Shown here: piece by piece, positions 1 to 36,479 of the stretch
Layout of the letters: every line of letters begins with the position of its first letter
How positions within the stretch are numbered: the first letter of the stretch is position 1
IMG/VR virus record: IMGVR_UViG_3300018083_000021
Strand: one strand, 5' to 3'
Source: a virus
DNA length: 36,479 bases
Position numbers and translations under genes: made by a program
Notes under the pieces: model-generated
Databases searched by the model: none
Told to the model about the DNA's origin: nothing
What the model saw: the letters and a program-made list of their open reading frames with translations, nothing else

Positions 1-123
1 GATCCAATGGCCATGAAGCCACACAAGGGTGACGGGAACTTTTGCGCACGCCAATATGTTTATACAAAAGAAGAATTCTACGCTACATATCCTAATGTCA
101 TGAATCCTGTTAGCTATTCCGAC
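1..123. repeat. Terminal direct repeat (copy 1). It is identical to 36357-36479, so the genome is circular or circularly permuted with a unit length of 36356 bp.
   Basis: Both ends read GATCCAATGGCCATGAAGCC...GTTAGCTATTCCGAC, identical base for base. The repeat lies inside one continuous reading frame. Confidence 0.95.
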
Positions 124-1629
124 CCGCGCTCACTATTAGACTTCCAATGGGAAACACGCGACACGATAGTTGTTTGCAAATACACACGCAAAGAATGGTA
201 TCCCGTGAAACTTTATCTCTTATCCGATGGACACAGTGTCACTGAGGATGATTGGGAAGATATGCAGGAAGATATCGAGATGCAACGAGAACTTGCGGAC
301 TCATCCGAAGTAGTAGGCGACATCATACGCAAAGAAATACCCGAGATTGTGGGCGAACGAATGAGCAAGGATTATAACATTCGCCAATACATCCTATGCC
401 AGAATCAGGTGATTGAATTTACCGACTGGCCATCAAAGTATCTGCCCATTATATTCGTAGATGGTGATTCCAATTTCATCAATGGCCAACAATACACGCG
501 TTCCTTCATCCATGAAGCCAAAGACGCACAAAAATTTGTGAACTATGTAGGCTCCGAAGTCGCGGCAGAGATTAAAAACCGTCGACGTGAACAATGGATT
601 GGAACTCCAGATAACATTCAGGGTAACGAACAGATGTGGCGCAATCCCGAGCTACAAGCTGGTATTTTGATTGCAAAACCTGACCCAAAAACAGGTGCGA
701 TGCCGCAGAAGATGCCGCCATGGGAACTATCGCAATCGCTTCTTTTGCAATATCAACGAGGCTGTCAGGATATACGCGAGATATTAGGCTTTTCTGAAAC
801 CGAGGCGCTTCAAGGCCGTGACATATCAGGTAAAGCACGGCGTGAGCGCAAGATGGAAGGCTCAATGTCAGCTTACGTGTACTTTGATAACTTGAATCAA
901 GCTATTGAACAGGGTGGACGCGTTGTACTTGATTTACTGCCTGTCATTGCTGGAGATAGAGAGCGTCATATGGTGGTATCGAAAGCTGATGGAAGAACTG
1001 AATCTATTGTGCTGAATAAGATGACCAACAAAGAAGAGAATGGCAAGCCTGTTCGTGATAATGAACTTGATGCTGGTAATTACGATATTGAAATCGATAC
1101 GGGTCCATCGTTCGCTGTACAAAAAGACATCGCCCTTGAGTTTATGCAGCAAACATTAGCGGCTAATCCCACTGTATTCCCATTAATTGCAGACCTCTGG
1201 GCTAAGAATTTAGATGTGCAGTTTATGCCACAAATTGCTGAACGCTTTAAAACTCTTGTTCCTCCTGATGTGCTAGCTAAGGAAGAAGGCAAAGAACCGC
1301 CCCCGCAACAACCAAATCCACAAGAAGTCATGATGAAAATGGAAATGGAAAGCAAAATGGCAGACATTAAGAACAAGCAAGAAAAACTTGAACTTGAACG
1401 CCAACAGCATGAGCTTGATAAGGCCGAATTGCTCCTGAAAGCACAAAAGATTGAACTTGATAGTAAATTGGATATCTACAATCACCAATCGAATATTGAG
1501 AAGACTCGCCTTACTCATGGACTGGATAGAGAGAAGCATGAGTCTAAGTTTGCAGGTGACTTGGCACGAGTATTAGCGGATTTACATAAACATGCCAACC
1601 CGAACAAAAAAGAATCAAATAAGGACTGA
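1..1629 (+). CDS. Portal protein, C-terminal part. It is 5'-partial in the linear window and is the same gene as 35802-36479. The full gene is ~727 aa.
   Basis: Frame 1 is open from base 1 and in frame with 35802-36479 through the overlap. The gene lies downstream of the terminase and upstream of scaffold and coat. Its size matches P22-type portals. It has a long C-terminal coiled coil (KQEKLELERQQHELDKAELLLKAQKIELD). Confidence 0.85.
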   Translation, partial: DPMAMKPHKGDGNFCARQYVYTKEEFYATYPNVMNPVSYSDPRSLLDFQWETRDTIVVCKYTRKEWYPVKLYLLSDGHSVTEDDWEDMQEDIEMQRELADSSEVVGDIIRKEIPEIVGERMSKDYNIRQYILCQNQVIEFTDWPSKYLPIIFVDGDSNFINGQQYTRSFIHEAKDAQKFVNYVGSEVAAEIKNRRREQWIGTPDNIQGNEQMWRNPELQAGILIAKPDPKTGAMPQKMPPWELSQSLLLQYQRGCQDIREILGFSETEALQGRDISGKARRERKMEGSMSAYVYFDNLNQAIEQGGRVVLDLLPVIAGDRERHMVVSKADGRTESIVLNKMTNKEENGKPVRDNELDAGNYDIEIDTGPSFAVQKDIALEFMQQTLAANPTVFPLIADLWAKNLDVQFMPQIAERFKTLVPPDVLAKEEGKEPPPQQPNPQEVMMKMEMESKMADIKNKQEKLELERQQHELDKAELLLKAQKIELDSKLDIYNHQSNIEKTRLTHGLDREKHESKFAGDLARVLADLHKHANPNKKESNKD

Positions 1630-1772
1630 TATTGTTCACAAGTCGTACATATGGGGTAACAATTAAATAGATTTAAAGGTAGAATATAGGTTCGAGGGAA
1701 GGATTCTCTCAGGGTTTCAGGCTAACCGTAACGCCTAGGACATGAAAATGTCAGCATGGAGCAGTGGATATT

Positions 1773-2594
1773 ATGAATGAAGATGAAAATGCTTTAGCCG
1801 AGCAGGTAAGTGGTGATGATGAAGATGTCGAGAATGGTGGTGTGGGTGTAGGGGATGCCGAGGAACAGGGCATTTCTGATGACTCACAGGGAATGGAATC
1901 CCAAGATGATGGCATGACAGATGGAATGCGAAGGCGTTTACATGGTCAAGCCAAAAAGCACGCGCGAGAAATGCGGCAGCTTCATGACCGTATATCGCAA
2001 ATGCAATCGCAAGGAAGCGATTCTGCCAATCCTCAGACATCGATGTATCAAGAGCCTCCATATTCTTCACCCGGGCAGCCTAGCGCGCCACCAATGAGTG
2101 AAGAAGAAAGAATACAGAAAGCCGTACGGTTTGCCCTTGGAGCGAAGGAACACGAAGAGCGGCAAGCTAAAGATGCTGAACGTCAAATGCATGTACACAA
2201 GCAGTATCAACGCTTGAATGATGAATTTGATAGAGCATCTGAAAAGTATGATGATTTTGACGACGTGGTTAGAGGGGATGACATCCCGTTTACACCACAT
2301 GTGCGGGATGCGCTATTACTCGTTGAAAATCCGGCAGAAGTGGCCTACAAGCTCGGTAAGAACAAATCTGAACTCGAACGTATATCTAAACTCCATCCGC
2401 TAGATCAAGCACGTGAAGTAAACAAGTTGTCATTTTCGCTAATGGGCGGACAAAACGGTAAAACGCCAAGTCCCGCTAAAGCTAATCCTTTAGGCTCAGT
2501 ACGCGCAAATCCGGCTCACTCTTCAAATGCTGTTACGGGAAAAACTCCGCCTTCTGAAATTAGACGACGGATGAAAGCTGGCACATGGAAGTGA
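1773..2594 (+). CDS. Putative scaffolding protein
   Basis: It lies between the portal and coat genes. The N-terminus is acidic (DEDENALAEQVSGDDEDVE) and the rest is charged and helical with no catalytic motifs. GGAG at 1758-1761 favours ATG 1773 over the track's GTG 1764. Confidence 0.6.
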   Translation: MNEDENALAEQVSGDDEDVENGGVGVGDAEEQGISDDSQGMESQDDGMTDGMRRRLHGQAKKHAREMRQLHDRISQMQSQGSDSANPQTSMYQEPPYSSPGQPSAPPMSEEERIQKAVRFALGAKEHEERQAKDAERQMHVHKQYQRLNDEFDRASEKYDDFDDVVRGDDIPFTPHVRDALLLVENPAEVAYKLGKNKSELERISKLHPLDQAREVNKLSFSLMGGQNGKTPSPAKANPLGSVRANPAHSSNAVTGKTPPSEIRRRMKAGTWK

Positions 2595-2600
2595 CTATAG

Positions 2601-2667
2601 GTTTCAAGGATGAAACTTGCTGAAACTTAAGACACGGCCAGGTGCCCATTAAACGGATTTAATGGAG
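2601..2667 (+). promoter_or_regulatory. Structured leader of the coat gene: two hairpins, the second overlapping the Shine-Dalgarno sequence.
   Basis: GTTTCA (2601-2606) can pair with either TGAAAC copy (2611-2616 or 2621-2626). TGAAACTT is directly repeated. A perfect 8-bp hairpin, CCATTAAA (2646-2653) / TTTAATGG (2658-2665), has a 4-nt loop. Its 3' arm overlaps the SD GGAG at 2664-2667. The coat ATG is at 2677. Confidence 0.4.
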
Positions 2668-2676
2668 ACCTAGCCA

Positions 2677-3891
2677 ATGGCTACAAATCAATTTATTACT
2701 ACTGACTTAGTCAGTAATACTGCTCTTGCAATGTTTGCGAACAACGCACCCTTTGTAATGACTGCAAGTCGTATTTACCAAGATGATTTCGTATCATCCG
2801 GCTATAAGATAGGCGACACATTACAAGTTAGACGACAAAACCATTTTATTGTTGGTGACGGTTCAGTTGCAACCCCACAATCCATCATTGAAACAGTTGA
2901 AAGTATCGTAATTGCGCATCAATATCACGCATTGATTGCTTACACTATTCAAGATTTATCCCTGCGAATCGAAGACTTTTCCAGATTGTTTATTGCCCCT
3001 GCTATTCAGGAAGTAATAACCCAAATGGAAAAAGACATCGCAAGTGCCGCTGAGCAAGAATTAAATTTCTTCACAGGAACCGCCGGTGTTGCAATCAACT
3101 CTTTCACAACTGTTGATACAGCTGGTGCTAAATTGCTTGAGCAAGGTGTAAACATCGCATCTGATGCCTATATGGCAATGACAGTTCGTGATGGCTCCAG
3201 CTTAAAAGGCGCGTTGCTTAACAACTTCACTCCTGTGTTTAACGAAGACATCGTACGTTCTTCTGCAATTGGCCATTTGTCATACTTTGACATTTTCCAG
3301 TCTCAGAATATTGCACGTCACGTTGCAGGGGATGGTCCCACACTATATTCCGCAGATGCATTACTGGTTAATGGTGCCGTATCTTCTGGCAATACAATTG
3401 TCATGGATGGCGCGACTATCAGCATTACTGATTATTTCAGAGTGGGCGATGTTATATCAATCGCAGGTGTGCAGTCTGTTAACCCGGTAGGACGTGCATC
3501 TACTGGTCAAGATATGCAGTTTGTAGTAACTGCCAATGCCAACTCTAGTGGTGGTGGTGCGGTTACTGTATCTGTGGCACCTGCTATTATTTCTGACACA
3601 TTGAATCCTAACCGTAACGTCACGAATGCTATTCCAGATGATGCGGCAGTTACTATGGTCGGAAGTCATAACGTTAACGTGGCTTATCCTTCTCGTGGCC
3701 TTGATATCGTTTGCCCTCCTTTGTATAAACTTCAAGTACCTTTTGCATCAGTGGCCGTTGATCCTGAAACTGGCTTAAGTCTTGCAGTTACACAAACAGG
3801 GGATATCCTAGGATATCAAAACTATATGCGTATCGATTTATTGTGTGGCTTTAAATGGCATCCACAATATGCAGTTCGCGTGCTTTCTTAA
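2677..3891 (+). CDS. Major capsid protein, P22-type coat family
   Basis: 404-aa ORF directly after the scaffold gene, with GGAG 9 nt upstream. The segment VGDVISIAGVQSV...MQFVVTA...VTVSVAPAI resembles the P22 gp5 segment RGDKISFAGVKF...TFSVVRV...VEITPKP, recalled from memory. Confidence 0.8.
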   Translation: MATNQFITTDLVSNTALAMFANNAPFVMTASRIYQDDFVSSGYKIGDTLQVRRQNHFIVGDGSVATPQSIIETVESIVIAHQYHALIAYTIQDLSLRIEDFSRLFIAPAIQEVITQMEKDIASAAEQELNFFTGTAGVAINSFTTVDTAGAKLLEQGVNIASDAYMAMTVRDGSSLKGALLNNFTPVFNEDIVRSSAIGHLSYFDIFQSQNIARHVAGDGPTLYSADALLVNGAVSSGNTIVMDGATISITDYFRVGDVISIAGVQSVNPVGRASTGQDMQFVVTANANSSGGGAVTVSVAPAIISDTLNPNRNVTNAIPDDAAVTMVGSHNVNVAYPSRGLDIVCPPLYKLQVPFASVAVDPETGLSLAVTQTGDILGYQNYMRIDLLCGFKWHPQYAVRVLS

Positions 3892-3901
3892 GGACTTGCC
3901 G

Positions 3902-4087
3902 ATGCTTACATGTATTTACCATCCAATCGACCCATGCAGATATGTCGAAGAAGATAAGGCCGAAAAAATGAAAGCATCGGGCATCTGGTTTGATTGCCCG
4001 AATAAAGCTAAAAGTTATCGGAAGCGCGTAGAAGAAGATATCAAAAAAGAATCTACGCCCGTTAAGGTTAAACAGAAAAGGAAATAA
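3902..4087 (+). CDS. Hypothetical small protein (61 aa) with a basic C-terminus
   Basis: AAGGA lies 8 nt upstream of ATG 3902. The track start 3845 would overlap the coat gene. The ORF is tightly packed with its neighbours. Confidence 0.5.
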   Translation: MLTCIYHPIDPCRYVEEDKAEKMKASGIWFDCPNKAKSYRKRVEEDIKKESTPVKVKQKRK

Positions 4088-4089
4088 TC

Positions 4090-4293
4090 ATGAAAGATAA
4101 CAAAATGGTGCAAAGTAACAATGCATTTGTTAAAGCCGAGCAAGCCAAGATGAAAGGCAAGATGGGTAATCGTCCGGGCGCTCCTGCTGAAATGAAGCAT
4201 TTCGATGCTTACATGAGCAATGATGGCGAAGGTGCACAAGACTTTGGCCGTAAGCTCTGCAAAGGTTTGGATGATGCATTCCCATTGAAATAA
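4090..4293 (+). CDS. Hypothetical protein (67 aa)
   Basis: The ORF starts 2 nt after the previous stop, inside the head-gene block. Confidence 0.5.
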   Translation: MKDNKMVQSNNAFVKAEQAKMKGKMGNRPGAPAEMKHFDAYMSNDGEGAQDFGRKLCKGLDDAFPLK

Positions 4294-4359
4294 TGATGAC
4301 ATCGACATATCGCCAAGATGTGTCGATAAACCCGCATTTTTTCGACATAAGGAATTGTC

Positions 4360-5094
4360 ATGGCTCAAGTAACCAGAAGCACCAATGAACTTATCATAAA
4401 TTCCTTATATAAAATCGGGGAATTAGGTGTAGGCGAAACCCCAGATTCTTTTATGCTTTCGTCAGGACTAGAACTCATCAATGAAATTATTGATATGTTT
4501 GCAGCCGATAGCATTTATATTCCATATCTCAAAACACTTAATTTTGACATGATTGCAGGCCAAGCATCATATAGCATCTCAGATATGATTCCTGCTGATG
4601 TGAACTCAAATCGTATTGTTGATTTGAGCATGGCGAACTATACAGTCCCTAGTAGCGGACAAGGAATAATATATCCGCTTCAAATCATAAATAAAGCCCA
4701 ATATTATGGAGTAACGCGTTTAACGCCACTTAATACACGCCCAGGATTCATATTCTTAGATAAGCAAGAATTGCAAACAACGGTGACGTTATATCCGGCA
4801 CCAGACCAACCATATCCTTGCATTTTGCAAGTTAAACAAATGTTAAATCAACTTTTTGCAAATGAAGATTTAACGGAATTGCCTCCATTTTACTACGGAC
4901 TTATGAAATCCATGCTCTCTCGCAAGTTCTTGGCATATTACCCATCAGGTAATTGGCCTCCTACTGCTGAGGAAGAATATCAGGATTACTATAATATTCT
5001 TAAGAATGCCACAGAAACTGATGTAACTATCAGGCCTTCTGCAATATTAAGTCGTGCCGAGCCATTCTATTGGCAAAACATTTTGGCTTATTAA
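4360..5094 (+). CDS. Putative head-to-tail adaptor/connector protein
   Basis: 244-aa ORF with AAGGA upstream. It lies between the coat gene and the gp10-like gene, and its stop abuts the next start. The function is inferred from position only. Confidence 0.45.
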   Translation: MAQVTRSTNELIINSLYKIGELGVGETPDSFMLSSGLELINEIIDMFAADSIYIPYLKTLNFDMIAGQASYSISDMIPADVNSNRIVDLSMANYTVPSSGQGIIYPLQIINKAQYYGVTRLTPLNTRPGFIFLDKQELQTTVTLYPAPDQPYPCILQVKQMLNQLFANEDLTELPPFYYGLMKSMLSRKFLAYYPSGNWPPTAEEEYQDYYNILKNATETDVTIRPSAILSRAEPFYWQNILAY

Positions 5095-5095
5095 G

Positions 5096-6973
5096 ATGAC
5101 TCTTCAAGACTATGACCTCATAGGCAGTTATGACAATCAGCGTGTAAGCAGCATTAATGCCGAGCGTTCCGTCAATCTATTCGAGTATATAGATGAGCAT
5201 GGCAAGAAACCTAAGGTTCTGCTTCCAACAGCCGGACTTGTCGATGCAGAACTTGATTTCGGAGTAGAAACCGGAGGTTCTCGCGCCTCTTTTGTATTTG
5301 ATAATGCGATATTCTTAGTGTATGGAAGCTCTGTATTTAGAGTAACGGGCTCTACAGATGCGCTATCAACATCATTAATTGGAGAGCTTAAAGATTCAGG
5401 TGGTAATGTCACGACTACTACGGGTTATGTCGGAGTGGACGCAAATACTTTTCAGGTAATATTTGTTGATGGCGTATTAGGTTGGATTTGGGATACTAAT
5501 ACGCAGCTCTTTACGCTGATTACTGATGAAAGTTTCCCTGATAATCCAATTGATGTATGTTATTTAGATGGATTCTTCTTGGTGGCATCTGGTGGTACTA
5601 ATAATTTCTACTTATCATCTTTAAATCAAGGATTAATTTGGGGTGCGGATTTTGCGAGTGGTACTGGGAATGCATTTGTAGCAACAAGTGGCGCGTCTCC
5701 GAACCTAGTTTTATCAACTGGCACGACTTTAAACTATCAAATAGGCACACCCATACAATTTAATGGTGGAGGCGTGTTACCAACAGGGACACCCGCTATA
5801 TCTATCGGCGTTACCTATTATGTAAAAACCGTAGTAGATTCTACAACCTTTACTATATCAACCACTCCAAATGGCACAGCAATTACTTTTGCAACTACAG
5901 GAAGTGGTGCAATTTTTGTTACCAATAGCGGTCAATTGCAAGTTGGGAGCATTACTTCACATCCCGGAACTATCGTTGCATGTAAAACATTGCACCGACG
6001 TATATTTCTATTTTCTGAAAATTATACAGAAGTCTGGGAAAATGCAGGGCTCGGTACAACATTACCATTTAGACGCAATAATTCATTACTTATGGAAGTG
6101 GGCACTCCTGCCATTGCGAGTGTGAATGTAGGTTTTGATAGGATGTTCTTCTTAGCACAAGACCGTGATGGACTTGCGGGTGTTATGGAAGTCACGGGTT
6201 CCGAGGCAGGTCTTGTAAGTAATCGTGCACTAGACTTTCAGTTAGCGGCATATGCTGAGAATCCAGACCAAGGGGTAAGTGATGCAAGAGGGGTTTTAAT
6301 CAAAGAAAATGGTCTTATCTTCTATCGATTGAATTTTACGGAAGCTAATCACACATTTGTTTTAAATGTCTCTATGAGTAGCCCTCAGGCTCCTAAATGG
6401 CATGAGGAAGAAGTTTTAAATGGCGACAGGCACCCGGCACAAACTCATGCATATTTTGATGGCGTGAATTACTATGGTGATTACCAAGAGCCATTATTTT
6501 ATGTAGTAGATGATCAAGCCTCCACTAACAATGGCGAGGCTATAAGACGTATGAGAATAGGTCGTCAGATGACACCGGAAGGCTACAACAGAATCAGAAT
6601 TGATAGGTTTCAAGTCGATTTACTCCAAGGCGCACTTGATTTAGAGAATTTCATAGATGTTGATTTAGATACTGAGGCGAGCGATCCACTATTTACAGAA
6701 TCATCGATAAATATCATCTTAGAAACCCAGACTGATATAGGTGGTCAGCAACCCGTAGTATTTCTCTCTTATTCCAAAGATGGCGCACAGACATTTGGTA
6801 ATCTTTTGCAGGCTAATATGGGTAAGATTGGAGAACGAACGTTCAGGACTGTATGGCGTAAGCTCGGCGTGACCCCTAGAGGCCAAGGATTTGTGCCCAA
6901 GATTGAATTTTTTGATGATGTACCTTTTATAGTATTGGGTGCAGCATGGGTATTTGAAGTATTGCCGGAGTAA
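5096..6973 (+). CDS. Packaged-DNA stabilisation / tail accessory protein (P22 gp10-like) with an inserted Gly/Thr-rich domain
   Basis: ATG 5096 follows the TAA at 5092-5094 by one base. The C-terminal pattern LSYSKDG..FG...RTVWRKLG...LGAAWVFEVLPE resembles the P22 gp10 C-terminus as I recall it. The track start 5054 overlaps the upstream gene. Confidence 0.5.
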   Translation: MTLQDYDLIGSYDNQRVSSINAERSVNLFEYIDEHGKKPKVLLPTAGLVDAELDFGVETGGSRASFVFDNAIFLVYGSSVFRVTGSTDALSTSLIGELKDSGGNVTTTTGYVGVDANTFQVIFVDGVLGWIWDTNTQLFTLITDESFPDNPIDVCYLDGFFLVASGGTNNFYLSSLNQGLIWGADFASGTGNAFVATSGASPNLVLSTGTTLNYQIGTPIQFNGGGVLPTGTPAISIGVTYYVKTVVDSTTFTISTTPNGTAITFATTGSGAIFVTNSGQLQVGSITSHPGTIVACKTLHRRIFLFSENYTEVWENAGLGTTLPFRRNNSLLMEVGTPAIASVNVGFDRMFFLAQDRDGLAGVMEVTGSEAGLVSNRALDFQLAAYAENPDQGVSDARGVLIKENGLIFYRLNFTEANHTFVLNVSMSSPQAPKWHEEEVLNGDRHPAQTHAYFDGVNYYGDYQEPLFYVVDDQASTNNGEAIRRMRIGRQMTPEGYNRIRIDRFQVDLLQGALDLENFIDVDLDTEASDPLFTESSINIILETQTDIGGQQPVVFLSYSKDGAQTFGNLLQANMGKIGERTFRTVWRKLGVTPRGQGFVPKIEFFDDVPFIVLGAAWVFEVLPE

Positions 6974-6976
6974 TGT

Positions 6977-7276
6977 ATGGCACGTGATTTTGATAATTTT
7001 CCAACATACGATCCAATTATTAGAAATGAGGTCTATCTAAGCAGTAGTTGGGCAGATTTTATGGCAACATTTGTGGAATCATTACGGGAATATCTAACGC
7101 AGTATGGTAATTTCGTGCCACGTCTTACGTTAGCGCAGCGCGATAGTATACAAGACCCTCAAGAAGGGCAGATGATTTATGTAAGTGATGCTAATACCCC
7201 GGTTACACCGCGAACCGCCGAGCTTCAAATATGGCAAGTAGTGGCAGATGTTGGGCAATGGACGACAATTGTTTAA
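6977..7276 (+). CDS. Hypothetical virion-module protein (99 aa)
   Basis: GGAG lies upstream, and the ORF is packed between structural genes. Confidence 0.5.
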   Translation: MARDFDNFPTYDPIIRNEVYLSSSWADFMATFVESLREYLTQYGNFVPRLTLAQRDSIQDPQEGQMIYVSDANTPVTPRTAELQIWQVVADVGQWTTIV

Positions 7277-7317
7277 AATGACTTTATAATAGATTAAAAA
7301 TCACAAGGAATGTGAAA

Positions 7318-7923
7318 ATGCCATTTGATTCAAATATGTTTGGCAGTGGACTCGGCGGCATGCTGGGTGGATTGTTTGGTCATTCAGAGCGGCCTTACGA
7401 TAAAGCTATGGAGCAATACCAGAAATATGGCCAAATGGCACAACAACAACAGAAACCATGGATGGAGGCAGGCCAACAGGCTATCCCCCAATATCAATCT
7501 TGGCTTCAAGGACAACAAGATCCAAGTGGATTTATCAATAATCTCATGGGGCAATATCAAGAAAGTCCTTACACTAATTATTTACAACAGCAAGCTATGC
7601 GCGCAGGTCAAAATTCAGCAAGTGCCAGTGGATTAACTGGAAGTTCTCCTATGATGCTGCAACAACAACAAAATGCCGCTAATATTTCACAACAGGGCAT
7701 GAATGACTGGCTGAGTAATGTTCTCGGTATTAACACTCAATACGGCCAAGGCCAACAAAATCTCATGCAAGGCGGTCAGAGTGCCGCCAATAATCTCTCA
7801 ACACTGTATGGAAATTTAGGCAATCAGATGGGTGAACAAGCTTATAATCGTGAAGGTGCCAAGCAAAACAATATGTGGAATATGTTGGGTGGTATAGGTA
7901 GTATGATCGGCGGCTTTTTATAA
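7318..7923 (+). CDS. Q/N/G/M-rich low-complexity protein, putative internal virion/ejection protein
   Basis: AAGGA lies 9 nt upstream of ATG 7318. The composition includes QQQQ and GGxxGG runs and the motifs GGMLGGLFG and GGIGSMIGGFL. It lies upstream of two large ejection-type ORFs. Confidence 0.45.
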   Translation: MPFDSNMFGSGLGGMLGGLFGHSERPYDKAMEQYQKYGQMAQQQQKPWMEAGQQAIPQYQSWLQGQQDPSGFINNLMGQYQESPYTNYLQQQAMRAGQNSASASGLTGSSPMMLQQQQNAANISQQGMNDWLSNVLGINTQYGQGQQNLMQGGQSAANNLSTLYGNLGNQMGEQAYNREGAKQNNMWNMLGGIGSMIGGFL

Positions 7924-7932
7924 GGATTAGAA

Positions 7933-9225
7933 ATGGCAATACCATCAGTAAATCTTTTTTCTAATCTGCCGGGTGGCGGATTGAATGCTGCTATGAACGC
8001 TAATAATGCGCTTGCTAATAACATGCATTTGCGCGAGATTAATCGTATTAAGGCTAAGTATGCTCCAGTAACTACACAAGCTGAAGCGTTATCAAAACTT
8101 GCCTATGCAAATCTTATGGGGCCACAGTTTCTTGCCAAAATGATGGGAAATCCTGATATCGTAGCGAGTCTTTCAGAGCCTCAAATAAAAAATAACATTA
8201 ATACGATAAACCGAGCCGGAAATGGGCAAGGAACAAGTACTGGATTACTTAATAGTTTGCAAAGTAATGTTATGCCCAATGGCGAACCATCAGGAAACCC
8301 GCTGGCTAATATAGGTCAATTTATTGCGGGGAAATTTCGTGGAATGTTCCCTGAGGCCAATAATCAACAAGCAATGCCTACAAATTCATTGGCAAATCCA
8401 GAAATTGGTATGCCGTCTCAAAATCAAGCGCCAGCATTGCCATCAGTTAGGCCAAAAGGCGGGGTGAGTGTAACAGGCGAGCAATGGTATGATAAAAATG
8501 GCAATCCTGTTTATACCGATGAGATTGAGGACAATGGAGTTCCTGTAGATTTGGGGATTGCGCCTCAAAGAGAGCTTACTTATGCAGAAAAAGCAGGCAA
8601 GCAAAAAGGAATCATAGGAGAAGGTACAGAAACAGGCAAGATCCGTGCCAAAGATATTGATAATCTCAATACAACTGTATTTAATGCTGAAACTAATGGC
8701 GAAACACTTAATCAAATTAATGATATTTTGGCATCTCCAGAATTTGAACAGATAAGACAAGTACCATTGCTTGGTCATCATGAGCTTTCTTATTATGCAA
8801 AAGCAGGCACGCCAGAGCAGCAACAAATGGTAGGTAAATATTACACGTTAACAGGAAATCTTGTTAAGGACGCATCACGTGATTTTGCAGGACAGTTCAG
8901 AAAAGGCGAGCAACAATTACTAAATGGAATGAAGCCTAATCCTAATGATACTGTTGATACGGCTAAAGGAAAATCTGAGACTCTGACTATTTTAAATAGA
9001 ATGTTACAAGAGCGCTCTCGGCTAACTTCAAAGATTATGAATCAATATCATGTCAATAAATTGGAAGCGAGTGAAGAAGCTGATAAGCGAATTAATGGCC
9101 AACAAATTAGGCGTGACATTCATGATAGATTAAATCCTACAGTGACTATCATAAATAGAAAGACAGGTGACAAAAAAACAGTTTCTATTTCTGAAGCGAG
9201 AAAATTGGGAGTCCCTAATGTCTGA
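7933..9225 (+). CDS. Putative internal virion / DNA-ejection protein (430 aa)
   Basis: Large ORF with no recognisable motifs, lying between the tail accessory and tail fibre genes as P22 gp7/gp20/gp16 do. AAGGA lies upstream. Confidence 0.45.
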   Translation: MAIPSVNLFSNLPGGGLNAAMNANNALANNMHLREINRIKAKYAPVTTQAEALSKLAYANLMGPQFLAKMMGNPDIVASLSEPQIKNNINTINRAGNGQGTSTGLLNSLQSNVMPNGEPSGNPLANIGQFIAGKFRGMFPEANNQQAMPTNSLANPEIGMPSQNQAPALPSVRPKGGVSVTGEQWYDKNGNPVYTDEIEDNGVPVDLGIAPQRELTYAEKAGKQKGIIGEGTETGKIRAKDIDNLNTTVFNAETNGETLNQINDILASPEFEQIRQVPLLGHHELSYYAKAGTPEQQQMVGKYYTLTGNLVKDASRDFAGQFRKGEQQLLNGMKPNPNDTVDTAKGKSETLTILNRMLQERSRLTSKIMNQYHVNKLEASEEADKRINGQQIRRDIHDRLNPTVTIINRKTGDKKTVSISEARKLGVPNV

Positions 9226-10441
9226 TTGGGAATTATTTATCGGGGCTCCTACTAAAACTAAGGAATTATCTAAAAGTTCATCAGACTGGCAGATAGTGCC
9301 ATCAGCACCTAGTTCTCAACAATCACAACCCAATGAAGGACTTGGAATAGCCGCACTAAAAGCTATTCCCAGAGTTGCAGAAGATATATATCGAGGTGGC
9401 ATGGGATTTATAAAAAATATTCCAGAATATTATCAATCTGCACAAACTGAAATACCAGGAGTCTTTAGTGCTTTGAAACAACACCCCAAGCATGCTTTGA
9501 TGCAGGCTTTGGCAGGATCTCAAGAATTAATTAATAATCTTGCCCAATCCCCAAGAGGATTGGCTTCATATGCAGAAAATAGATTAAATTTACTTCCTAA
9601 AGGTTCTGAAGAATTTGTAGGTAAGCACTTGGTTCCTGAAAATACCAGTCAGGCCATTAATGAATTGTTTGGCCAACCTCAGTATGAAGGTGAAAAGTTA
9701 TTACGGGGACTGGGGCGTAATGCTCTAAATTTATATGGCGCAGGAAAACTTGCTTCAGTATTGAATCCTCTGAAACTCACTGATAAAAGTCTTGTAAAAG
9801 ATGTATTAAAAACGCGCGAGAAAAATATAGGTGAATATACAGGCCATTATAACAAATTCTGGAAAGAAGCTGAAAACAAAGGATTTGGAGACGCGCTTTA
9901 TAATGTGGATATTGATATTCCTTCGCTTAAAAAATATTCACCAGGAAAATCTATTCAAGGCGTGATGGACTTTAATAAAAACCCAACTTTAGAAAATGCA
10001 CATACGGCAAAAAGTGATTTATTGAGGCTCCAAAGGGAATTAAATAAGAAAACCACATTAAATACAGCAGAGCGAAATCAAAAGATGGCAGTAGATAGTG
10101 CTATTGATAGTATTAAGAATAATATGTTTAAGAATGAAAAAGGCCAGATTGATCCAAAAATGCTTGAAAAATATGAAGCAATCCAAAAAGGTTATGCAAA
10201 TGAAGTAATTCCGTATAAGAATAAAGCCATTAATGAATTCTTGCGTAATGAATCATCAGAAAAAGAGTTACTAAATTCATTATCAAAACGCGCTTTTGCA
10301 AGAAAAAGAGGCGAACATCATCCGAGAATGGTTATAAAAAATAAATTAAGGAATCACCCTTATTTGGCGAGTGCTGGGTTGTTAGGTCTTGGGGGATTGC
10401 TTTATAAAGATATTATGGGACATAAAACTCCAGAACAATAA
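9218..10441 (+). CDS. Putative internal virion / DNA-ejection protein (407 aa) with a C-terminal hydrophobic segment
   Basis: ATG 9218 is preceded by GGGAG and overlaps the upstream stop by 8 nt (ATGTCTGA). The C-terminal segment reads YLASAGLLGLGGLLY. Confidence 0.45.
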   Translation: MSDWELFIGAPTKTKELSKSSSDWQIVPSAPSSQQSQPNEGLGIAALKAIPRVAEDIYRGGMGFIKNIPEYYQSAQTEIPGVFSALKQHPKHALMQALAGSQELINNLAQSPRGLASYAENRLNLLPKGSEEFVGKHLVPENTSQAINELFGQPQYEGEKLLRGLGRNALNLYGAGKLASVLNPLKLTDKSLVKDVLKTREKNIGEYTGHYNKFWKEAENKGFGDALYNVDIDIPSLKKYSPGKSIQGVMDFNKNPTLENAHTAKSDLLRLQRELNKKTTLNTAERNQKMAVDSAIDSIKNNMFKNEKGQIDPKMLEKYEAIQKGYANEVIPYKNKAINEFLRNESSEKELLNSLSKRAFARKRGEHHPRMVIKNKLRNHPYLASAGLLGLGGLLYKDIMGHKTPEQ

Positions 10442-10641
10442 TCATTATAAGTTATCTCAATCGATAATGATAACTAGGGCGCTATAAATGATGACACTCC
10501 AACAAATAAATGTAAATACAATAGTTCCAAGTTAGTTAAGTGATTAAAATATATCTTAGTGTTCTTTATTTGTCAACCATTAAGATATTTATTAAGAAGT
10601 AATGTACAATATACCGATACTTTCACAAGGATTCGTGAAGC

Positions 10642-12234
10642 ATGACAGTGACATACAGCTTAGCCCCTGAGCCAATCTGGGTAATCATAAATAATCAAGG
10701 GACTGTTGCGGGCGGCGCAAAAATGTATACGCGCAGTTCTTTGGATAAAACTGTAGATAAGCCAGTATTTCAAGATGCAGGCGGCACTATTCCTTGGACA
10801 AATCCAATAATTTTTGATTTAAACGGTACGCAAGGACCATTCTATTGGAAATTTGATACAGCGGCTCCTGATGATCTCTACTATATCTTTGTAAATGATG
10901 CTGATGGCAATCTAATTTGGGATCAAGATGATTTCACAGGCGGAAGTGGAGGCGGAGGTGGTGGAACAGTAACAACCTATATCCCACTTACAAACTACAT
11001 TGCCAATAATCAATTTATCGACCACTGTGATGACACAACTACAACCTCTCTTACAGACCTAGTCATAGCCCCATCAAACCATAAGGGCTTTACCCCATCT
11101 TTGGTAAATCCCGTGGTTGGTGATAACGGCGTTGTAGGCTCTGATATAAGATTCTTAAAAAATAGCACAGCAAATACTGACTCAGTTAGCTTTGTAACAT
11201 TTTCTATGGCAACAGCGCCATTTACAGGAGATGTGACCCCAATTGAATATGTGCGTTATCAATGTACCACAAGCAATCCCGGGGAAACTTATAAATGCTT
11301 CCAATTTCCGATTACGCAAAAAGTTAAAAATCTTTCTAATCAGGCTATGACTTTTAAAATCTGGGCGGCAGTGACTGCAAGCACAGTTAATATACAGCCA
11401 TATTTCCGGCAGTATTTTGGTTCATCACCTACCGCGAGTACTGAGGTTCGTAATCCAATAGGTGGAGCGCTAGCATTAACTACTACGTGGACACAATATA
11501 ATGTGAATTTCACAATTGACAGTGTGGCCGCTAAAACTTTGGGAACACCAGGTGCACAAACAGATGACGACGCGCTTTATATACAATTAGAAATGCCCTT
11601 GAATACCGCTTGTGATGTTCTATTCACCAAGCCTAAATTGTATCTAGGTACAATTGACCCAAGTCTTGAGTTTGAAGACTACGACCAGATTAACTCTATA
11701 AACTCCACTCCGCGTACAGGCGATATAAAAACTAGCTTACTGTCATCAGTTCCCAGAGGCTGGGTAGCTATGAATGATGGCACTATTGGTAATGCCGGAA
11801 GTGGAGCGGATAGAGAGAATAAAGACACATTTCAATTATACAAAACTATTTGGGATGGAATATTAGATGCATGGGCACCTGTTTCAACTGGGCGTGGTGC
11901 CACAGCAGTTGCAGATTTCCTTGCCGGAAAAACACTTACATTGCCACGTTCTTTGGGTCGCGCATTGGCAGGAGCCGGAACAGGTTCTGGGCTTACTGCG
12001 CGTGTACTTGGTGAATATTTGGGTGCAGAAACCATATCAATAGCTGCAATGCCCGCGCATACACATCCCGGTAGTACCGTTGCAATCGAATCATCTTTGG
12101 GGGCTTCTGGATCATCAGTCTCAAGAATGATACCCGGAAGTACTACCGCTGTATCAGTAGCATCCCAAGGCGGTAGTGCCGCCAATGGCAATATGTCACC
12201 AACATCATTTTTCAATGTATTTATTAAACTCTAA
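10642..12234 (+). CDS. Tail fibre protein with a phage tail-collar domain
   Basis: The C-terminal motifs LPRSLGRALAGAG...GEYLGAETISIAAMPAHTHPG are typical of the tail-collar (Collar) domain. There is a poly-Gly hinge (GGSGGGGGG). A 200-bp AT-rich gap lies upstream. Confidence 0.75.
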   Translation: MTVTYSLAPEPIWVIINNQGTVAGGAKMYTRSSLDKTVDKPVFQDAGGTIPWTNPIIFDLNGTQGPFYWKFDTAAPDDLYYIFVNDADGNLIWDQDDFTGGSGGGGGGTVTTYIPLTNYIANNQFIDHCDDTTTTSLTDLVIAPSNHKGFTPSLVNPVVGDNGVVGSDIRFLKNSTANTDSVSFVTFSMATAPFTGDVTPIEYVRYQCTTSNPGETYKCFQFPITQKVKNLSNQAMTFKIWAAVTASTVNIQPYFRQYFGSSPTASTEVRNPIGGALALTTTWTQYNVNFTIDSVAAKTLGTPGAQTDDDALYIQLEMPLNTACDVLFTKPKLYLGTIDPSLEFEDYDQINSINSTPRTGDIKTSLLSSVPRGWVAMNDGTIGNAGSGADRENKDTFQLYKTIWDGILDAWAPVSTGRGATAVADFLAGKTLTLPRSLGRALAGAGTGSGLTARVLGEYLGAETISIAAMPAHTHPGSTVAIESSLGASGSSVSRMIPGSTTAVSVASQGGSAANGNMSPTSFFNVFIKL

Positions 12235-12246
12235 GGGAGTTAACCA

Positions 12247-12549
12247 ATGGCAGTACAATTAGTAATTGTTCCCGCATTAGATCCACATGCATATACTGGT
12301 CCCACTCGTGTCATGGCAGGTGTTGCCAGAACAGGAAGTGTTACTAATGACATAATGTATGGCGCAAATGGATCTGTAGAATTCGCACGCTGGTTATACG
12401 TTGGCGTGACTGGTAACGTCTCTTATCGCAAATGGGATGGTACTGATCAAACTCTGATAGGACTTGCCGCAGGTGTATGGCATCCCATATTCTCCATTAT
12501 GGTTAATAGTGCAGCCACTACTGCAACAAGTCTTGTTTGGGGAAGTTAG
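12247..12549 (+). CDS. Small tail-module protein (100 aa), possibly spike-base-like
   Basis: GGGAG lies upstream. The pattern ARWLYVGVTGNVSYRKWDGTDQTLIGLAAGVWHPIFSIMV resembles small beta-rich proteins encoded next to phage fibres. This is a weak recollection. Confidence 0.4.
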   Translation: MAVQLVIVPALDPHAYTGPTRVMAGVARTGSVTNDIMYGANGSVEFARWLYVGVTGNVSYRKWDGTDQTLIGLAAGVWHPIFSIMVNSAATTATSLVWGS

Positions 12550-12591
12550 CTAACTTCAAAGTAATATTACTCATATGAAAAGGAATTTAAA

Positions 12592-13812
12592 ATGACCACA
12601 AGTTTAGGACAAACTGTATTCTCGCCATGGCTTACCCCCGTGAGAGTCGTATCAACATCAAACATTGCTGGAACATACTATAATGGCGCAAACAATAATG
12701 GTGTAGGGGCTACATTAACTATTGCAGCATCTTCACTAACAATAGACAGTGTTGTTTTAATTGTAGGCGATAGAGTTTTACTTAAGACACAAACTAACAC
12801 TTATGAACAAGGTATTTATGTTGTTAAAAGCATTGGTGCCACAGTTGTTCTTGAGCGTGCAGCCGATCAACAATCACTTGAGCAATTAAAAGCTGGTGAA
12901 TATGTGGCCGTTGGTGCAGGTTCTGTTAATGCTGGTAACTTCTACACGCTCATTGAGCCTTTACCGCAACACATTGGCGTTGATGCGATTGTATTTAATG
13001 CCGACCCTGCTGCGGGTGCCGTAAGTTTCTCAGGTGGCGCATCAACTGCTGATGCATTGCCAGTATTTTCTGATACATCAGGGAATATCAAAGCCGCAAC
13101 CACTACTGTAACTTTAGGCCAAGCATTGTCTATAACAGGTGCGTTAACTGCGTCCGGTGCAATTACTTCGACCGCTGGAAATATCACATCAGGTTCATCA
13201 GGTGATGCTGGTACTTTCATATCTTTCCCTGCAACAGGTTCCAACGGGACATTAATTCTTGCCGCAGGTAATGCAGGTGGTGCATTCAATACCACAATCG
13301 CAAGTGGCACGATAGGCCAGTCATCTGTAATTACTATTCCAGACCCTGGTGCTGCAACTAGCAAATTCGTACTGCAAGACGGAAGTAATACCGTTCTATC
13401 TGTATTGAATCTAAAATATGGCGCAACTCCTGTGGCACAAGTCGACCCTGCGTCTTGTACAATTACAGCAGCAGCAGGTGCATCCAACGTATCAACTGTT
13501 ACCATACAATTAAAAGACGGAAGTGGCACAAACATGGCACGAATTATTCCATTTCGTGTCTATTCATCATCTGCGGCAGATGGCTTGACCCTCCAATCAG
13601 CAGCTTCTACTGGTTATTCTGTAGCATCAGGTGGTTTAAGTCTTAATAATGGTGCGGCAATTACGACTCAGATATCTTGTATGTCTAGTGCTACAGGCGG
13701 ATGTGTTCTTAGTCTTACTGATACAGCTAAGTTAACAAGTTATCTTGTTTTAGTTCTGGCAAATGGTACTAAAATCTCTGCACAATTATCTGCTGGTAGT
13801 TATGGCGCATAA
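12592..13812 (+). CDS. Tail fibre/spike protein
   Basis: The N-terminal motif VGDRVLLKTQTNTYEQGIYVV...LERAADQ...GEYVAVGAGSVNAGNFY is common at the N-termini of phage tail proteins. The rest is rich in Ala/Gly/Ser/Thr. A strong terminator follows. Confidence 0.6.
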   Translation: MTTSLGQTVFSPWLTPVRVVSTSNIAGTYYNGANNNGVGATLTIAASSLTIDSVVLIVGDRVLLKTQTNTYEQGIYVVKSIGATVVLERAADQQSLEQLKAGEYVAVGAGSVNAGNFYTLIEPLPQHIGVDAIVFNADPAAGAVSFSGGASTADALPVFSDTSGNIKAATTTVTLGQALSITGALTASGAITSTAGNITSGSSGDAGTFISFPATGSNGTLILAAGNAGGAFNTTIASGTIGQSSVITIPDPGAATSKFVLQDGSNTVLSVLNLKYGATPVAQVDPASCTITAAAGASNVSTVTIQLKDGSGTNMARIIPFRVYSSSAADGLTLQSAASTGYSVASGGLSLNNGAAITTQISCMSSATGGCVLSLTDTAKLTSYLVLVLANGTKISAQLSAGSYGA

Positions 13813-13819
13813 TTAGCTT

Positions 13820-13841
13820 AAGGGGTGAAAGCCCCTTTTTT
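13820..13841 (+). terminator. Rho-independent terminator
   Basis: AAGGGGT-GAAA-GCCCCTT forms a 7-bp stem including one G-U pair, closed by a GNRA tetraloop. A T-run (TTTTT) follows. It lies 8 nt after the stop at 13812. Confidence 0.75.
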
Positions 13842-13853
13842 AAGGACGACATA

Positions 13854-13991
13854 ATGCAAGGTGCATATGGTGGTTTAATTATAGTTCTATTCTATGGTGG
13901 AGGCGGAAACTCTCCAGAAGAATTCTTCTTAATCACAGATAATAATTTAGATATTTTAACAGACTCATTAAGTCGCATTTTAGTCGACTAA
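13854..13991 (+). CDS. Small ORF (45 aa), below the track cutoff
   Basis: The product is MQGAYGGLIIVLFYGGGGNSPEEFFLITDNNLDILTDSLSRILVD. It fills the gap between the terminator and the next fibre gene. No clear SD sequence. Confidence 0.35.
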   Translation: MQGAYGGLIIVLFYGGGGNSPEEFFLITDNNLDILTDSLSRILVD

Positions 13992-14019
13992 TTATTGAAT
14001 TACACAGGAGTGTTATCAA

Positions 14020-15927
14020 TTGGCTGGCATAAAAATAATAGATTTACCCGCAGCCCCATCGGCACAATTAACGGATGTATTTCCAGTTAGCCAAGGTGGC
14101 ACGACCTATAAAGAAACAAACTCACAGCTAATGTCACTATTCGAATCAAACATAGTGATAACTCCTTCTAATTTCAGTGGCACGTTGCCTGTTGGGAATG
14201 GTGGTACTGGTAATACTACTTTTACACCTTATTCGGTTATATGCGCAGGGACAACAGCAACAGGGGCATTTCAGAATGTTTCAGGATTGGGAGCGTTGGG
14301 TGAGGTATTAACCTCTAATGGAGCTGGGCTTTTGCCCACATGGCAAACTGCCACTGCTGTAACCCCTGCGGCATTAACAAAAGCTGACGATACGAATATA
14401 ACTTTAACACTCGGCGGCACTCCAGCCACGGCCTTATTGCAAGCAACAAGCATCACAGCAGGATGGACAGGAACATTATCTGGAACCAGAGGTGGTACTG
14501 GAGTTAATAATGGCGCAAGTACAATAACTCTAGGTGGCTCATTAACCACCTCTGGTGCATTCGCTAGCACATTCACGATGACAGGAATTACAGGTGTCAC
14601 ATTTCCAACGAGTGGGACTTTGGCTACTACTGCTCAGATTCCATCGGGTGCAGCTCTTACTAAAACTGACGATACAAACGTAACATTAACTCTTGGTGGA
14701 AGTCCTACGACAGCTCTAGTAAATGCGACATCTATTACTGCTGGATGGACTGGGCAATTGGGATTAACGCGCGGTGGCACAAATGCCAGTTTAGCCGCTA
14801 GTAACGGGGGAATTATATACAGCGATGCCAGTGCTATGGCTGTATTGGCAGGGACGGCTACAGCAGGTAAAGCACTTGTTTCTGGTGCGGGTGCTGCCCC
14901 CAACTGGCTAGGATATACATTTCAGTCTGGCACTAGCCAAGGCGCAATTCTTTATGCAAATAGCGCTACTACAACTACATTTTTATCTAAAAACACTTCC
15001 GCAACTCGCTATGTGTCAAATACAGGCACCACTAATAACCCTGCATGGGCGCAAATAGACTTAACTAATGGCGTTACAGGGACATTGCCTGTTGGTAATG
15101 GCGGAACAGGGATAACAAGTTTAGGTGCAGGTGTGGCCACATGGCTTGGTACGCCATCTAGCGCTAATTTAGCGACCGCCGTTACCGATGAAACAGGTTC
15201 TGGTTCGCTAGTTTTTGCTACATCTCCAACACTTGTCACGCCATTATTGGGCACTCCAACTTCTGGAGTCTTAACCAATACAACTGGTGGTGGCGGTCTT
15301 AGAAGTTTCCAGATATTTACAACAGGAACGGCGGCTACTTATACAAAACCTGCAAATGTGACATCCATTTTAGTCGAGGTTGTAGGTGGCGGTGGTGCTG
15401 GTGGTAGCTCAACGGGTGCTGCAGGAACGGTATCTTGTGGTGGCGGCGGTGGAGGCGGTGGATACGCCAGATTGTATATTGCTAGTGCAAGTAGTACATA
15501 TACTTACACCGTGGGTGCCGGAGGAACGGCCGGATCTTCTGGAAATAATCCCGGGAATGCCGGAGGAACTACTACTTTTAGTGCTTCTTCATTACAAGCC
15601 ACAGGTGGAGCAGGTGGTGGTGGGATGGCTGCACCTGTGGCCACAACCGCTGTAAATACAGGTGGTGGTGCTGGCGGGGTTGGGTCTAATGGAGATTTGA
15701 ATATTAAAGGCTCAGGAGGTACTCAAGGCTTCTCAGTATTAGGGGCTACCAATGGTAATGCAGTGCCCGGAAATGGCGGAGATTCATATTATGGTGGAGG
15801 CGCAACTGGCGCAACTCAGGTAGGCGGAAATTATGGTGGCGGTGGCTCTGGTGCTGTGTCTTCAACTGTTAGCGCTGTAGGTGGCGTGGGCGCTGGTGGA
15901 TTGATCGTTGTGTGGGAATTCTCGTGA
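14020..15927 (+). CDS. Tail-fibre-like protein with internal repeats and a C-terminal glycine-rich domain
   Basis: TTG start with AGGAG 9 nt upstream. The N-terminus is shared with the 16386 ORF. A ~47-aa unit is duplicated (LTKxDDTNxTLTLGGxPxTALxxATSITAGWTG). The C-terminus reads VEVVGGGGAGG...GGGGGGGGYA...YTVGAGGTAG...GNAGGTTTF. Confidence 0.65.
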   Translation: MAGIKIIDLPAAPSAQLTDVFPVSQGGTTYKETNSQLMSLFESNIVITPSNFSGTLPVGNGGTGNTTFTPYSVICAGTTATGAFQNVSGLGALGEVLTSNGAGLLPTWQTATAVTPAALTKADDTNITLTLGGTPATALLQATSITAGWTGTLSGTRGGTGVNNGASTITLGGSLTTSGAFASTFTMTGITGVTFPTSGTLATTAQIPSGAALTKTDDTNVTLTLGGSPTTALVNATSITAGWTGQLGLTRGGTNASLAASNGGIIYSDASAMAVLAGTATAGKALVSGAGAAPNWLGYTFQSGTSQGAILYANSATTTTFLSKNTSATRYVSNTGTTNNPAWAQIDLTNGVTGTLPVGNGGTGITSLGAGVATWLGTPSSANLATAVTDETGSGSLVFATSPTLVTPLLGTPTSGVLTNTTGGGGLRSFQIFTTGTAATYTKPANVTSILVEVVGGGGAGGSSTGAAGTVSCGGGGGGGGYARLYIASASSTYTYTVGAGGTAGSSGNNPGNAGGTTTFSASSLQATGGAGGGGMAAPVATTAVNTGGGAGGVGSNGDLNIKGSGGTQGFSVLGATNGNAVPGNGGDSYYGGGATGATQVGGNYGGGGSGAVSSTVSAVGGVGAGGLIVVWEFS

Positions 15928-16382
15928 TGGATTACACTATAGACCACTATGAGACAGATAAAGAACTTATCCCTTACGTAAGGATCGTCAATCGACAGCC
16001 ATATGTGAATTATGCAATTTATCGTTTAGAAATCCCAGATTTAAGAAAAGATGATATTCTGAGCATTTCGACAGAATTTGAGTCTACACAGAATAATGGT
16101 TATGTAGTGCAGATTGCGAGCTATGTGATTTTATCACCATACGATAACTGCACTGATGGAATTATCATATCTAAACACAATGGATTTAATATCACGCATG
16201 AAATTCATCATGGTGTATCCGTGAAATTCAGACAGTTTCTGATTAAAGAAGATTTACCCGGAATAAATTATTTATGTACTATGATTTATCCGGCTAGCAT
16301 GCTTGCCAAACATAATGACTATTTAAAGATAGAACAGAATAGTGGCCATTTAGATGCAATTGTTTTTAAAAAAGGAATTTGA
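15927..16382 (+). CDS. Hypothetical protein between two fibre genes, possibly a fibre accessory or assembly factor
   Basis: ATG 15927 overlaps the upstream TGA by 1 nt. The gene looks more AT-rich than the flanking fibre genes. No motifs recognised. Confidence 0.5.
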   Translation: MDYTIDHYETDKELIPYVRIVNRQPYVNYAIYRLEIPDLRKDDILSISTEFESTQNNGYVVQIASYVILSPYDNCTDGIIISKHNGFNITHEIHHGVSVKFRQFLIKEDLPGINYLCTMIYPASMLAKHNDYLKIEQNSGHLDAIVFKKGI

Positions 16383-16385
16383 ATC

Positions 16386-17153
16386 ATGGGCGTTAAAATA
16401 AGCAATTTACCAGCCATTGTTACACCAGCGCTATCCGATGTGTTCCCTGTAGTTCAATCTGGAGTTACATACAAAGAAACATGCACGCAATTAACAACAC
16501 TTATACAAGAATCTTTTTCAGGATATTTACAAGCCCCATTGGGCATTAAAGATTCTAATGGGAATATTGTTTTAACTTTTTCATCTATATCTAGTTCGGT
16601 TAATTATTCACAGATTCAAAATAATGCCGCAGGGAGTCCGCCTCAACTGTCCGCTCTTGGAGCAGATACTGATATACCTATGAATATTAAATCAAAAGGA
16701 GCATCTCCGGTTAGGCTTGTTGGCGGGAATACAACTAGTGGTTTCCAAGTCTATAATGGAACCGCGACTCAGCATAATACATTGTTTGCATTTGCGAACA
16801 CATCCGCTGCAAGAACGGTAACTGTACCGGATATGAATGGAACTATCTATTTATCTAGCAAAGCCGACGGTACTGAGGCAGGGAATGCTATTACGGCAAG
16901 TGGTACCAGTGGAGTAATCACCACCTCATCTTTAACTACGGTAACTGGTGCGAATTATGCAATCACCTGGACTAATACATTCATTACAACATCTTCTATC
17001 ATATTGCTTAGTATAATGGGCGGAACTAATACCAAGAAAACCACCGAGATTCAAGCAACGGCCGGAAGCGGGACATCCACAATTACCATAACAAACAATA
17101 ATGCCGCCTCTTTAGATGGAACTATATTAATAGGCTATGTAGTTATACCTTAA
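16386..17153 (+). CDS. Second tail-fibre-like protein sharing the N-terminal anchor of the 14020 ORF
   Basis: Its N-terminus is MGVKISNLPAIVTPALSDVFPVVQSGVTYKETCTQL. The 14020 ORF begins MAGIKIIDLPAAPSAQLTDVFPVSQGGTTYKETNSQL. AAGGA lies upstream. Confidence 0.6.
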   Translation: MGVKISNLPAIVTPALSDVFPVVQSGVTYKETCTQLTTLIQESFSGYLQAPLGIKDSNGNIVLTFSSISSSVNYSQIQNNAAGSPPQLSALGADTDIPMNIKSKGASPVRLVGGNTTSGFQVYNGTATQHNTLFAFANTSAARTVTVPDMNGTIYLSSKADGTEAGNAITASGTSGVITTSSLTTVTGANYAITWTNTFITTSSIILLSIMGGTNTKKTTEIQATAGSGTSTITITNNNAASLDGTILIGYVVIP

Positions 17154-17386
17154 CTAATCGGCGTAATTAGTTCGTAACCACGACTTTTGCGCCTCTTCAT
17201 CATTTTATTAATATAGATTTTTGCTTCTTCTTCCGTTTGCACCGATAGGTTTTTTTTACCACCACGATTTGAATTACACCCACCCCAGCGGTAATTAAGC
17301 ACAATATTGTTAGTTCCATCTTTTTCAACTGTGATTATATAGTAACGAGACTTTTCTTGATTTAGCCATTTAAAGTTATTAAGCAT
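17150..17386 (-). CDS. Stand-alone WGR-domain protein (78 aa)
   Basis: SRYYIITVEKDG...VLNYRWGGCNSNRGGKK...TEEEAKIYINKMMKRRKSRGYELI fits the WGR pattern (KfY.i......v...WGRiG..G.....f...eeA......k...KGY). GGAG lies upstream. Confidence 0.65.
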   Translation of the reverse strand: MLNNFKWLNQEKSRYYIITVEKDGTNNIVLNYRWGGCNSNRGGKKNLSVQTEEEAKIYINKMMKRRKSRGYELITPIS

Positions 17387-17591
17387 CTTCTAATAACTCC
17401 TCAATGGCTTCTTTTGTTTCCGTTAACTCTTCTTTGTCTATGTAAAATTTAATGTCTTGTATGTCTATTTCATTTCCATCAAAGTCATAAAATCTCAAAG
17501 TGCGTACCTTTTCAACATCAAGGGATGGACATACTATTAAATTATAATCGGAGGCGCAAGCTTATTCTTAATTCTGGAATTTAGAATGATG

Positions 17592-17765
17592 CTATTCATC
17601 ATCGATTATTATTTCACCACATTCTTGTTTTAACGGATACATTTTAAAGAATTCTTCTTGCGAATAGGCTTCATCTGGAAAGAATAAAATCTTAATATCG
17701 CACTTAGAGCATCGTTTTGAATATTTTGAGTCAGAATATAGGGAATGCTCACATTGTTTTTTCAT
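17592..17765 (-). CDS. Small Cys-containing protein (57 aa)
   Basis: The start MKKQCEHS... has AAGAG about 10 nt upstream. The track start 17798 has no SD. Four Cys residues are present (C5, C20, C23, C49). Confidence 0.5.
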   Translation of the reverse strand: MKKQCEHSLYSDSKYSKRCSKCDIKILFFPDEAYSQEEFFKMYPLKQECGEIIIDDE

Positions 17766-17766
17766 A

Positions 17767-17942
17767 ATTAATACTCTTGGTAAAATTATTAAACTCATAG
17801 AAAATATTTAATACTAAATATCGGTATAAATATTAATCAAATAGTTAGTACTAATTTAATACTATTTAACCCTGATTTAGTATTTAGTAAGTTGTTGATT
17901 TTTATAGCGGTGTGCACTAAGTCTGATTATCACGATAATCAG
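17767..17942. promoter_or_regulatory. AT-rich divergent intergenic region with TTAATACT repeats and a 20-bp palindrome
   Basis: TTAATACT occurs at 17767, 17808 and 17856. The palindrome TTAGTACTAA lies at 17845-17854. An inverted repeat, CTGATTATC-AC-GATAATCAG, spans 17923-17942. Confidence 0.3.
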
Positions 17943-18033
17943 ATGCAATTATTATGCTATGGAAAATGTCTATTATATTTAATGTTAGACATGTGATATT
18001 ATGGGGTTATATTTATCTTGATTATGTAATTAA

Positions 18034-18552
18034 ATGGCCAAAATTGAAAGAAAATTAGTTTGCAATAAACATGGTATTTGCGACTTTAGTTTATCTGGAA
18101 AAATCAAACAAAGATGGAAATGTAAAAAGTGCATATATGACTCTTCATTTAAATATAGACATGGTCTTAAAGATAGGGCAATTTTATATAAGGGAGGAAA
18201 GTGTGTTAAATGTTCTTACAATAAATGCAAGCGGTCTTTGTCTTTTCATCATTTAGATCCAACTGAGAAAGATTTTAATATTGTTGCTTGCACCAGCTGG
18301 GAGAAAATGAAAGCAGAGATAGATAAGTGCATCTTGGTATGTATGAATTGTCATTTGGAAATACATGCGGAAGAAGATAAAAAAACTTTTGAATTACAGA
18401 AATATTATCTGAACAAAAAAGAAGTTTCCTTAATAAACCAAATGCTTATAAATGACAAATTATCTTTTGAACATGCGCGGGAATTGTTAGAAGAAAAAGA
18501 AGGGAAAAGGAACAAGAAAACCAATTTAAGATTGGAACTTTATGGAAATTAA
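18034..18552 (+). CDS. HNH endonuclease with N-terminal Cys-rich zinc ribbons
   Basis: The motif is SLSFHHLDPTEKDFNI...LVCMNCHLEIH (HNH). Several CxxC pairs lie N-terminal to it. The gene is free-standing on the opposite strand to the early arm. Confidence 0.8.
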   Translation: MAKIERKLVCNKHGICDFSLSGKIKQRWKCKKCIYDSSFKYRHGLKDRAILYKGGKCVKCSYNKCKRSLSFHHLDPTEKDFNIVACTSWEKMKAEIDKCILVCMNCHLEIHAEEDKKTFELQKYYLNKKEVSLINQMLINDKLSFEHARELLEEKEGKRNKKTNLRLELYGN

Positions 18553-18553
18553 T

Positions 18554-18760
18554 CTATAAAACTCTCTTTAATTCATCAAGGGTAGTTAGTCCATAAATTT
18601 TATTCTCAAGTCTATCTATTTTATATTCTGCGTCACATAATTGCTTATGCAAAAGAAGGAATGTGGCCGTAAGTTCTTTGGTGCTTCTATCTGATATCTT
18701 TTTAAGATCATCTTTTATTACTTTAAGTATAAATTTACGAACTGTATTTTTAAAAATCAT
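18554..18760 (-). CDS. Hypothetical protein (68 aa), helical
   Basis: The ORF overlaps the upstream gene by 4 nt (18757-18760). Confidence 0.55.
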   Translation of the reverse strand: MIFKNTVRKFILKVIKDDLKKISDRSTKELTATFLLLHKQLCDAEYKIDRLENKIYGLTTLDELKRVL

Positions 18761-19014
18761 CTATAAAACTCCCCACATTTTTTGCATTTCATAGGTGGAT
18801 TGCTTCTAGGATATCCTCCTGTAACTATTTCTTTGTGCCCGCATTCCTCATTGACAATAGGTTGACAGTAATTAGCCGGATAGTTAGCAATCATGGATTG
18901 GATTTTATTCATTATATTGCGATTAAATGGATTGCCTTCTGTTCTGTATATGCTAATTTCTGGATCTAAATTATCTAAAATGAATTCCAGCTCTTCTTTT
19001 GTAAATTCATTCAT
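18757..19014 (-). CDS. Hypothetical protein (85 aa) with a C-terminal zinc-ribbon-like motif
   Basis: The sequence ECGHKE...MKCKKCGEFYR is present. A 4-nt overlap links it to the upstream gene. Confidence 0.55.
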   Translation of the reverse strand: MNEFTKEELEFILDNLDPEISIYRTEGNPFNRNIMNKIQSMIANYPANYCQPIVNEECGHKEIVTGGYPRSNPPMKCKKCGEFYR

Positions 19015-19193
19015 CCTTTATTGCCCCTGCGCAATTCACGAGAAAACATTAAAATTATAATGCCAGTAATAATGCAATGTTCGATACAAATTAAGAATTG
19101 CTTCAATCCGTAAGCCAATAAAATGTCAAAACACAATATAGAACTCATAATTATTATGAAAACGGCGCTTATAATTTTATTTGTCTTAGTCAT
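19011..19193 (-). CDS. Small membrane protein (60 aa) with two predicted TM helices
   Basis: The hydrophobic segments are IISAVFIIIMSSILCFDILLAYGL and CIITGIIILMF, followed by a basic tail. Confidence 0.55.
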   Translation of the reverse strand: MTKTNKIISAVFIIIMSSILCFDILLAYGLKQFLICIEHCIITGIIILMFSRELRRGNKG

Positions 19194-19286
19194 TCTTTCT
19201 TCTCATTGATTATGATTCATACTATAATGTATGTGCTTTTTCTTCTGTATTTTTTCAAACTATAATCTAAATTATGGAGAATTATC

Positions 19287-19952
19287 ATGGATGATCATCA
19301 TAAACACAAGAAGTGTGATTGCTGCTGCGATATGAGAGGCGAACAAGGTCTGCAAGGCGTGCAAGGTCCACGTGGACAAGATGGCTTACAGGGACCACAA
19401 GGAATCCAAGGACTACAAGGAATTCCCGGAATGTGCGTAAACTGTTTCGAGCATGGCGAATGTCGATGTCCTGAACCTGAGTTCGCAGAAGTTGGTTCTA
19501 CAGCAACTCAAGATTTGGCGGCATCTCCCGGCGCAAATATGGCGGGTGGCGTGGCTTTAATGGAAGTATCAATTCATGCAACTCCAAATATTGATTTAAG
19601 TCAAGCTGCAATTAACGGGAAAGTTACGGTAAATCGCGCTGGCTGGTATCAGGTTTCAACTGGTGTTTGCGGTTCATTAAACCCCGTGGTTAGTCCGTTA
19701 CCGGTATGGACATTTTCTCTATTCAAAAACGCCATGATTGTTCAGGGTTCTACATTTGCAAATATGACTATTTCTCCTGAACAAAAAGCGAATGAAATTG
19801 TATCGCAAGTGTTAGTTCACATAGATGCCGGTGATGTTCTTGAGCTTGCTAATACTTCAACCGCAAATGTGGTAATCACTGCGCCAACATTAGGCACTAA
19901 TGCACAACCAAGCAGTGCGTATATGGTGATTGTGCTATTGAAAGAAGATTAA
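19287..19952 (+). CDS. Collagen-like protein with a Cys/His-rich N-terminus and a BclA/C1q-like C-terminal domain
   Basis: Ten uninterrupted G-X-Y triplets, GEQGLQGVQGPRGQDGLQGPQGIQGLQGIPG, span 19338-19430. The N-terminus reads HHKHKKCDCCCD. The beta-rich C-terminus (GWYQVSTGV...LFKNAMIVQGS...IDAGDVLELANTS...AYMVIVLL) fits the BclA C-terminal pattern. GGAGA lies upstream. Confidence 0.8.
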   Translation: MDDHHKHKKCDCCCDMRGEQGLQGVQGPRGQDGLQGPQGIQGLQGIPGMCVNCFEHGECRCPEPEFAEVGSTATQDLAASPGANMAGGVALMEVSIHATPNIDLSQAAINGKVTVNRAGWYQVSTGVCGSLNPVVSPLPVWTFSLFKNAMIVQGSTFANMTISPEQKANEIVSQVLVHIDAGDVLELANTSTANVVITAPTLGTNAQPSSAYMVIVLLKED

Positions 19953-20026
19953 TTTATAATTTGGGCATTCTTGCAATGAGGATGCCCCCACGATTTGAGC
20001 TTAGGTAGGTTAGAGGCTTGGGGGTT

Positions 20027-20350
20027 TTATTTATTGTGCTTAAAAAAACTTCTAATTGCATCAGCAAAACCATGAGCTGCTTCTTTTCTCCAGCCTGTCA
20101 ATTGACCTGTGTCATGGAGAGACAAGCCCAGCATCATCCAAATCTTAAATACCTCATCTTGTGTAAATGGGCGATTTTCTTTGCCGTTATAAGAAGCCAC
20201 AGTAGCTTGAGAATAACTACCGTCATCAGGAAATAGTACGGAAATTGCGAGCAGCCCATCCGTCAATCCTTTATCATCTGCCTCATCTTTTGAATATCCT
20301 TCCGGTTTATCCTCAATATTAATGTCGTAACGTAGTTTGTAACTATGCAT
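20027..20350 (-). CDS. Hypothetical protein (107 aa)
   Basis: ORF in the early arm, 3 nt downstream of the preceding gene. Confidence 0.55.
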   Translation of the reverse strand: MHSYKLRYDINIEDKPEGYSKDEADDKGLTDGLLAISVLFPDDGSYSQATVASYNGKENRPFTQDEVFKIWMMLGLSLHDTGQLTGWRKEAAHGFADAIRSFFKHNK

Positions 20351-20353
20351 TTA

Positions 20354-20587
20354 TTAACCTTGTTTTAATCCCATTTTAACAGCGAATTGATCTTGTATTT
20401 TCTTCGCCACTTCTTCTATGTCGCCACTAATAACGCTATTTCCGCAATCTATGTATGTATTATCATTCAAGACCTGCATAATAACATCTATCATCCTAAA
20501 GCCATTGCATATGATGTTAACTGGTATTTTAGATAGGTCAACCATAACAGTACCTTGATAACCCGGATTAATATTTAAATCTGACAT
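20354..20587 (-). CDS. Hypothetical protein (77 aa)
   Basis: ORF in the early arm with GAGGA upstream. Confidence 0.55.
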   Translation of the reverse strand: MSDLNINPGYQGTVMVDLSKIPVNIICNGFRMIDVIMQVLNDNTYIDCGNSVISGDIEEVAKKIQDQFAVKMGLKQG

Positions 20588-20666
20588 TCTATATTCCTCA
20601 TTAGAGCTTATCAGAGATTAAATTCCCAATCCCTCAAAGCCCAACATTTATGCGCCATCTTATCAT

Positions 20667-20936
20667 TTATTCCCTGTAAACCTCTTCATAACTTTCTATA
20701 AAAATATCTGATTTACATGGGTAAAGTTCGCCTTTTATGCCTTTTATAACATAATCACCAATGTTTACATGCATAGTTCCTTCAAGAGTTCGGATTAAAA
20801 GATAGGTTTTATTTGATGACGGCAATAAATGCTGAACAACCTTATTTGGTTCGTCATCCATCCAAGACGGCCAATCATCAAATCCATACCTAAAAGCTTC
20901 AATCACTAATGGTCGCTTCATAAATTTACGAGACAT
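20667..20936 (-). CDS. Conserved-looking phage protein of unknown function (89 aa)
   Basis: I recall KRPLVIEAFRY...TLEGTMHVNIGDYVIKGIKGELYPCKSDIFIESYE as a recurrent small phage protein pattern. AAGGA lies 10 nt upstream of ATG 20936. The track start 20993 is a GTG that leaves only a 20-bp divergent gap. Confidence 0.5.
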   Translation of the reverse strand: MSRKFMKRPLVIEAFRYGFDDWPSWMDDEPNKVVQHLLPSSNKTYLLIRTLEGTMHVNIGDYVIKGIKGELYPCKSDIFIESYEEVYRE

Positions 20937-21013
20937 AAATCGATTATCCTTATATTCTTTGAGAGCTGATAATATAATGGTATATTCCTCCACGCAAATT
21001 AAAATTAGTGAAC

Positions 21014-21250
21014 ATGAAAGAAATTCGCAGGATGCAACGGGGAGTTCTTAAGGAAATTAAGAACGTACGCCGTTTTTTTGATTATATGGAACGCACGGTT
21101 AAACAGGGCAATCCTGAGCATATACAGCGGGCATATATGTTTTTAACGCATATGACATTGCTCATGAACGAAGGGCAATTAACACCGGATAGCATCGCGC
21201 TTGATGTTGAGCTTGCGCAGGAATTACAGAATTTAGTATCAGAAGAATAA
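21014..21250 (+). CDS. Hypothetical helical protein (78 aa), first gene of a plus-strand island
   Basis: ATG 21014 lies 2 codons into the track ORF. The gene is co-oriented with the secreted-protein gene and directly upstream of it. Confidence 0.5.
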   Translation: MKEIRRMQRGVLKEIKNVRRFFDYMERTVKQGNPEHIQRAYMFLTHMTLLMNEGQLTPDSIALDVELAQELQNLVSEE

Positions 21251-21296
21251 ACGGAATTGATTAATAGCAGGATGCATTTTGAAAACGGAAGAAAAC

Positions 21297-22694
21297 ATGA
21301 AATTAAAATTATTAACAGCAAGCATCCTAATATTATCTAGCAACATCTATGCCCGTGGTGTCGTTTCAGGCGATGTAATGGGGCGTGACATGCTTATTAA
21401 AGAGATCCCAGGAGCCGCAAGAATTGGACACCTAGCCCTTGCAACAGGTGACAATATTTTCCAAACCACAGATGTAACAATTGAAATGGAACCAAATGGC
21501 GATAATTCTATTGTATGGGGGAGCGTGAAGGGATTTAAAAGCAAAGCAAGATATTGGGGGAGCAGAAGCGGGCTTATAACAAATAGCAAACTTATGTATC
21601 TAGCATTGCATGCTGCAAAATTGCAAAGCTTCTGGTGTCCTGAGTATACAGCGACAACATACTGGCGCATAGGAGACGGGTGGTTTGATGAGGTTCAGAG
21701 GCCACATCCGACTGTATGCGGTAAATTTCGGTGTGATGTCTTTGTGGGATACGTGATGGGGGTTGGCGGCGCGACACAAATACTTAATAACAGAATTCAA
21801 TTGCCTTATAATGCATTTATGACCTTTCCTGTAGATAATGGCAGTTTTGCTGCTGAGAAGGCTATGCCTAATGAGACTGCCGAAGACCCGGACAGAGCAA
21901 CTAAGTTTTTAGAAGTTACTGTAGATGATTTAAATAAAATGACGCTTGAAGAATTCTCAGTGTTCGGAAGTTTCGATCCCGCCATTACTCCTGAGAAGAT
22001 AGTGGAAAAACAATGGGAACTCCTTGCTAATCCTAATGTCAAGGATTATATAAAATGGGTATTGATTGACTTACGCTCAATGTCTAAAGTAGAAGATACG
22101 CCACAAAAATTCATTGAGATATTCGAGAAATCTACAAGCGCATTCGTTAAAACCAGAATTGCGTCTGGCATCATGGGGTTTTATCAAAGCAATTGGGATG
22201 AGATACAATCTAATTCTAATTTTGAGAATATAAAGGGCTTCTTTACTAAAGCCGTAACCCATGAAAAGCCCGAGCATGAAATGAGTTCGTATTTAATTCG
22301 AGGATTTATAGACTTTCATGACGCGAGCGAAATTGATCGCAATTTGAATTTAATTGAAAAACATTTGGCGACAGTTACCAATAAGTCATTAATTGGCTTG
22401 CAGTTTGAATTAATTAGAAAGTCTCCTGAATTGCAAAATAAATTTCTTCCTGCGTCTATTTCTGTACTGAGAAAAGCAAACGATACCGAGCTTGATAGCA
22501 AGTTTTTTTATTACCTAAATCATGGAGTGAAGATTATTGAAGACAAGACTCTCCGAAAAGATATCAGAGATTTTATTTCCGAGAAGAATACAGCGTACGC
22601 AAATAAAGCTTTCTCAGGCGATAAAGGTCTTGCAGAATTCCATGCAAATGGAGCACGAAAAGACATGGATGAATTGATGTTGAAGCTTAAGTAA
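21297..22694 (+). CDS. Secreted protein (465 aa): Sec signal peptide, a possible permuted papain-like (NlpC/P60-YiiX-type) N-domain and a helical C-domain
   Basis: ATG 21297 has GGAAG upstream. The signal peptide is MKLKLLTASILILSSNIYA|RG. A His motif (IGHLALATGD) precedes a Cys motif (GKFRCDVFVGYV), in the order seen in permuted papain-like amidases. That domain call is weak. Confidence 0.6.
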   Translation: MKLKLLTASILILSSNIYARGVVSGDVMGRDMLIKEIPGAARIGHLALATGDNIFQTTDVTIEMEPNGDNSIVWGSVKGFKSKARYWGSRSGLITNSKLMYLALHAAKLQSFWCPEYTATTYWRIGDGWFDEVQRPHPTVCGKFRCDVFVGYVMGVGGATQILNNRIQLPYNAFMTFPVDNGSFAAEKAMPNETAEDPDRATKFLEVTVDDLNKMTLEEFSVFGSFDPAITPEKIVEKQWELLANPNVKDYIKWVLIDLRSMSKVEDTPQKFIEIFEKSTSAFVKTRIASGIMGFYQSNWDEIQSNSNFENIKGFFTKAVTHEKPEHEMSSYLIRGFIDFHDASEIDRNLNLIEKHLATVTNKSLIGLQFELIRKSPELQNKFLPASISVLRKANDTELDSKFFYYLNHGVKIIEDKTLRKDIRDFISEKNTAYANKAFSGDKGLAEFHANGARKDMDELMLKLK

Positions 22695-22727
22695 ATATTA
22701 ACGGGTTGCGGCGCGCTCGTTGCTAGC

Positions 22728-22755
22728 AAAAAGACACCACTAGCTTAAGGGTGTC
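22728..22755 (-). terminator. Rho-independent terminator for the minus-strand gene block, nested in a larger inverted repeat between convergent genes
   Basis: On the minus strand, GACACC-(11 nt)-GGTGTC is followed by TTTTT. An outer 8-bp inverted repeat is TGCGGCGC (22707-22714) / GCGCCGCA (22758-22765). A further hairpin, GAGTCGG/CCGACTC (22773-22799), spans the stop codon at 22782. Confidence 0.55.
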
Positions 22756-22781
22756 ATGCGCCGCACTTATATGAGTCGGTA

Positions 22782-23063
22782 TCAATTTGTAACCGACTCA
22801 ATCTCTAATTTATAATTTTTTATATCGAATTTTTTTTCAATTATTCCAATAATCGTGTATGTTGCAATTGCCATCCCATTTAATCTGTCTAAAGATGCGG
22901 TAGAGCCTATACCACCGTTTAGGTTTAATTCACGTTGTATTTCGGAGCATTGGTTTAAGTCATTTCGATACATCAATTCCAAAAATGCTAGCAACTCAAT
23001 TATTCTGTCTTGAAATGCTAGTAATTCTGGAATTGCATTTTTATAATCTATAGTTTTGCTCAT
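22782..23063 (-). CDS. Hypothetical protein (93 aa)
   Basis: The start ATG directly abuts the stop codon of the upstream small ORF (TAGATG). Confidence 0.55.
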   Translation of the reverse strand: MSKTIDYKNAIPELLAFQDRIIELLAFLELMYRNDLNQCSEIQRELNLNGGIGSTASLDRLNGMAIATYTIIGIIEKKFDIKNYKLEIESVTN

Positions 23064-23216
23064 CTATTTTTCCTCTTTCTCAAGTTTATCAACACGAATT
23101 TCTAGTTTTGTAAGTCTTTCTTCTTGGCTTGCAACCTGTTTTTTTAAGTCATGGGCTTTGAGAGAAATAGCAATTAAAGCGCCACATAAAAATATTGTTG
23201 TTATATTATTCCGCAT
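23064..23216 (-). CDS. Small membrane-anchored coiled-coil protein (50 aa), missing from the track
   Basis: The product is MRNNITTIFLCGALIAISLKAHDLKKQVASQEERLTKLEIRVDKLEKEEK. Its ATG overlaps the upstream TAA (TAATG) and its TAG abuts the next ATG, so it exactly fills the gap between two genes. Confidence 0.65.
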   Translation of the reverse strand: MRNNITTIFLCGALIAISLKAHDLKKQVASQEERLTKLEIRVDKLEKEEK

Positions 23217-23500
23217 TAGACGTTCTCATTTTCCAAAATCTCCCAATCTTCAGACATTACCAAAAAAAGATTTAATTGCGGAAAATTTCCATGTTTACAA
23301 GGTTTTTCAAACGCTTTTCCGCCAATCATATCTGGATGTTGAACATCGCCCTTCATTTTAACCACGGACAGCCAATAATCCTCTCTGGGCATACCAGGCA
23401 ACCCAGCTTTACAAGCCATTAAATAAATATCATCATCAAAACTTGGATGTGTTATCTTTGCACCTGTTCTCATTTGTATTAATGCTTCTTCGAATTTCAT
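23216..23500 (-). CDS. DUF2829 (Tad2-like) protein, copy 1 (94 aa)
   Basis: It begins MKFEEALIQMRTGAKITHPSF and ends ...LVMSEDWEIL. I recognise both as the DUF2829 N- and C-terminal signatures. Confidence 0.6.
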   Translation of the reverse strand: MKFEEALIQMRTGAKITHPSFDDDIYLMACKAGLPGMPREDYWLSVVKMKGDVQHPDMIGGKAFEKPCKHGNFPQLNLFLVMSEDWEILENENV

Positions 23501-23511
23501 AACATTCCTTT

Positions 23512-23715
23512 TTAGACGCTCTCACTTTCCAGATTAGACGGATTTTCTTTATCTGGCTCGCCGCAGAAATAGCCCCATGAAGTCCAAGAGGTAATTTTAT
23601 CTGGATTATCGATAATTGAATCAAGATATCGCTTACGTTGTTCTTTTGTCATCTTCCTACCACATTCATTAGTGCAATTTGGTGATGCGCAGAATGTTTT
23701 ATCAAGGAATGACAT
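23512..23715 (-). CDS. Small Cys-rich protein (67 aa)
   Basis: The product starts MSFLDKTFCASPNCTNECGRKMT and contains ...GYFCGEP. GGAG lies 7 nt upstream of ATG 23715. Confidence 0.5.
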   Translation of the reverse strand: MSFLDKTFCASPNCTNECGRKMTKEQRKRYLDSIIDNPDKITSWTSWGYFCGEPDKENPSNLESESV

Positions 23716-23905
23716 TCCCATTCTCCATAATTTCGCATTTATCGATCAGATAATCCCGCATATGTTCACGACTACAAAAATGCAATGTTGGGAAAGTAAT
23801 TGATCCCATATCTAAATTTACTGAAAAAATACCGTAAACACCTAAGAGGCCTAACTTTAATTCTTTATTACAAAAATCACATATTGTTATTGTTTTTTGG
23901 GTCAT
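23702..23905 (-). CDS. FCS-like zinc-finger protein (67 aa)
   Basis: It carries ICDFCNKEL and ...LHFCSREHMRDYL. It is a paralog of the next gene upstream. Confidence 0.55.
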   Translation of the reverse strand: MTQKTITICDFCNKELKLGLLGVYGIFSVNLDMGSITFPTLHFCSREHMRDYLIDKCEIMENGNVIP

Positions 23906-24114
23906 TCATGAGCCTTAAAATATTCTCTTAAACAACCAGTACCGCAAAAATGCAAATCATTAGGAATAGGAGGATAAATCATCATGTCTGTAACTTCTCC
24001 CGAATGGCACGGTATTCTTTCTGAGGAAATACAAACCCTATAGTCTATGGAATTCCCGGTGGTTGTTAGGTTGCTTGAGCAATGATCACAAAGACATGTA
24101 TTATTAATCGTCAT
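23902..24114 (-). CDS. FCS-like zinc-finger protein (70 aa)
   Basis: The product starts MTINNTCLCDHCSS and contains ...LHFCGTGCLREYF. The internal ATG 24114 avoids a long overlap with the upstream gene. Confidence 0.55.
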   Translation of the reverse strand: MTINNTCLCDHCSSNLTTTGNSIDYRVCISSERIPCHSGEVTDMMIYPPIPNDLHFCGTGCLREYFKAHE

Positions 24115-24499
24115 CTTTACACCCATTTTTAACCCATTGAATTGCCCTATTATGGCCTTCTTTAGCCTCAACCCATGTCGAATAACGCTCCATATAACCA
24201 TCTTCTCCAGCTTCATCGAAAATCATAGTTTCGAATATTAAAGGCTCGCCACCAAAGTAATTATGGTCTAATCCCAGAAATACTGTAGATATCATCTTGT
24301 TATCATAATGATCGTGACCCACTAAACGCCTGTCTCTTCCATCTGTGTTTTCGTATAAATCAGCCCATTCTTGCAAGCTGCATTTAACTGCATTATTATC
24401 TTTATCTAGTGTGTAATACAAAAATGTTGATATATATGCGCTTCCGATACCCTCTCCAGAATTCACGGTAGTTGTAACGCCTTTAGAATATCTTTTCAT
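24104..24499 (-). CDS. Conserved phage protein of unknown function (131 aa)
   Basis: ATG 24499 overlaps the upstream TAA (TAATG). The motif GGEPLIFETMIF...RYSTWVEAKEGH recurs in small phage proteins as I recall. The track's 175-aa form overlaps the upstream gene by 133 nt. Confidence 0.55.
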   Translation of the reverse strand: MKRYSKGVTTTVNSGEGIGSAYISTFLYYTLDKDNNAVKCSLQEWADLYENTDGRDRRLVGHDHYDNKMISTVFLGLDHNYFGGEPLIFETMIFDEAGEDGYMERYSTWVEAKEGHNRAIQWVKNGCKDDD

Positions 24500-24780
24500 T
24501 AAACAACCATCCCTACACCCACCCCAATCAAAATCATCTCCCATGAAGTCATCTTTATATCGAAATGTGACAATATCACATAAAGGATTATCCAGACACC
24601 AGCTCCTCTCCACCACTTGCTCCATGGACATTCAAGGACAATTTCAAATAGCGCATGGATAAATTTCTTTTTAAATATAAAATGTCCCGGAATTCCAAAC
24701 TCTTCATTACATGCTATATGTAAGTCAGCTTCTTTTTTTGTTTTAAATCTCTCATCACAGATGCATGTGTATCTTTTCAT
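24499..24780 (-). CDS. Membrane protein (93 aa) with an N-terminal CxC...H motif and two C-terminal hydrophobic helices
   Basis: The N-terminus is MKRYTCICDERFKTKKEADLHIAC. The hydrophobic segments are GAGVWIILYVILSHF and MILIGVGVGMVV. Confidence 0.5.
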   Translation of the reverse strand: MKRYTCICDERFKTKKEADLHIACNEEFGIPGHFIFKKKFIHALFEIVLECPWSKWWRGAGVWIILYVILSHFDIKMTSWEMILIGVGVGMVV

Positions 24781-25163
24781 TCAACAACCACCCAATCATC
24801 AGCCATTAAATCAAGAAACTCCGGCACAAAAAAGAATTCTTCCATTGAATGGTAAACAAGGTCTTTTTCTTCTCTGTCATAATAAATAAAGCCATCGCTC
24901 CATTCTTTTAATCTTGCTTTCTCGCCTTCATACAAAAGGTCTGCTATTTCATGGAATACATATTCTCTATTATCACCTTCTATAAACCACCCATCACACA
25001 TAAATATGGAGCTGTCATAGTTGTACATACGTATTGCGGAGCGATACGCCTTAACTTCATCTTTGGGAATTCTCGCCATAGATAGATACATCTTCTCTGT
25101 CCATCTGCTCCTTGAAACCTTTTTGCCTGCGTTAAGCTCGGTTATTGCTTCACTGAATTTCAT
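24777..25163 (-). CDS. DUF2829 (Tad2-like) protein, copy 2 (128 aa, extended)
   Basis: It begins MKFSEAITELNAGKKVSRSRWTEKMYL and ends ...LDLMADDWVVVE. Confidence 0.6.
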   Translation of the reverse strand: MKFSEAITELNAGKKVSRSRWTEKMYLSMARIPKDEVKAYRSAIRMYNYDSSIFMCDGWFIEGDNREYVFHEIADLLYEGEKARLKEWSDGFIYYDREEKDLVYHSMEEFFFVPEFLDLMADDWVVVE

Positions 25164-25172
25164 GCGCTTTCC

Positions 25173-25469
25173 CTAATGATCCATTGATAAAACACGTGCT
25201 AATAATGGCTGAATAAATTTAACAAACTTTTCTTCAAGCATTTCTATTGGGTACTTATAGGCTACAAGCGATCCCTGCTTAAGAGTAATATCCAGCATCC
25301 AATTACCGCGCCCCAAAGGACAGTCTTCTTTAGATCTCAAGTAATATTCTACGCTCTTAATATTCGGGCATAATTTATCTAAGTCCAGATCATCAGCAAT
25401 TGTTACATTGTCCTCAGGTATGCTGTCGCGGTTATATGCCTGAACCTTTACAATACCTATCTTCATCAA
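25173..25469 (-). CDS. Hypothetical protein (98 aa)
   Basis: ORF in the early arm with no recognised motifs. Confidence 0.55.
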   Translation of the reverse strand: MMKIGIVKVQAYNRDSIPEDNVTIADDLDLDKLCPNIKSVEYYLRSKEDCPLGRGNWMLDITLKQGSLVAYKYPIEMLEEKFVKFIQPLLARVLSMDH

Positions 25470-25475
25470 TAACCC

Positions 25476-25697
25476 CTATACTAATCCAAATAAATGAAGC
25501 GCCACAGGAATAATTACAGAACCCAAAACAATACCAATGATTAGGTTTAGCTTGTTGTCCATGTGATCAAATCTCTTTTCTATACTTAAAAATTTCTCAT
25601 CATATTTTTTATCATTAAGTTTGAATATCTCACCATGAATCCTTAATTGAACCTCATGTTCTATGTAATTCTCTTCTGACTTGCTTAAGTTAGCCAT
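25476..25697 (-). CDS. Tail-anchored membrane protein (73 aa) with an XhlA-like architecture
   Basis: A charged helical N-part is followed by a single C-terminal TM segment (LNLIIGIVLGSVIIPVALHLFGLV). The similarity is in architecture only. Confidence 0.45.
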   Translation of the reverse strand: MANLSKSEENYIEHEVQLRIHGEIFKLNDKKYDEKFLSIEKRFDHMDNKLNLIIGIVLGSVIIPVALHLFGLV

Positions 25698-25720
25698 TTT
25701 ATCTCCTGACTATTTATAAA

Positions 25721-25789
25721 ATCACCCTGACGGAATCGAACCGCCATCTGTCGCTAACAGGCGACACTCTACCATTGAGCTAAGGGTGA
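25721..25789 (-). tRNA. tRNA-like gene with a non-canonical anticodon arm. The possible anticodon is GUU (Asn).
   Basis: The minus-strand sequence is TCACCCTTAGCTCAATGGTAGAGTGTCGCCTGTTAGCGACAGATGGCGGTTCGATTCCGTCAGGGTGA. The acceptor stem is TCACCCT/AGGGTGA. The D arm is GCTC-AATGGTA-GAGT. The T arm is GGCGG-TTCGATT-CCGTC. The anticodon arm folds only as a 6-bp stem with a 6-nt loop (CTGTTA), or a 5-bp stem with an 8-nt loop. The gene is 68 nt long with no encoded CCA. Confidence 0.6.
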
Positions 25790-25799
25790 ATAACCTGTA

Positions 25800-26303
25800 T
25801 TAAAAAGGTACATCATCATCCAAAACATCTTCCTGAAACTTAGGAATTGGCACTACATTAGCAGTAGGCTGTGCCACATTATCGCGCTTTAAATAATCTT
25901 CAATCTTATTCTTGTCAGGATAGCATGACCCAAAAGGCTTCCCATTTAGCCTATCTTCTGGAATTGGCTTTCCAGCGTCTATCCCGACCTTAACCCTGAC
26001 GCGCTTGCCAGTTATGGTTTCCGAACATAGTTTTCCAGCCTGATATGTCGGCATCATTCCAGCAGACCCCGCGCAGTGTACAATCTTCCACATCATGGCT
26101 TTCATGAACACCAGAAAGTCGCGTACTTCATGTGCTTTTCCTTCCGCGTCAAATACCGTGACGGTCATATCCATCATGTCATTGCCACTAGACGACACCT
26201 TGTCTTGTGAGGCACTTATGATTGCGTCATATTCGCCCTCTTTTATTAATTGAAATCTTTCTGCCATTGCCTCTTCTTCACTCATCGCTTGATATGCAAA
26301 CAT
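25800..26303 (-). CDS. DUF669-family protein (phage ssDNA-binding-type partner of Sak4-like ATPases)
   Basis: The N-terminal pattern is FQLIKEGEYDAIISASQDKVSSSGNDMMDMTVTVFD, and the gene lies directly downstream of an AAA_24-type ATPase. The acidic tail DDDVPF resembles an SSB tail. Confidence 0.65.
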   Translation of the reverse strand: MFAYQAMSEEEAMAERFQLIKEGEYDAIISASQDKVSSSGNDMMDMTVTVFDAEGKAHEVRDFLVFMKAMMWKIVHCAGSAGMMPTYQAGKLCSETITGKRVRVKVGIDAGKPIPEDRLNGKPFGSCYPDKNKIEDYLKRDNVAQPTANVVPIPKFQEDVLDDDVPF

Positions 26304-26305
26304 CC

Positions 26306-27151
26306 TTATTCTCCTTTTATTTTACTTTTTAAGTGGTCAATGCATTTTTGTATCGCATCGCGTGGCATTTCTTCCCATCGGTCACTGCTTGCTTTGTCTA
26401 ACCATTTTTGATACATTTCTGGCGGCACTTTAATTAAGTCTATAAGTCGCAGAAGCTCGGCCACTTGCTCAACTGTCGCAAGTTCTTGCGCAATTGCATC
26501 GCGCTCCAATACTTCACGCCCGTAACGTTTCGCAATCTCATCGTATGAAAAAGGGAAACTTTCACTATCTGGAAACTGCTCTATACGTGACTTTTTAATC
26601 AATCCTACGCGGTCTGTTCCACGCTTTTGTATTTCAAATACCAAATCAAATAAGTAATCCAGCTTTTTATAACAATCAAATGTCTGTCCTAAAACCGCCA
26701 AATTCTTACCGTACTCATTCTTGCTATGTGACGTGATAATAACGTTCATATCTAATCGGAACAACAGGTTTAAAAGCTGCTTCATGCGCTTATTAGCTTC
26801 GCCATAATGACGACCAAATTCACTGCCTACCTTAATTTCTGCCTTCTCAAGAAGGTCATTATAAAGCAGCGTTAGAGAATCTATAATCAATGTCTTGTAA
26901 TCGTGTTGAGTTGTTAGAAGCTCTCGAACTTCGTTAACCATCTCATCAAAATCAACGGTCATAAGTACCGCGCCATCTACTTTTTCAATCTGCCTTACAT
27001 ACTGCGGCTTATTAGTCGACCCCTCAGTATCAATAATATAAGGCTTCGGAAACTGAATAGCTGCCATCGTTTTACCGACCCCGGCAGAACCATAAAATAA
27101 GCACTTAAGACGCTGTTCAATCATCGCTGGTTTCTTTGCTTTTAAAGCCAT
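26306..27151 (-). CDS. AAA_24 / Sak4-like RecA-fold ATPase (recombination)
   Basis: The Walker A motif is FYGSAGVGKT and the Walker B motif is KTLIIDSLT. The segment PYIIDTEGST is typical of AAA_24. GAGGA lies upstream. Confidence 0.75.
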   Translation of the reverse strand: MALKAKKPAMIEQRLKCLFYGSAGVGKTMAAIQFPKPYIIDTEGSTNKPQYVRQIEKVDGAVLMTVDFDEMVNEVRELLTTQHDYKTLIIDSLTLLYNDLLEKAEIKVGSEFGRHYGEANKRMKQLLNLLFRLDMNVIITSHSKNEYGKNLAVLGQTFDCYKKLDYLFDLVFEIQKRGTDRVGLIKKSRIEQFPDSESFPFSYDEIAKRYGREVLERDAIAQELATVEQVAELLRLIDLIKVPPEMYQKWLDKASSDRWEEMPRDAIQKCIDHLKSKIKGE

Positions 27152-27192
27152 GTCTACATCCTCACTAGTTTAATTATGCCAATTTAATGGCT

Positions 27193-27251
27193 GCGGTATA
27201 TCCCCGATGCGCACGTGTTGTGCGCATAAGTGCGCATAAGGCATATACCGC
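27193..27251 (-). promoter_or_regulatory. Structured intergenic element: an outer 9-bp stem enclosing mutually exclusive inner hairpins and three TGCGCA palindromes
   Basis: The outer stem is GCGGTATAT (27193-27201) / ATATACCGC (27243-27251). ATGCGCAC (27207-27214) can pair with GTGCGCAT at 27220-27227 or at 27230-27237. GTGCGCATAA is tandemly duplicated. The element lies between the stop of the 27251 gene and the SD of the ATPase gene. Confidence 0.5.
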
Positions 27252-27748
27252 TAATCATCTAGGTCTTGTTCTCGTCTCTCTTCCTCAAGAGCTATTAAAT
27301 ATTCATCACAAGCTTCATCGAGCAATTCTTGCAACGAGCTTGCATAATAAGACACAATATTAAAACGCACTACATCAGCAAATTTAACTCTATTGCTCAC
27401 ACTATCGTCTTTAAGCATCGCAAGAAGCGCACATGTATACGCATTATCAATCAACATATCACTGCCATGTACACATTCGCTCAACTCTCTACCCGTGAAC
27501 TCTATATAAAGCCGTGCAAGCTCTCCCTGCTCATCTTCTGGCAAATCATCAAGATTCAATGTGTAAGATAAATCATCATAATTTGCGTATGTTGAAACCA
27601 ATTCTTCAATGTAATTAGATAACCTTTTTTCATGGCTCATAAATGTCATTTCCTTGACAAATTCCACGCCCAAATCGAACGGGTCATCATTCCTTGATGA
27701 AAGTTGTTGATTTTTAATATTCTCTTCTGCTAATCTTTGTTGGTTCAT
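27251..27748 (-). CDS. Acidic early protein (165 aa), function unknown
   Basis: It is the second gene of the early arm, visibly rich in D/E, and ends EEERREQDLDD. Confidence 0.55.
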   Translation of the reverse strand: MNQQRLAEENIKNQQLSSRNDDPFDLGVEFVKEMTFMSHEKRLSNYIEELVSTYANYDDLSYTLNLDDLPEDEQGELARLYIEFTGRELSECVHGSDMLIDNAYTCALLAMLKDDSVSNRVKFADVVRFNIVSYYASSLQELLDEACDEYLIALEEERREQDLDD

Positions 27749-27779
27749 GTTTATATCCTAGTCCGATATTACAGTACAT

Positions 27780-27811
27780 TGAGGCGCACAGATTGCAGTC
27801 CGAGCGCCTCA
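27780..27811 (-). terminator. Hairpin between the RHH gene and the acidic-protein gene, a possible attenuator or weak terminator
   Basis: TGAGGCGC (27780-27787) pairs with GCGCCTCA (27804-27811), giving an 8-bp stem and a 16-nt loop. No clear U-run follows. Confidence 0.3.
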
Positions 27812-27819
27812 CCTAATTC

Positions 27820-28002
27820 TTACGTGTTATTTTTCTTATCAAGTCTCGCCTTGTACTTCGTCAAACACTTAACTACAGTTGCACCCATCGGTTCGCCTGT
27901 CGTGAACGAATGAAGCCTCAAAAAATCCCACAGCTCAGAAGGCATTCTTAAACTAAAATTCTTCAAGATACTCCCATCAACAATCTTTGGTCTACCCGCC
28001 AT
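27820..28002 (-). CDS. Ribbon-helix-helix (CopG/Arc-like) DNA-binding protein, first gene of the early arm
   Basis: KNFSLRMPSELWDFLRLHSFTTGEPMGATVVKCL fits a beta-strand plus two-helix RHH layout. The gene borders the divergent regulatory hub. Confidence 0.55.
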   Translation of the reverse strand: MAGRPKIVDGSILKNFSLRMPSELWDFLRLHSFTTGEPMGATVVKCLTKYKARLDKKNNT

Positions 28003-28292
28003 AATCTACCCCTTTAAATTTATTGTTATTTGCTGAATGAAACAATTATTGCATTAATTAATTCAGTGCGCAAGCATTTTTAATAAAAAATAGAAAAATA
28101 TCTTAATTAAAAGTTAGAAGTGTATTATTATGTTTGGAATATTGAAGATTTGACTTTGTAAAAGAAGATTTATAGTGCAGAATACTGATTAGTAGCAGCA
28201 AGGTACATCATGTTTCGCTTGCTGCGCGAAATTTATATTGATTGAGTGACACCGACCAAAGTTGAACTCAACCATTTTTACTACCGGATGCC
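28003..28292. promoter_or_regulatory. Divergent early regulatory hub (AT-rich, 290 bp)
   Basis: On the plus strand, TTGACT (28150-28155) is followed 15 nt later by TATAGT (28171-28176). TTAATTAA palindromes lie at 28054-28061 and 28103-28110. A hairpin, GCAGCAAG/CTTGCTGC, spans 28195-28225. Confidence 0.4.
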
Positions 28293-28316
28293 TTGTTTTG
28301 GCGAAGTTACGGCTTG

Positions 28317-29372
28317 ATGCATCCAACATCAGAGGCAATTATAGCGATGAATGAGCACGACTACAACCACCCTTTATATATAAATACTCCTTACTTTGTT
28401 TTACAAGACGAAAAACTATCCTTCTTTAACAAATTCTTATTCTCTTTATTCTGGAGTTTTTCTTTATCTGGAAAAAAAATAAAGACCAGCAATGACTATC
28501 TGGCCACATTATTTCAAGTAGATTCCTCGTATATTGGAAAATGCATAAAAGAGCTGGAGGATATGGGTTATATAAAAAGATTAACATTAAAATACAAAAG
28601 AATTATCCAAGTATTACACATCCCATATGATCCAATAGAACGCGGTGACATGAATTTAGATCACCGAGAACCAACAGATTGCAAACAAAATGAACTGCAT
28701 ACTCTTAAAGTAGTACCCAGTATAAAAAATATACTGCCTCCTCCAGATACGTCTTTTATGTCCTCCAATACGAGGATCGAACCTCCGCCAATTGGAGGAA
28801 CAGATATTAAAGCTTATAATAAAGATAATAAAGATAAAAGAAGCCCCGAAACGCCTTCGGCTAATTCGGTGGATAAAATTTCATTTTTAACTCAAGAAGA
28901 AATGATAAATGATAATCCTCACAACATTGACCCAAAGATATTTGAAGAATGGCTTTTTATTCGTAAAAGGAAAAAAGCCCCTCTCACTCACACAGCATGG
29001 AATAGAACCAATAAGGTTCTAACGAAGCTCGTTAACAGCGGTCTAGATGCCATTGACTGCTTTGAACGCATGGTTGCTAACGGATGGCAAGGCATGGAGT
29101 ACAAGTATTTCGAACAAGAGATAAAATCAACCACAGTTACAAGCAAAGCAGATACAGACAAGGAAATACGAGCACGTGAACTTAAAGCACAAGAGATGAA
29201 ACGACAAGAATTCGAAACGTCCAATGGGATTATGAAAAGCATCACTCATACAATAAATTTTGAGGCAGAGCTTAGACGTGCCGAGGAAGAGCGCCAAATA
29301 CTTGGAATGGATAGACTTGAATACCACAATTACACAATGCAACAACATAAACAAAAAACCATGACAGGATGA
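28317..29372 (+). CDS. Putative replication initiator / replisome organiser (N-terminal winged-helix, C-terminal DnaD/DnaT-like region)
   Basis: The wHTH-like N-terminal segment is SNDYLATLFQVDSSYIGKCIKELEDMGYIKR. The C-terminal segment is IFEEWLFIRKRKKAPLTHTAWNRTNKVL...NGWQGMEY. The start is uncertain: TTG 28293, ATG 28317 or ATG 28347. Confidence 0.5.
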   Translation: MHPTSEAIIAMNEHDYNHPLYINTPYFVLQDEKLSFFNKFLFSLFWSFSLSGKKIKTSNDYLATLFQVDSSYIGKCIKELEDMGYIKRLTLKYKRIIQVLHIPYDPIERGDMNLDHREPTDCKQNELHTLKVVPSIKNILPPPDTSFMSSNTRIEPPPIGGTDIKAYNKDNKDKRSPETPSANSVDKISFLTQEEMINDNPHNIDPKIFEEWLFIRKRKKAPLTHTAWNRTNKVLTKLVNSGLDAIDCFERMVANGWQGMEYKYFEQEIKSTTVTSKADTDKEIRARELKAQEMKRQEFETSNGIMKSITHTINFEAELRRAEEERQILGMDRLEYHNYTMQQHKQKTMTG

Positions 29373-29375
29373 CAT

Positions 29376-29606
29376 ATGAATAAAGGGCTATGGATAGCCA
29401 GAAAGAACCACCTGTGCTGCATGATCAAGATTATATCTGATAACTATGGTGGCGATGAACGAGAGTGGCTTAAAGGCCATTGTGTGGAGCTTTTAGGGAA
29501 ATACCAAGGAGATGACATTGAAACGCCTATTGCGGTTTATCAGAAAATTATTGATTCGCACATACATACAGTTAACGGATGGACAAAATGTAAAGGACGA
29601 CAATGA
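29376..29606 (+). CDS. Hypothetical protein (76 aa)
   Basis: The ORF is tightly packed and overlaps the next gene by 4 nt. Confidence 0.55.
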   Translation: MNKGLWIARKNHLCCMIKIISDNYGGDEREWLKGHCVELLGKYQGDDIETPIAVYQKIIDSHIHTVNGWTKCKGRQ

Positions 29607-29986
29607 TAAAGTTACCGATTCCATCGGAAAACCAAGAACAACGCGCGCTCGTAAAGTGGTTAAGCTACCACCCAATTGTTCGTAACTTTTATTGTAAAAA
29701 TAACAATGAAGGCAAACGCACCGAACAACAAGGGTTTAATTTGAAGTTAATGGGGTTGCGACCGGGTGTCAGTGATATCCTGATTTACTATCCAACGAAT
29801 ACTTATCATGGGTTGTTTTTGGAAGTGAAGCGCAATAAAAAGTACACGCCGTCTGAGATGAAAACAGCTACATGGATTGCGCAAGAAGAATTCCTAAAAT
29901 TGGTAAAAAGTGTTGGATATCATGGGGCTGTGTGCTATGGTTGGGAAGAAGGTAAAAAAATTATCGAAGCTTATCTCCTGACGTAA
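29603..29986 (+). CDS. VRR-NUC domain nuclease
   Basis: The motifs ENQEQRALVKWL, ...GLRPGVSDILIYY and ...GLFLEVKR match the E..Q...v.wl / G...G.PDl / lE.K layout of VRR-NUC. Confidence 0.7.
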   Translation: MIKLPIPSENQEQRALVKWLSYHPIVRNFYCKNNNEGKRTEQQGFNLKLMGLRPGVSDILIYYPTNTYHGLFLEVKRNKKYTPSEMKTATWIAQEEFLKLVKSVGYHGAVCYGWEEGKKIIEAYLLT

Positions 29987-30029
29987 TTTTATTGTTGTGC
30001 CGTTCATAGTAAGACTCCTTGTTAGTTTT

Positions 30030-30052
30030 AAGCCCTAGAAATAGGGCTTTTT
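30030..30052 (+). terminator. Rho-independent terminator
   Basis: AAGCCCT-AGAAAT-AGGGCTT is followed by TTT. It lies between the convergent genes ending at 29986 (+) and 30055 (-). Confidence 0.7.
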
Positions 30053-30054
30053 AG

Positions 30055-30252
30055 TTATCTGTCCAGCAAATCATCAATAGCCTCTTGTTCTGTACTTCCT
30101 TCTCCTGACGGGCATCCATGCGATGTTTCATAGTCAATTGGCGTTGGGTCATAATCATCATAGGTTGCCACCCATGGACAACATCCCCAAAAAGCCCTGT
30201 CATGACAATAATATGTGTGTATTGTTTCGTTGTTTATTATGTGTATGTTCAT
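30055..30252 (-). CDS. Small Cys/Trp-rich protein (65 aa), paralog A
   Basis: It shares the pattern C..R.[FY]W.C..W[VI]A.[YF]D[DN]YD..PID[YH]ET...P.G.G.TEQEAID[DN]LL with the next gene. Confidence 0.6.
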   Translation of the reverse strand: MNIHIINNETIHTYYCHDRAFWGCCPWVATYDDYDPTPIDYETSHGCPSGEGSTEQEAIDDLLDR

Positions 30253-30269
30253 CGTTTGCCTCTTTATCG

Positions 30270-30476
30270 TTAATTATTAAATGGACTGCCTTCGGAAGAA
30301 TTCCCAGCCAGTAAATTGTCAATGGCCTCTTGTTCGGTTCTTCCAAAACCAATTGGATCGGCACTAGGTGTTTCATGGTCGATAGGAATCCCATCATAAT
30401 TATCAAAAATGGCTATCCATCTATCGCAATTCCAATATTTGCGTGAATTATCGCATTTAGTAATAATACGATTCAT
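30270..30476 (-). CDS. Small Cys/Trp-rich protein (68 aa), paralog B
   Basis: The product starts MNRIITKCDNSRKYWNCDRWIAIFDNYDGIPIDHET and contains ...GFGRTEQEAIDNLL. GGAG lies 8 nt upstream of ATG 30476. Confidence 0.6.
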   Translation of the reverse strand: MNRIITKCDNSRKYWNCDRWIAIFDNYDGIPIDHETPSADPIGFGRTEQEAIDNLLAGNSSEGSPFNN

Positions 30477-30478
30477 AT

Positions 30479-30646
30479 TTATTTCTCCGGGAAAATTACA
30501 CAATTCTTTAAATGTATTAAGTCTTTTGGATTATCATCTATTATTTTATAAAATTCCTCTTTGCTAAGTCCAGAATGCAATTTATTCAATGCATCCTCTA
30601 TATTTCTTTCTGCTCTATTTATGTCGTCTAGTATGAAGTGGTTCAT
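30479..30646 (-). CDS. Small ORF (55 aa), first gene of the minus-strand islet, missing from the track
   Basis: The product is MNHFILDDINRAERNIEDALNKLHSGLSKEEFYKIIDDNPKDLIHLKNCVIFPEK. Its stop lies 2 nt before the next ATG. Confidence 0.5.
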   Translation of the reverse strand: MNHFILDDINRAERNIEDALNKLHSGLSKEEFYKIIDDNPKDLIHLKNCVIFPEK

Positions 30647-30789
30647 CTTTATCTCTCTATGTTGTAATTAAGTAATGTATGCATTATTGCATTAAATAAT
30701 ACACGGGTCAACAGTTATTTTTAATTATTTTGATTTATTTTTAAATCGTGTGCTAAGCTTAAGATAACTAAGACAAAAGGATGTTGTTA

Positions 30790-31203
30790 ATGCCAAAGTT
30801 TAGTCAGGCTTCCTTCTCGAAGCTCTCAAGCTGTCACATAGATTTACAAGTATTGTTCTACGAGGTCATTAAAAACTTCGATTGCACGATACTGGAAGGT
30901 CATCGGGATGAAAAAGAACAAGAAGAAGCCTTTCTTAAAGGCAACACAAAGATTCATTGGCCATATGGCAAGCACAACAAGATTCCGTCAATGGCTGTAG
31001 ATGTAATCCCATATCCTGTCAATTTCGATGATGCGAAGCTTCATATTTGGTTTGGTGGTTATGTACAGGGTATCGCACAAAGATTGAAGGATGAGGGAAA
31101 AATGAGCCATTCAGTGCGTTGGGGTGGGGCATGGGATGGATTAGGTAAACTAGATAGACCAGGGCAATTGAATGATGCGGTGCATTTCGAACTTGTGGAG
31201 TAA
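30790..31203 (+). CDS. Endolysin, peptidase M15 (VanY / L-alanyl-D-glutamate peptidase-like)
   Basis: The motifs are GHRDEKEQEEAF, ...SMAVDVIPYP and ...NDAVHFEL (H-x6-D ... D-x-x-H zinc ligands). AAGG lies 9 nt upstream of ATG 30790. The track start is 30781. Confidence 0.75.
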   Translation: MPKFSQASFSKLSSCHIDLQVLFYEVIKNFDCTILEGHRDEKEQEEAFLKGNTKIHWPYGKHNKIPSMAVDVIPYPVNFDDAKLHIWFGGYVQGIAQRLKDEGKMSHSVRWGGAWDGLGKLDRPGQLNDAVHFELVE

Positions 31204-31226
31204 ATAGTAGTAGCGGAGGGTTAGCT

Positions 31227-31445
31227 ATGAAAAAGCTGCGTAAGTACGTTAAATCTCGGCGTGATATTGTAATAACTGCGCCATTACTGTTATGTTTCGT
31301 TACATTCTTATTTAATTTTGTGTCTGCGATTAAGAAGGGTAATATTGATAGCACGGCATTTAGCCAGCTTATGACGACTGTTGATGGCTTTGGTACAGTG
31401 TGCAGTGCTATAATAATGCTAGTAATGCGTCGTAAAAAAAAGTAA
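31227..31445 (+). CDS. Putative holin (72 aa, two TM helices, basic C-terminus)
   Basis: The TM segments are VITAPLLLCFVTFLFNFVSAI and GFGTVCSAIIMLVM, followed by RRKKK. The gene lies directly after the endolysin. Confidence 0.55.
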   Translation: MKKLRKYVKSRRDIVITAPLLLCFVTFLFNFVSAIKKGNIDSTAFSQLMTTVDGFGTVCSAIIMLVMRRKKK

Positions 31446-31481
31446 TATTCGATTATTCAATGCATTAAAGGATTAATGACT

Positions 31482-31937
31482 ATGGCAGGAAAGCCTAATC
31501 CACCAAAGGTCTATGCCACAGAACCTGTAGGCAGGCCATCTAAATTCACTCCAGAAATACGCAATGGTATCATTCATGCAGTTTCAAGACGCGTCCCTTA
31601 TTGTTTAGCCGCCGAGGCCAACGGTATATCAGAGCCAACGTTATATGCGTGGATTAACATCGGCAAGCAGCATTTAAAGGACGGAATTGAGTCAGATTAT
31701 ACAATGTTTATTAAGTCCTTAAAAGTTGCTGAAATGTCCCGCATGATGGAGCATACGGATAAAATAGCCGATCATGTCGATAAATGGCAAGCTGACGCAT
31801 GGCTTCTTGAGCGTAGATGGCATAAGGACTGGAGTGCAAACGCACAACTCAATGAACTCAATCAAAAACTTGATACCCTCTTAGACGGTGGAACTAATGA
31901 AAAACTCAGAAAAAAAGAAGATGATGAAGAAGCATGA
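31482..31937 (+). CDS. terS: Terminase small subunit (HTH type)
   Basis: GRPSKFTPEIRNGIIHAVSRRVPYCLAAEANGISEPTLYAWINIG matches the GRPtkyTPE...HTH...Tly.W signature of many small terminases. AGGA lies 9 nt upstream of ATG 31482. The track start is 31476. Confidence 0.65.
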   Translation: MAGKPNPPKVYATEPVGRPSKFTPEIRNGIIHAVSRRVPYCLAAEANGISEPTLYAWINIGKQHLKDGIESDYTMFIKSLKVAEMSRMMEHTDKIADHVDKWQADAWLLERRWHKDWSANAQLNELNQKLDTLLDGGTNEKLRKKEDDEEA

Positions 31938-32027
31938 GAAGAAAATGCATGAACATCTTGAGAAGCACTTGCATGAGAAGCCAAAGGCTATGAAATCATC
32001 AAAAAAGAAAGACCGCGGATATTAATA

Positions 32028-32258
32028 GTGAATGATTTTAAAGCGGGCGATGATGCGTGGTATTTTACATTTCCTGAGGACGGCTGTGGTGGATATGATA
32101 TTGATGACATAGAGCTTGGCGCAACTTATAATCTGCTGCAAGTTACTATAAACCGTAATCCATTTTTGTCCTTTGCCTATAAAAGTAAGGACGAGGCATT
32201 TAAAGCCATGAGAGAAAAAATAGATAAACTGGAACAATCAAAACCAAGGGAGTGGTAA
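32028..32258 (+). CDS. Hypothetical protein (76 aa), GTG start
   Basis: The ORF has no in-frame ATG near its 5' end and is packed with its neighbours. Confidence 0.45.
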   Translation: MNDFKAGDDAWYFTFPEDGCGGYDIDDIELGATYNLLQVTINRNPFLSFAYKSKDEAFKAMREKIDKLEQSKPREW

Positions 32259-32259
32259 A

Positions 32260-32448
32260 ATGGGTGCTAAATACACATCAAACAAGCCAGACGGATACAT
32301 GCGTACACGCAATAATATCTATCTTGAGCGTGAATCTTTACAGCAAACAAGAACATTTGCAGAAGCCGGAGCAAGTCGTAACTTGCCAGCCCAGAGCAAA
32401 GAAAATTATGGCAAGGATGATATAAGCGGGAAAATATTTAACAAATAA
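32260..32448 (+). CDS. Hypothetical protein (62 aa)
   Basis: The ATG lies 1 nt after the previous stop, with GGGAG upstream. Confidence 0.5.
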   Translation: MGAKYTSNKPDGYMRTRNNIYLERESLQQTRTFAEAGASRNLPAQSKENYGKDDISGKIFNK

Positions 32449-32457
32449 GGATTAATT

Positions 32458-32601
32458 ATGCCATTAGTCAAGGGCGCTAAAGCTCGCACAAAGAAAGGCT
32501 TCTCAACTAACGTTAAGCGTGAGATGGAGGCGGGGAAAAAGCATTCTCAAGCTGTCGCTATTGCTTACTCAGAAGCTGGTGAGAAGAAGAAGAAAAAGTA
32601 A
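32458..32601 (+). CDS. Small basic protein (47 aa), missing from the track
   Basis: The product is MPLVKGAKARTKKGFSTNVKREMEAGKKHSQAVAIAYSEAGEKKKKK. AAGGA lies upstream. I recall the K.SqAvAIAySEAGk motif as a recurrent small phage/bacterial protein. Confidence 0.55.
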   Translation: MPLVKGAKARTKKGFSTNVKREMEAGKKHSQAVAIAYSEAGEKKKKK

Positions 32602-32651
32602 CACCCATTGACCTGTCACGGAAGACTCAAGCATTCACAAAGGACTTAACC

Positions 32652-32837
32652 ATGGCTGTCATACAAAATACGTGGATAGAAAAGCAAAAGAAGAAGAAAG
32701 AACTAGAAACCGCGCCTGCATTTGAAGCAGCCCCCACAGACAACTGGCTACCCATCGATACTAAGAAGCCTGTCAAACGCCATACAAGTGCCTCACGTGG
32801 CACATACAAGCACTCCCTGAGAGGCATTCGAAAATGA
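32652..32837 (+). CDS. Hypothetical basic protein (61 aa)
   Basis: An ATGA overlap links it to the next gene. Confidence 0.5.
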   Translation: MAVIQNTWIEKQKKKKELETAPAFEAAPTDNWLPIDTKKPVKRHTSASRGTYKHSLRGIRK

Positions 32838-33019
32838 ATTGCAAATCTTGTGGCTATGGTAATTCTCGTGTAGTAGAGACTACGCAAAACGAACGTACAA
32901 ATCATGTGATGAGAAGACGCGAATGCATCAAGTGCGGTATGCGATATACAACTCAAGAGCATATTCATGATAGGCCTAACTTTAAAACTCCTCCCCCCAA
33001 GTCGGTGCTTGAGAAATGA
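32834..33019 (+). CDS. NrdR-type C4 zinc-ribbon protein lacking the ATP-cone (61 aa)
   Basis: MNCKSCGYGNSRVVETTQNERTNHVMRRRECIKCGMRYTTQE aligns without gaps to the NrdR N-terminus as I recall it, [42 protein letters not shown]. ATGA overlaps occur at both ends. Confidence 0.7.
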   Translation: MNCKSCGYGNSRVVETTQNERTNHVMRRRECIKCGMRYTTQEHIHDRPNFKTPPPKSVLEK

Positions 33020-34581
33020 ACCTAACCGCATCAGCCATAGCCCGCAGAATTGCAGAAATAGAAGAATCACGCCGCAAAGGCACAGAGCAACAAATAACCA
33101 TTAACGATACAGGGATGATAATACATGCTTCTGACCAGGATAAAATCTATGTTCCGACTGCGACCGGTAGTATTGCTCATGACAATAATAGCTTTGTGCG
33201 TGTCATTATGGGCCCTTACGGAAGTGGAAAGTCAACGTGGGCAGCTTGCGAAATTGTTAAGCGAGCCTGTGAGATGCCAATATGGCACAGTGGACGACGA
33301 CGAAGCCGATGGGGAATTGTACGAAATACCAGTGGTGAACTATCAACAACTACCCTTGCCACATGGCTCGCATGGTTCGAAGAGCTAGGCGATATACGTA
33401 AGCGTCAGAAGCCCATCATGACCTATGAGCATACGTTTAATGATGGTCATGGCATAGTGGAGCTGGAGCTGTTATTCATCGCCCTTGATAGGCCAGAAGA
33501 TGTTAGAAAGATTAAGTCTTTAGAGTTGACTGGATGCTATATCAATGAGCTATCAGAGGTTCCAAAGGCGGCCTTGGCTCATATGAAGGGTCGAGTTAAT
33601 CGCTATCCTTCTAAAGCATTTTGTCACGAGCCTTACTGGTCGGGCATTATTGCGGACACCAATCCGCCCGAGGATGACCACTGGATATTCAAAGACTTTG
33701 AGGAGCAAGCATTTGACCATCACATTCTATTCAAACAACCTCCGGGATTAATCAAGAATGATGATAACAAGTGGGTACGAAATCCATTGGCTGATAATGC
33801 TAGTCATTTGCCTGATAATTACTATGAGATGCTTGCCGAAGGACAGTCTCAAGAGTTTATTAAGGTATTTTGTCTTGGTGAGTATGGGTCTGTTGGCTTT
33901 GGTAAACGTGTGTATCCTGAGTTTAATCCTGACTTTCATGCGGTGGACTCACTGGCTGCAATACAAGGCGAGCAGCTTATTTTGGGCTGGGATTTTGGGC
34001 TTACTCCTGCTTGCACTGTGTTGCAATTATCTCCCCGTGGGCAGCTTTTGATTCTCAAAGAATATGTGGGTGATGGTATGGGAATTAGAACCTTTGCAGA
34101 ATCTATTGTAATGCCTGGGTTGCTTGTAGACTTTCCTTATTGCAAAGTTGGTGACTTGTCCATAGCCGACCCCGCAGGGGCTGCACGTGATCAGATAATT
34201 GAAGAAATGAGCTGTATTGGTGAGCTTAACTCATTGGGCATCCCAACACGTGCCGCTCGCACAAATGACATTGACCCACGCATAGGTTCTGTTAAATACT
34301 TCTTAAACAAGATGGTTGACGGTAAGCCCGGTTTAGTTCTTGATAGGCGCAAATGCCCGACACTGTTTAAAGGTTTTGTGAAAGACTATATCTTTGCGCG
34401 GGTGGCTGTATCAGGTGAAGAGCGCTATAAGGACAAGCCAAATAAGAACATGGCCTCACATCCCATGGATGCGCTTGGTTATGCATGTTTAGAGATAGCT
34501 AGTGATAGAATAGCGGTAGATAAAATGGGTGAGAATAGGCATGAGAATATGTTTAATCCGGGATTCAGGTGGCAGGGATGA
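33016..34581 (+). CDS. terL: Terminase large subunit
   Basis: The Walker A motif is GPYGSGKST and the Walker B-like motif is LTGCYINELSE. The C-terminal nuclease-type acidic motifs are GWDFG and SIADPAGAARD. The protein is 521 aa. Confidence 0.9.
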   Translation: MNLTASAIARRIAEIEESRRKGTEQQITINDTGMIIHASDQDKIYVPTATGSIAHDNNSFVRVIMGPYGSGKSTWAACEIVKRACEMPIWHSGRRRSRWGIVRNTSGELSTTTLATWLAWFEELGDIRKRQKPIMTYEHTFNDGHGIVELELLFIALDRPEDVRKIKSLELTGCYINELSEVPKAALAHMKGRVNRYPSKAFCHEPYWSGIIADTNPPEDDHWIFKDFEEQAFDHHILFKQPPGLIKNDDNKWVRNPLADNASHLPDNYYEMLAEGQSQEFIKVFCLGEYGSVGFGKRVYPEFNPDFHAVDSLAAIQGEQLILGWDFGLTPACTVLQLSPRGQLLILKEYVGDGMGIRTFAESIVMPGLLVDFPYCKVGDLSIADPAGAARDQIIEEMSCIGELNSLGIPTRAARTNDIDPRIGSVKYFLNKMVDGKPGLVLDRRKCPTLFKGFVKDYIFARVAVSGEERYKDKPNKNMASHPMDALGYACLEIASDRIAVDKMGENRHENMFNPGFRWQG

Positions 34582-34820
34582 GATTTGATATTAGTGTGAG
34601 CACAAGCTTTTTAGGTTACTCTAAAGTTTTGAAAGTCGTATTATTTAGTAAATCCGATGAAGAACATGCCAAGGATGAATATAATTCTGGCATTTACGAT
34701 TGTTGCGCAACTGTCCCTGATGACAAGAGTGCTTTTTTAAGCATGATAGAAGATTGCGTGAATTTATGTCTTAGAACTTATGAAGAATCATTGAGTGAAA
34801 AAAATGAAACTCAAATGTAA
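34578..34820 (+). CDS. Hypothetical protein (80 aa)
   Basis: ATG 34578 forms an ATGA overlap with the terL stop. The track start 34569 is a GTG. Confidence 0.5.
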   Translation: MRFDISVSTSFLGYSKVLKVVLFSKSDEEHAKDEYNSGIYDCCATVPDDKSAFLSMIEDCVNLCLRTYEESLSEKNETQM

Positions 34821-34971
34821 GTATTGCGACAAATATTACCAGACAGTCCATCAATGCGATAAATGTCCTCAATGCGCCTGTGAGTTTCAACGCATACTTA
34901 ATAAAACAATGAACAAAGTAACAGAATGTGTAATAGCCATGGGCGGCAAAGACGTAACGGAGGATAAGTAA
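34804..34971 (+). CDS. Small zinc-ribbon protein (55 aa), missing from the track
   Basis: The product starts MKLKCKYCDKYYQTVHQCDKCPQCACEF. Its TAA overlaps the next ATG (TAATG). Confidence 0.5.
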   Translation: MKLKCKYCDKYYQTVHQCDKCPQCACEFQRILNKTMNKVTECVIAMGGKDVTEDK

Positions 34972-35168
34972 TGCATACGGCAATCGACATGACAGCGCTT
35001 CTGCATGATTTAAAGAGCATCGCATTAGAGATACAATCTATCAAATCCCATCAGCAATATATGGATGAAATGATAAACCATTTGCATAAAGAAAATGCTA
35101 AACTTAAGTTTTTACTGGAAGATGTAATCACTGAAATAGGCAGAGATGCCAATCAACCTAAGGACTGA
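34971..35168 (+). CDS. Hypothetical coiled-coil protein (65 aa)
   Basis: The ORF is translationally coupled to its upstream gene. Confidence 0.5.
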   Translation: MHTAIDMTALLHDLKSIALEIQSIKSHQQYMDEMINHLHKENAKLKFLLEDVITEIGRDANQPKD

Positions 35169-35171
35169 ATC

Positions 35172-35432
35172 ATGACCGCTCAATCAGCTATAACCCTAAT
35201 ACTAGACTTTGCAGGTGAGAACAACAATGTTGTCCCACGCATGGGAAGGTTGCATTGCCCGAATAACACATTGTCACAGATAGCAGCGGCAGGATTTTTG
35301 GATAATTACTTGCACACACAGAACATTGCATTGTTGGCCACAGACTTTGTGGCAGCTGTTGGTTCTAATGGACACCAATGGTACAAGCCTGTGTTCACTG
35401 CGGGCTCTTGCCAGTTAACAGTTTTACCATAA
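35172..35432 (+). CDS. Hypothetical protein (86 aa)
   Basis: The ORF starts 3 nt after the previous stop. Confidence 0.5.
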   Translation: MTAQSAITLILDFAGENNNVVPRMGRLHCPNNTLSQIAAAGFLDNYLHTQNIALLATDFVAAVGSNGHQWYKPVFTAGSCQLTVLP

Positions 35433-35453
35433 ACAGAGAAAGGAGAAGTACAG

Positions 35454-35711
35454 ATGTTATTTCAAGATGCATTAGCAAAATTGCATGAAGGCGCTCCAAT
35501 GAGACGCGCTTGCTGGACAGCAGAAGATGGTTATTTGACATTAATGCCTAGCATGGAATATGTATGGAAGATTGTATTACTTCCTAATCCAAACGCGGGT
35601 AATTTTATATTCAAAGTCGAAGACTTTATGGCCGATGACTGGGAAGAGTTTGTAGAAGCTAAAGAGCTTATCGAAGGCTTTAACGATGCTAAAGATGCAG
35701 AACATGAGTAA
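35454..35711 (+). CDS. DUF2829 (Tad2-like) protein, copy 3 (85 aa)
   Basis: It begins MLFQDALAKLHEGAPMRRACWTAEDGYL and contains ...FMADDWEEF. AGGAGA lies upstream. Confidence 0.6.
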   Translation: MLFQDALAKLHEGAPMRRACWTAEDGYLTLMPSMEYVWKIVLLPNPNAGNFIFKVEDFMADDWEEFVEAKELIEGFNDAKDAEHE

Positions 35712-35737
35712 AAATCTCTTATATTAGAGGTTTAAAG

Positions 35738-35769
35738 CGTGACTTTGCGTAAATTTCGTTAAAGTCACG
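35738..35769 (+). promoter_or_regulatory. Hairpin upstream of the portal gene
   Basis: CGTGACTTT (35738-35746) pairs with AAAGTCACG (35761-35769), giving 9-bp arms and a 14-nt loop. A T-rich stretch follows. It could be a terminator/attenuator or a protein-binding site. Confidence 0.4.
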
Positions 35770-35801
35770 ATATATTTATTAACCCTAAGGATGGGGTAGA
35801 C

Positions 35802-36479
35802 ATGGAAATCGTTGCCGACGAATTACCTATTGATGAAATTGATGAGATTAACGCGAAGCTCCAAGAACGCATGGAAGAAGCTGGCATTGATGAGGCGGAG
35901 GTCTTAAAAAAGTGCCGAGAAGATTTAGTCCTTTGGGATGGGTATTTCGGTGAAAACACGGTTCGCGGCAAGGATGACATGAACTTTGTATTGCGTGACC
36001 AATGGTCAACCGTGGAAAGGTCAGAGTTCACACGTCTATTTAAACCCGCCATGTCATTTAACAAACTCTATGACACCACAAAGAAGGTTTTAGGCGAACA
36101 GCGTAAAAATAAGCCCGATTTAATAGTGCGTTCTCTCACAGGCAAAGCATCTGAACAACAAATAGATTTAAGAGCCGATTTAGTACGCACAATATCTTAT
36201 CAATCACAAAACGACCTTGTATACCAGACGGCATTTAGGCAAGCTCTAATGATGGGCTATGGGGCTTTTGAGATAGTTTTAGAATACGAGAATCCCACAT
36301 CATTCAATCAAGTTATCAAATATGAGCTTATTCCTGATGTAACGCGCACATCGTTCGATCCAATGGCCATGAAGCCACACAAGGGTGACGGGAACTTTTG
36401 CGCACGCCAATATGTTTATACAAAAGAAGAATTCTACGCTACATATCCTAATGTCATGAATCCTGTTAGCTATTCCGAC
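35802..36479 (+). CDS. Portal protein, N-terminal part. It is 3'-open at the window end and continues at base 124 through the overlap.
   Basis: ATG 35802 has AAGGA 11 nt upstream. The frame has no stop to the window end and runs into GAT CCA ATG GCC ATG AAG, which is bases 1-18. The ORF track misses it because it has no stop codon. Confidence 0.85.
   Translation, partial: MEIVADELPIDEIDEINAKLQERMEEAGIDEAEVLKKCREDLVLWDGYFGENTVRGKDDMNFVLRDQWSTVERSEFTRLFKPAMSFNKLYDTTKKVLGEQRKNKPDLIVRSLTGKASEQQIDLRADLVRTISYQSQNDLVYQTAFRQALMMGYGAFEIVLEYENPTSFNQVIKYELIPDVTRTSFDPMAMKPHKGDGNFCARQYVYTKEEFYATYPNVMNPVSYSD
36357..36479. repeat. Terminal direct repeat (copy 2), identical to 1-123
   Basis: Base-for-base identity with the first 123 nt. 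Confidence 0.95.

Follow-up and report, generated by a model that had tools for sequence, protein, structure and literature searches.

The Tad2 family of immune-signal sponges

SPO1 Tad2 (gp34.65; PDB 8SME/8SMF/8SMG), the founding Thoeris anti-defence 2 sponge, belongs to Pfam family PF11195 (formerly DUF2829) and assembles from two V-shaped dimers into a tetramer whose pockets lie between protomers. Its gcADPR contact set consists of W25, N26, W73, T78, and D79, corresponding to W21/N22 and S90/T92/D93 of HgmTad2. HgmTad2 (AcrIIA7) and SptTad2 (PDB 8KBI-8KBM, 8WJC, and 8WJD), members of the same family, are dual sponges for gcADPR and cyclic dinucleotides, in which the variable β2-β5 region can form a second ligand pocket (PMC10680739). 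The HgmTad2-type dual sponge is characterized by a β2-β5 insertion of 35 to 41 residues and a cyclic-dinucleotide pocket that includes R31, S47, F70, and N85. Between them, Tad2 homologs block CBASS and Pycsar as well as types I, II, and IV of Thoeris, and their pockets lie at two distinct interfaces (PMC12393519; PMC10680739). Heterologous sponge fusions, Tad2-Acb4 and Tad2-PF21825, are thought to widen the range of blocked signals (PMC12265669), and some phages are known to carry several anti-signalling genes that are redundant (10.64898/2026.06.04.730250).

Tad2-like genes in a complete phage genome

The window, i.e., the whole 36,479-nucleotide stretch of DNA that was analysed, is the complete circular genome (~36.36 kb) of an uncultured phage with a P22-type portal. 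Its ends overlap by 123 bp, and the portal ORF continues over the circular junction; PHROG profile phrog_156 (portal) matches window positions 7-1629, from profile position 165 on. This 36-kb phage encodes four Tad2-like domains in three genes, referred to as p1, p2, and p3. These genes and their relevant neighbours are as follows:

23064-23216, minus strand: 50-aa ORF that overlaps the p1 stop codon by 1 nt, cassette partner of p1
23216-23500, minus strand: p1, ORF for a 94-aa divergent Tad2-like protein (sub-threshold in Pfam; HMM, hhalign, and fold matches)
24777-25163, minus strand: p2, 128 aa, two Tad2-like domains (stop codon 24777-24779)
24978-25163, minus strand: N-terminal Tad2-like domain of p2, residues 1-62 (PF11195, 34.1 bits when scanned alone)
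24780-24962, minus strand: C-terminal Tad2-like domain of p2, residues 68-128 (PF11195, 23.8 bits alone, profile positions 3-73 of 73)
25800-26303, minus strand: DUF669/SSB-like gene (Pfam DUF669)
26306-27151, minus strand: Sak4-like ATPase (phrog_124 and phrog_378 cover the ATPase and DUF669/SSB-like pair)
33016-34581, plus strand: terminase large subunit, TerL (phrog_2 and synteny), 5' of a small-ORF island that ends with p3
35454-35711, plus strand: p3, 85-aa minimal Tad2-like protein, 90 nt 5' of the portal start
35802-36479, plus strand: portal gene, 5' part, continuing past the junction to window position 1629

The leftward early operon is headed by the Sak4-like ATPase and the DUF669/SSB-like gene (25800-27151) and contains p2 and p1. 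It lies on the minus strand, divergent from the replication genes, which agrees with the placement of p1 and p2 in an "early arm" by an earlier note on this DNA.

The N-terminal and C-terminal motifs are MKFEEAL..GAKI...SEDW in p1, MKFSEAI..GKKV...ADDW in p2, and MLFQDAL...ADDW in p3. The resemblance to SPO1 Tad2 includes the N-terminal helix motif M-x-F-x-E-A-L...G, the C-terminal A-x-D-W, and the size and charge of these small, acidic proteins (pI 4.4-5.0). The earlier note, which gave no strands, had recognized the three ORFs and, for p1 and p2, the start motifs and [SA][ED]DW ends, all of which are real, and had assigned the proteins to DUF2829. At the PF11195 gathering score of 25 bits, this assignment holds for p2 (50.6 bits, E 2.8e-13) and p3 (27.6 bits, E 4.3e-6). 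p1 falls short of that score at 14.7 bits (E 0.047), in a match confined to its first 27 residues, but is a Tad2-like family member by HMM, hhalign, and fold comparison. Searches of the 585 window ORFs with five family HMMs reveal no other Tad2-like ORF at E better than 0.1.

A megablast search with 16.5 kb of the window (20000-36479) finds no match among 50,697 GenBank phage records. tblastn searches of the same records with p1, p2, and p3 likewise find no match and no cultured relative. A genome scan for the host yields three MAG contigs only, one of which is a 34-kb, phage-sized contig binned as Planctomycetota. In a scan of positions 22400-28400, the count of promoter-like sequences is below the shuffled expectation and that of terminator-like sequences is near expectation.

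p2 is a tandem of two minimal domains

Direct BLASTP comparison of the p2 halves gives a weak, 21-residue match (E 0.047), so that family profiles are needed to reveal the duplication. With hhalign, the N-half and C-half family profiles match each other over 60 columns (probability 98.8%, E 7.2e-17), the N-half matches the p3 family (97.6%), and the C-half matches SPO1 Tad2 (97%). Conserved positions recur 67 residues apart (F3/F70, A6/A73, L10/L77, G13/G80, K15/K82, and W21/W88). The "large internal insertion" that the earlier note saw in the 128-aa protein is thus a second domain: a single domain with an insertion is ruled out by the half-versus-half match, the 67-residue periodicity, and the match of each half to PF11195. 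It is because this protein comprises two domains that the three genes hold four.

In p2, then, two minimal Tad2-like domains are joined covalently in tandem. Their cores span ~61 to 63 residues, and the linker of 5 to 10 residues is gap-free; positions 59-70 are gapped in no more than 1% of 140 sequences. This architecture is common to ~140 cluster representatives (50% identity clusters). An AlphaFold2 model of p2, built with a 3-sequence alignment, has a pLDDT of 38.7, too low to bear on the assembly of the protein. Like the Tad2-Acb4 and Tad2-PF21825 fusions, p2 has two sponge-type domains per polypeptide, but both are Tad2; no mention of such a homotypic Tad2-Tad2 tandem was found in the Tad2 and sponge literature searched.

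p2-like genes are found in 36 of 51 relatives, 0.46 to 2.6 kb downstream of the ATPase. Clustering of this region from 52 genomes shows dozens of low-frequency small-ORF families, and p2 is the commonest accessory gene of a mosaic early operon. Among 10 representative accessory neighbours from the variable early region, Pfam detects no known anti-defence family; the only matches are to Metallophos, the DnaB N-terminal domain, DUF6378, and, below threshold, a glycosyltransferase.

p1 is a rare variant with conserved His and Cys residues

In p1, the R-x-x-W motif of the β1-β2 loop is replaced by H-P-x-F, and an insertion of ~25 residues is present; the family keeps H18, C30, H55, C68, and H70. 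This family comprises 16 homologs, only one of which has a precomputed PF11195 match. They share 37 to 84% identity, with conserved residues along the full length, including the C-terminal PQLNLFL-MSDDWE. In the HMM searches of the window ORFs, p1 is matched by the HMMs of the N-terminal (E 3.3e-8) and C-terminal (E 1.3e-6) domains of p2. The hhalign matches to the two p2 halves (probabilities 97.5 and 95.4%) and to another family (87.7%) span only the N-terminal ~30 columns, and the alignment to SPO1 Tad2 is weak past residue 30 (probability 35%). The p1 family profile finds no match among PDB sequences.

The AlphaFold2 model of p1 (pLDDT 75.3) shows a helix at the N terminus, then an antiparallel sheet, and finally a helix at the C terminus that ends in D-W. 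Foldseek searches of the PDB with this model retrieve SPO1 Tad2 (8smf) first, with a probability of 0.99, TM scores of 0.56-0.69, and an E value of 0.05; the next entry has a probability of 0.06. In BFVD, ~29 of the top matches are Tad2-like proteins. The conserved insertion of p1 occupies the region of the fold where HgmTad2 carries its own. With its ~25 residues, including H55, C68, and H70, it appears to be of a different, His/Cys-bearing kind and has no detected sequence similarity to the cyclic-dinucleotide-binding insertion of 35 to 41 residues. The other three domains differ from HgmTad2 in being almost without an insertion.

p1 is found in none of the 51 clade relatives. Together with its 50-aa partner, it recurs in L253, where the pair shows 87% nucleotide identity over 419 bp within different flanks; it is a rare, horizontally moving cassette.

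p3 is a core gene upstream of the portal

p3 has its core in residues 1-66; the tail beyond is acidic and varies. Its family comprises 39 homologs, 27 of them with a precomputed PF11195 match, and has the invariant residues R18, W21, G26, Y27, VWKI, and P-x-PNAGN. A full-length profile alignment with hhalign matches p3 to SPO1 Tad2 with a probability of 94%. p3 and both p2 domains are ~25 residues shorter than SPO1 Tad2, and p3 lacks the segment that bears D67, H71, W73, S76, and T78 (a 13-residue deletion). The invariant PNPNAGN-F-I-F of p3 aligns to EPVFGNIIF of SPO1 Tad2 and would correspond to the β3-β4 loop and β4 strand, which line the pocket in the SPO1 Tad2 structure.

p3 is located between TerL and the portal in all 60 TerL-selected relatives. 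Where p3 loci were compared, TerL lies upstream in 57/57 and the portal ORF opens 13 to 162 bp downstream in 71/71. The TerL-portal gap ranges from 619 to 2747 bp and the other ORFs of the island vary, whereas the 63-residue core of p3 is strongly conserved. In contrast to p1 and p2, which occur sporadically, p3 is a core gene of the late operon for packaging.

p2 and p3 are typical of the phage clade, and only p1 is rare. The earlier note had called three copies in one genome unusual, which is true only in part: the p2-p3 pair is normal for the clade, and phages with multiple Tad2-like proteins exist elsewhere. Lactobacillus phages Semele and Iacchus each have three separate proteins among the BFVD fold matches of the p1 model, so that several copies per phage are not unique. 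Those copies are matched by fold only; in the genome described here, the copies include a tandem and a late gene that is core to the clade.

Ligand contacts and proposed mechanism

In hhalign alignments to SPO1 Tad2, of which that of p1 is weak, the gcADPR contact set is complete in none of the four domains. Three of them, p3 and the two domains of p2, retain the ligand-stacking Trp of the β1-β2 loop (W25 in SPO1 Tad2), which is replaced by Phe in p1; its conservation exceeds 90% across the p2 family, and in the p3 family it never varies. N26 is replaced in all four domains (by T, T, S, or D), and the W73/T78 region is altered or deleted: the W73 equivalent is F in the C-terminal domain of p2 and falls within the 13-residue deletion in p3. 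The equivalent of D79 is kept only in p3 and the C-terminal domain of p2 and is 40% conserved in the p2 family. In the gcADPR-site mutant of HgmTad2, W21A/N22A, the Trp and Asn were changed together (PMC10680739). Since the canonical contacts are incomplete in all four domains, a PF11195 match alone is insufficient for an "anti-Thoeris" label.

The explanation favoured here, with a probability of about 0.5, is that the four domains, carried by three genes of different evolutionary status, act as oligomeric sponges of immune signals. The three proteins would oligomerize in the manner of SPO1 Tad2 and sequester small nucleotide-derived immune signals. The tandem architecture and gap-free linker of p2 suggest that a p2 homodimer might mimic the tetramer; as its two types of domain are not equivalent, its pockets would not be equivalent either. 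Since the proteins do not keep the polar gcADPR contacts seen in SPO1 Tad2 and HgmTad2, ligand binding in the canonical 3'cADPR mode is improbable. Judged from the sequences, a sponge role is plausible for these proteins and least certain for p3; the earlier suggestion that the copies are sponges for different signalling nucleotides is only weakly supported. Points in favour of a sponge role are the stacking Trp retained in three domains, the alignment of the invariant p3 stretch to predicted pocket-lining elements, the small size and acidity shared with SPO1 Tad2, the breadth of defences blocked by Tad2 homologs, and the precedent of phages with redundant anti-signalling genes.

Alternative explanations

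A different role for the domain is possible, above all for p3, which is fixed upstream of the portal and lacks the sporadic pattern of p1 and p2. Here the Tad2-like fold might serve as a packaging, portal, or head-assembly factor or as a binder of a housekeeping metabolite of the host or phage. The invariable presence of p3 between TerL and the portal, the conservation of its core amid varying neighbours, and the loss of the segment with D67, H71, W73, S76, and T78 all fit such a task. However, no morphogenetic Tad2-like protein was found in the Tad2 literature searched, and the conserved residues of p3 fall on pocket-lining elements of Tad2. In related P22-like phages, p1-type genes are found among the small accessory ORFs around the terminase genes, so that islands next to TerL can carry accessory cargo. 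Late structural proteins can also act as triggers of Thoeris, and a sponge expressed late would then make sense. A non-sponge task, at least for p3, is accordingly considered somewhat unlikely. A more specific combination appears doubtful and is offered as speculation: p3, rather than an ordinary accessory sponge, would be a Tad2-fold protein fixed in the packaging/portal module of the clade. It would serve there either as a sponge, made late or delivered with the virion so as to forestall signalling in the next cell, or as a morphogenetic or ligand-sensing recruit. p2 would form a natural pseudo-heterotetramer, each of its two non-equivalent pockets taking a different signal.

p1 could instead be no working relative of Tad2 but a small protein, unrelated or decayed, whose only likeness to Tad2 is the motif of its N-terminal helix, as its sub-threshold Pfam match to residues 1-27, the ~30-column hhalign matches, and the lack of a PDB sequence match with its family profile might suggest. 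Yet its 16 homologs are conserved along the entire length, which indicates a gene under selection, and the whole-chain model retrieves SPO1 Tad2 as the best PDB entry, far ahead of the next, and almost exclusively Tad2-like proteins in BFVD, which makes this very unlikely. It is even harder to credit that one or more copies are anti-CRISPR proteins like AcrIIA7, the DUF2829 protein first reported to inhibit Cas9. The p3 family profile does weakly match 8kbi ("Inhibitor of Type II CRISPR-Cas system," i.e., HgmTad2) and 9kzr (AcrIIA7), with E values of 0.09-0.5, but these matches are weaker than those to Tad2 entries, and Li et al. were unable to repeat the Cas9 inhibition with HgmTad2/AcrIIA7 or to see it with the other Tad2 homologs that they tested (PMC10680739).

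Implications

Few families of phage sponges for immune signals are as widespread or as functionally plastic as Tad2. A tandem of the p2 type would show a homo-oligomeric sponge breaking its symmetry and evolving different pockets within one particle, and the His/Cys form of p1 may represent a metal-dependent version of the Tad2 fold. The portal-adjacent p3, fixed across its clade, calls into question the assumption that this domain always marks a dispensable anti-defence gene and lends itself to a clean test of counter-defence that acts late or is linked to the virion.

Three Tad2-like genes

The genome encodes three members of the Tad2-like family (Pfam ID PF11195, formerly DUF2829):

23216-23500, minus strand: p1, ORF of 94 aa
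24777-25163, minus strand: p2, ORF of 128 aa
35454-35711, plus strand: p3, ORF of 85 aa

All three contain the N-terminal M-[KL]-F-x-[ED]-A-[LI] and C-terminal [SA]-[ED]-D-W motifs from which the earlier note had recognized DUF2829, and PF11195 is the only Pfam-A family that they match. Against its gathering score of 25 bits, p2 reaches 50.6 bits (E 2.8e-13, in two stretches), p3 27.6 bits (E 4.3e-6, profile positions 1-72 of 73), and p1 14.7 bits (E 0.047, residues 1-27 only). HMMs made from the homolog families and run on all 585 stop-to-stop ORFs in the window recovered p1, p2, and p3, with all others at E > 0.1; thus, there are exactly three such genes. The assignment is confirmed by Pfam for p2 and p3 and by the family HMMs and model fold comparison for p1.

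Genome layout

The first 123 bases (1-123) recur exactly at the other end of the window (36357-36479), which makes the contig a circular genome of ~36,356 bp with 39.9% G+C. The plus strand carries, in order, an O-like replication gene, an endolysin, TerS, the terminase large subunit TerL (33016-34581), four small ORFs, the last of them p3, and a portal gene that starts near 35802, crosses the circular junction, and ends at 1629, followed by head and tail genes. One of the genes in the tail region, at 18034-18552 (+), encodes an HNH endonuclease (phrog_2255, E 4e-24). The leftward operon, on the minus strand from 27748 down to 22782, diverges from the replication genes. It begins with a Sak4-like ATPase and a DUF669/SSB-like gene, and small ORFs, p2, small Cys-rich ORFs, and p1 follow. 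The proposed placement of p1 and p2 in an early arm is reasonable when judged by the layout of lambdoid genomes. Each overlaps its downstream ORF, p1 by 1 nt and p2 by 4 nt. A nucleotide search with 20000-36479 and tblastn searches with p1, p2, and p3 found no cultured relative among 50,697 GenBank phage records.

A tRNA-like gene (25721-25789, minus strand) separates the DUF669/SSB-like gene from the ORF that follows, with a score of 49.1 bits in a comparison with the Rfam tRNA model (gathering score 29). The anticodon loop lacks one base (stem GTCGC/GCGAC, loop CTGTTA), and no anticodon was assignable by ARAGORN. Of all the fetched loci, the closest relative, L102 (94% identity), is the only one that shares this gene. 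The three Cys-rich ORFs between p1 and p2 (23512-24216, minus strand; 69, 67, and 104 aa) have no significant match in Pfam. Two of them share the pattern C-x2-C ... L-H-F-C-x3-[CH]-[LM]-R-[DE]-Y and look like paralogous zinc-ribbon or FCS/TRASH-like fingers. A 471-aa ORF (21279-22694, plus strand) with a signal-peptide-like N terminus (MKLKLLTASILILSSNIYA) converges on the early operon and has no PHROG match. A homolog with ~69% nucleotide identity occupies the same position in L253, a sibling fragment on a 3.4-kb contig; the protein may be a moron or exclusion protein.

p2 is a tandem of two Tad2-like domains

The earlier note had described a large internal insertion in p2; the protein is instead a tandem duplication of the domain. 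Residues 1-65 alone score 34.1 bits against PF11195, and residues 64-128 alone score 23.8 bits, covering profile positions 3-73 of 73. Searched exhaustively, 1.84 billion cluster representatives yielded 163 relatives with E ≤ 0.001, almost all of 120-135 aa and aligning end to end. In an alignment of 140 of these, conserved positions come in pairs always 67 residues apart (F3/F70, A6/A73, L10/L77, G13/G80, K15/K82, W21/W88), a near-invariant Trp closes each half (W59, W124), and the linker (positions 59-70) has gaps in at most 1%. The profiles of the N-terminal (p2N) and C-terminal (p2C) halves align with each other in hhalign over 60 columns (probability 98.8%, E 7.2e-17), and both align over their full length with the p3 family (97.6 and 98.1%) and SPO1 Tad2 (95.9 and 97.0%). 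The AlphaFold2 model of p2, built on 3 sequences, has a pLDDT of 38.7 and is uninformative on domain arrangement. With p2 counted as two domains, the genome encodes four Tad2-like domains. In a limited literature search, no Tad2-Tad2 tandem came up; the heterologous fusions Tad2-Acb4 and Tad2-PF21825 have been described and were a route to new sponges (PMC12265669).

p1 diverges from the other members

The p1 family comprises 16 matches among 5.8 billion clustered proteins, only 1 with a precomputed PF11195 match. Its alignment shows conserved residues along the entire length: H18, C30, H55, and H70 are nearly invariant, C68 is kept in most members within a K-P-C-K-H-G motif, and H-P-x-[FL] stands in for the usual R-x-x-W. 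Among the window ORFs, p1 is matched by the HMMs of p2N (E 3.3e-8) and p2C (E 1.3e-6); hhalign matches to the other families are significant and confined to the N-terminal ~30 columns. The family profile has no match among PDB sequences. The three best PDB matches of the AlphaFold2 model (pLDDT 75.3) are SPO1 Tad2 chains (probability 0.97-0.99, target TM 0.58-0.69, E 0.05), the next one having a probability of 0.06, and ~29 of the top matches in BFVD are Tad2-like, DUF2829, or unnamed proteins of similar size. We accept p1 as a predicted Tad2-fold protein with an insertion of ~25 residues (51-74). The corresponding region is a known variable part of the Tad2 fold and forms a second pocket in HgmTad2 (PMC10680739).

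Distribution in relatives

The ATPase-anchored set contains 80 IMG/VR loci (62-93% identity), 51 of them with at least 3.5 kb downstream. A p2-like tandem gene is found in 36 of these 51, 0.46-2.6 kb downstream of the ATPase, and a p1-like gene in none. ORF clustering of this region in 52 genomes, including the window, gives a single core gene, the SSB-like one (52/52); among accessory genes, the p2 family is the commonest (37/52), and dozens of small-ORF families are each present in 3-21 genomes. Throughout this phage clade, the operon is extremely mosaic 0-5.5 kb downstream of the ATPase (L102-L181). A serine-recombinase-like 194-aa protein (by eye, 11/52), a metallophosphatase, DUF6378, and a protein with a DnaB-N domain are examples; most small-ORF families have no Pfam match. 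The 69-aa Cys-rich type occurs in 21 of the 52 genomes and the 67-aa type in 4.

Of the 80 p3-anchored loci, all 57 eligible ones have TerL upstream in the same orientation; the portal frame opens 13-162 bp downstream of p3 in 71 of 71. An independent sample chosen by TerL (70-92% identity) has a Tad2-like ORF between TerL and portal in all 60 loci containing both genes, in islands of 619 to 2747 bp. At least 17 contigs belong to both the ATPase and p3 sets, each with both p2 and p3.

p1 and an overlapping 50-aa ORF (window 23064-23500) are shared with L253 (125-561) at 87% nucleotide identity despite different flanking genes, which suggests a two-gene mobile cassette. More distant p1 homologs are found among small ORFs between TerS and TerL in other phages with a P22-type portal; none of 15 p1-anchored IMG/VR loci has a p2- or p3-type gene within 10 kb of p1. 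The three copies thus differ in status: p3 belongs to the core of the clade, p2 is a common accessory gene, and p1 is a rare mobile cassette. The unusualness claimed for the three copies was overstated.

Ligand pocket and possible function

The closest known proteins are SPO1 Tad2, the founding Thoeris anti-defence 2 sponge, MoTad2/ModTad2, and HgmTad2/SptTad2. SPO1 Tad2 contacts the immune signal gcADPR through W25, N26, W73, T78, and D79; I63 and T65 make further ligand contacts, and waters are held by D67, H71, and S76 (10.1101/2023.05.01.538930). In HgmTad2, the contacts are W21/N22 and S90/T92/D93 (PMC10680739). The SPO1 Tad2 sequence (NC_011421) was aligned to the family profiles.

Residues aligned with SPO1 Tad2 (the p1 alignment is weak, probability 35%)
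W25: p3 W21; p2N W21; p2C W88; p1 F21
N26: p3 T22; p2N T22; p2C S89; p1 D22
W73: p3 in 13-residue deletion; p2N region reduced, no clear equivalent; p2C F112; p1 none assigned
P75: p3 in deletion; p2N region reduced, no clear equivalent; p2C P114; p1 P74
D79: p3 D57; p2N region reduced, no clear equivalent; p2C D118; p1 none assigned

With its deletion, p3 has lost the equivalents of D67, H71, W73, and S76. Across the p2 family, N26-equivalent positions are variable and the D79 equivalent is just 40% conserved. The residues invariant in the p3 family (R18, W21, W38, K39, P-x-P-N-A-G-N) lie on the beta1-beta2 loop and, by inference from the SPO1 alignment, on the beta3-beta4/beta4 elements, which are pocket walls in Tad2 (10.1101/2023.05.01.538930). 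In our reading of the sequences, a conserved, putatively functional surface sits at the ligand-binding place of Tad2 and is distinct from the canonical gcADPR site. Known Tad2 homologs use two different interfaces to bind signals of very different kinds (PMC12393519); the noncanonical surface would be compatible with, and is no proof of, putative sponges of other specificity.

An anti-CRISPR activity (AcrIIA7) claimed for the Tad2-like domain was irreproducible for Li et al. (PMC10680739). Because p3 is fixed beside the portal gene, it may have a non-sponge or virion-linked role. A sponge mechanism is more credible for p2 and p1 than for p3. There is precedent for a phage with several anti-signalling genes (10.64898/2026.06.04.730250), and the p1 model has three Tad2-like fold matches in BFVD in each of the Lactobacillus phages Semele (three 117-aa proteins) and Iacchus (161, 122, and 242 aa), which may carry multicopy, possibly two-domain, Tad2-like genes. 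The mechanism that is easiest to defend, with a probability of roughly one-half, is that p1, p2, and p3 would be putative oligomeric small-molecule sponges with noncanonical pockets, p2 being a dimer that forms a pseudo-tetramer.

Follow-up and report, generated by a model that had tools for sequence, protein, structure and literature searches.

A stand-alone NrdR-type zinc ribbon in the terminase module of an uncultured podovirus family

Why does a phage keep a small zinc ribbon of the NrdR type immediately before the gene of its large terminase subunit? The question is raised by a 61-aa open reading frame (ORF) in a stretch of viral DNA of 36,479 nucleotides (IMG/VR record IMGVR_UViG_3300018083_000021), which was analyzed as a whole and is called the window below. 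The first-pass annotation of this DNA offered two answers. The protein could compete at the NrdR boxes of the host and release dNTP synthesis, or it could be a DNA-recognition accessory for packaging. We infer that the gene probably serves packaging rather than the hijack of host dNTP control, because it is conserved, wired to the terminase genes and has lost the residues with which NrdR reads its sites.

A zinc ribbon without an ATP-cone

The gene and its domain occupy the following positions:

32834..33019, plus strand: stand-alone NrdR-type zinc-ribbon gene, 61 aa (ORF, PF22811 match, AlphaFold2 and Foldseek)
32834..32962, plus strand: zinc-ribbon domain proper, with the predicted zinc ligands C3, C6, C31 and C34

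The product of the ORF is MNCKSCGYGNSRVVETTQNERTNHVMRRRECIKCGMRYTTQEHIHDRPNFKTPPPKSVLEK. Residues 1-43 are the ribbon. The remaining residues, 44-61, are a conserved tail that is probably disordered and has the motif [FY]KTPPP[KR]x[VI]LEK.

The Pfam family PF22811 (Zn_ribbon_NrdR) matches residues 1-42 over its entire profile (positions 1-42 of 42). The match scores 47.1 bits (E 2.3e-12), and the gathering cutoff is 27.2 bits. Other zinc-ribbon families reach an E-value of 0.011 at best, and no match to a TerS family was found in PHROGs or Pfam. In the HMMER alignment the register with the NrdRs of E. coli and S. coelicolor is exact at C3, C6, R27-R29, C31 and C34, and likewise along R37-Y38-T39-T40-Q41-E42. 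The profile of full-length NrdR (TIGR00244, NCBIfam) covers only positions 1-45 of 147 and yields 33.2 bits, far from its cutoff of 124.65 bits. Hence the ATP-cone is absent, as the first-pass annotation had stated; the ORF ends at residue 61.

The predicted fold agrees. Both features of PF22811, the three-stranded ribbon and the two CxxC motifs, are present in the sequence and in the AlphaFold2 model (pLDDT 79; strands 11-19, 24-31 and 37-43; low-confidence tail). When the PDB is searched with this model in Foldseek, each of the 13 best hits is an NrdR ribbon or a model that contains NrdR, and the rmsd is 1.4-2.0 Å across 43-46 residues. On solved NrdR ribbons the model superposes with 1.4-1.7 Å. 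The protein is thus an NrdR-type C4 zinc ribbon without an ATP-cone, and its match with the NrdR ribbon is well above the likeness of generic CxxC pairs.

Box reading and ribbon pairing

The roles of the residues in the NrdR ribbon have been defined, and it is established that NrdR ribbons kink DNA pairwise and dimerize through the ribbon (PMC9110341; PMC12176259). In S. coelicolor NrdR, the exchange R17A abolishes box binding and D15 acts as a specificity filter (PMC9110341). The ribbon-ribbon interface is made of R27, R29, E42 and the strand 39-45 (PMC12176259). In the tetramer, ribbon-ribbon contacts alternate with cone-cone contacts, and the tetramer bridges two boxes; without an ATP-cone the ribbon protein cannot form it (PMC9110341; PMC12176259).

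We compared 71 unique ribbons of the phage family with 66 cellular NrdRs fetched for this purpose. The cellular proteins carry D15 in 59, R17 in 66 and R26 in 65 of the 66 cases. Where NrdR uses these three residues to read and hold its box, the window protein carries E15, T17 and M26. Its family varies: position 15 is E in 34 ribbons, D in 22 and another residue in 15; position 17 is T in 30, K in 20, R in 8 and something else in the rest; position 26 is mostly Y (37) or I (16), sometimes M (5) or R (3), or another residue. The box-reading residues D15 and R17, and also R26, are not conserved in the phage ribbon family.

The residues for pairing are kept. R27-R29, R37, T40 and E42 are invariant in all 71 ribbons, and so are the predicted zinc-ligand cysteines across the family. 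In the window protein R27, R29, E42 and the third strand (37-43) form the putative dimer interface, and R12, R27-R29 and R37 make up an arginine cluster that binds the DNA backbone in NrdR. The first-pass annotation had reported a position-for-position match with NrdR. This holds for the cysteines, the RRR run and R-[FY]-T-T-x-E, and fails at D15, R17 and R26.

No nrd genes (RNR) were seen in the window. A scan of the window with ACACWATATATWGTGT, allowing up to three mismatches, finds one box-like site (11491-11506, inside a tail gene), where 1.0 is expected by chance, and no partner box lies at the NrdR-accepted spacings of 14-17 or 24-27 bp from it. We therefore reject the phage as a carrier of NrdR boxes. 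The looser pattern CAC-N8-GTG occurs at 9 sites against 4.8 expected, all scattered in coding sequence. In a scan of genomes the phage-type ribbon appeared on only two small MAG contigs, L200 (labeled Thaumarchaeota) and L201 (Gammaproteobacteria), which are probably binned phage; the remaining matches are ordinary cellular NrdRs.

The terminase neighborhood

The ribbon gene is part of a late lysis-terminase-structural operon downstream of a terminator-like hairpin (30030-30049). Its neighborhood contains:

31463..31478, plus strand: conserved hairpin (inverted repeat) CATTAA-AGGA-TTAATG, with the Shine-Dalgarno sequence of terS in the loop
31476..31937, plus strand: TerS-like helix-turn-helix (HTH) protein, candidate for the small subunit of the terminase (phrog_4102 "terminase small subunit", E 2.4e-16)
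32260..32448, plus strand: conserved 62-aa ORF of the terS-terL interval (tblastn, 67/85 loci)
32458..32601, plus strand: 47-aa Lys-rich ORF (phrog_2423, E 6e-14; 38/85 loci, variable in relatives)
32652..32837, plus strand: conserved small basic ORF, 61 aa (tblastn, 70/85 loci), ending in an ATGA overlap with the start of the ribbon gene
33016..34581, plus strand: large terminase subunit, 521 aa (phrog_2, E 3.6e-27; PF04466; TIGR01547)

The HTH of the TerS-like protein spans residues 20-61, and its real start is probably the ATG at 31482 (MAGKPNPP...), which is the start in relatives. Neither the 62-aa ORF nor the small basic ORF has a Pfam or PHROG match. The terS-terL and terL-portal intervals hold several uncharacterized small ORFs and, in addition, a Tad2-like anti-Thoeris domain (PF11195, 27.6 bits).

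Two ATGA overlaps tie the ribbon gene to its neighbors, as had been noted at first pass: one with the upstream ORF (32834-32837) and one with terL (33016-33019). Overlaps of this type occur at 3 of the 24 same-strand junctions in the window, and two of the three flank the ribbon gene. The last ribbon codons contain a Shine-Dalgarno-like AAGG/GGTG; translation of terL may not need coupling.

In all 85 related phage loci the ribbon stands alone (52-67 aa), and 21 homologues of 61-67 aa match PF22811 only. The stop junction is ATGA in 84 of the 85 loci and GTGA in one. The next ORF after the ribbon is terL in 83 unique ribbon loci, and on the other side the upstream ORF, which ends in a conserved TLRG[VI]RK, touches the ribbon start or runs into it in 81. 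Within the terS-terL interval the ribbon is the only small ORF found in every locus; the others occur in 3-70 loci. Four relatives (L041, L047, L050 and L058) have an ORF of 58-87 aa between ribbon and terL. The ribbon has a pN/pS of 0.27 and the tail one of 0.29, with saturated synonymous sites. The gene is real, core to the phage family and under purifying selection.

How far does the link with the terminase reach? Genes of one phage family mostly stay neighbors because their order is inherited, so that the 85 loci are not independent; independent support for the link comes from three lineages. The TerL of the window has 2229 homologues at E≤1e-10. Among the 120 of these that were listed for a TerL-centered comparison, all at least 77% identical, no TerL-ribbon fusion was found. 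Megablast detects no close relatives among deposited phages, and tblastn gives weak matches there (38-45% identity, mostly unannotated). In L136, L139, L163, L173, L181, L190, L085 and L135 the ribbon has a very different tail, and yet a TerL of the same family follows it (>660 bits). Two further clades, one with ribbons of 96-104 aa (n=18) and one with ribbons of 106 aa (n=2), both above the PF22811 cutoff, sit directly upstream of terS (phrog_1482, E 1e-18 to 1e-21). Their ribbon and terS genes are separated by a 2-nt gap or overlap, which leaves no room for a promoter. The order in the L119 lineage is ribbon, terS and then a different TerL (phrog_2, 5e-45).

Many other phage ribbons are placed in replication or nuclease modules. 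Some ribbons with the DSR and RRRR signature lie near nucleotide or replication genes; the one of L120 precedes a ThyX-like ORF. HNH genes neighbor the ribbons of L090 and L093, and possibly that of L097. At E≤1e-3, PF22811 is found in 5383 representative clusters, a number that includes full-length NrdR, and many of the best matches are 47-100 aa long. Longer PF22811 proteins were inspected as domain fusions and proved uninformative, being duplicated or chimeric NrdRs or carrying odd insertions.

Diverse viral ribbons were scanned with a degenerate DNA pattern. The signature [DE][ST]R with R or K at position 26 occurs in 4 of 103 terminase-linked ribbons and in 19 of 60 from other contexts. 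Across phage ribbons, loss of NrdR-box reading thus tracks the terminase context, and the phage NrdR-like ribbons separate into two classes. The first keeps D-S-R and RRRR and lies in other contexts, among them replication, nuclease and nucleotide-metabolism genes; interference with the nrd control of the host is more plausible for its members. In the second the signature is gone, and the ribbon accompanies the terminase. Our window belongs to a clade defined by C-x-x-C-x-Y-P, T16, the loss of R26 and the terL junction. Automatic annotation gives short PF22811 ribbons of both classes the name "transcriptional regulator NrdR family protein" (phrog_10675 and phrog_36879 in PHROGs), a label that is misleading for the window gene. 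The literature on phage stand-alone NrdR ribbons or terminase-linked zinc ribbons yielded annotations only.

The search for local inverted repeats as a DNA target gave nothing convincing, and the surroundings of the terminase genes yielded no conserved DNA palindrome that could be one. When palindromes were tested for enrichment across the family, two stood out, GACCA-N-TGGTC in the portal coding sequence and CACTAA-AGGA-TTAGTG at the terS ribosome-site hairpin. The second was rejected as a DNA target, for it covaries and behaves like an RNA hairpin. In the alignment 97% of cells are paired, four of the six pairs show changes on both sides, and 0 of 500 shuffles score as high. The hairpin at 31463..31478 is present in the predicted minimum-free-energy fold of the RNA and is a candidate translational operator of terS.

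Packaging partner, rivals and known systems

The best reading, to which we assign a probability of roughly 40%, is that the ribbon protein works with the terminase as a dimer that binds nucleic acid or bends DNA. An NrdR-type ribbon would have been split from its ATP-cone and re-used as a fixed member of the terminase module. It would form a ribbon-ribbon homodimer, as NrdR ribbons do, and the dimer would bind and sharply bend nucleic acid, with a specificity that is other or looser than that of NrdR. Its output would be in step with that of TerL. Together with TerS and TerL it would act at the start of packaging, for example by recognizing the DNA of the pac site or its vicinity or by putting a kink into it; the help that IHF gives to the lambda terminase is an analogy. 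The conserved tail may dock the protein to a partner. Such a protein would sense no nucleotides and would be unlikely to occupy host NrdR boxes.

The link with the terminase outlasts the divergence of the ribbon and recurs in other lineages. The packaging accessory suggested at first pass gains from the terL junction (84/85) and from the two further clades before terS, by association and not by demonstration. Against a packaging partner, the phage has a separate TerS with an HTH of its own, and it is not obvious why it would need a further factor that binds DNA. The four relatives with an inserted ORF indicate that strict ribbon-terL adjacency is not obligatory, ribbons in replication and nuclease modules indicate that the domain is not packaging-specific, and a conserved palindromic target is missing near the terminase genes. 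We are more tentative about a bolder version: that the DNA-kinking head of NrdR was exapted as a third dedicated terminase component in at least three phage lineages, as a cone-less dimer that is made in step with TerL and bends or recognizes the packaging-initiation site or the terS leader.

Alternatively, the ribbon could antagonize the host NrdR and raise the dNTP supply. It could be a decoy that sits on host NrdR boxes without repressing. Or it could cap the ribbon of the host NrdR via R27, R29, E42 and strand 3, a dominant-negative effect that would break the tetramer and release nrd. The protein is a true NrdR ribbon, the interface that builds the NrdR tetramer is invariant in the phage family, and the phage depends on host dNTP synthesis because it has no RNR. 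Homodimerization, however, explains the interface residues equally well. The gene is late and terminase-coupled, whereas dNTP demand begins with replication, and its position follows terL or terS in three lineages, not genes of nucleotide metabolism. Competition at host boxes, as first proposed, is further disfavored because the box-reading residues are not conserved (R17 for binding and D15 for specificity, besides R26), because a cone-less dimer cannot bridge two boxes, and because the gene is late in a phage without nrd genes. A decoy may hold for the ribbons that keep DSR and RRRR near nucleotide and replication genes. For the window gene we find antagonism quite unlikely. A small zinc protein directed at the host, such as an anti-defense or other accessory "moron" without any role in packaging or nrd control, is clearly improbable. 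The intervals around terL are rich in small uncharacterized ORFs and also carry the Tad2-like domain, and the protein bears a weak likeness (E 0.037) to TIGR03655, the zinc ribbon of the Lar restriction-alleviation family, but the Lar match is far below the cutoff (14.3 versus 39.6 bits). Accessory genes are usually patchy in distribution. The ribbon, unlike its neighbors, is found in 85/85 loci with an exact terL junction, and recurrence beside terS in other lineages is not expected of a defense-related moron.

That the ribbon regulates the late operon or the terminase genes is unlikely too, in our view. Here the ribbon dimer would bind an operator in phage nucleic acid and set terminase expression, either as a transcription factor that is functionally like Ogr, the stand-alone zinc-ribbon late activator of P2, or as a translational repressor on the hairpin that presents the terS Shine-Dalgarno sequence, balancing TerS against TerL. 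The ribbon is the part with which NrdR, a transcription factor, binds DNA, small phage zinc-ribbon regulators are known (Ogr/Delta), and the ribbon of L086 gives a weak Ogr_Delta and TFIIS-ribbon signal in Pfam. The strongly conserved, covarying hairpin lies exactly on the terS ribosome-binding site. Yet homology of the window protein to Ogr/Delta was rejected: Pfam gives no PF04606 match at E≤1, and an hhalign comparison of the family profile with P2 Ogr has a probability of 0.5% (E 0.12, 14 columns). The gene would lie within its own target operon, translationally coupled on both sides, and the terS-linked clades leave no promoter room, unlike RinA/Ltr-type late activators. A repeated operator-like palindrome was not found, and we know of no documented RNA binding by the NrdR-ribbon fold.

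If the ribbon is a packaging partner, phage terminases have an unrecognized and widely distributed accessory component. One DNA-binding module would then repress genes in response to nucleotides in cells and help to package genomes in phages, two jobs that have nothing to do with each other. For a large, uncultured family of P22-like podoviruses, the ribbon would also offer a way to study how the pac site is recognized. The podovirus family to which the window lineage belongs is very abundant in the environment, and its TerL has more than 2200 homologues.

Among known systems the closest is NrdR (zinc ribbon plus ATP-cone; TIGR00244; 7P37, 9FVR, 9FXK, 9GEX), and the homology covers the first 43 residues of the phage protein. 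Common to both are the four cysteines, R27-R29, R37-[FY]-T-T-x-E42, the three-stranded ribbon and the pairing residues. Unlike NrdR, the phage ribbon has no ATP-cone and thus neither nucleotide sensing nor a tetramer, has lost D15, R17 and R26, and has a different conserved tail. It is phage-borne, late and terminase-coupled, with no nrd genes or paired boxes. Other short PF22811 ribbons from phages and metagenomes have the domain and the small size in common with it, and some also precede terS. None of them is characterized; many keep DSR and RRRR and lie in replication or nuclease modules.

Ogr/Delta of P2/P4 (PF04606) are the best-studied stand-alone phage zinc-ribbon DNA-binding proteins. 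They too are phage-encoded C4 zinc ribbons of about 60-70 aa, with a superficially similar x-T-F-x-T-x-E strand. But Ogr is a separately transcribed activator, whereas the phage ribbon is embedded in the terminase genes and coupled to them. Known accessory factors of terminases include IHF at lambda cos and the HNH proteins beside the terminase in HK97-like phages. The ribbon has a different fold from these and no nuclease motif, and its role is read from gene context. Like them, it would be a small nucleic-acid-binding protein that works with TerS and TerL at the initiation of packaging, and the HNH accessories are likewise encoded beside the terminase genes.

A zinc ribbon of the NrdR type

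The 61-aa product of the ORF at 32834..33019 (+) in the window, MNCKSCGYGNSRVVETTQNERTNHVMRRRECIKCGMRYTTQEHIHDRPNFKTPPPKSVLEK, belongs to the PF22811 domain family (Pfam Zn_ribbon_NrdR). Residues 1-42 cover 42/42 profile positions (E 2.3e-12) and score 47.1 bits against a gathering score of 27.2, while the remaining Pfam zinc-ribbon families match at E 0.011 or worse. A profile of the ribbon's phage family retrieves NrdR chains of known structure (7P37, E 6e-9; E. coli NrdR, about 1e-5), with a gapless alignment of 1-43 on 1-43. Sequence and profile comparisons rejected kinship with Ogr/Delta, TerS and Lar.

AlphaFold2 predicts three strands (11-19, 24-31 and 37-43) and a tail of low confidence, at a mean pLDDT of 79. 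Against the PDB, this model hits NrdR ribbons or models that contain NrdR in all of its 13 top matches (rmsd 1.4-2.0 A across 43-46 residues). TFIIS-type ribbons of RNA polymerase I come next, at E >0.1.

The first-pass annotation, made from the sequence alone, had called this ORF an NrdR C4 ribbon without the ATP-cone, and the profile search and structure prediction that it proposed bear out the ribbon. The missing cone is confirmed by TIGR00244 (full-length NrdR), of which only the first 45 of 147 positions align, at 33 bits against a cutoff of 124.65. It had also noted ATGA overlaps with the upstream ORF and with terL, and both are present in the window. The domain, fold and overlap results therefore make its description accurate, far beyond chance.

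Position and conservation beside the terminase

The first and last 123 nt of the window (1-123, 36357-36479) are identical, an assembly overlap. Hence the phage genome in the window is complete and circularly permuted, and as a circle its assembly measures about 36,356 bp. The portal gene crosses the window ends (start near 35802, end 1629; about 727 aa without the duplicate). The genome encodes a P22-type portal, scaffold, coat and tail proteins, a replication initiator and an endolysin, with SSB and a Sak4-like annealing protein on the minus strand. A tRNA-like gene at 25721-25789 (-) adjoins the SSB gene (ARAGORN: 'tRNA-???', 2-nt anticodon gt). Among the window ORFs scanned, none was recognised as a ribonucleotide reductase gene.

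The replication block ends at a terminator-like hairpin (30030-30049). Past it, on one strand, come the endolysin, a possible holin, TerS, several small ORFs, the ribbon, TerL and the structural genes. From this order, the ribbon is a late gene within the packaging module:

31476..31937, TerS-like HTH protein (phrog_4102, 2.4e-16)
32652..32837, 61-aa ORF whose stop shares ATGA with the ribbon ATG
32834..33019 (+), ribbon
33016..34581, 521-aa ORF whose start shares ATGA with the ribbon stop; large terminase (phrog_2 3.6e-27, PF04466, TIGR01547)
34795-34971 (+), 58-aa Cys-rich ORF, KCKYCDKYYQTVHQCDKCPQCAC, shortly past terL, overlapping the end of ORF 34569-34820
35454-35711 (+), 85-aa ORF between terL and portal with a domain like Thoeris anti-defence 2, Tad2 (PF11195, E 4.3e-6; 27.6 bits, cutoff 25)

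The 58-aa ORF has no Pfam match and may be another small zinc-binding protein. The Tad2-like gene is also weakly flagged in three relatives (L001-L003).

We collected 84 related loci from IMG/VR and other assemblies, mostly 33-36 kb contigs with the same P22-like layout. The ribbon ORF measures 52-67 aa in 85/85 loci, and the overlap of its stop with the following start reads ATGA in 84 and GTGA in one. In 83 unique loci the next ORF encodes a TerL of one and the same family; a 58-87-aa ORF intervenes in 4 loci. The partner ORF ahead of the ribbon is conserved too (MAVIQNKWVEK...RTLRGVRK); in 81 loci it runs up to the ribbon start or overlaps it. Only the ribbon, among the small ORFs between terS and terL, is present in all 85 loci (others: 3, 38, 67 and 70 of 85). 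Within the window, just 3 of 24 same-strand junctions have 4-nt overlaps, and two of these flank the ribbon. Synonymous sites are saturated in the ribbon family (pS 0.82, pN 0.22), giving a pN/pS of about 0.27 in the ribbon and 0.29 in the tail. Homologues form 21 clusters in the protein database (61-67 aa), every one PF22811 alone. The ribbon is a real, conserved gene.

Some TerL genes of the family are about 330 aa longer (the database homologue P0283, 854 aa; the 852-aa ORF after the ribbon of relative L074). A LAGLIDADG domain (PF14528) in P0283 suggests that an intein or a homing endonuclease has inserted into the terminase. A palindrome, GACCA-N-TGGTC, lies at 35997-36007 within GCGTGACCAATGGTCAGC, in the 5' part of the portal gene. 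Its nucleotides are conserved across the family; in 41 related loci it follows the ribbon at a distance of about 2.7-4.7 kb. The cause may be constraint on the coding sequence or a site, for example pac.

Loss of NrdR-box reading

In S. coelicolor and E. coli NrdR, zinc is held by C3, C6, C31 and C34, the DNA backbone is contacted by R12, R26-29 and R37, box bases are read by D15 and R17, and the ribbon-ribbon dimer is built from R27, R29, E42 and strand 39-45 (PMC9110341, PMC12176259). Binding is lost in R17A; in D15A it is tighter and has lost its specificity (PMC9110341). The isolated ATP-cone forms dimers only, and the tetramer spanning two boxes requires both kinds of contact (PMC9110341, PMC12176259).

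Residues in 66 cellular NrdRs and 71 unique phage-family ribbons
Position 15: cellular D59, E7; phage E34, D22, 15 others
Position 17: cellular R66; phage T30, K20, R8, others
Position 26: cellular R65, K1; phage Y37, I16, M5, R3, others
Position 40: cellular T59, S7; phage T71
C3/C6/C31/C34, R27-29, R37, E42: invariant in both

Thus the phage protein retains the fold, a general nucleic-acid-binding surface and the dimer interface. The residues it has lost are exactly those that give NrdR its box specificity.

The first-pass annotation had proposed a scan of the phage genome for NrdR boxes, and their number is that expected by chance. The window holds one box-like 16-mer (ACACAATATAATGTGA, 11491-11506, two mismatches), with 1.0 predicted, and no partner at an NrdR-accepted spacing. 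A second CAC-N8-GTG element (11511-11524) lies about 20 bp downstream, and both are within a tail gene (10642-12234). Across 185,579 species genomes, the phage-type ribbon occurs on two small MAG contigs only; the rest are ordinary NrdRs. The protein is not an NrdR: it was tested for an ATP-cone, for D15/R17, for R26 and for box targets in the window, and none of these was found.

A viral search with a degenerate DNA pattern for RRREC-x2-C-x2-R-[FY]-x-T-x-E gave at least 120 stretches. The matches listed and the earlier loci comprise at least 169 non-redundant ribbon ORFs, at least 163 of them no longer than 110 aa. After clustering of the ribbons listed, 83 precede the window's TerL family, including members with quite different tails (e.g. 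...NDDRF...) and ribbons barely 40% identical. Two other clades in this set (18 members of 96-104 aa, 2 of 106 aa) exceed the PF22811 cutoff and are followed at once by TerS (phrog_1482, E 1e-18 to 1e-21), with a 2-nt gap or overlap. The order in one high-GC lineage (L119) is PDDEXK-like ORF, ribbon, TerS and a different TerL (phrog_2, 5e-45). Other small clusters among the ribbons listed precede HNH endonucleases, an exonuclease, VRR-NUC-like, PolA-like and ThyX-like ORFs, and unknowns.

The full cellular signature ([DE][ST]R and R/K26) occurs, among the ribbons listed, in 4/103 terminase-linked ribbons against 19/60 others, counts that are phylogenetically non-independent. The pattern is still clear: the ribbons travelling with terminase are those that gave up NrdR-box reading. 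Seven short viral ribbons away from terminase (L120, L144, L151, L189, L102, L129, L086) retain D/E-S-R and RRRR; the L120 ribbon directly precedes a ThyX-like ORF. This class offers better candidates for a real NrdR-box binder or decoy than the window's gene.

Among cultured phages, Blautia phage Montmirail carries a 52-aa copy annotated 'hypothetical'. Between gp40 and gp41 of Synechococcus phage S-CRES1, a 1.2-kb stretch without annotation contains an NrdR-type ribbon (L281, 24616-24735 of the phage record); the phage's RNR (ribonucleoside-triphosphate reductase) gene lies about 4 kb upstream of this ribbon. Our literature search found phage 'NrdR' genes only as automatic annotations (e.g. 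cyanopodovirus S-SRP02, STIV-group viruses), and no description of a cone-less ribbon or a terminase-linked zinc ribbon.

Candidate roles

Gene context and residue pattern point, at a probability of roughly 40%, to a ribbon dimer working with TerS and TerL at packaging initiation. The late-operon position, the conserved terL coupling and the recurrence beside terS in other lineages are established, as are the NrdR-ribbon fold without an ATP-cone, the kept Arg cluster and dimer interface and the loss of D15/R17/R26. The ribbon would be produced in step with TerL and would homodimerise via strand 3, as NrdR ribbons do. It may then bind and bend nucleic acid with new or relaxed specificity, acting with TerS and TerL when packaging initiates.

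Alternatively, the ribbon could regulate its own operon, which we consider unlikely. The candidate site is a hairpin upstream of terS (31463-31478, CATTAA-AGGA-TTAATG; CACTAA-AGGA-TTAGTG in most relatives), conserved in the related loci L001-L084 with a 6-bp stem 2-4 nt before the terS ATG. Its tetraloop is the terS Shine-Dalgarno sequence (AGGA). In 18 variants hand-picked to display variation, 97% of cells are paired and 4/6 pairs change on both sides, some G.U-type; the observed covariation was reached by 0/500 shuffles. The hairpin resembles an operator or enhancer of terS translation. Antagonism of host NrdR is less likely again. Competition for boxes, the decoy of the first-pass annotation, is disfavoured by the loss of D15/R17/R26 and by late timing, although poisoning through the ribbon-ribbon interface is possible. 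Least probable is an unrelated accessory or anti-defence protein. This would suit a neighbourhood with a Tad2-like domain, but is at odds with the ribbon's universality and fixed terL junction. Hence the domain call of the first-pass annotation stands, and a packaging accessory is the better of its two ideas.

The ribbon gene is real, abundant and uncharacterised, and its role is testable and somewhat unexpected. It is a stand-alone, re-specified, terminase-linked version of a known domain. With NrdR it shares the ribbon fold, the Arg cluster and the dimer interface; unlike NrdR, it has no ATP-cone, D15, R17 or R26.
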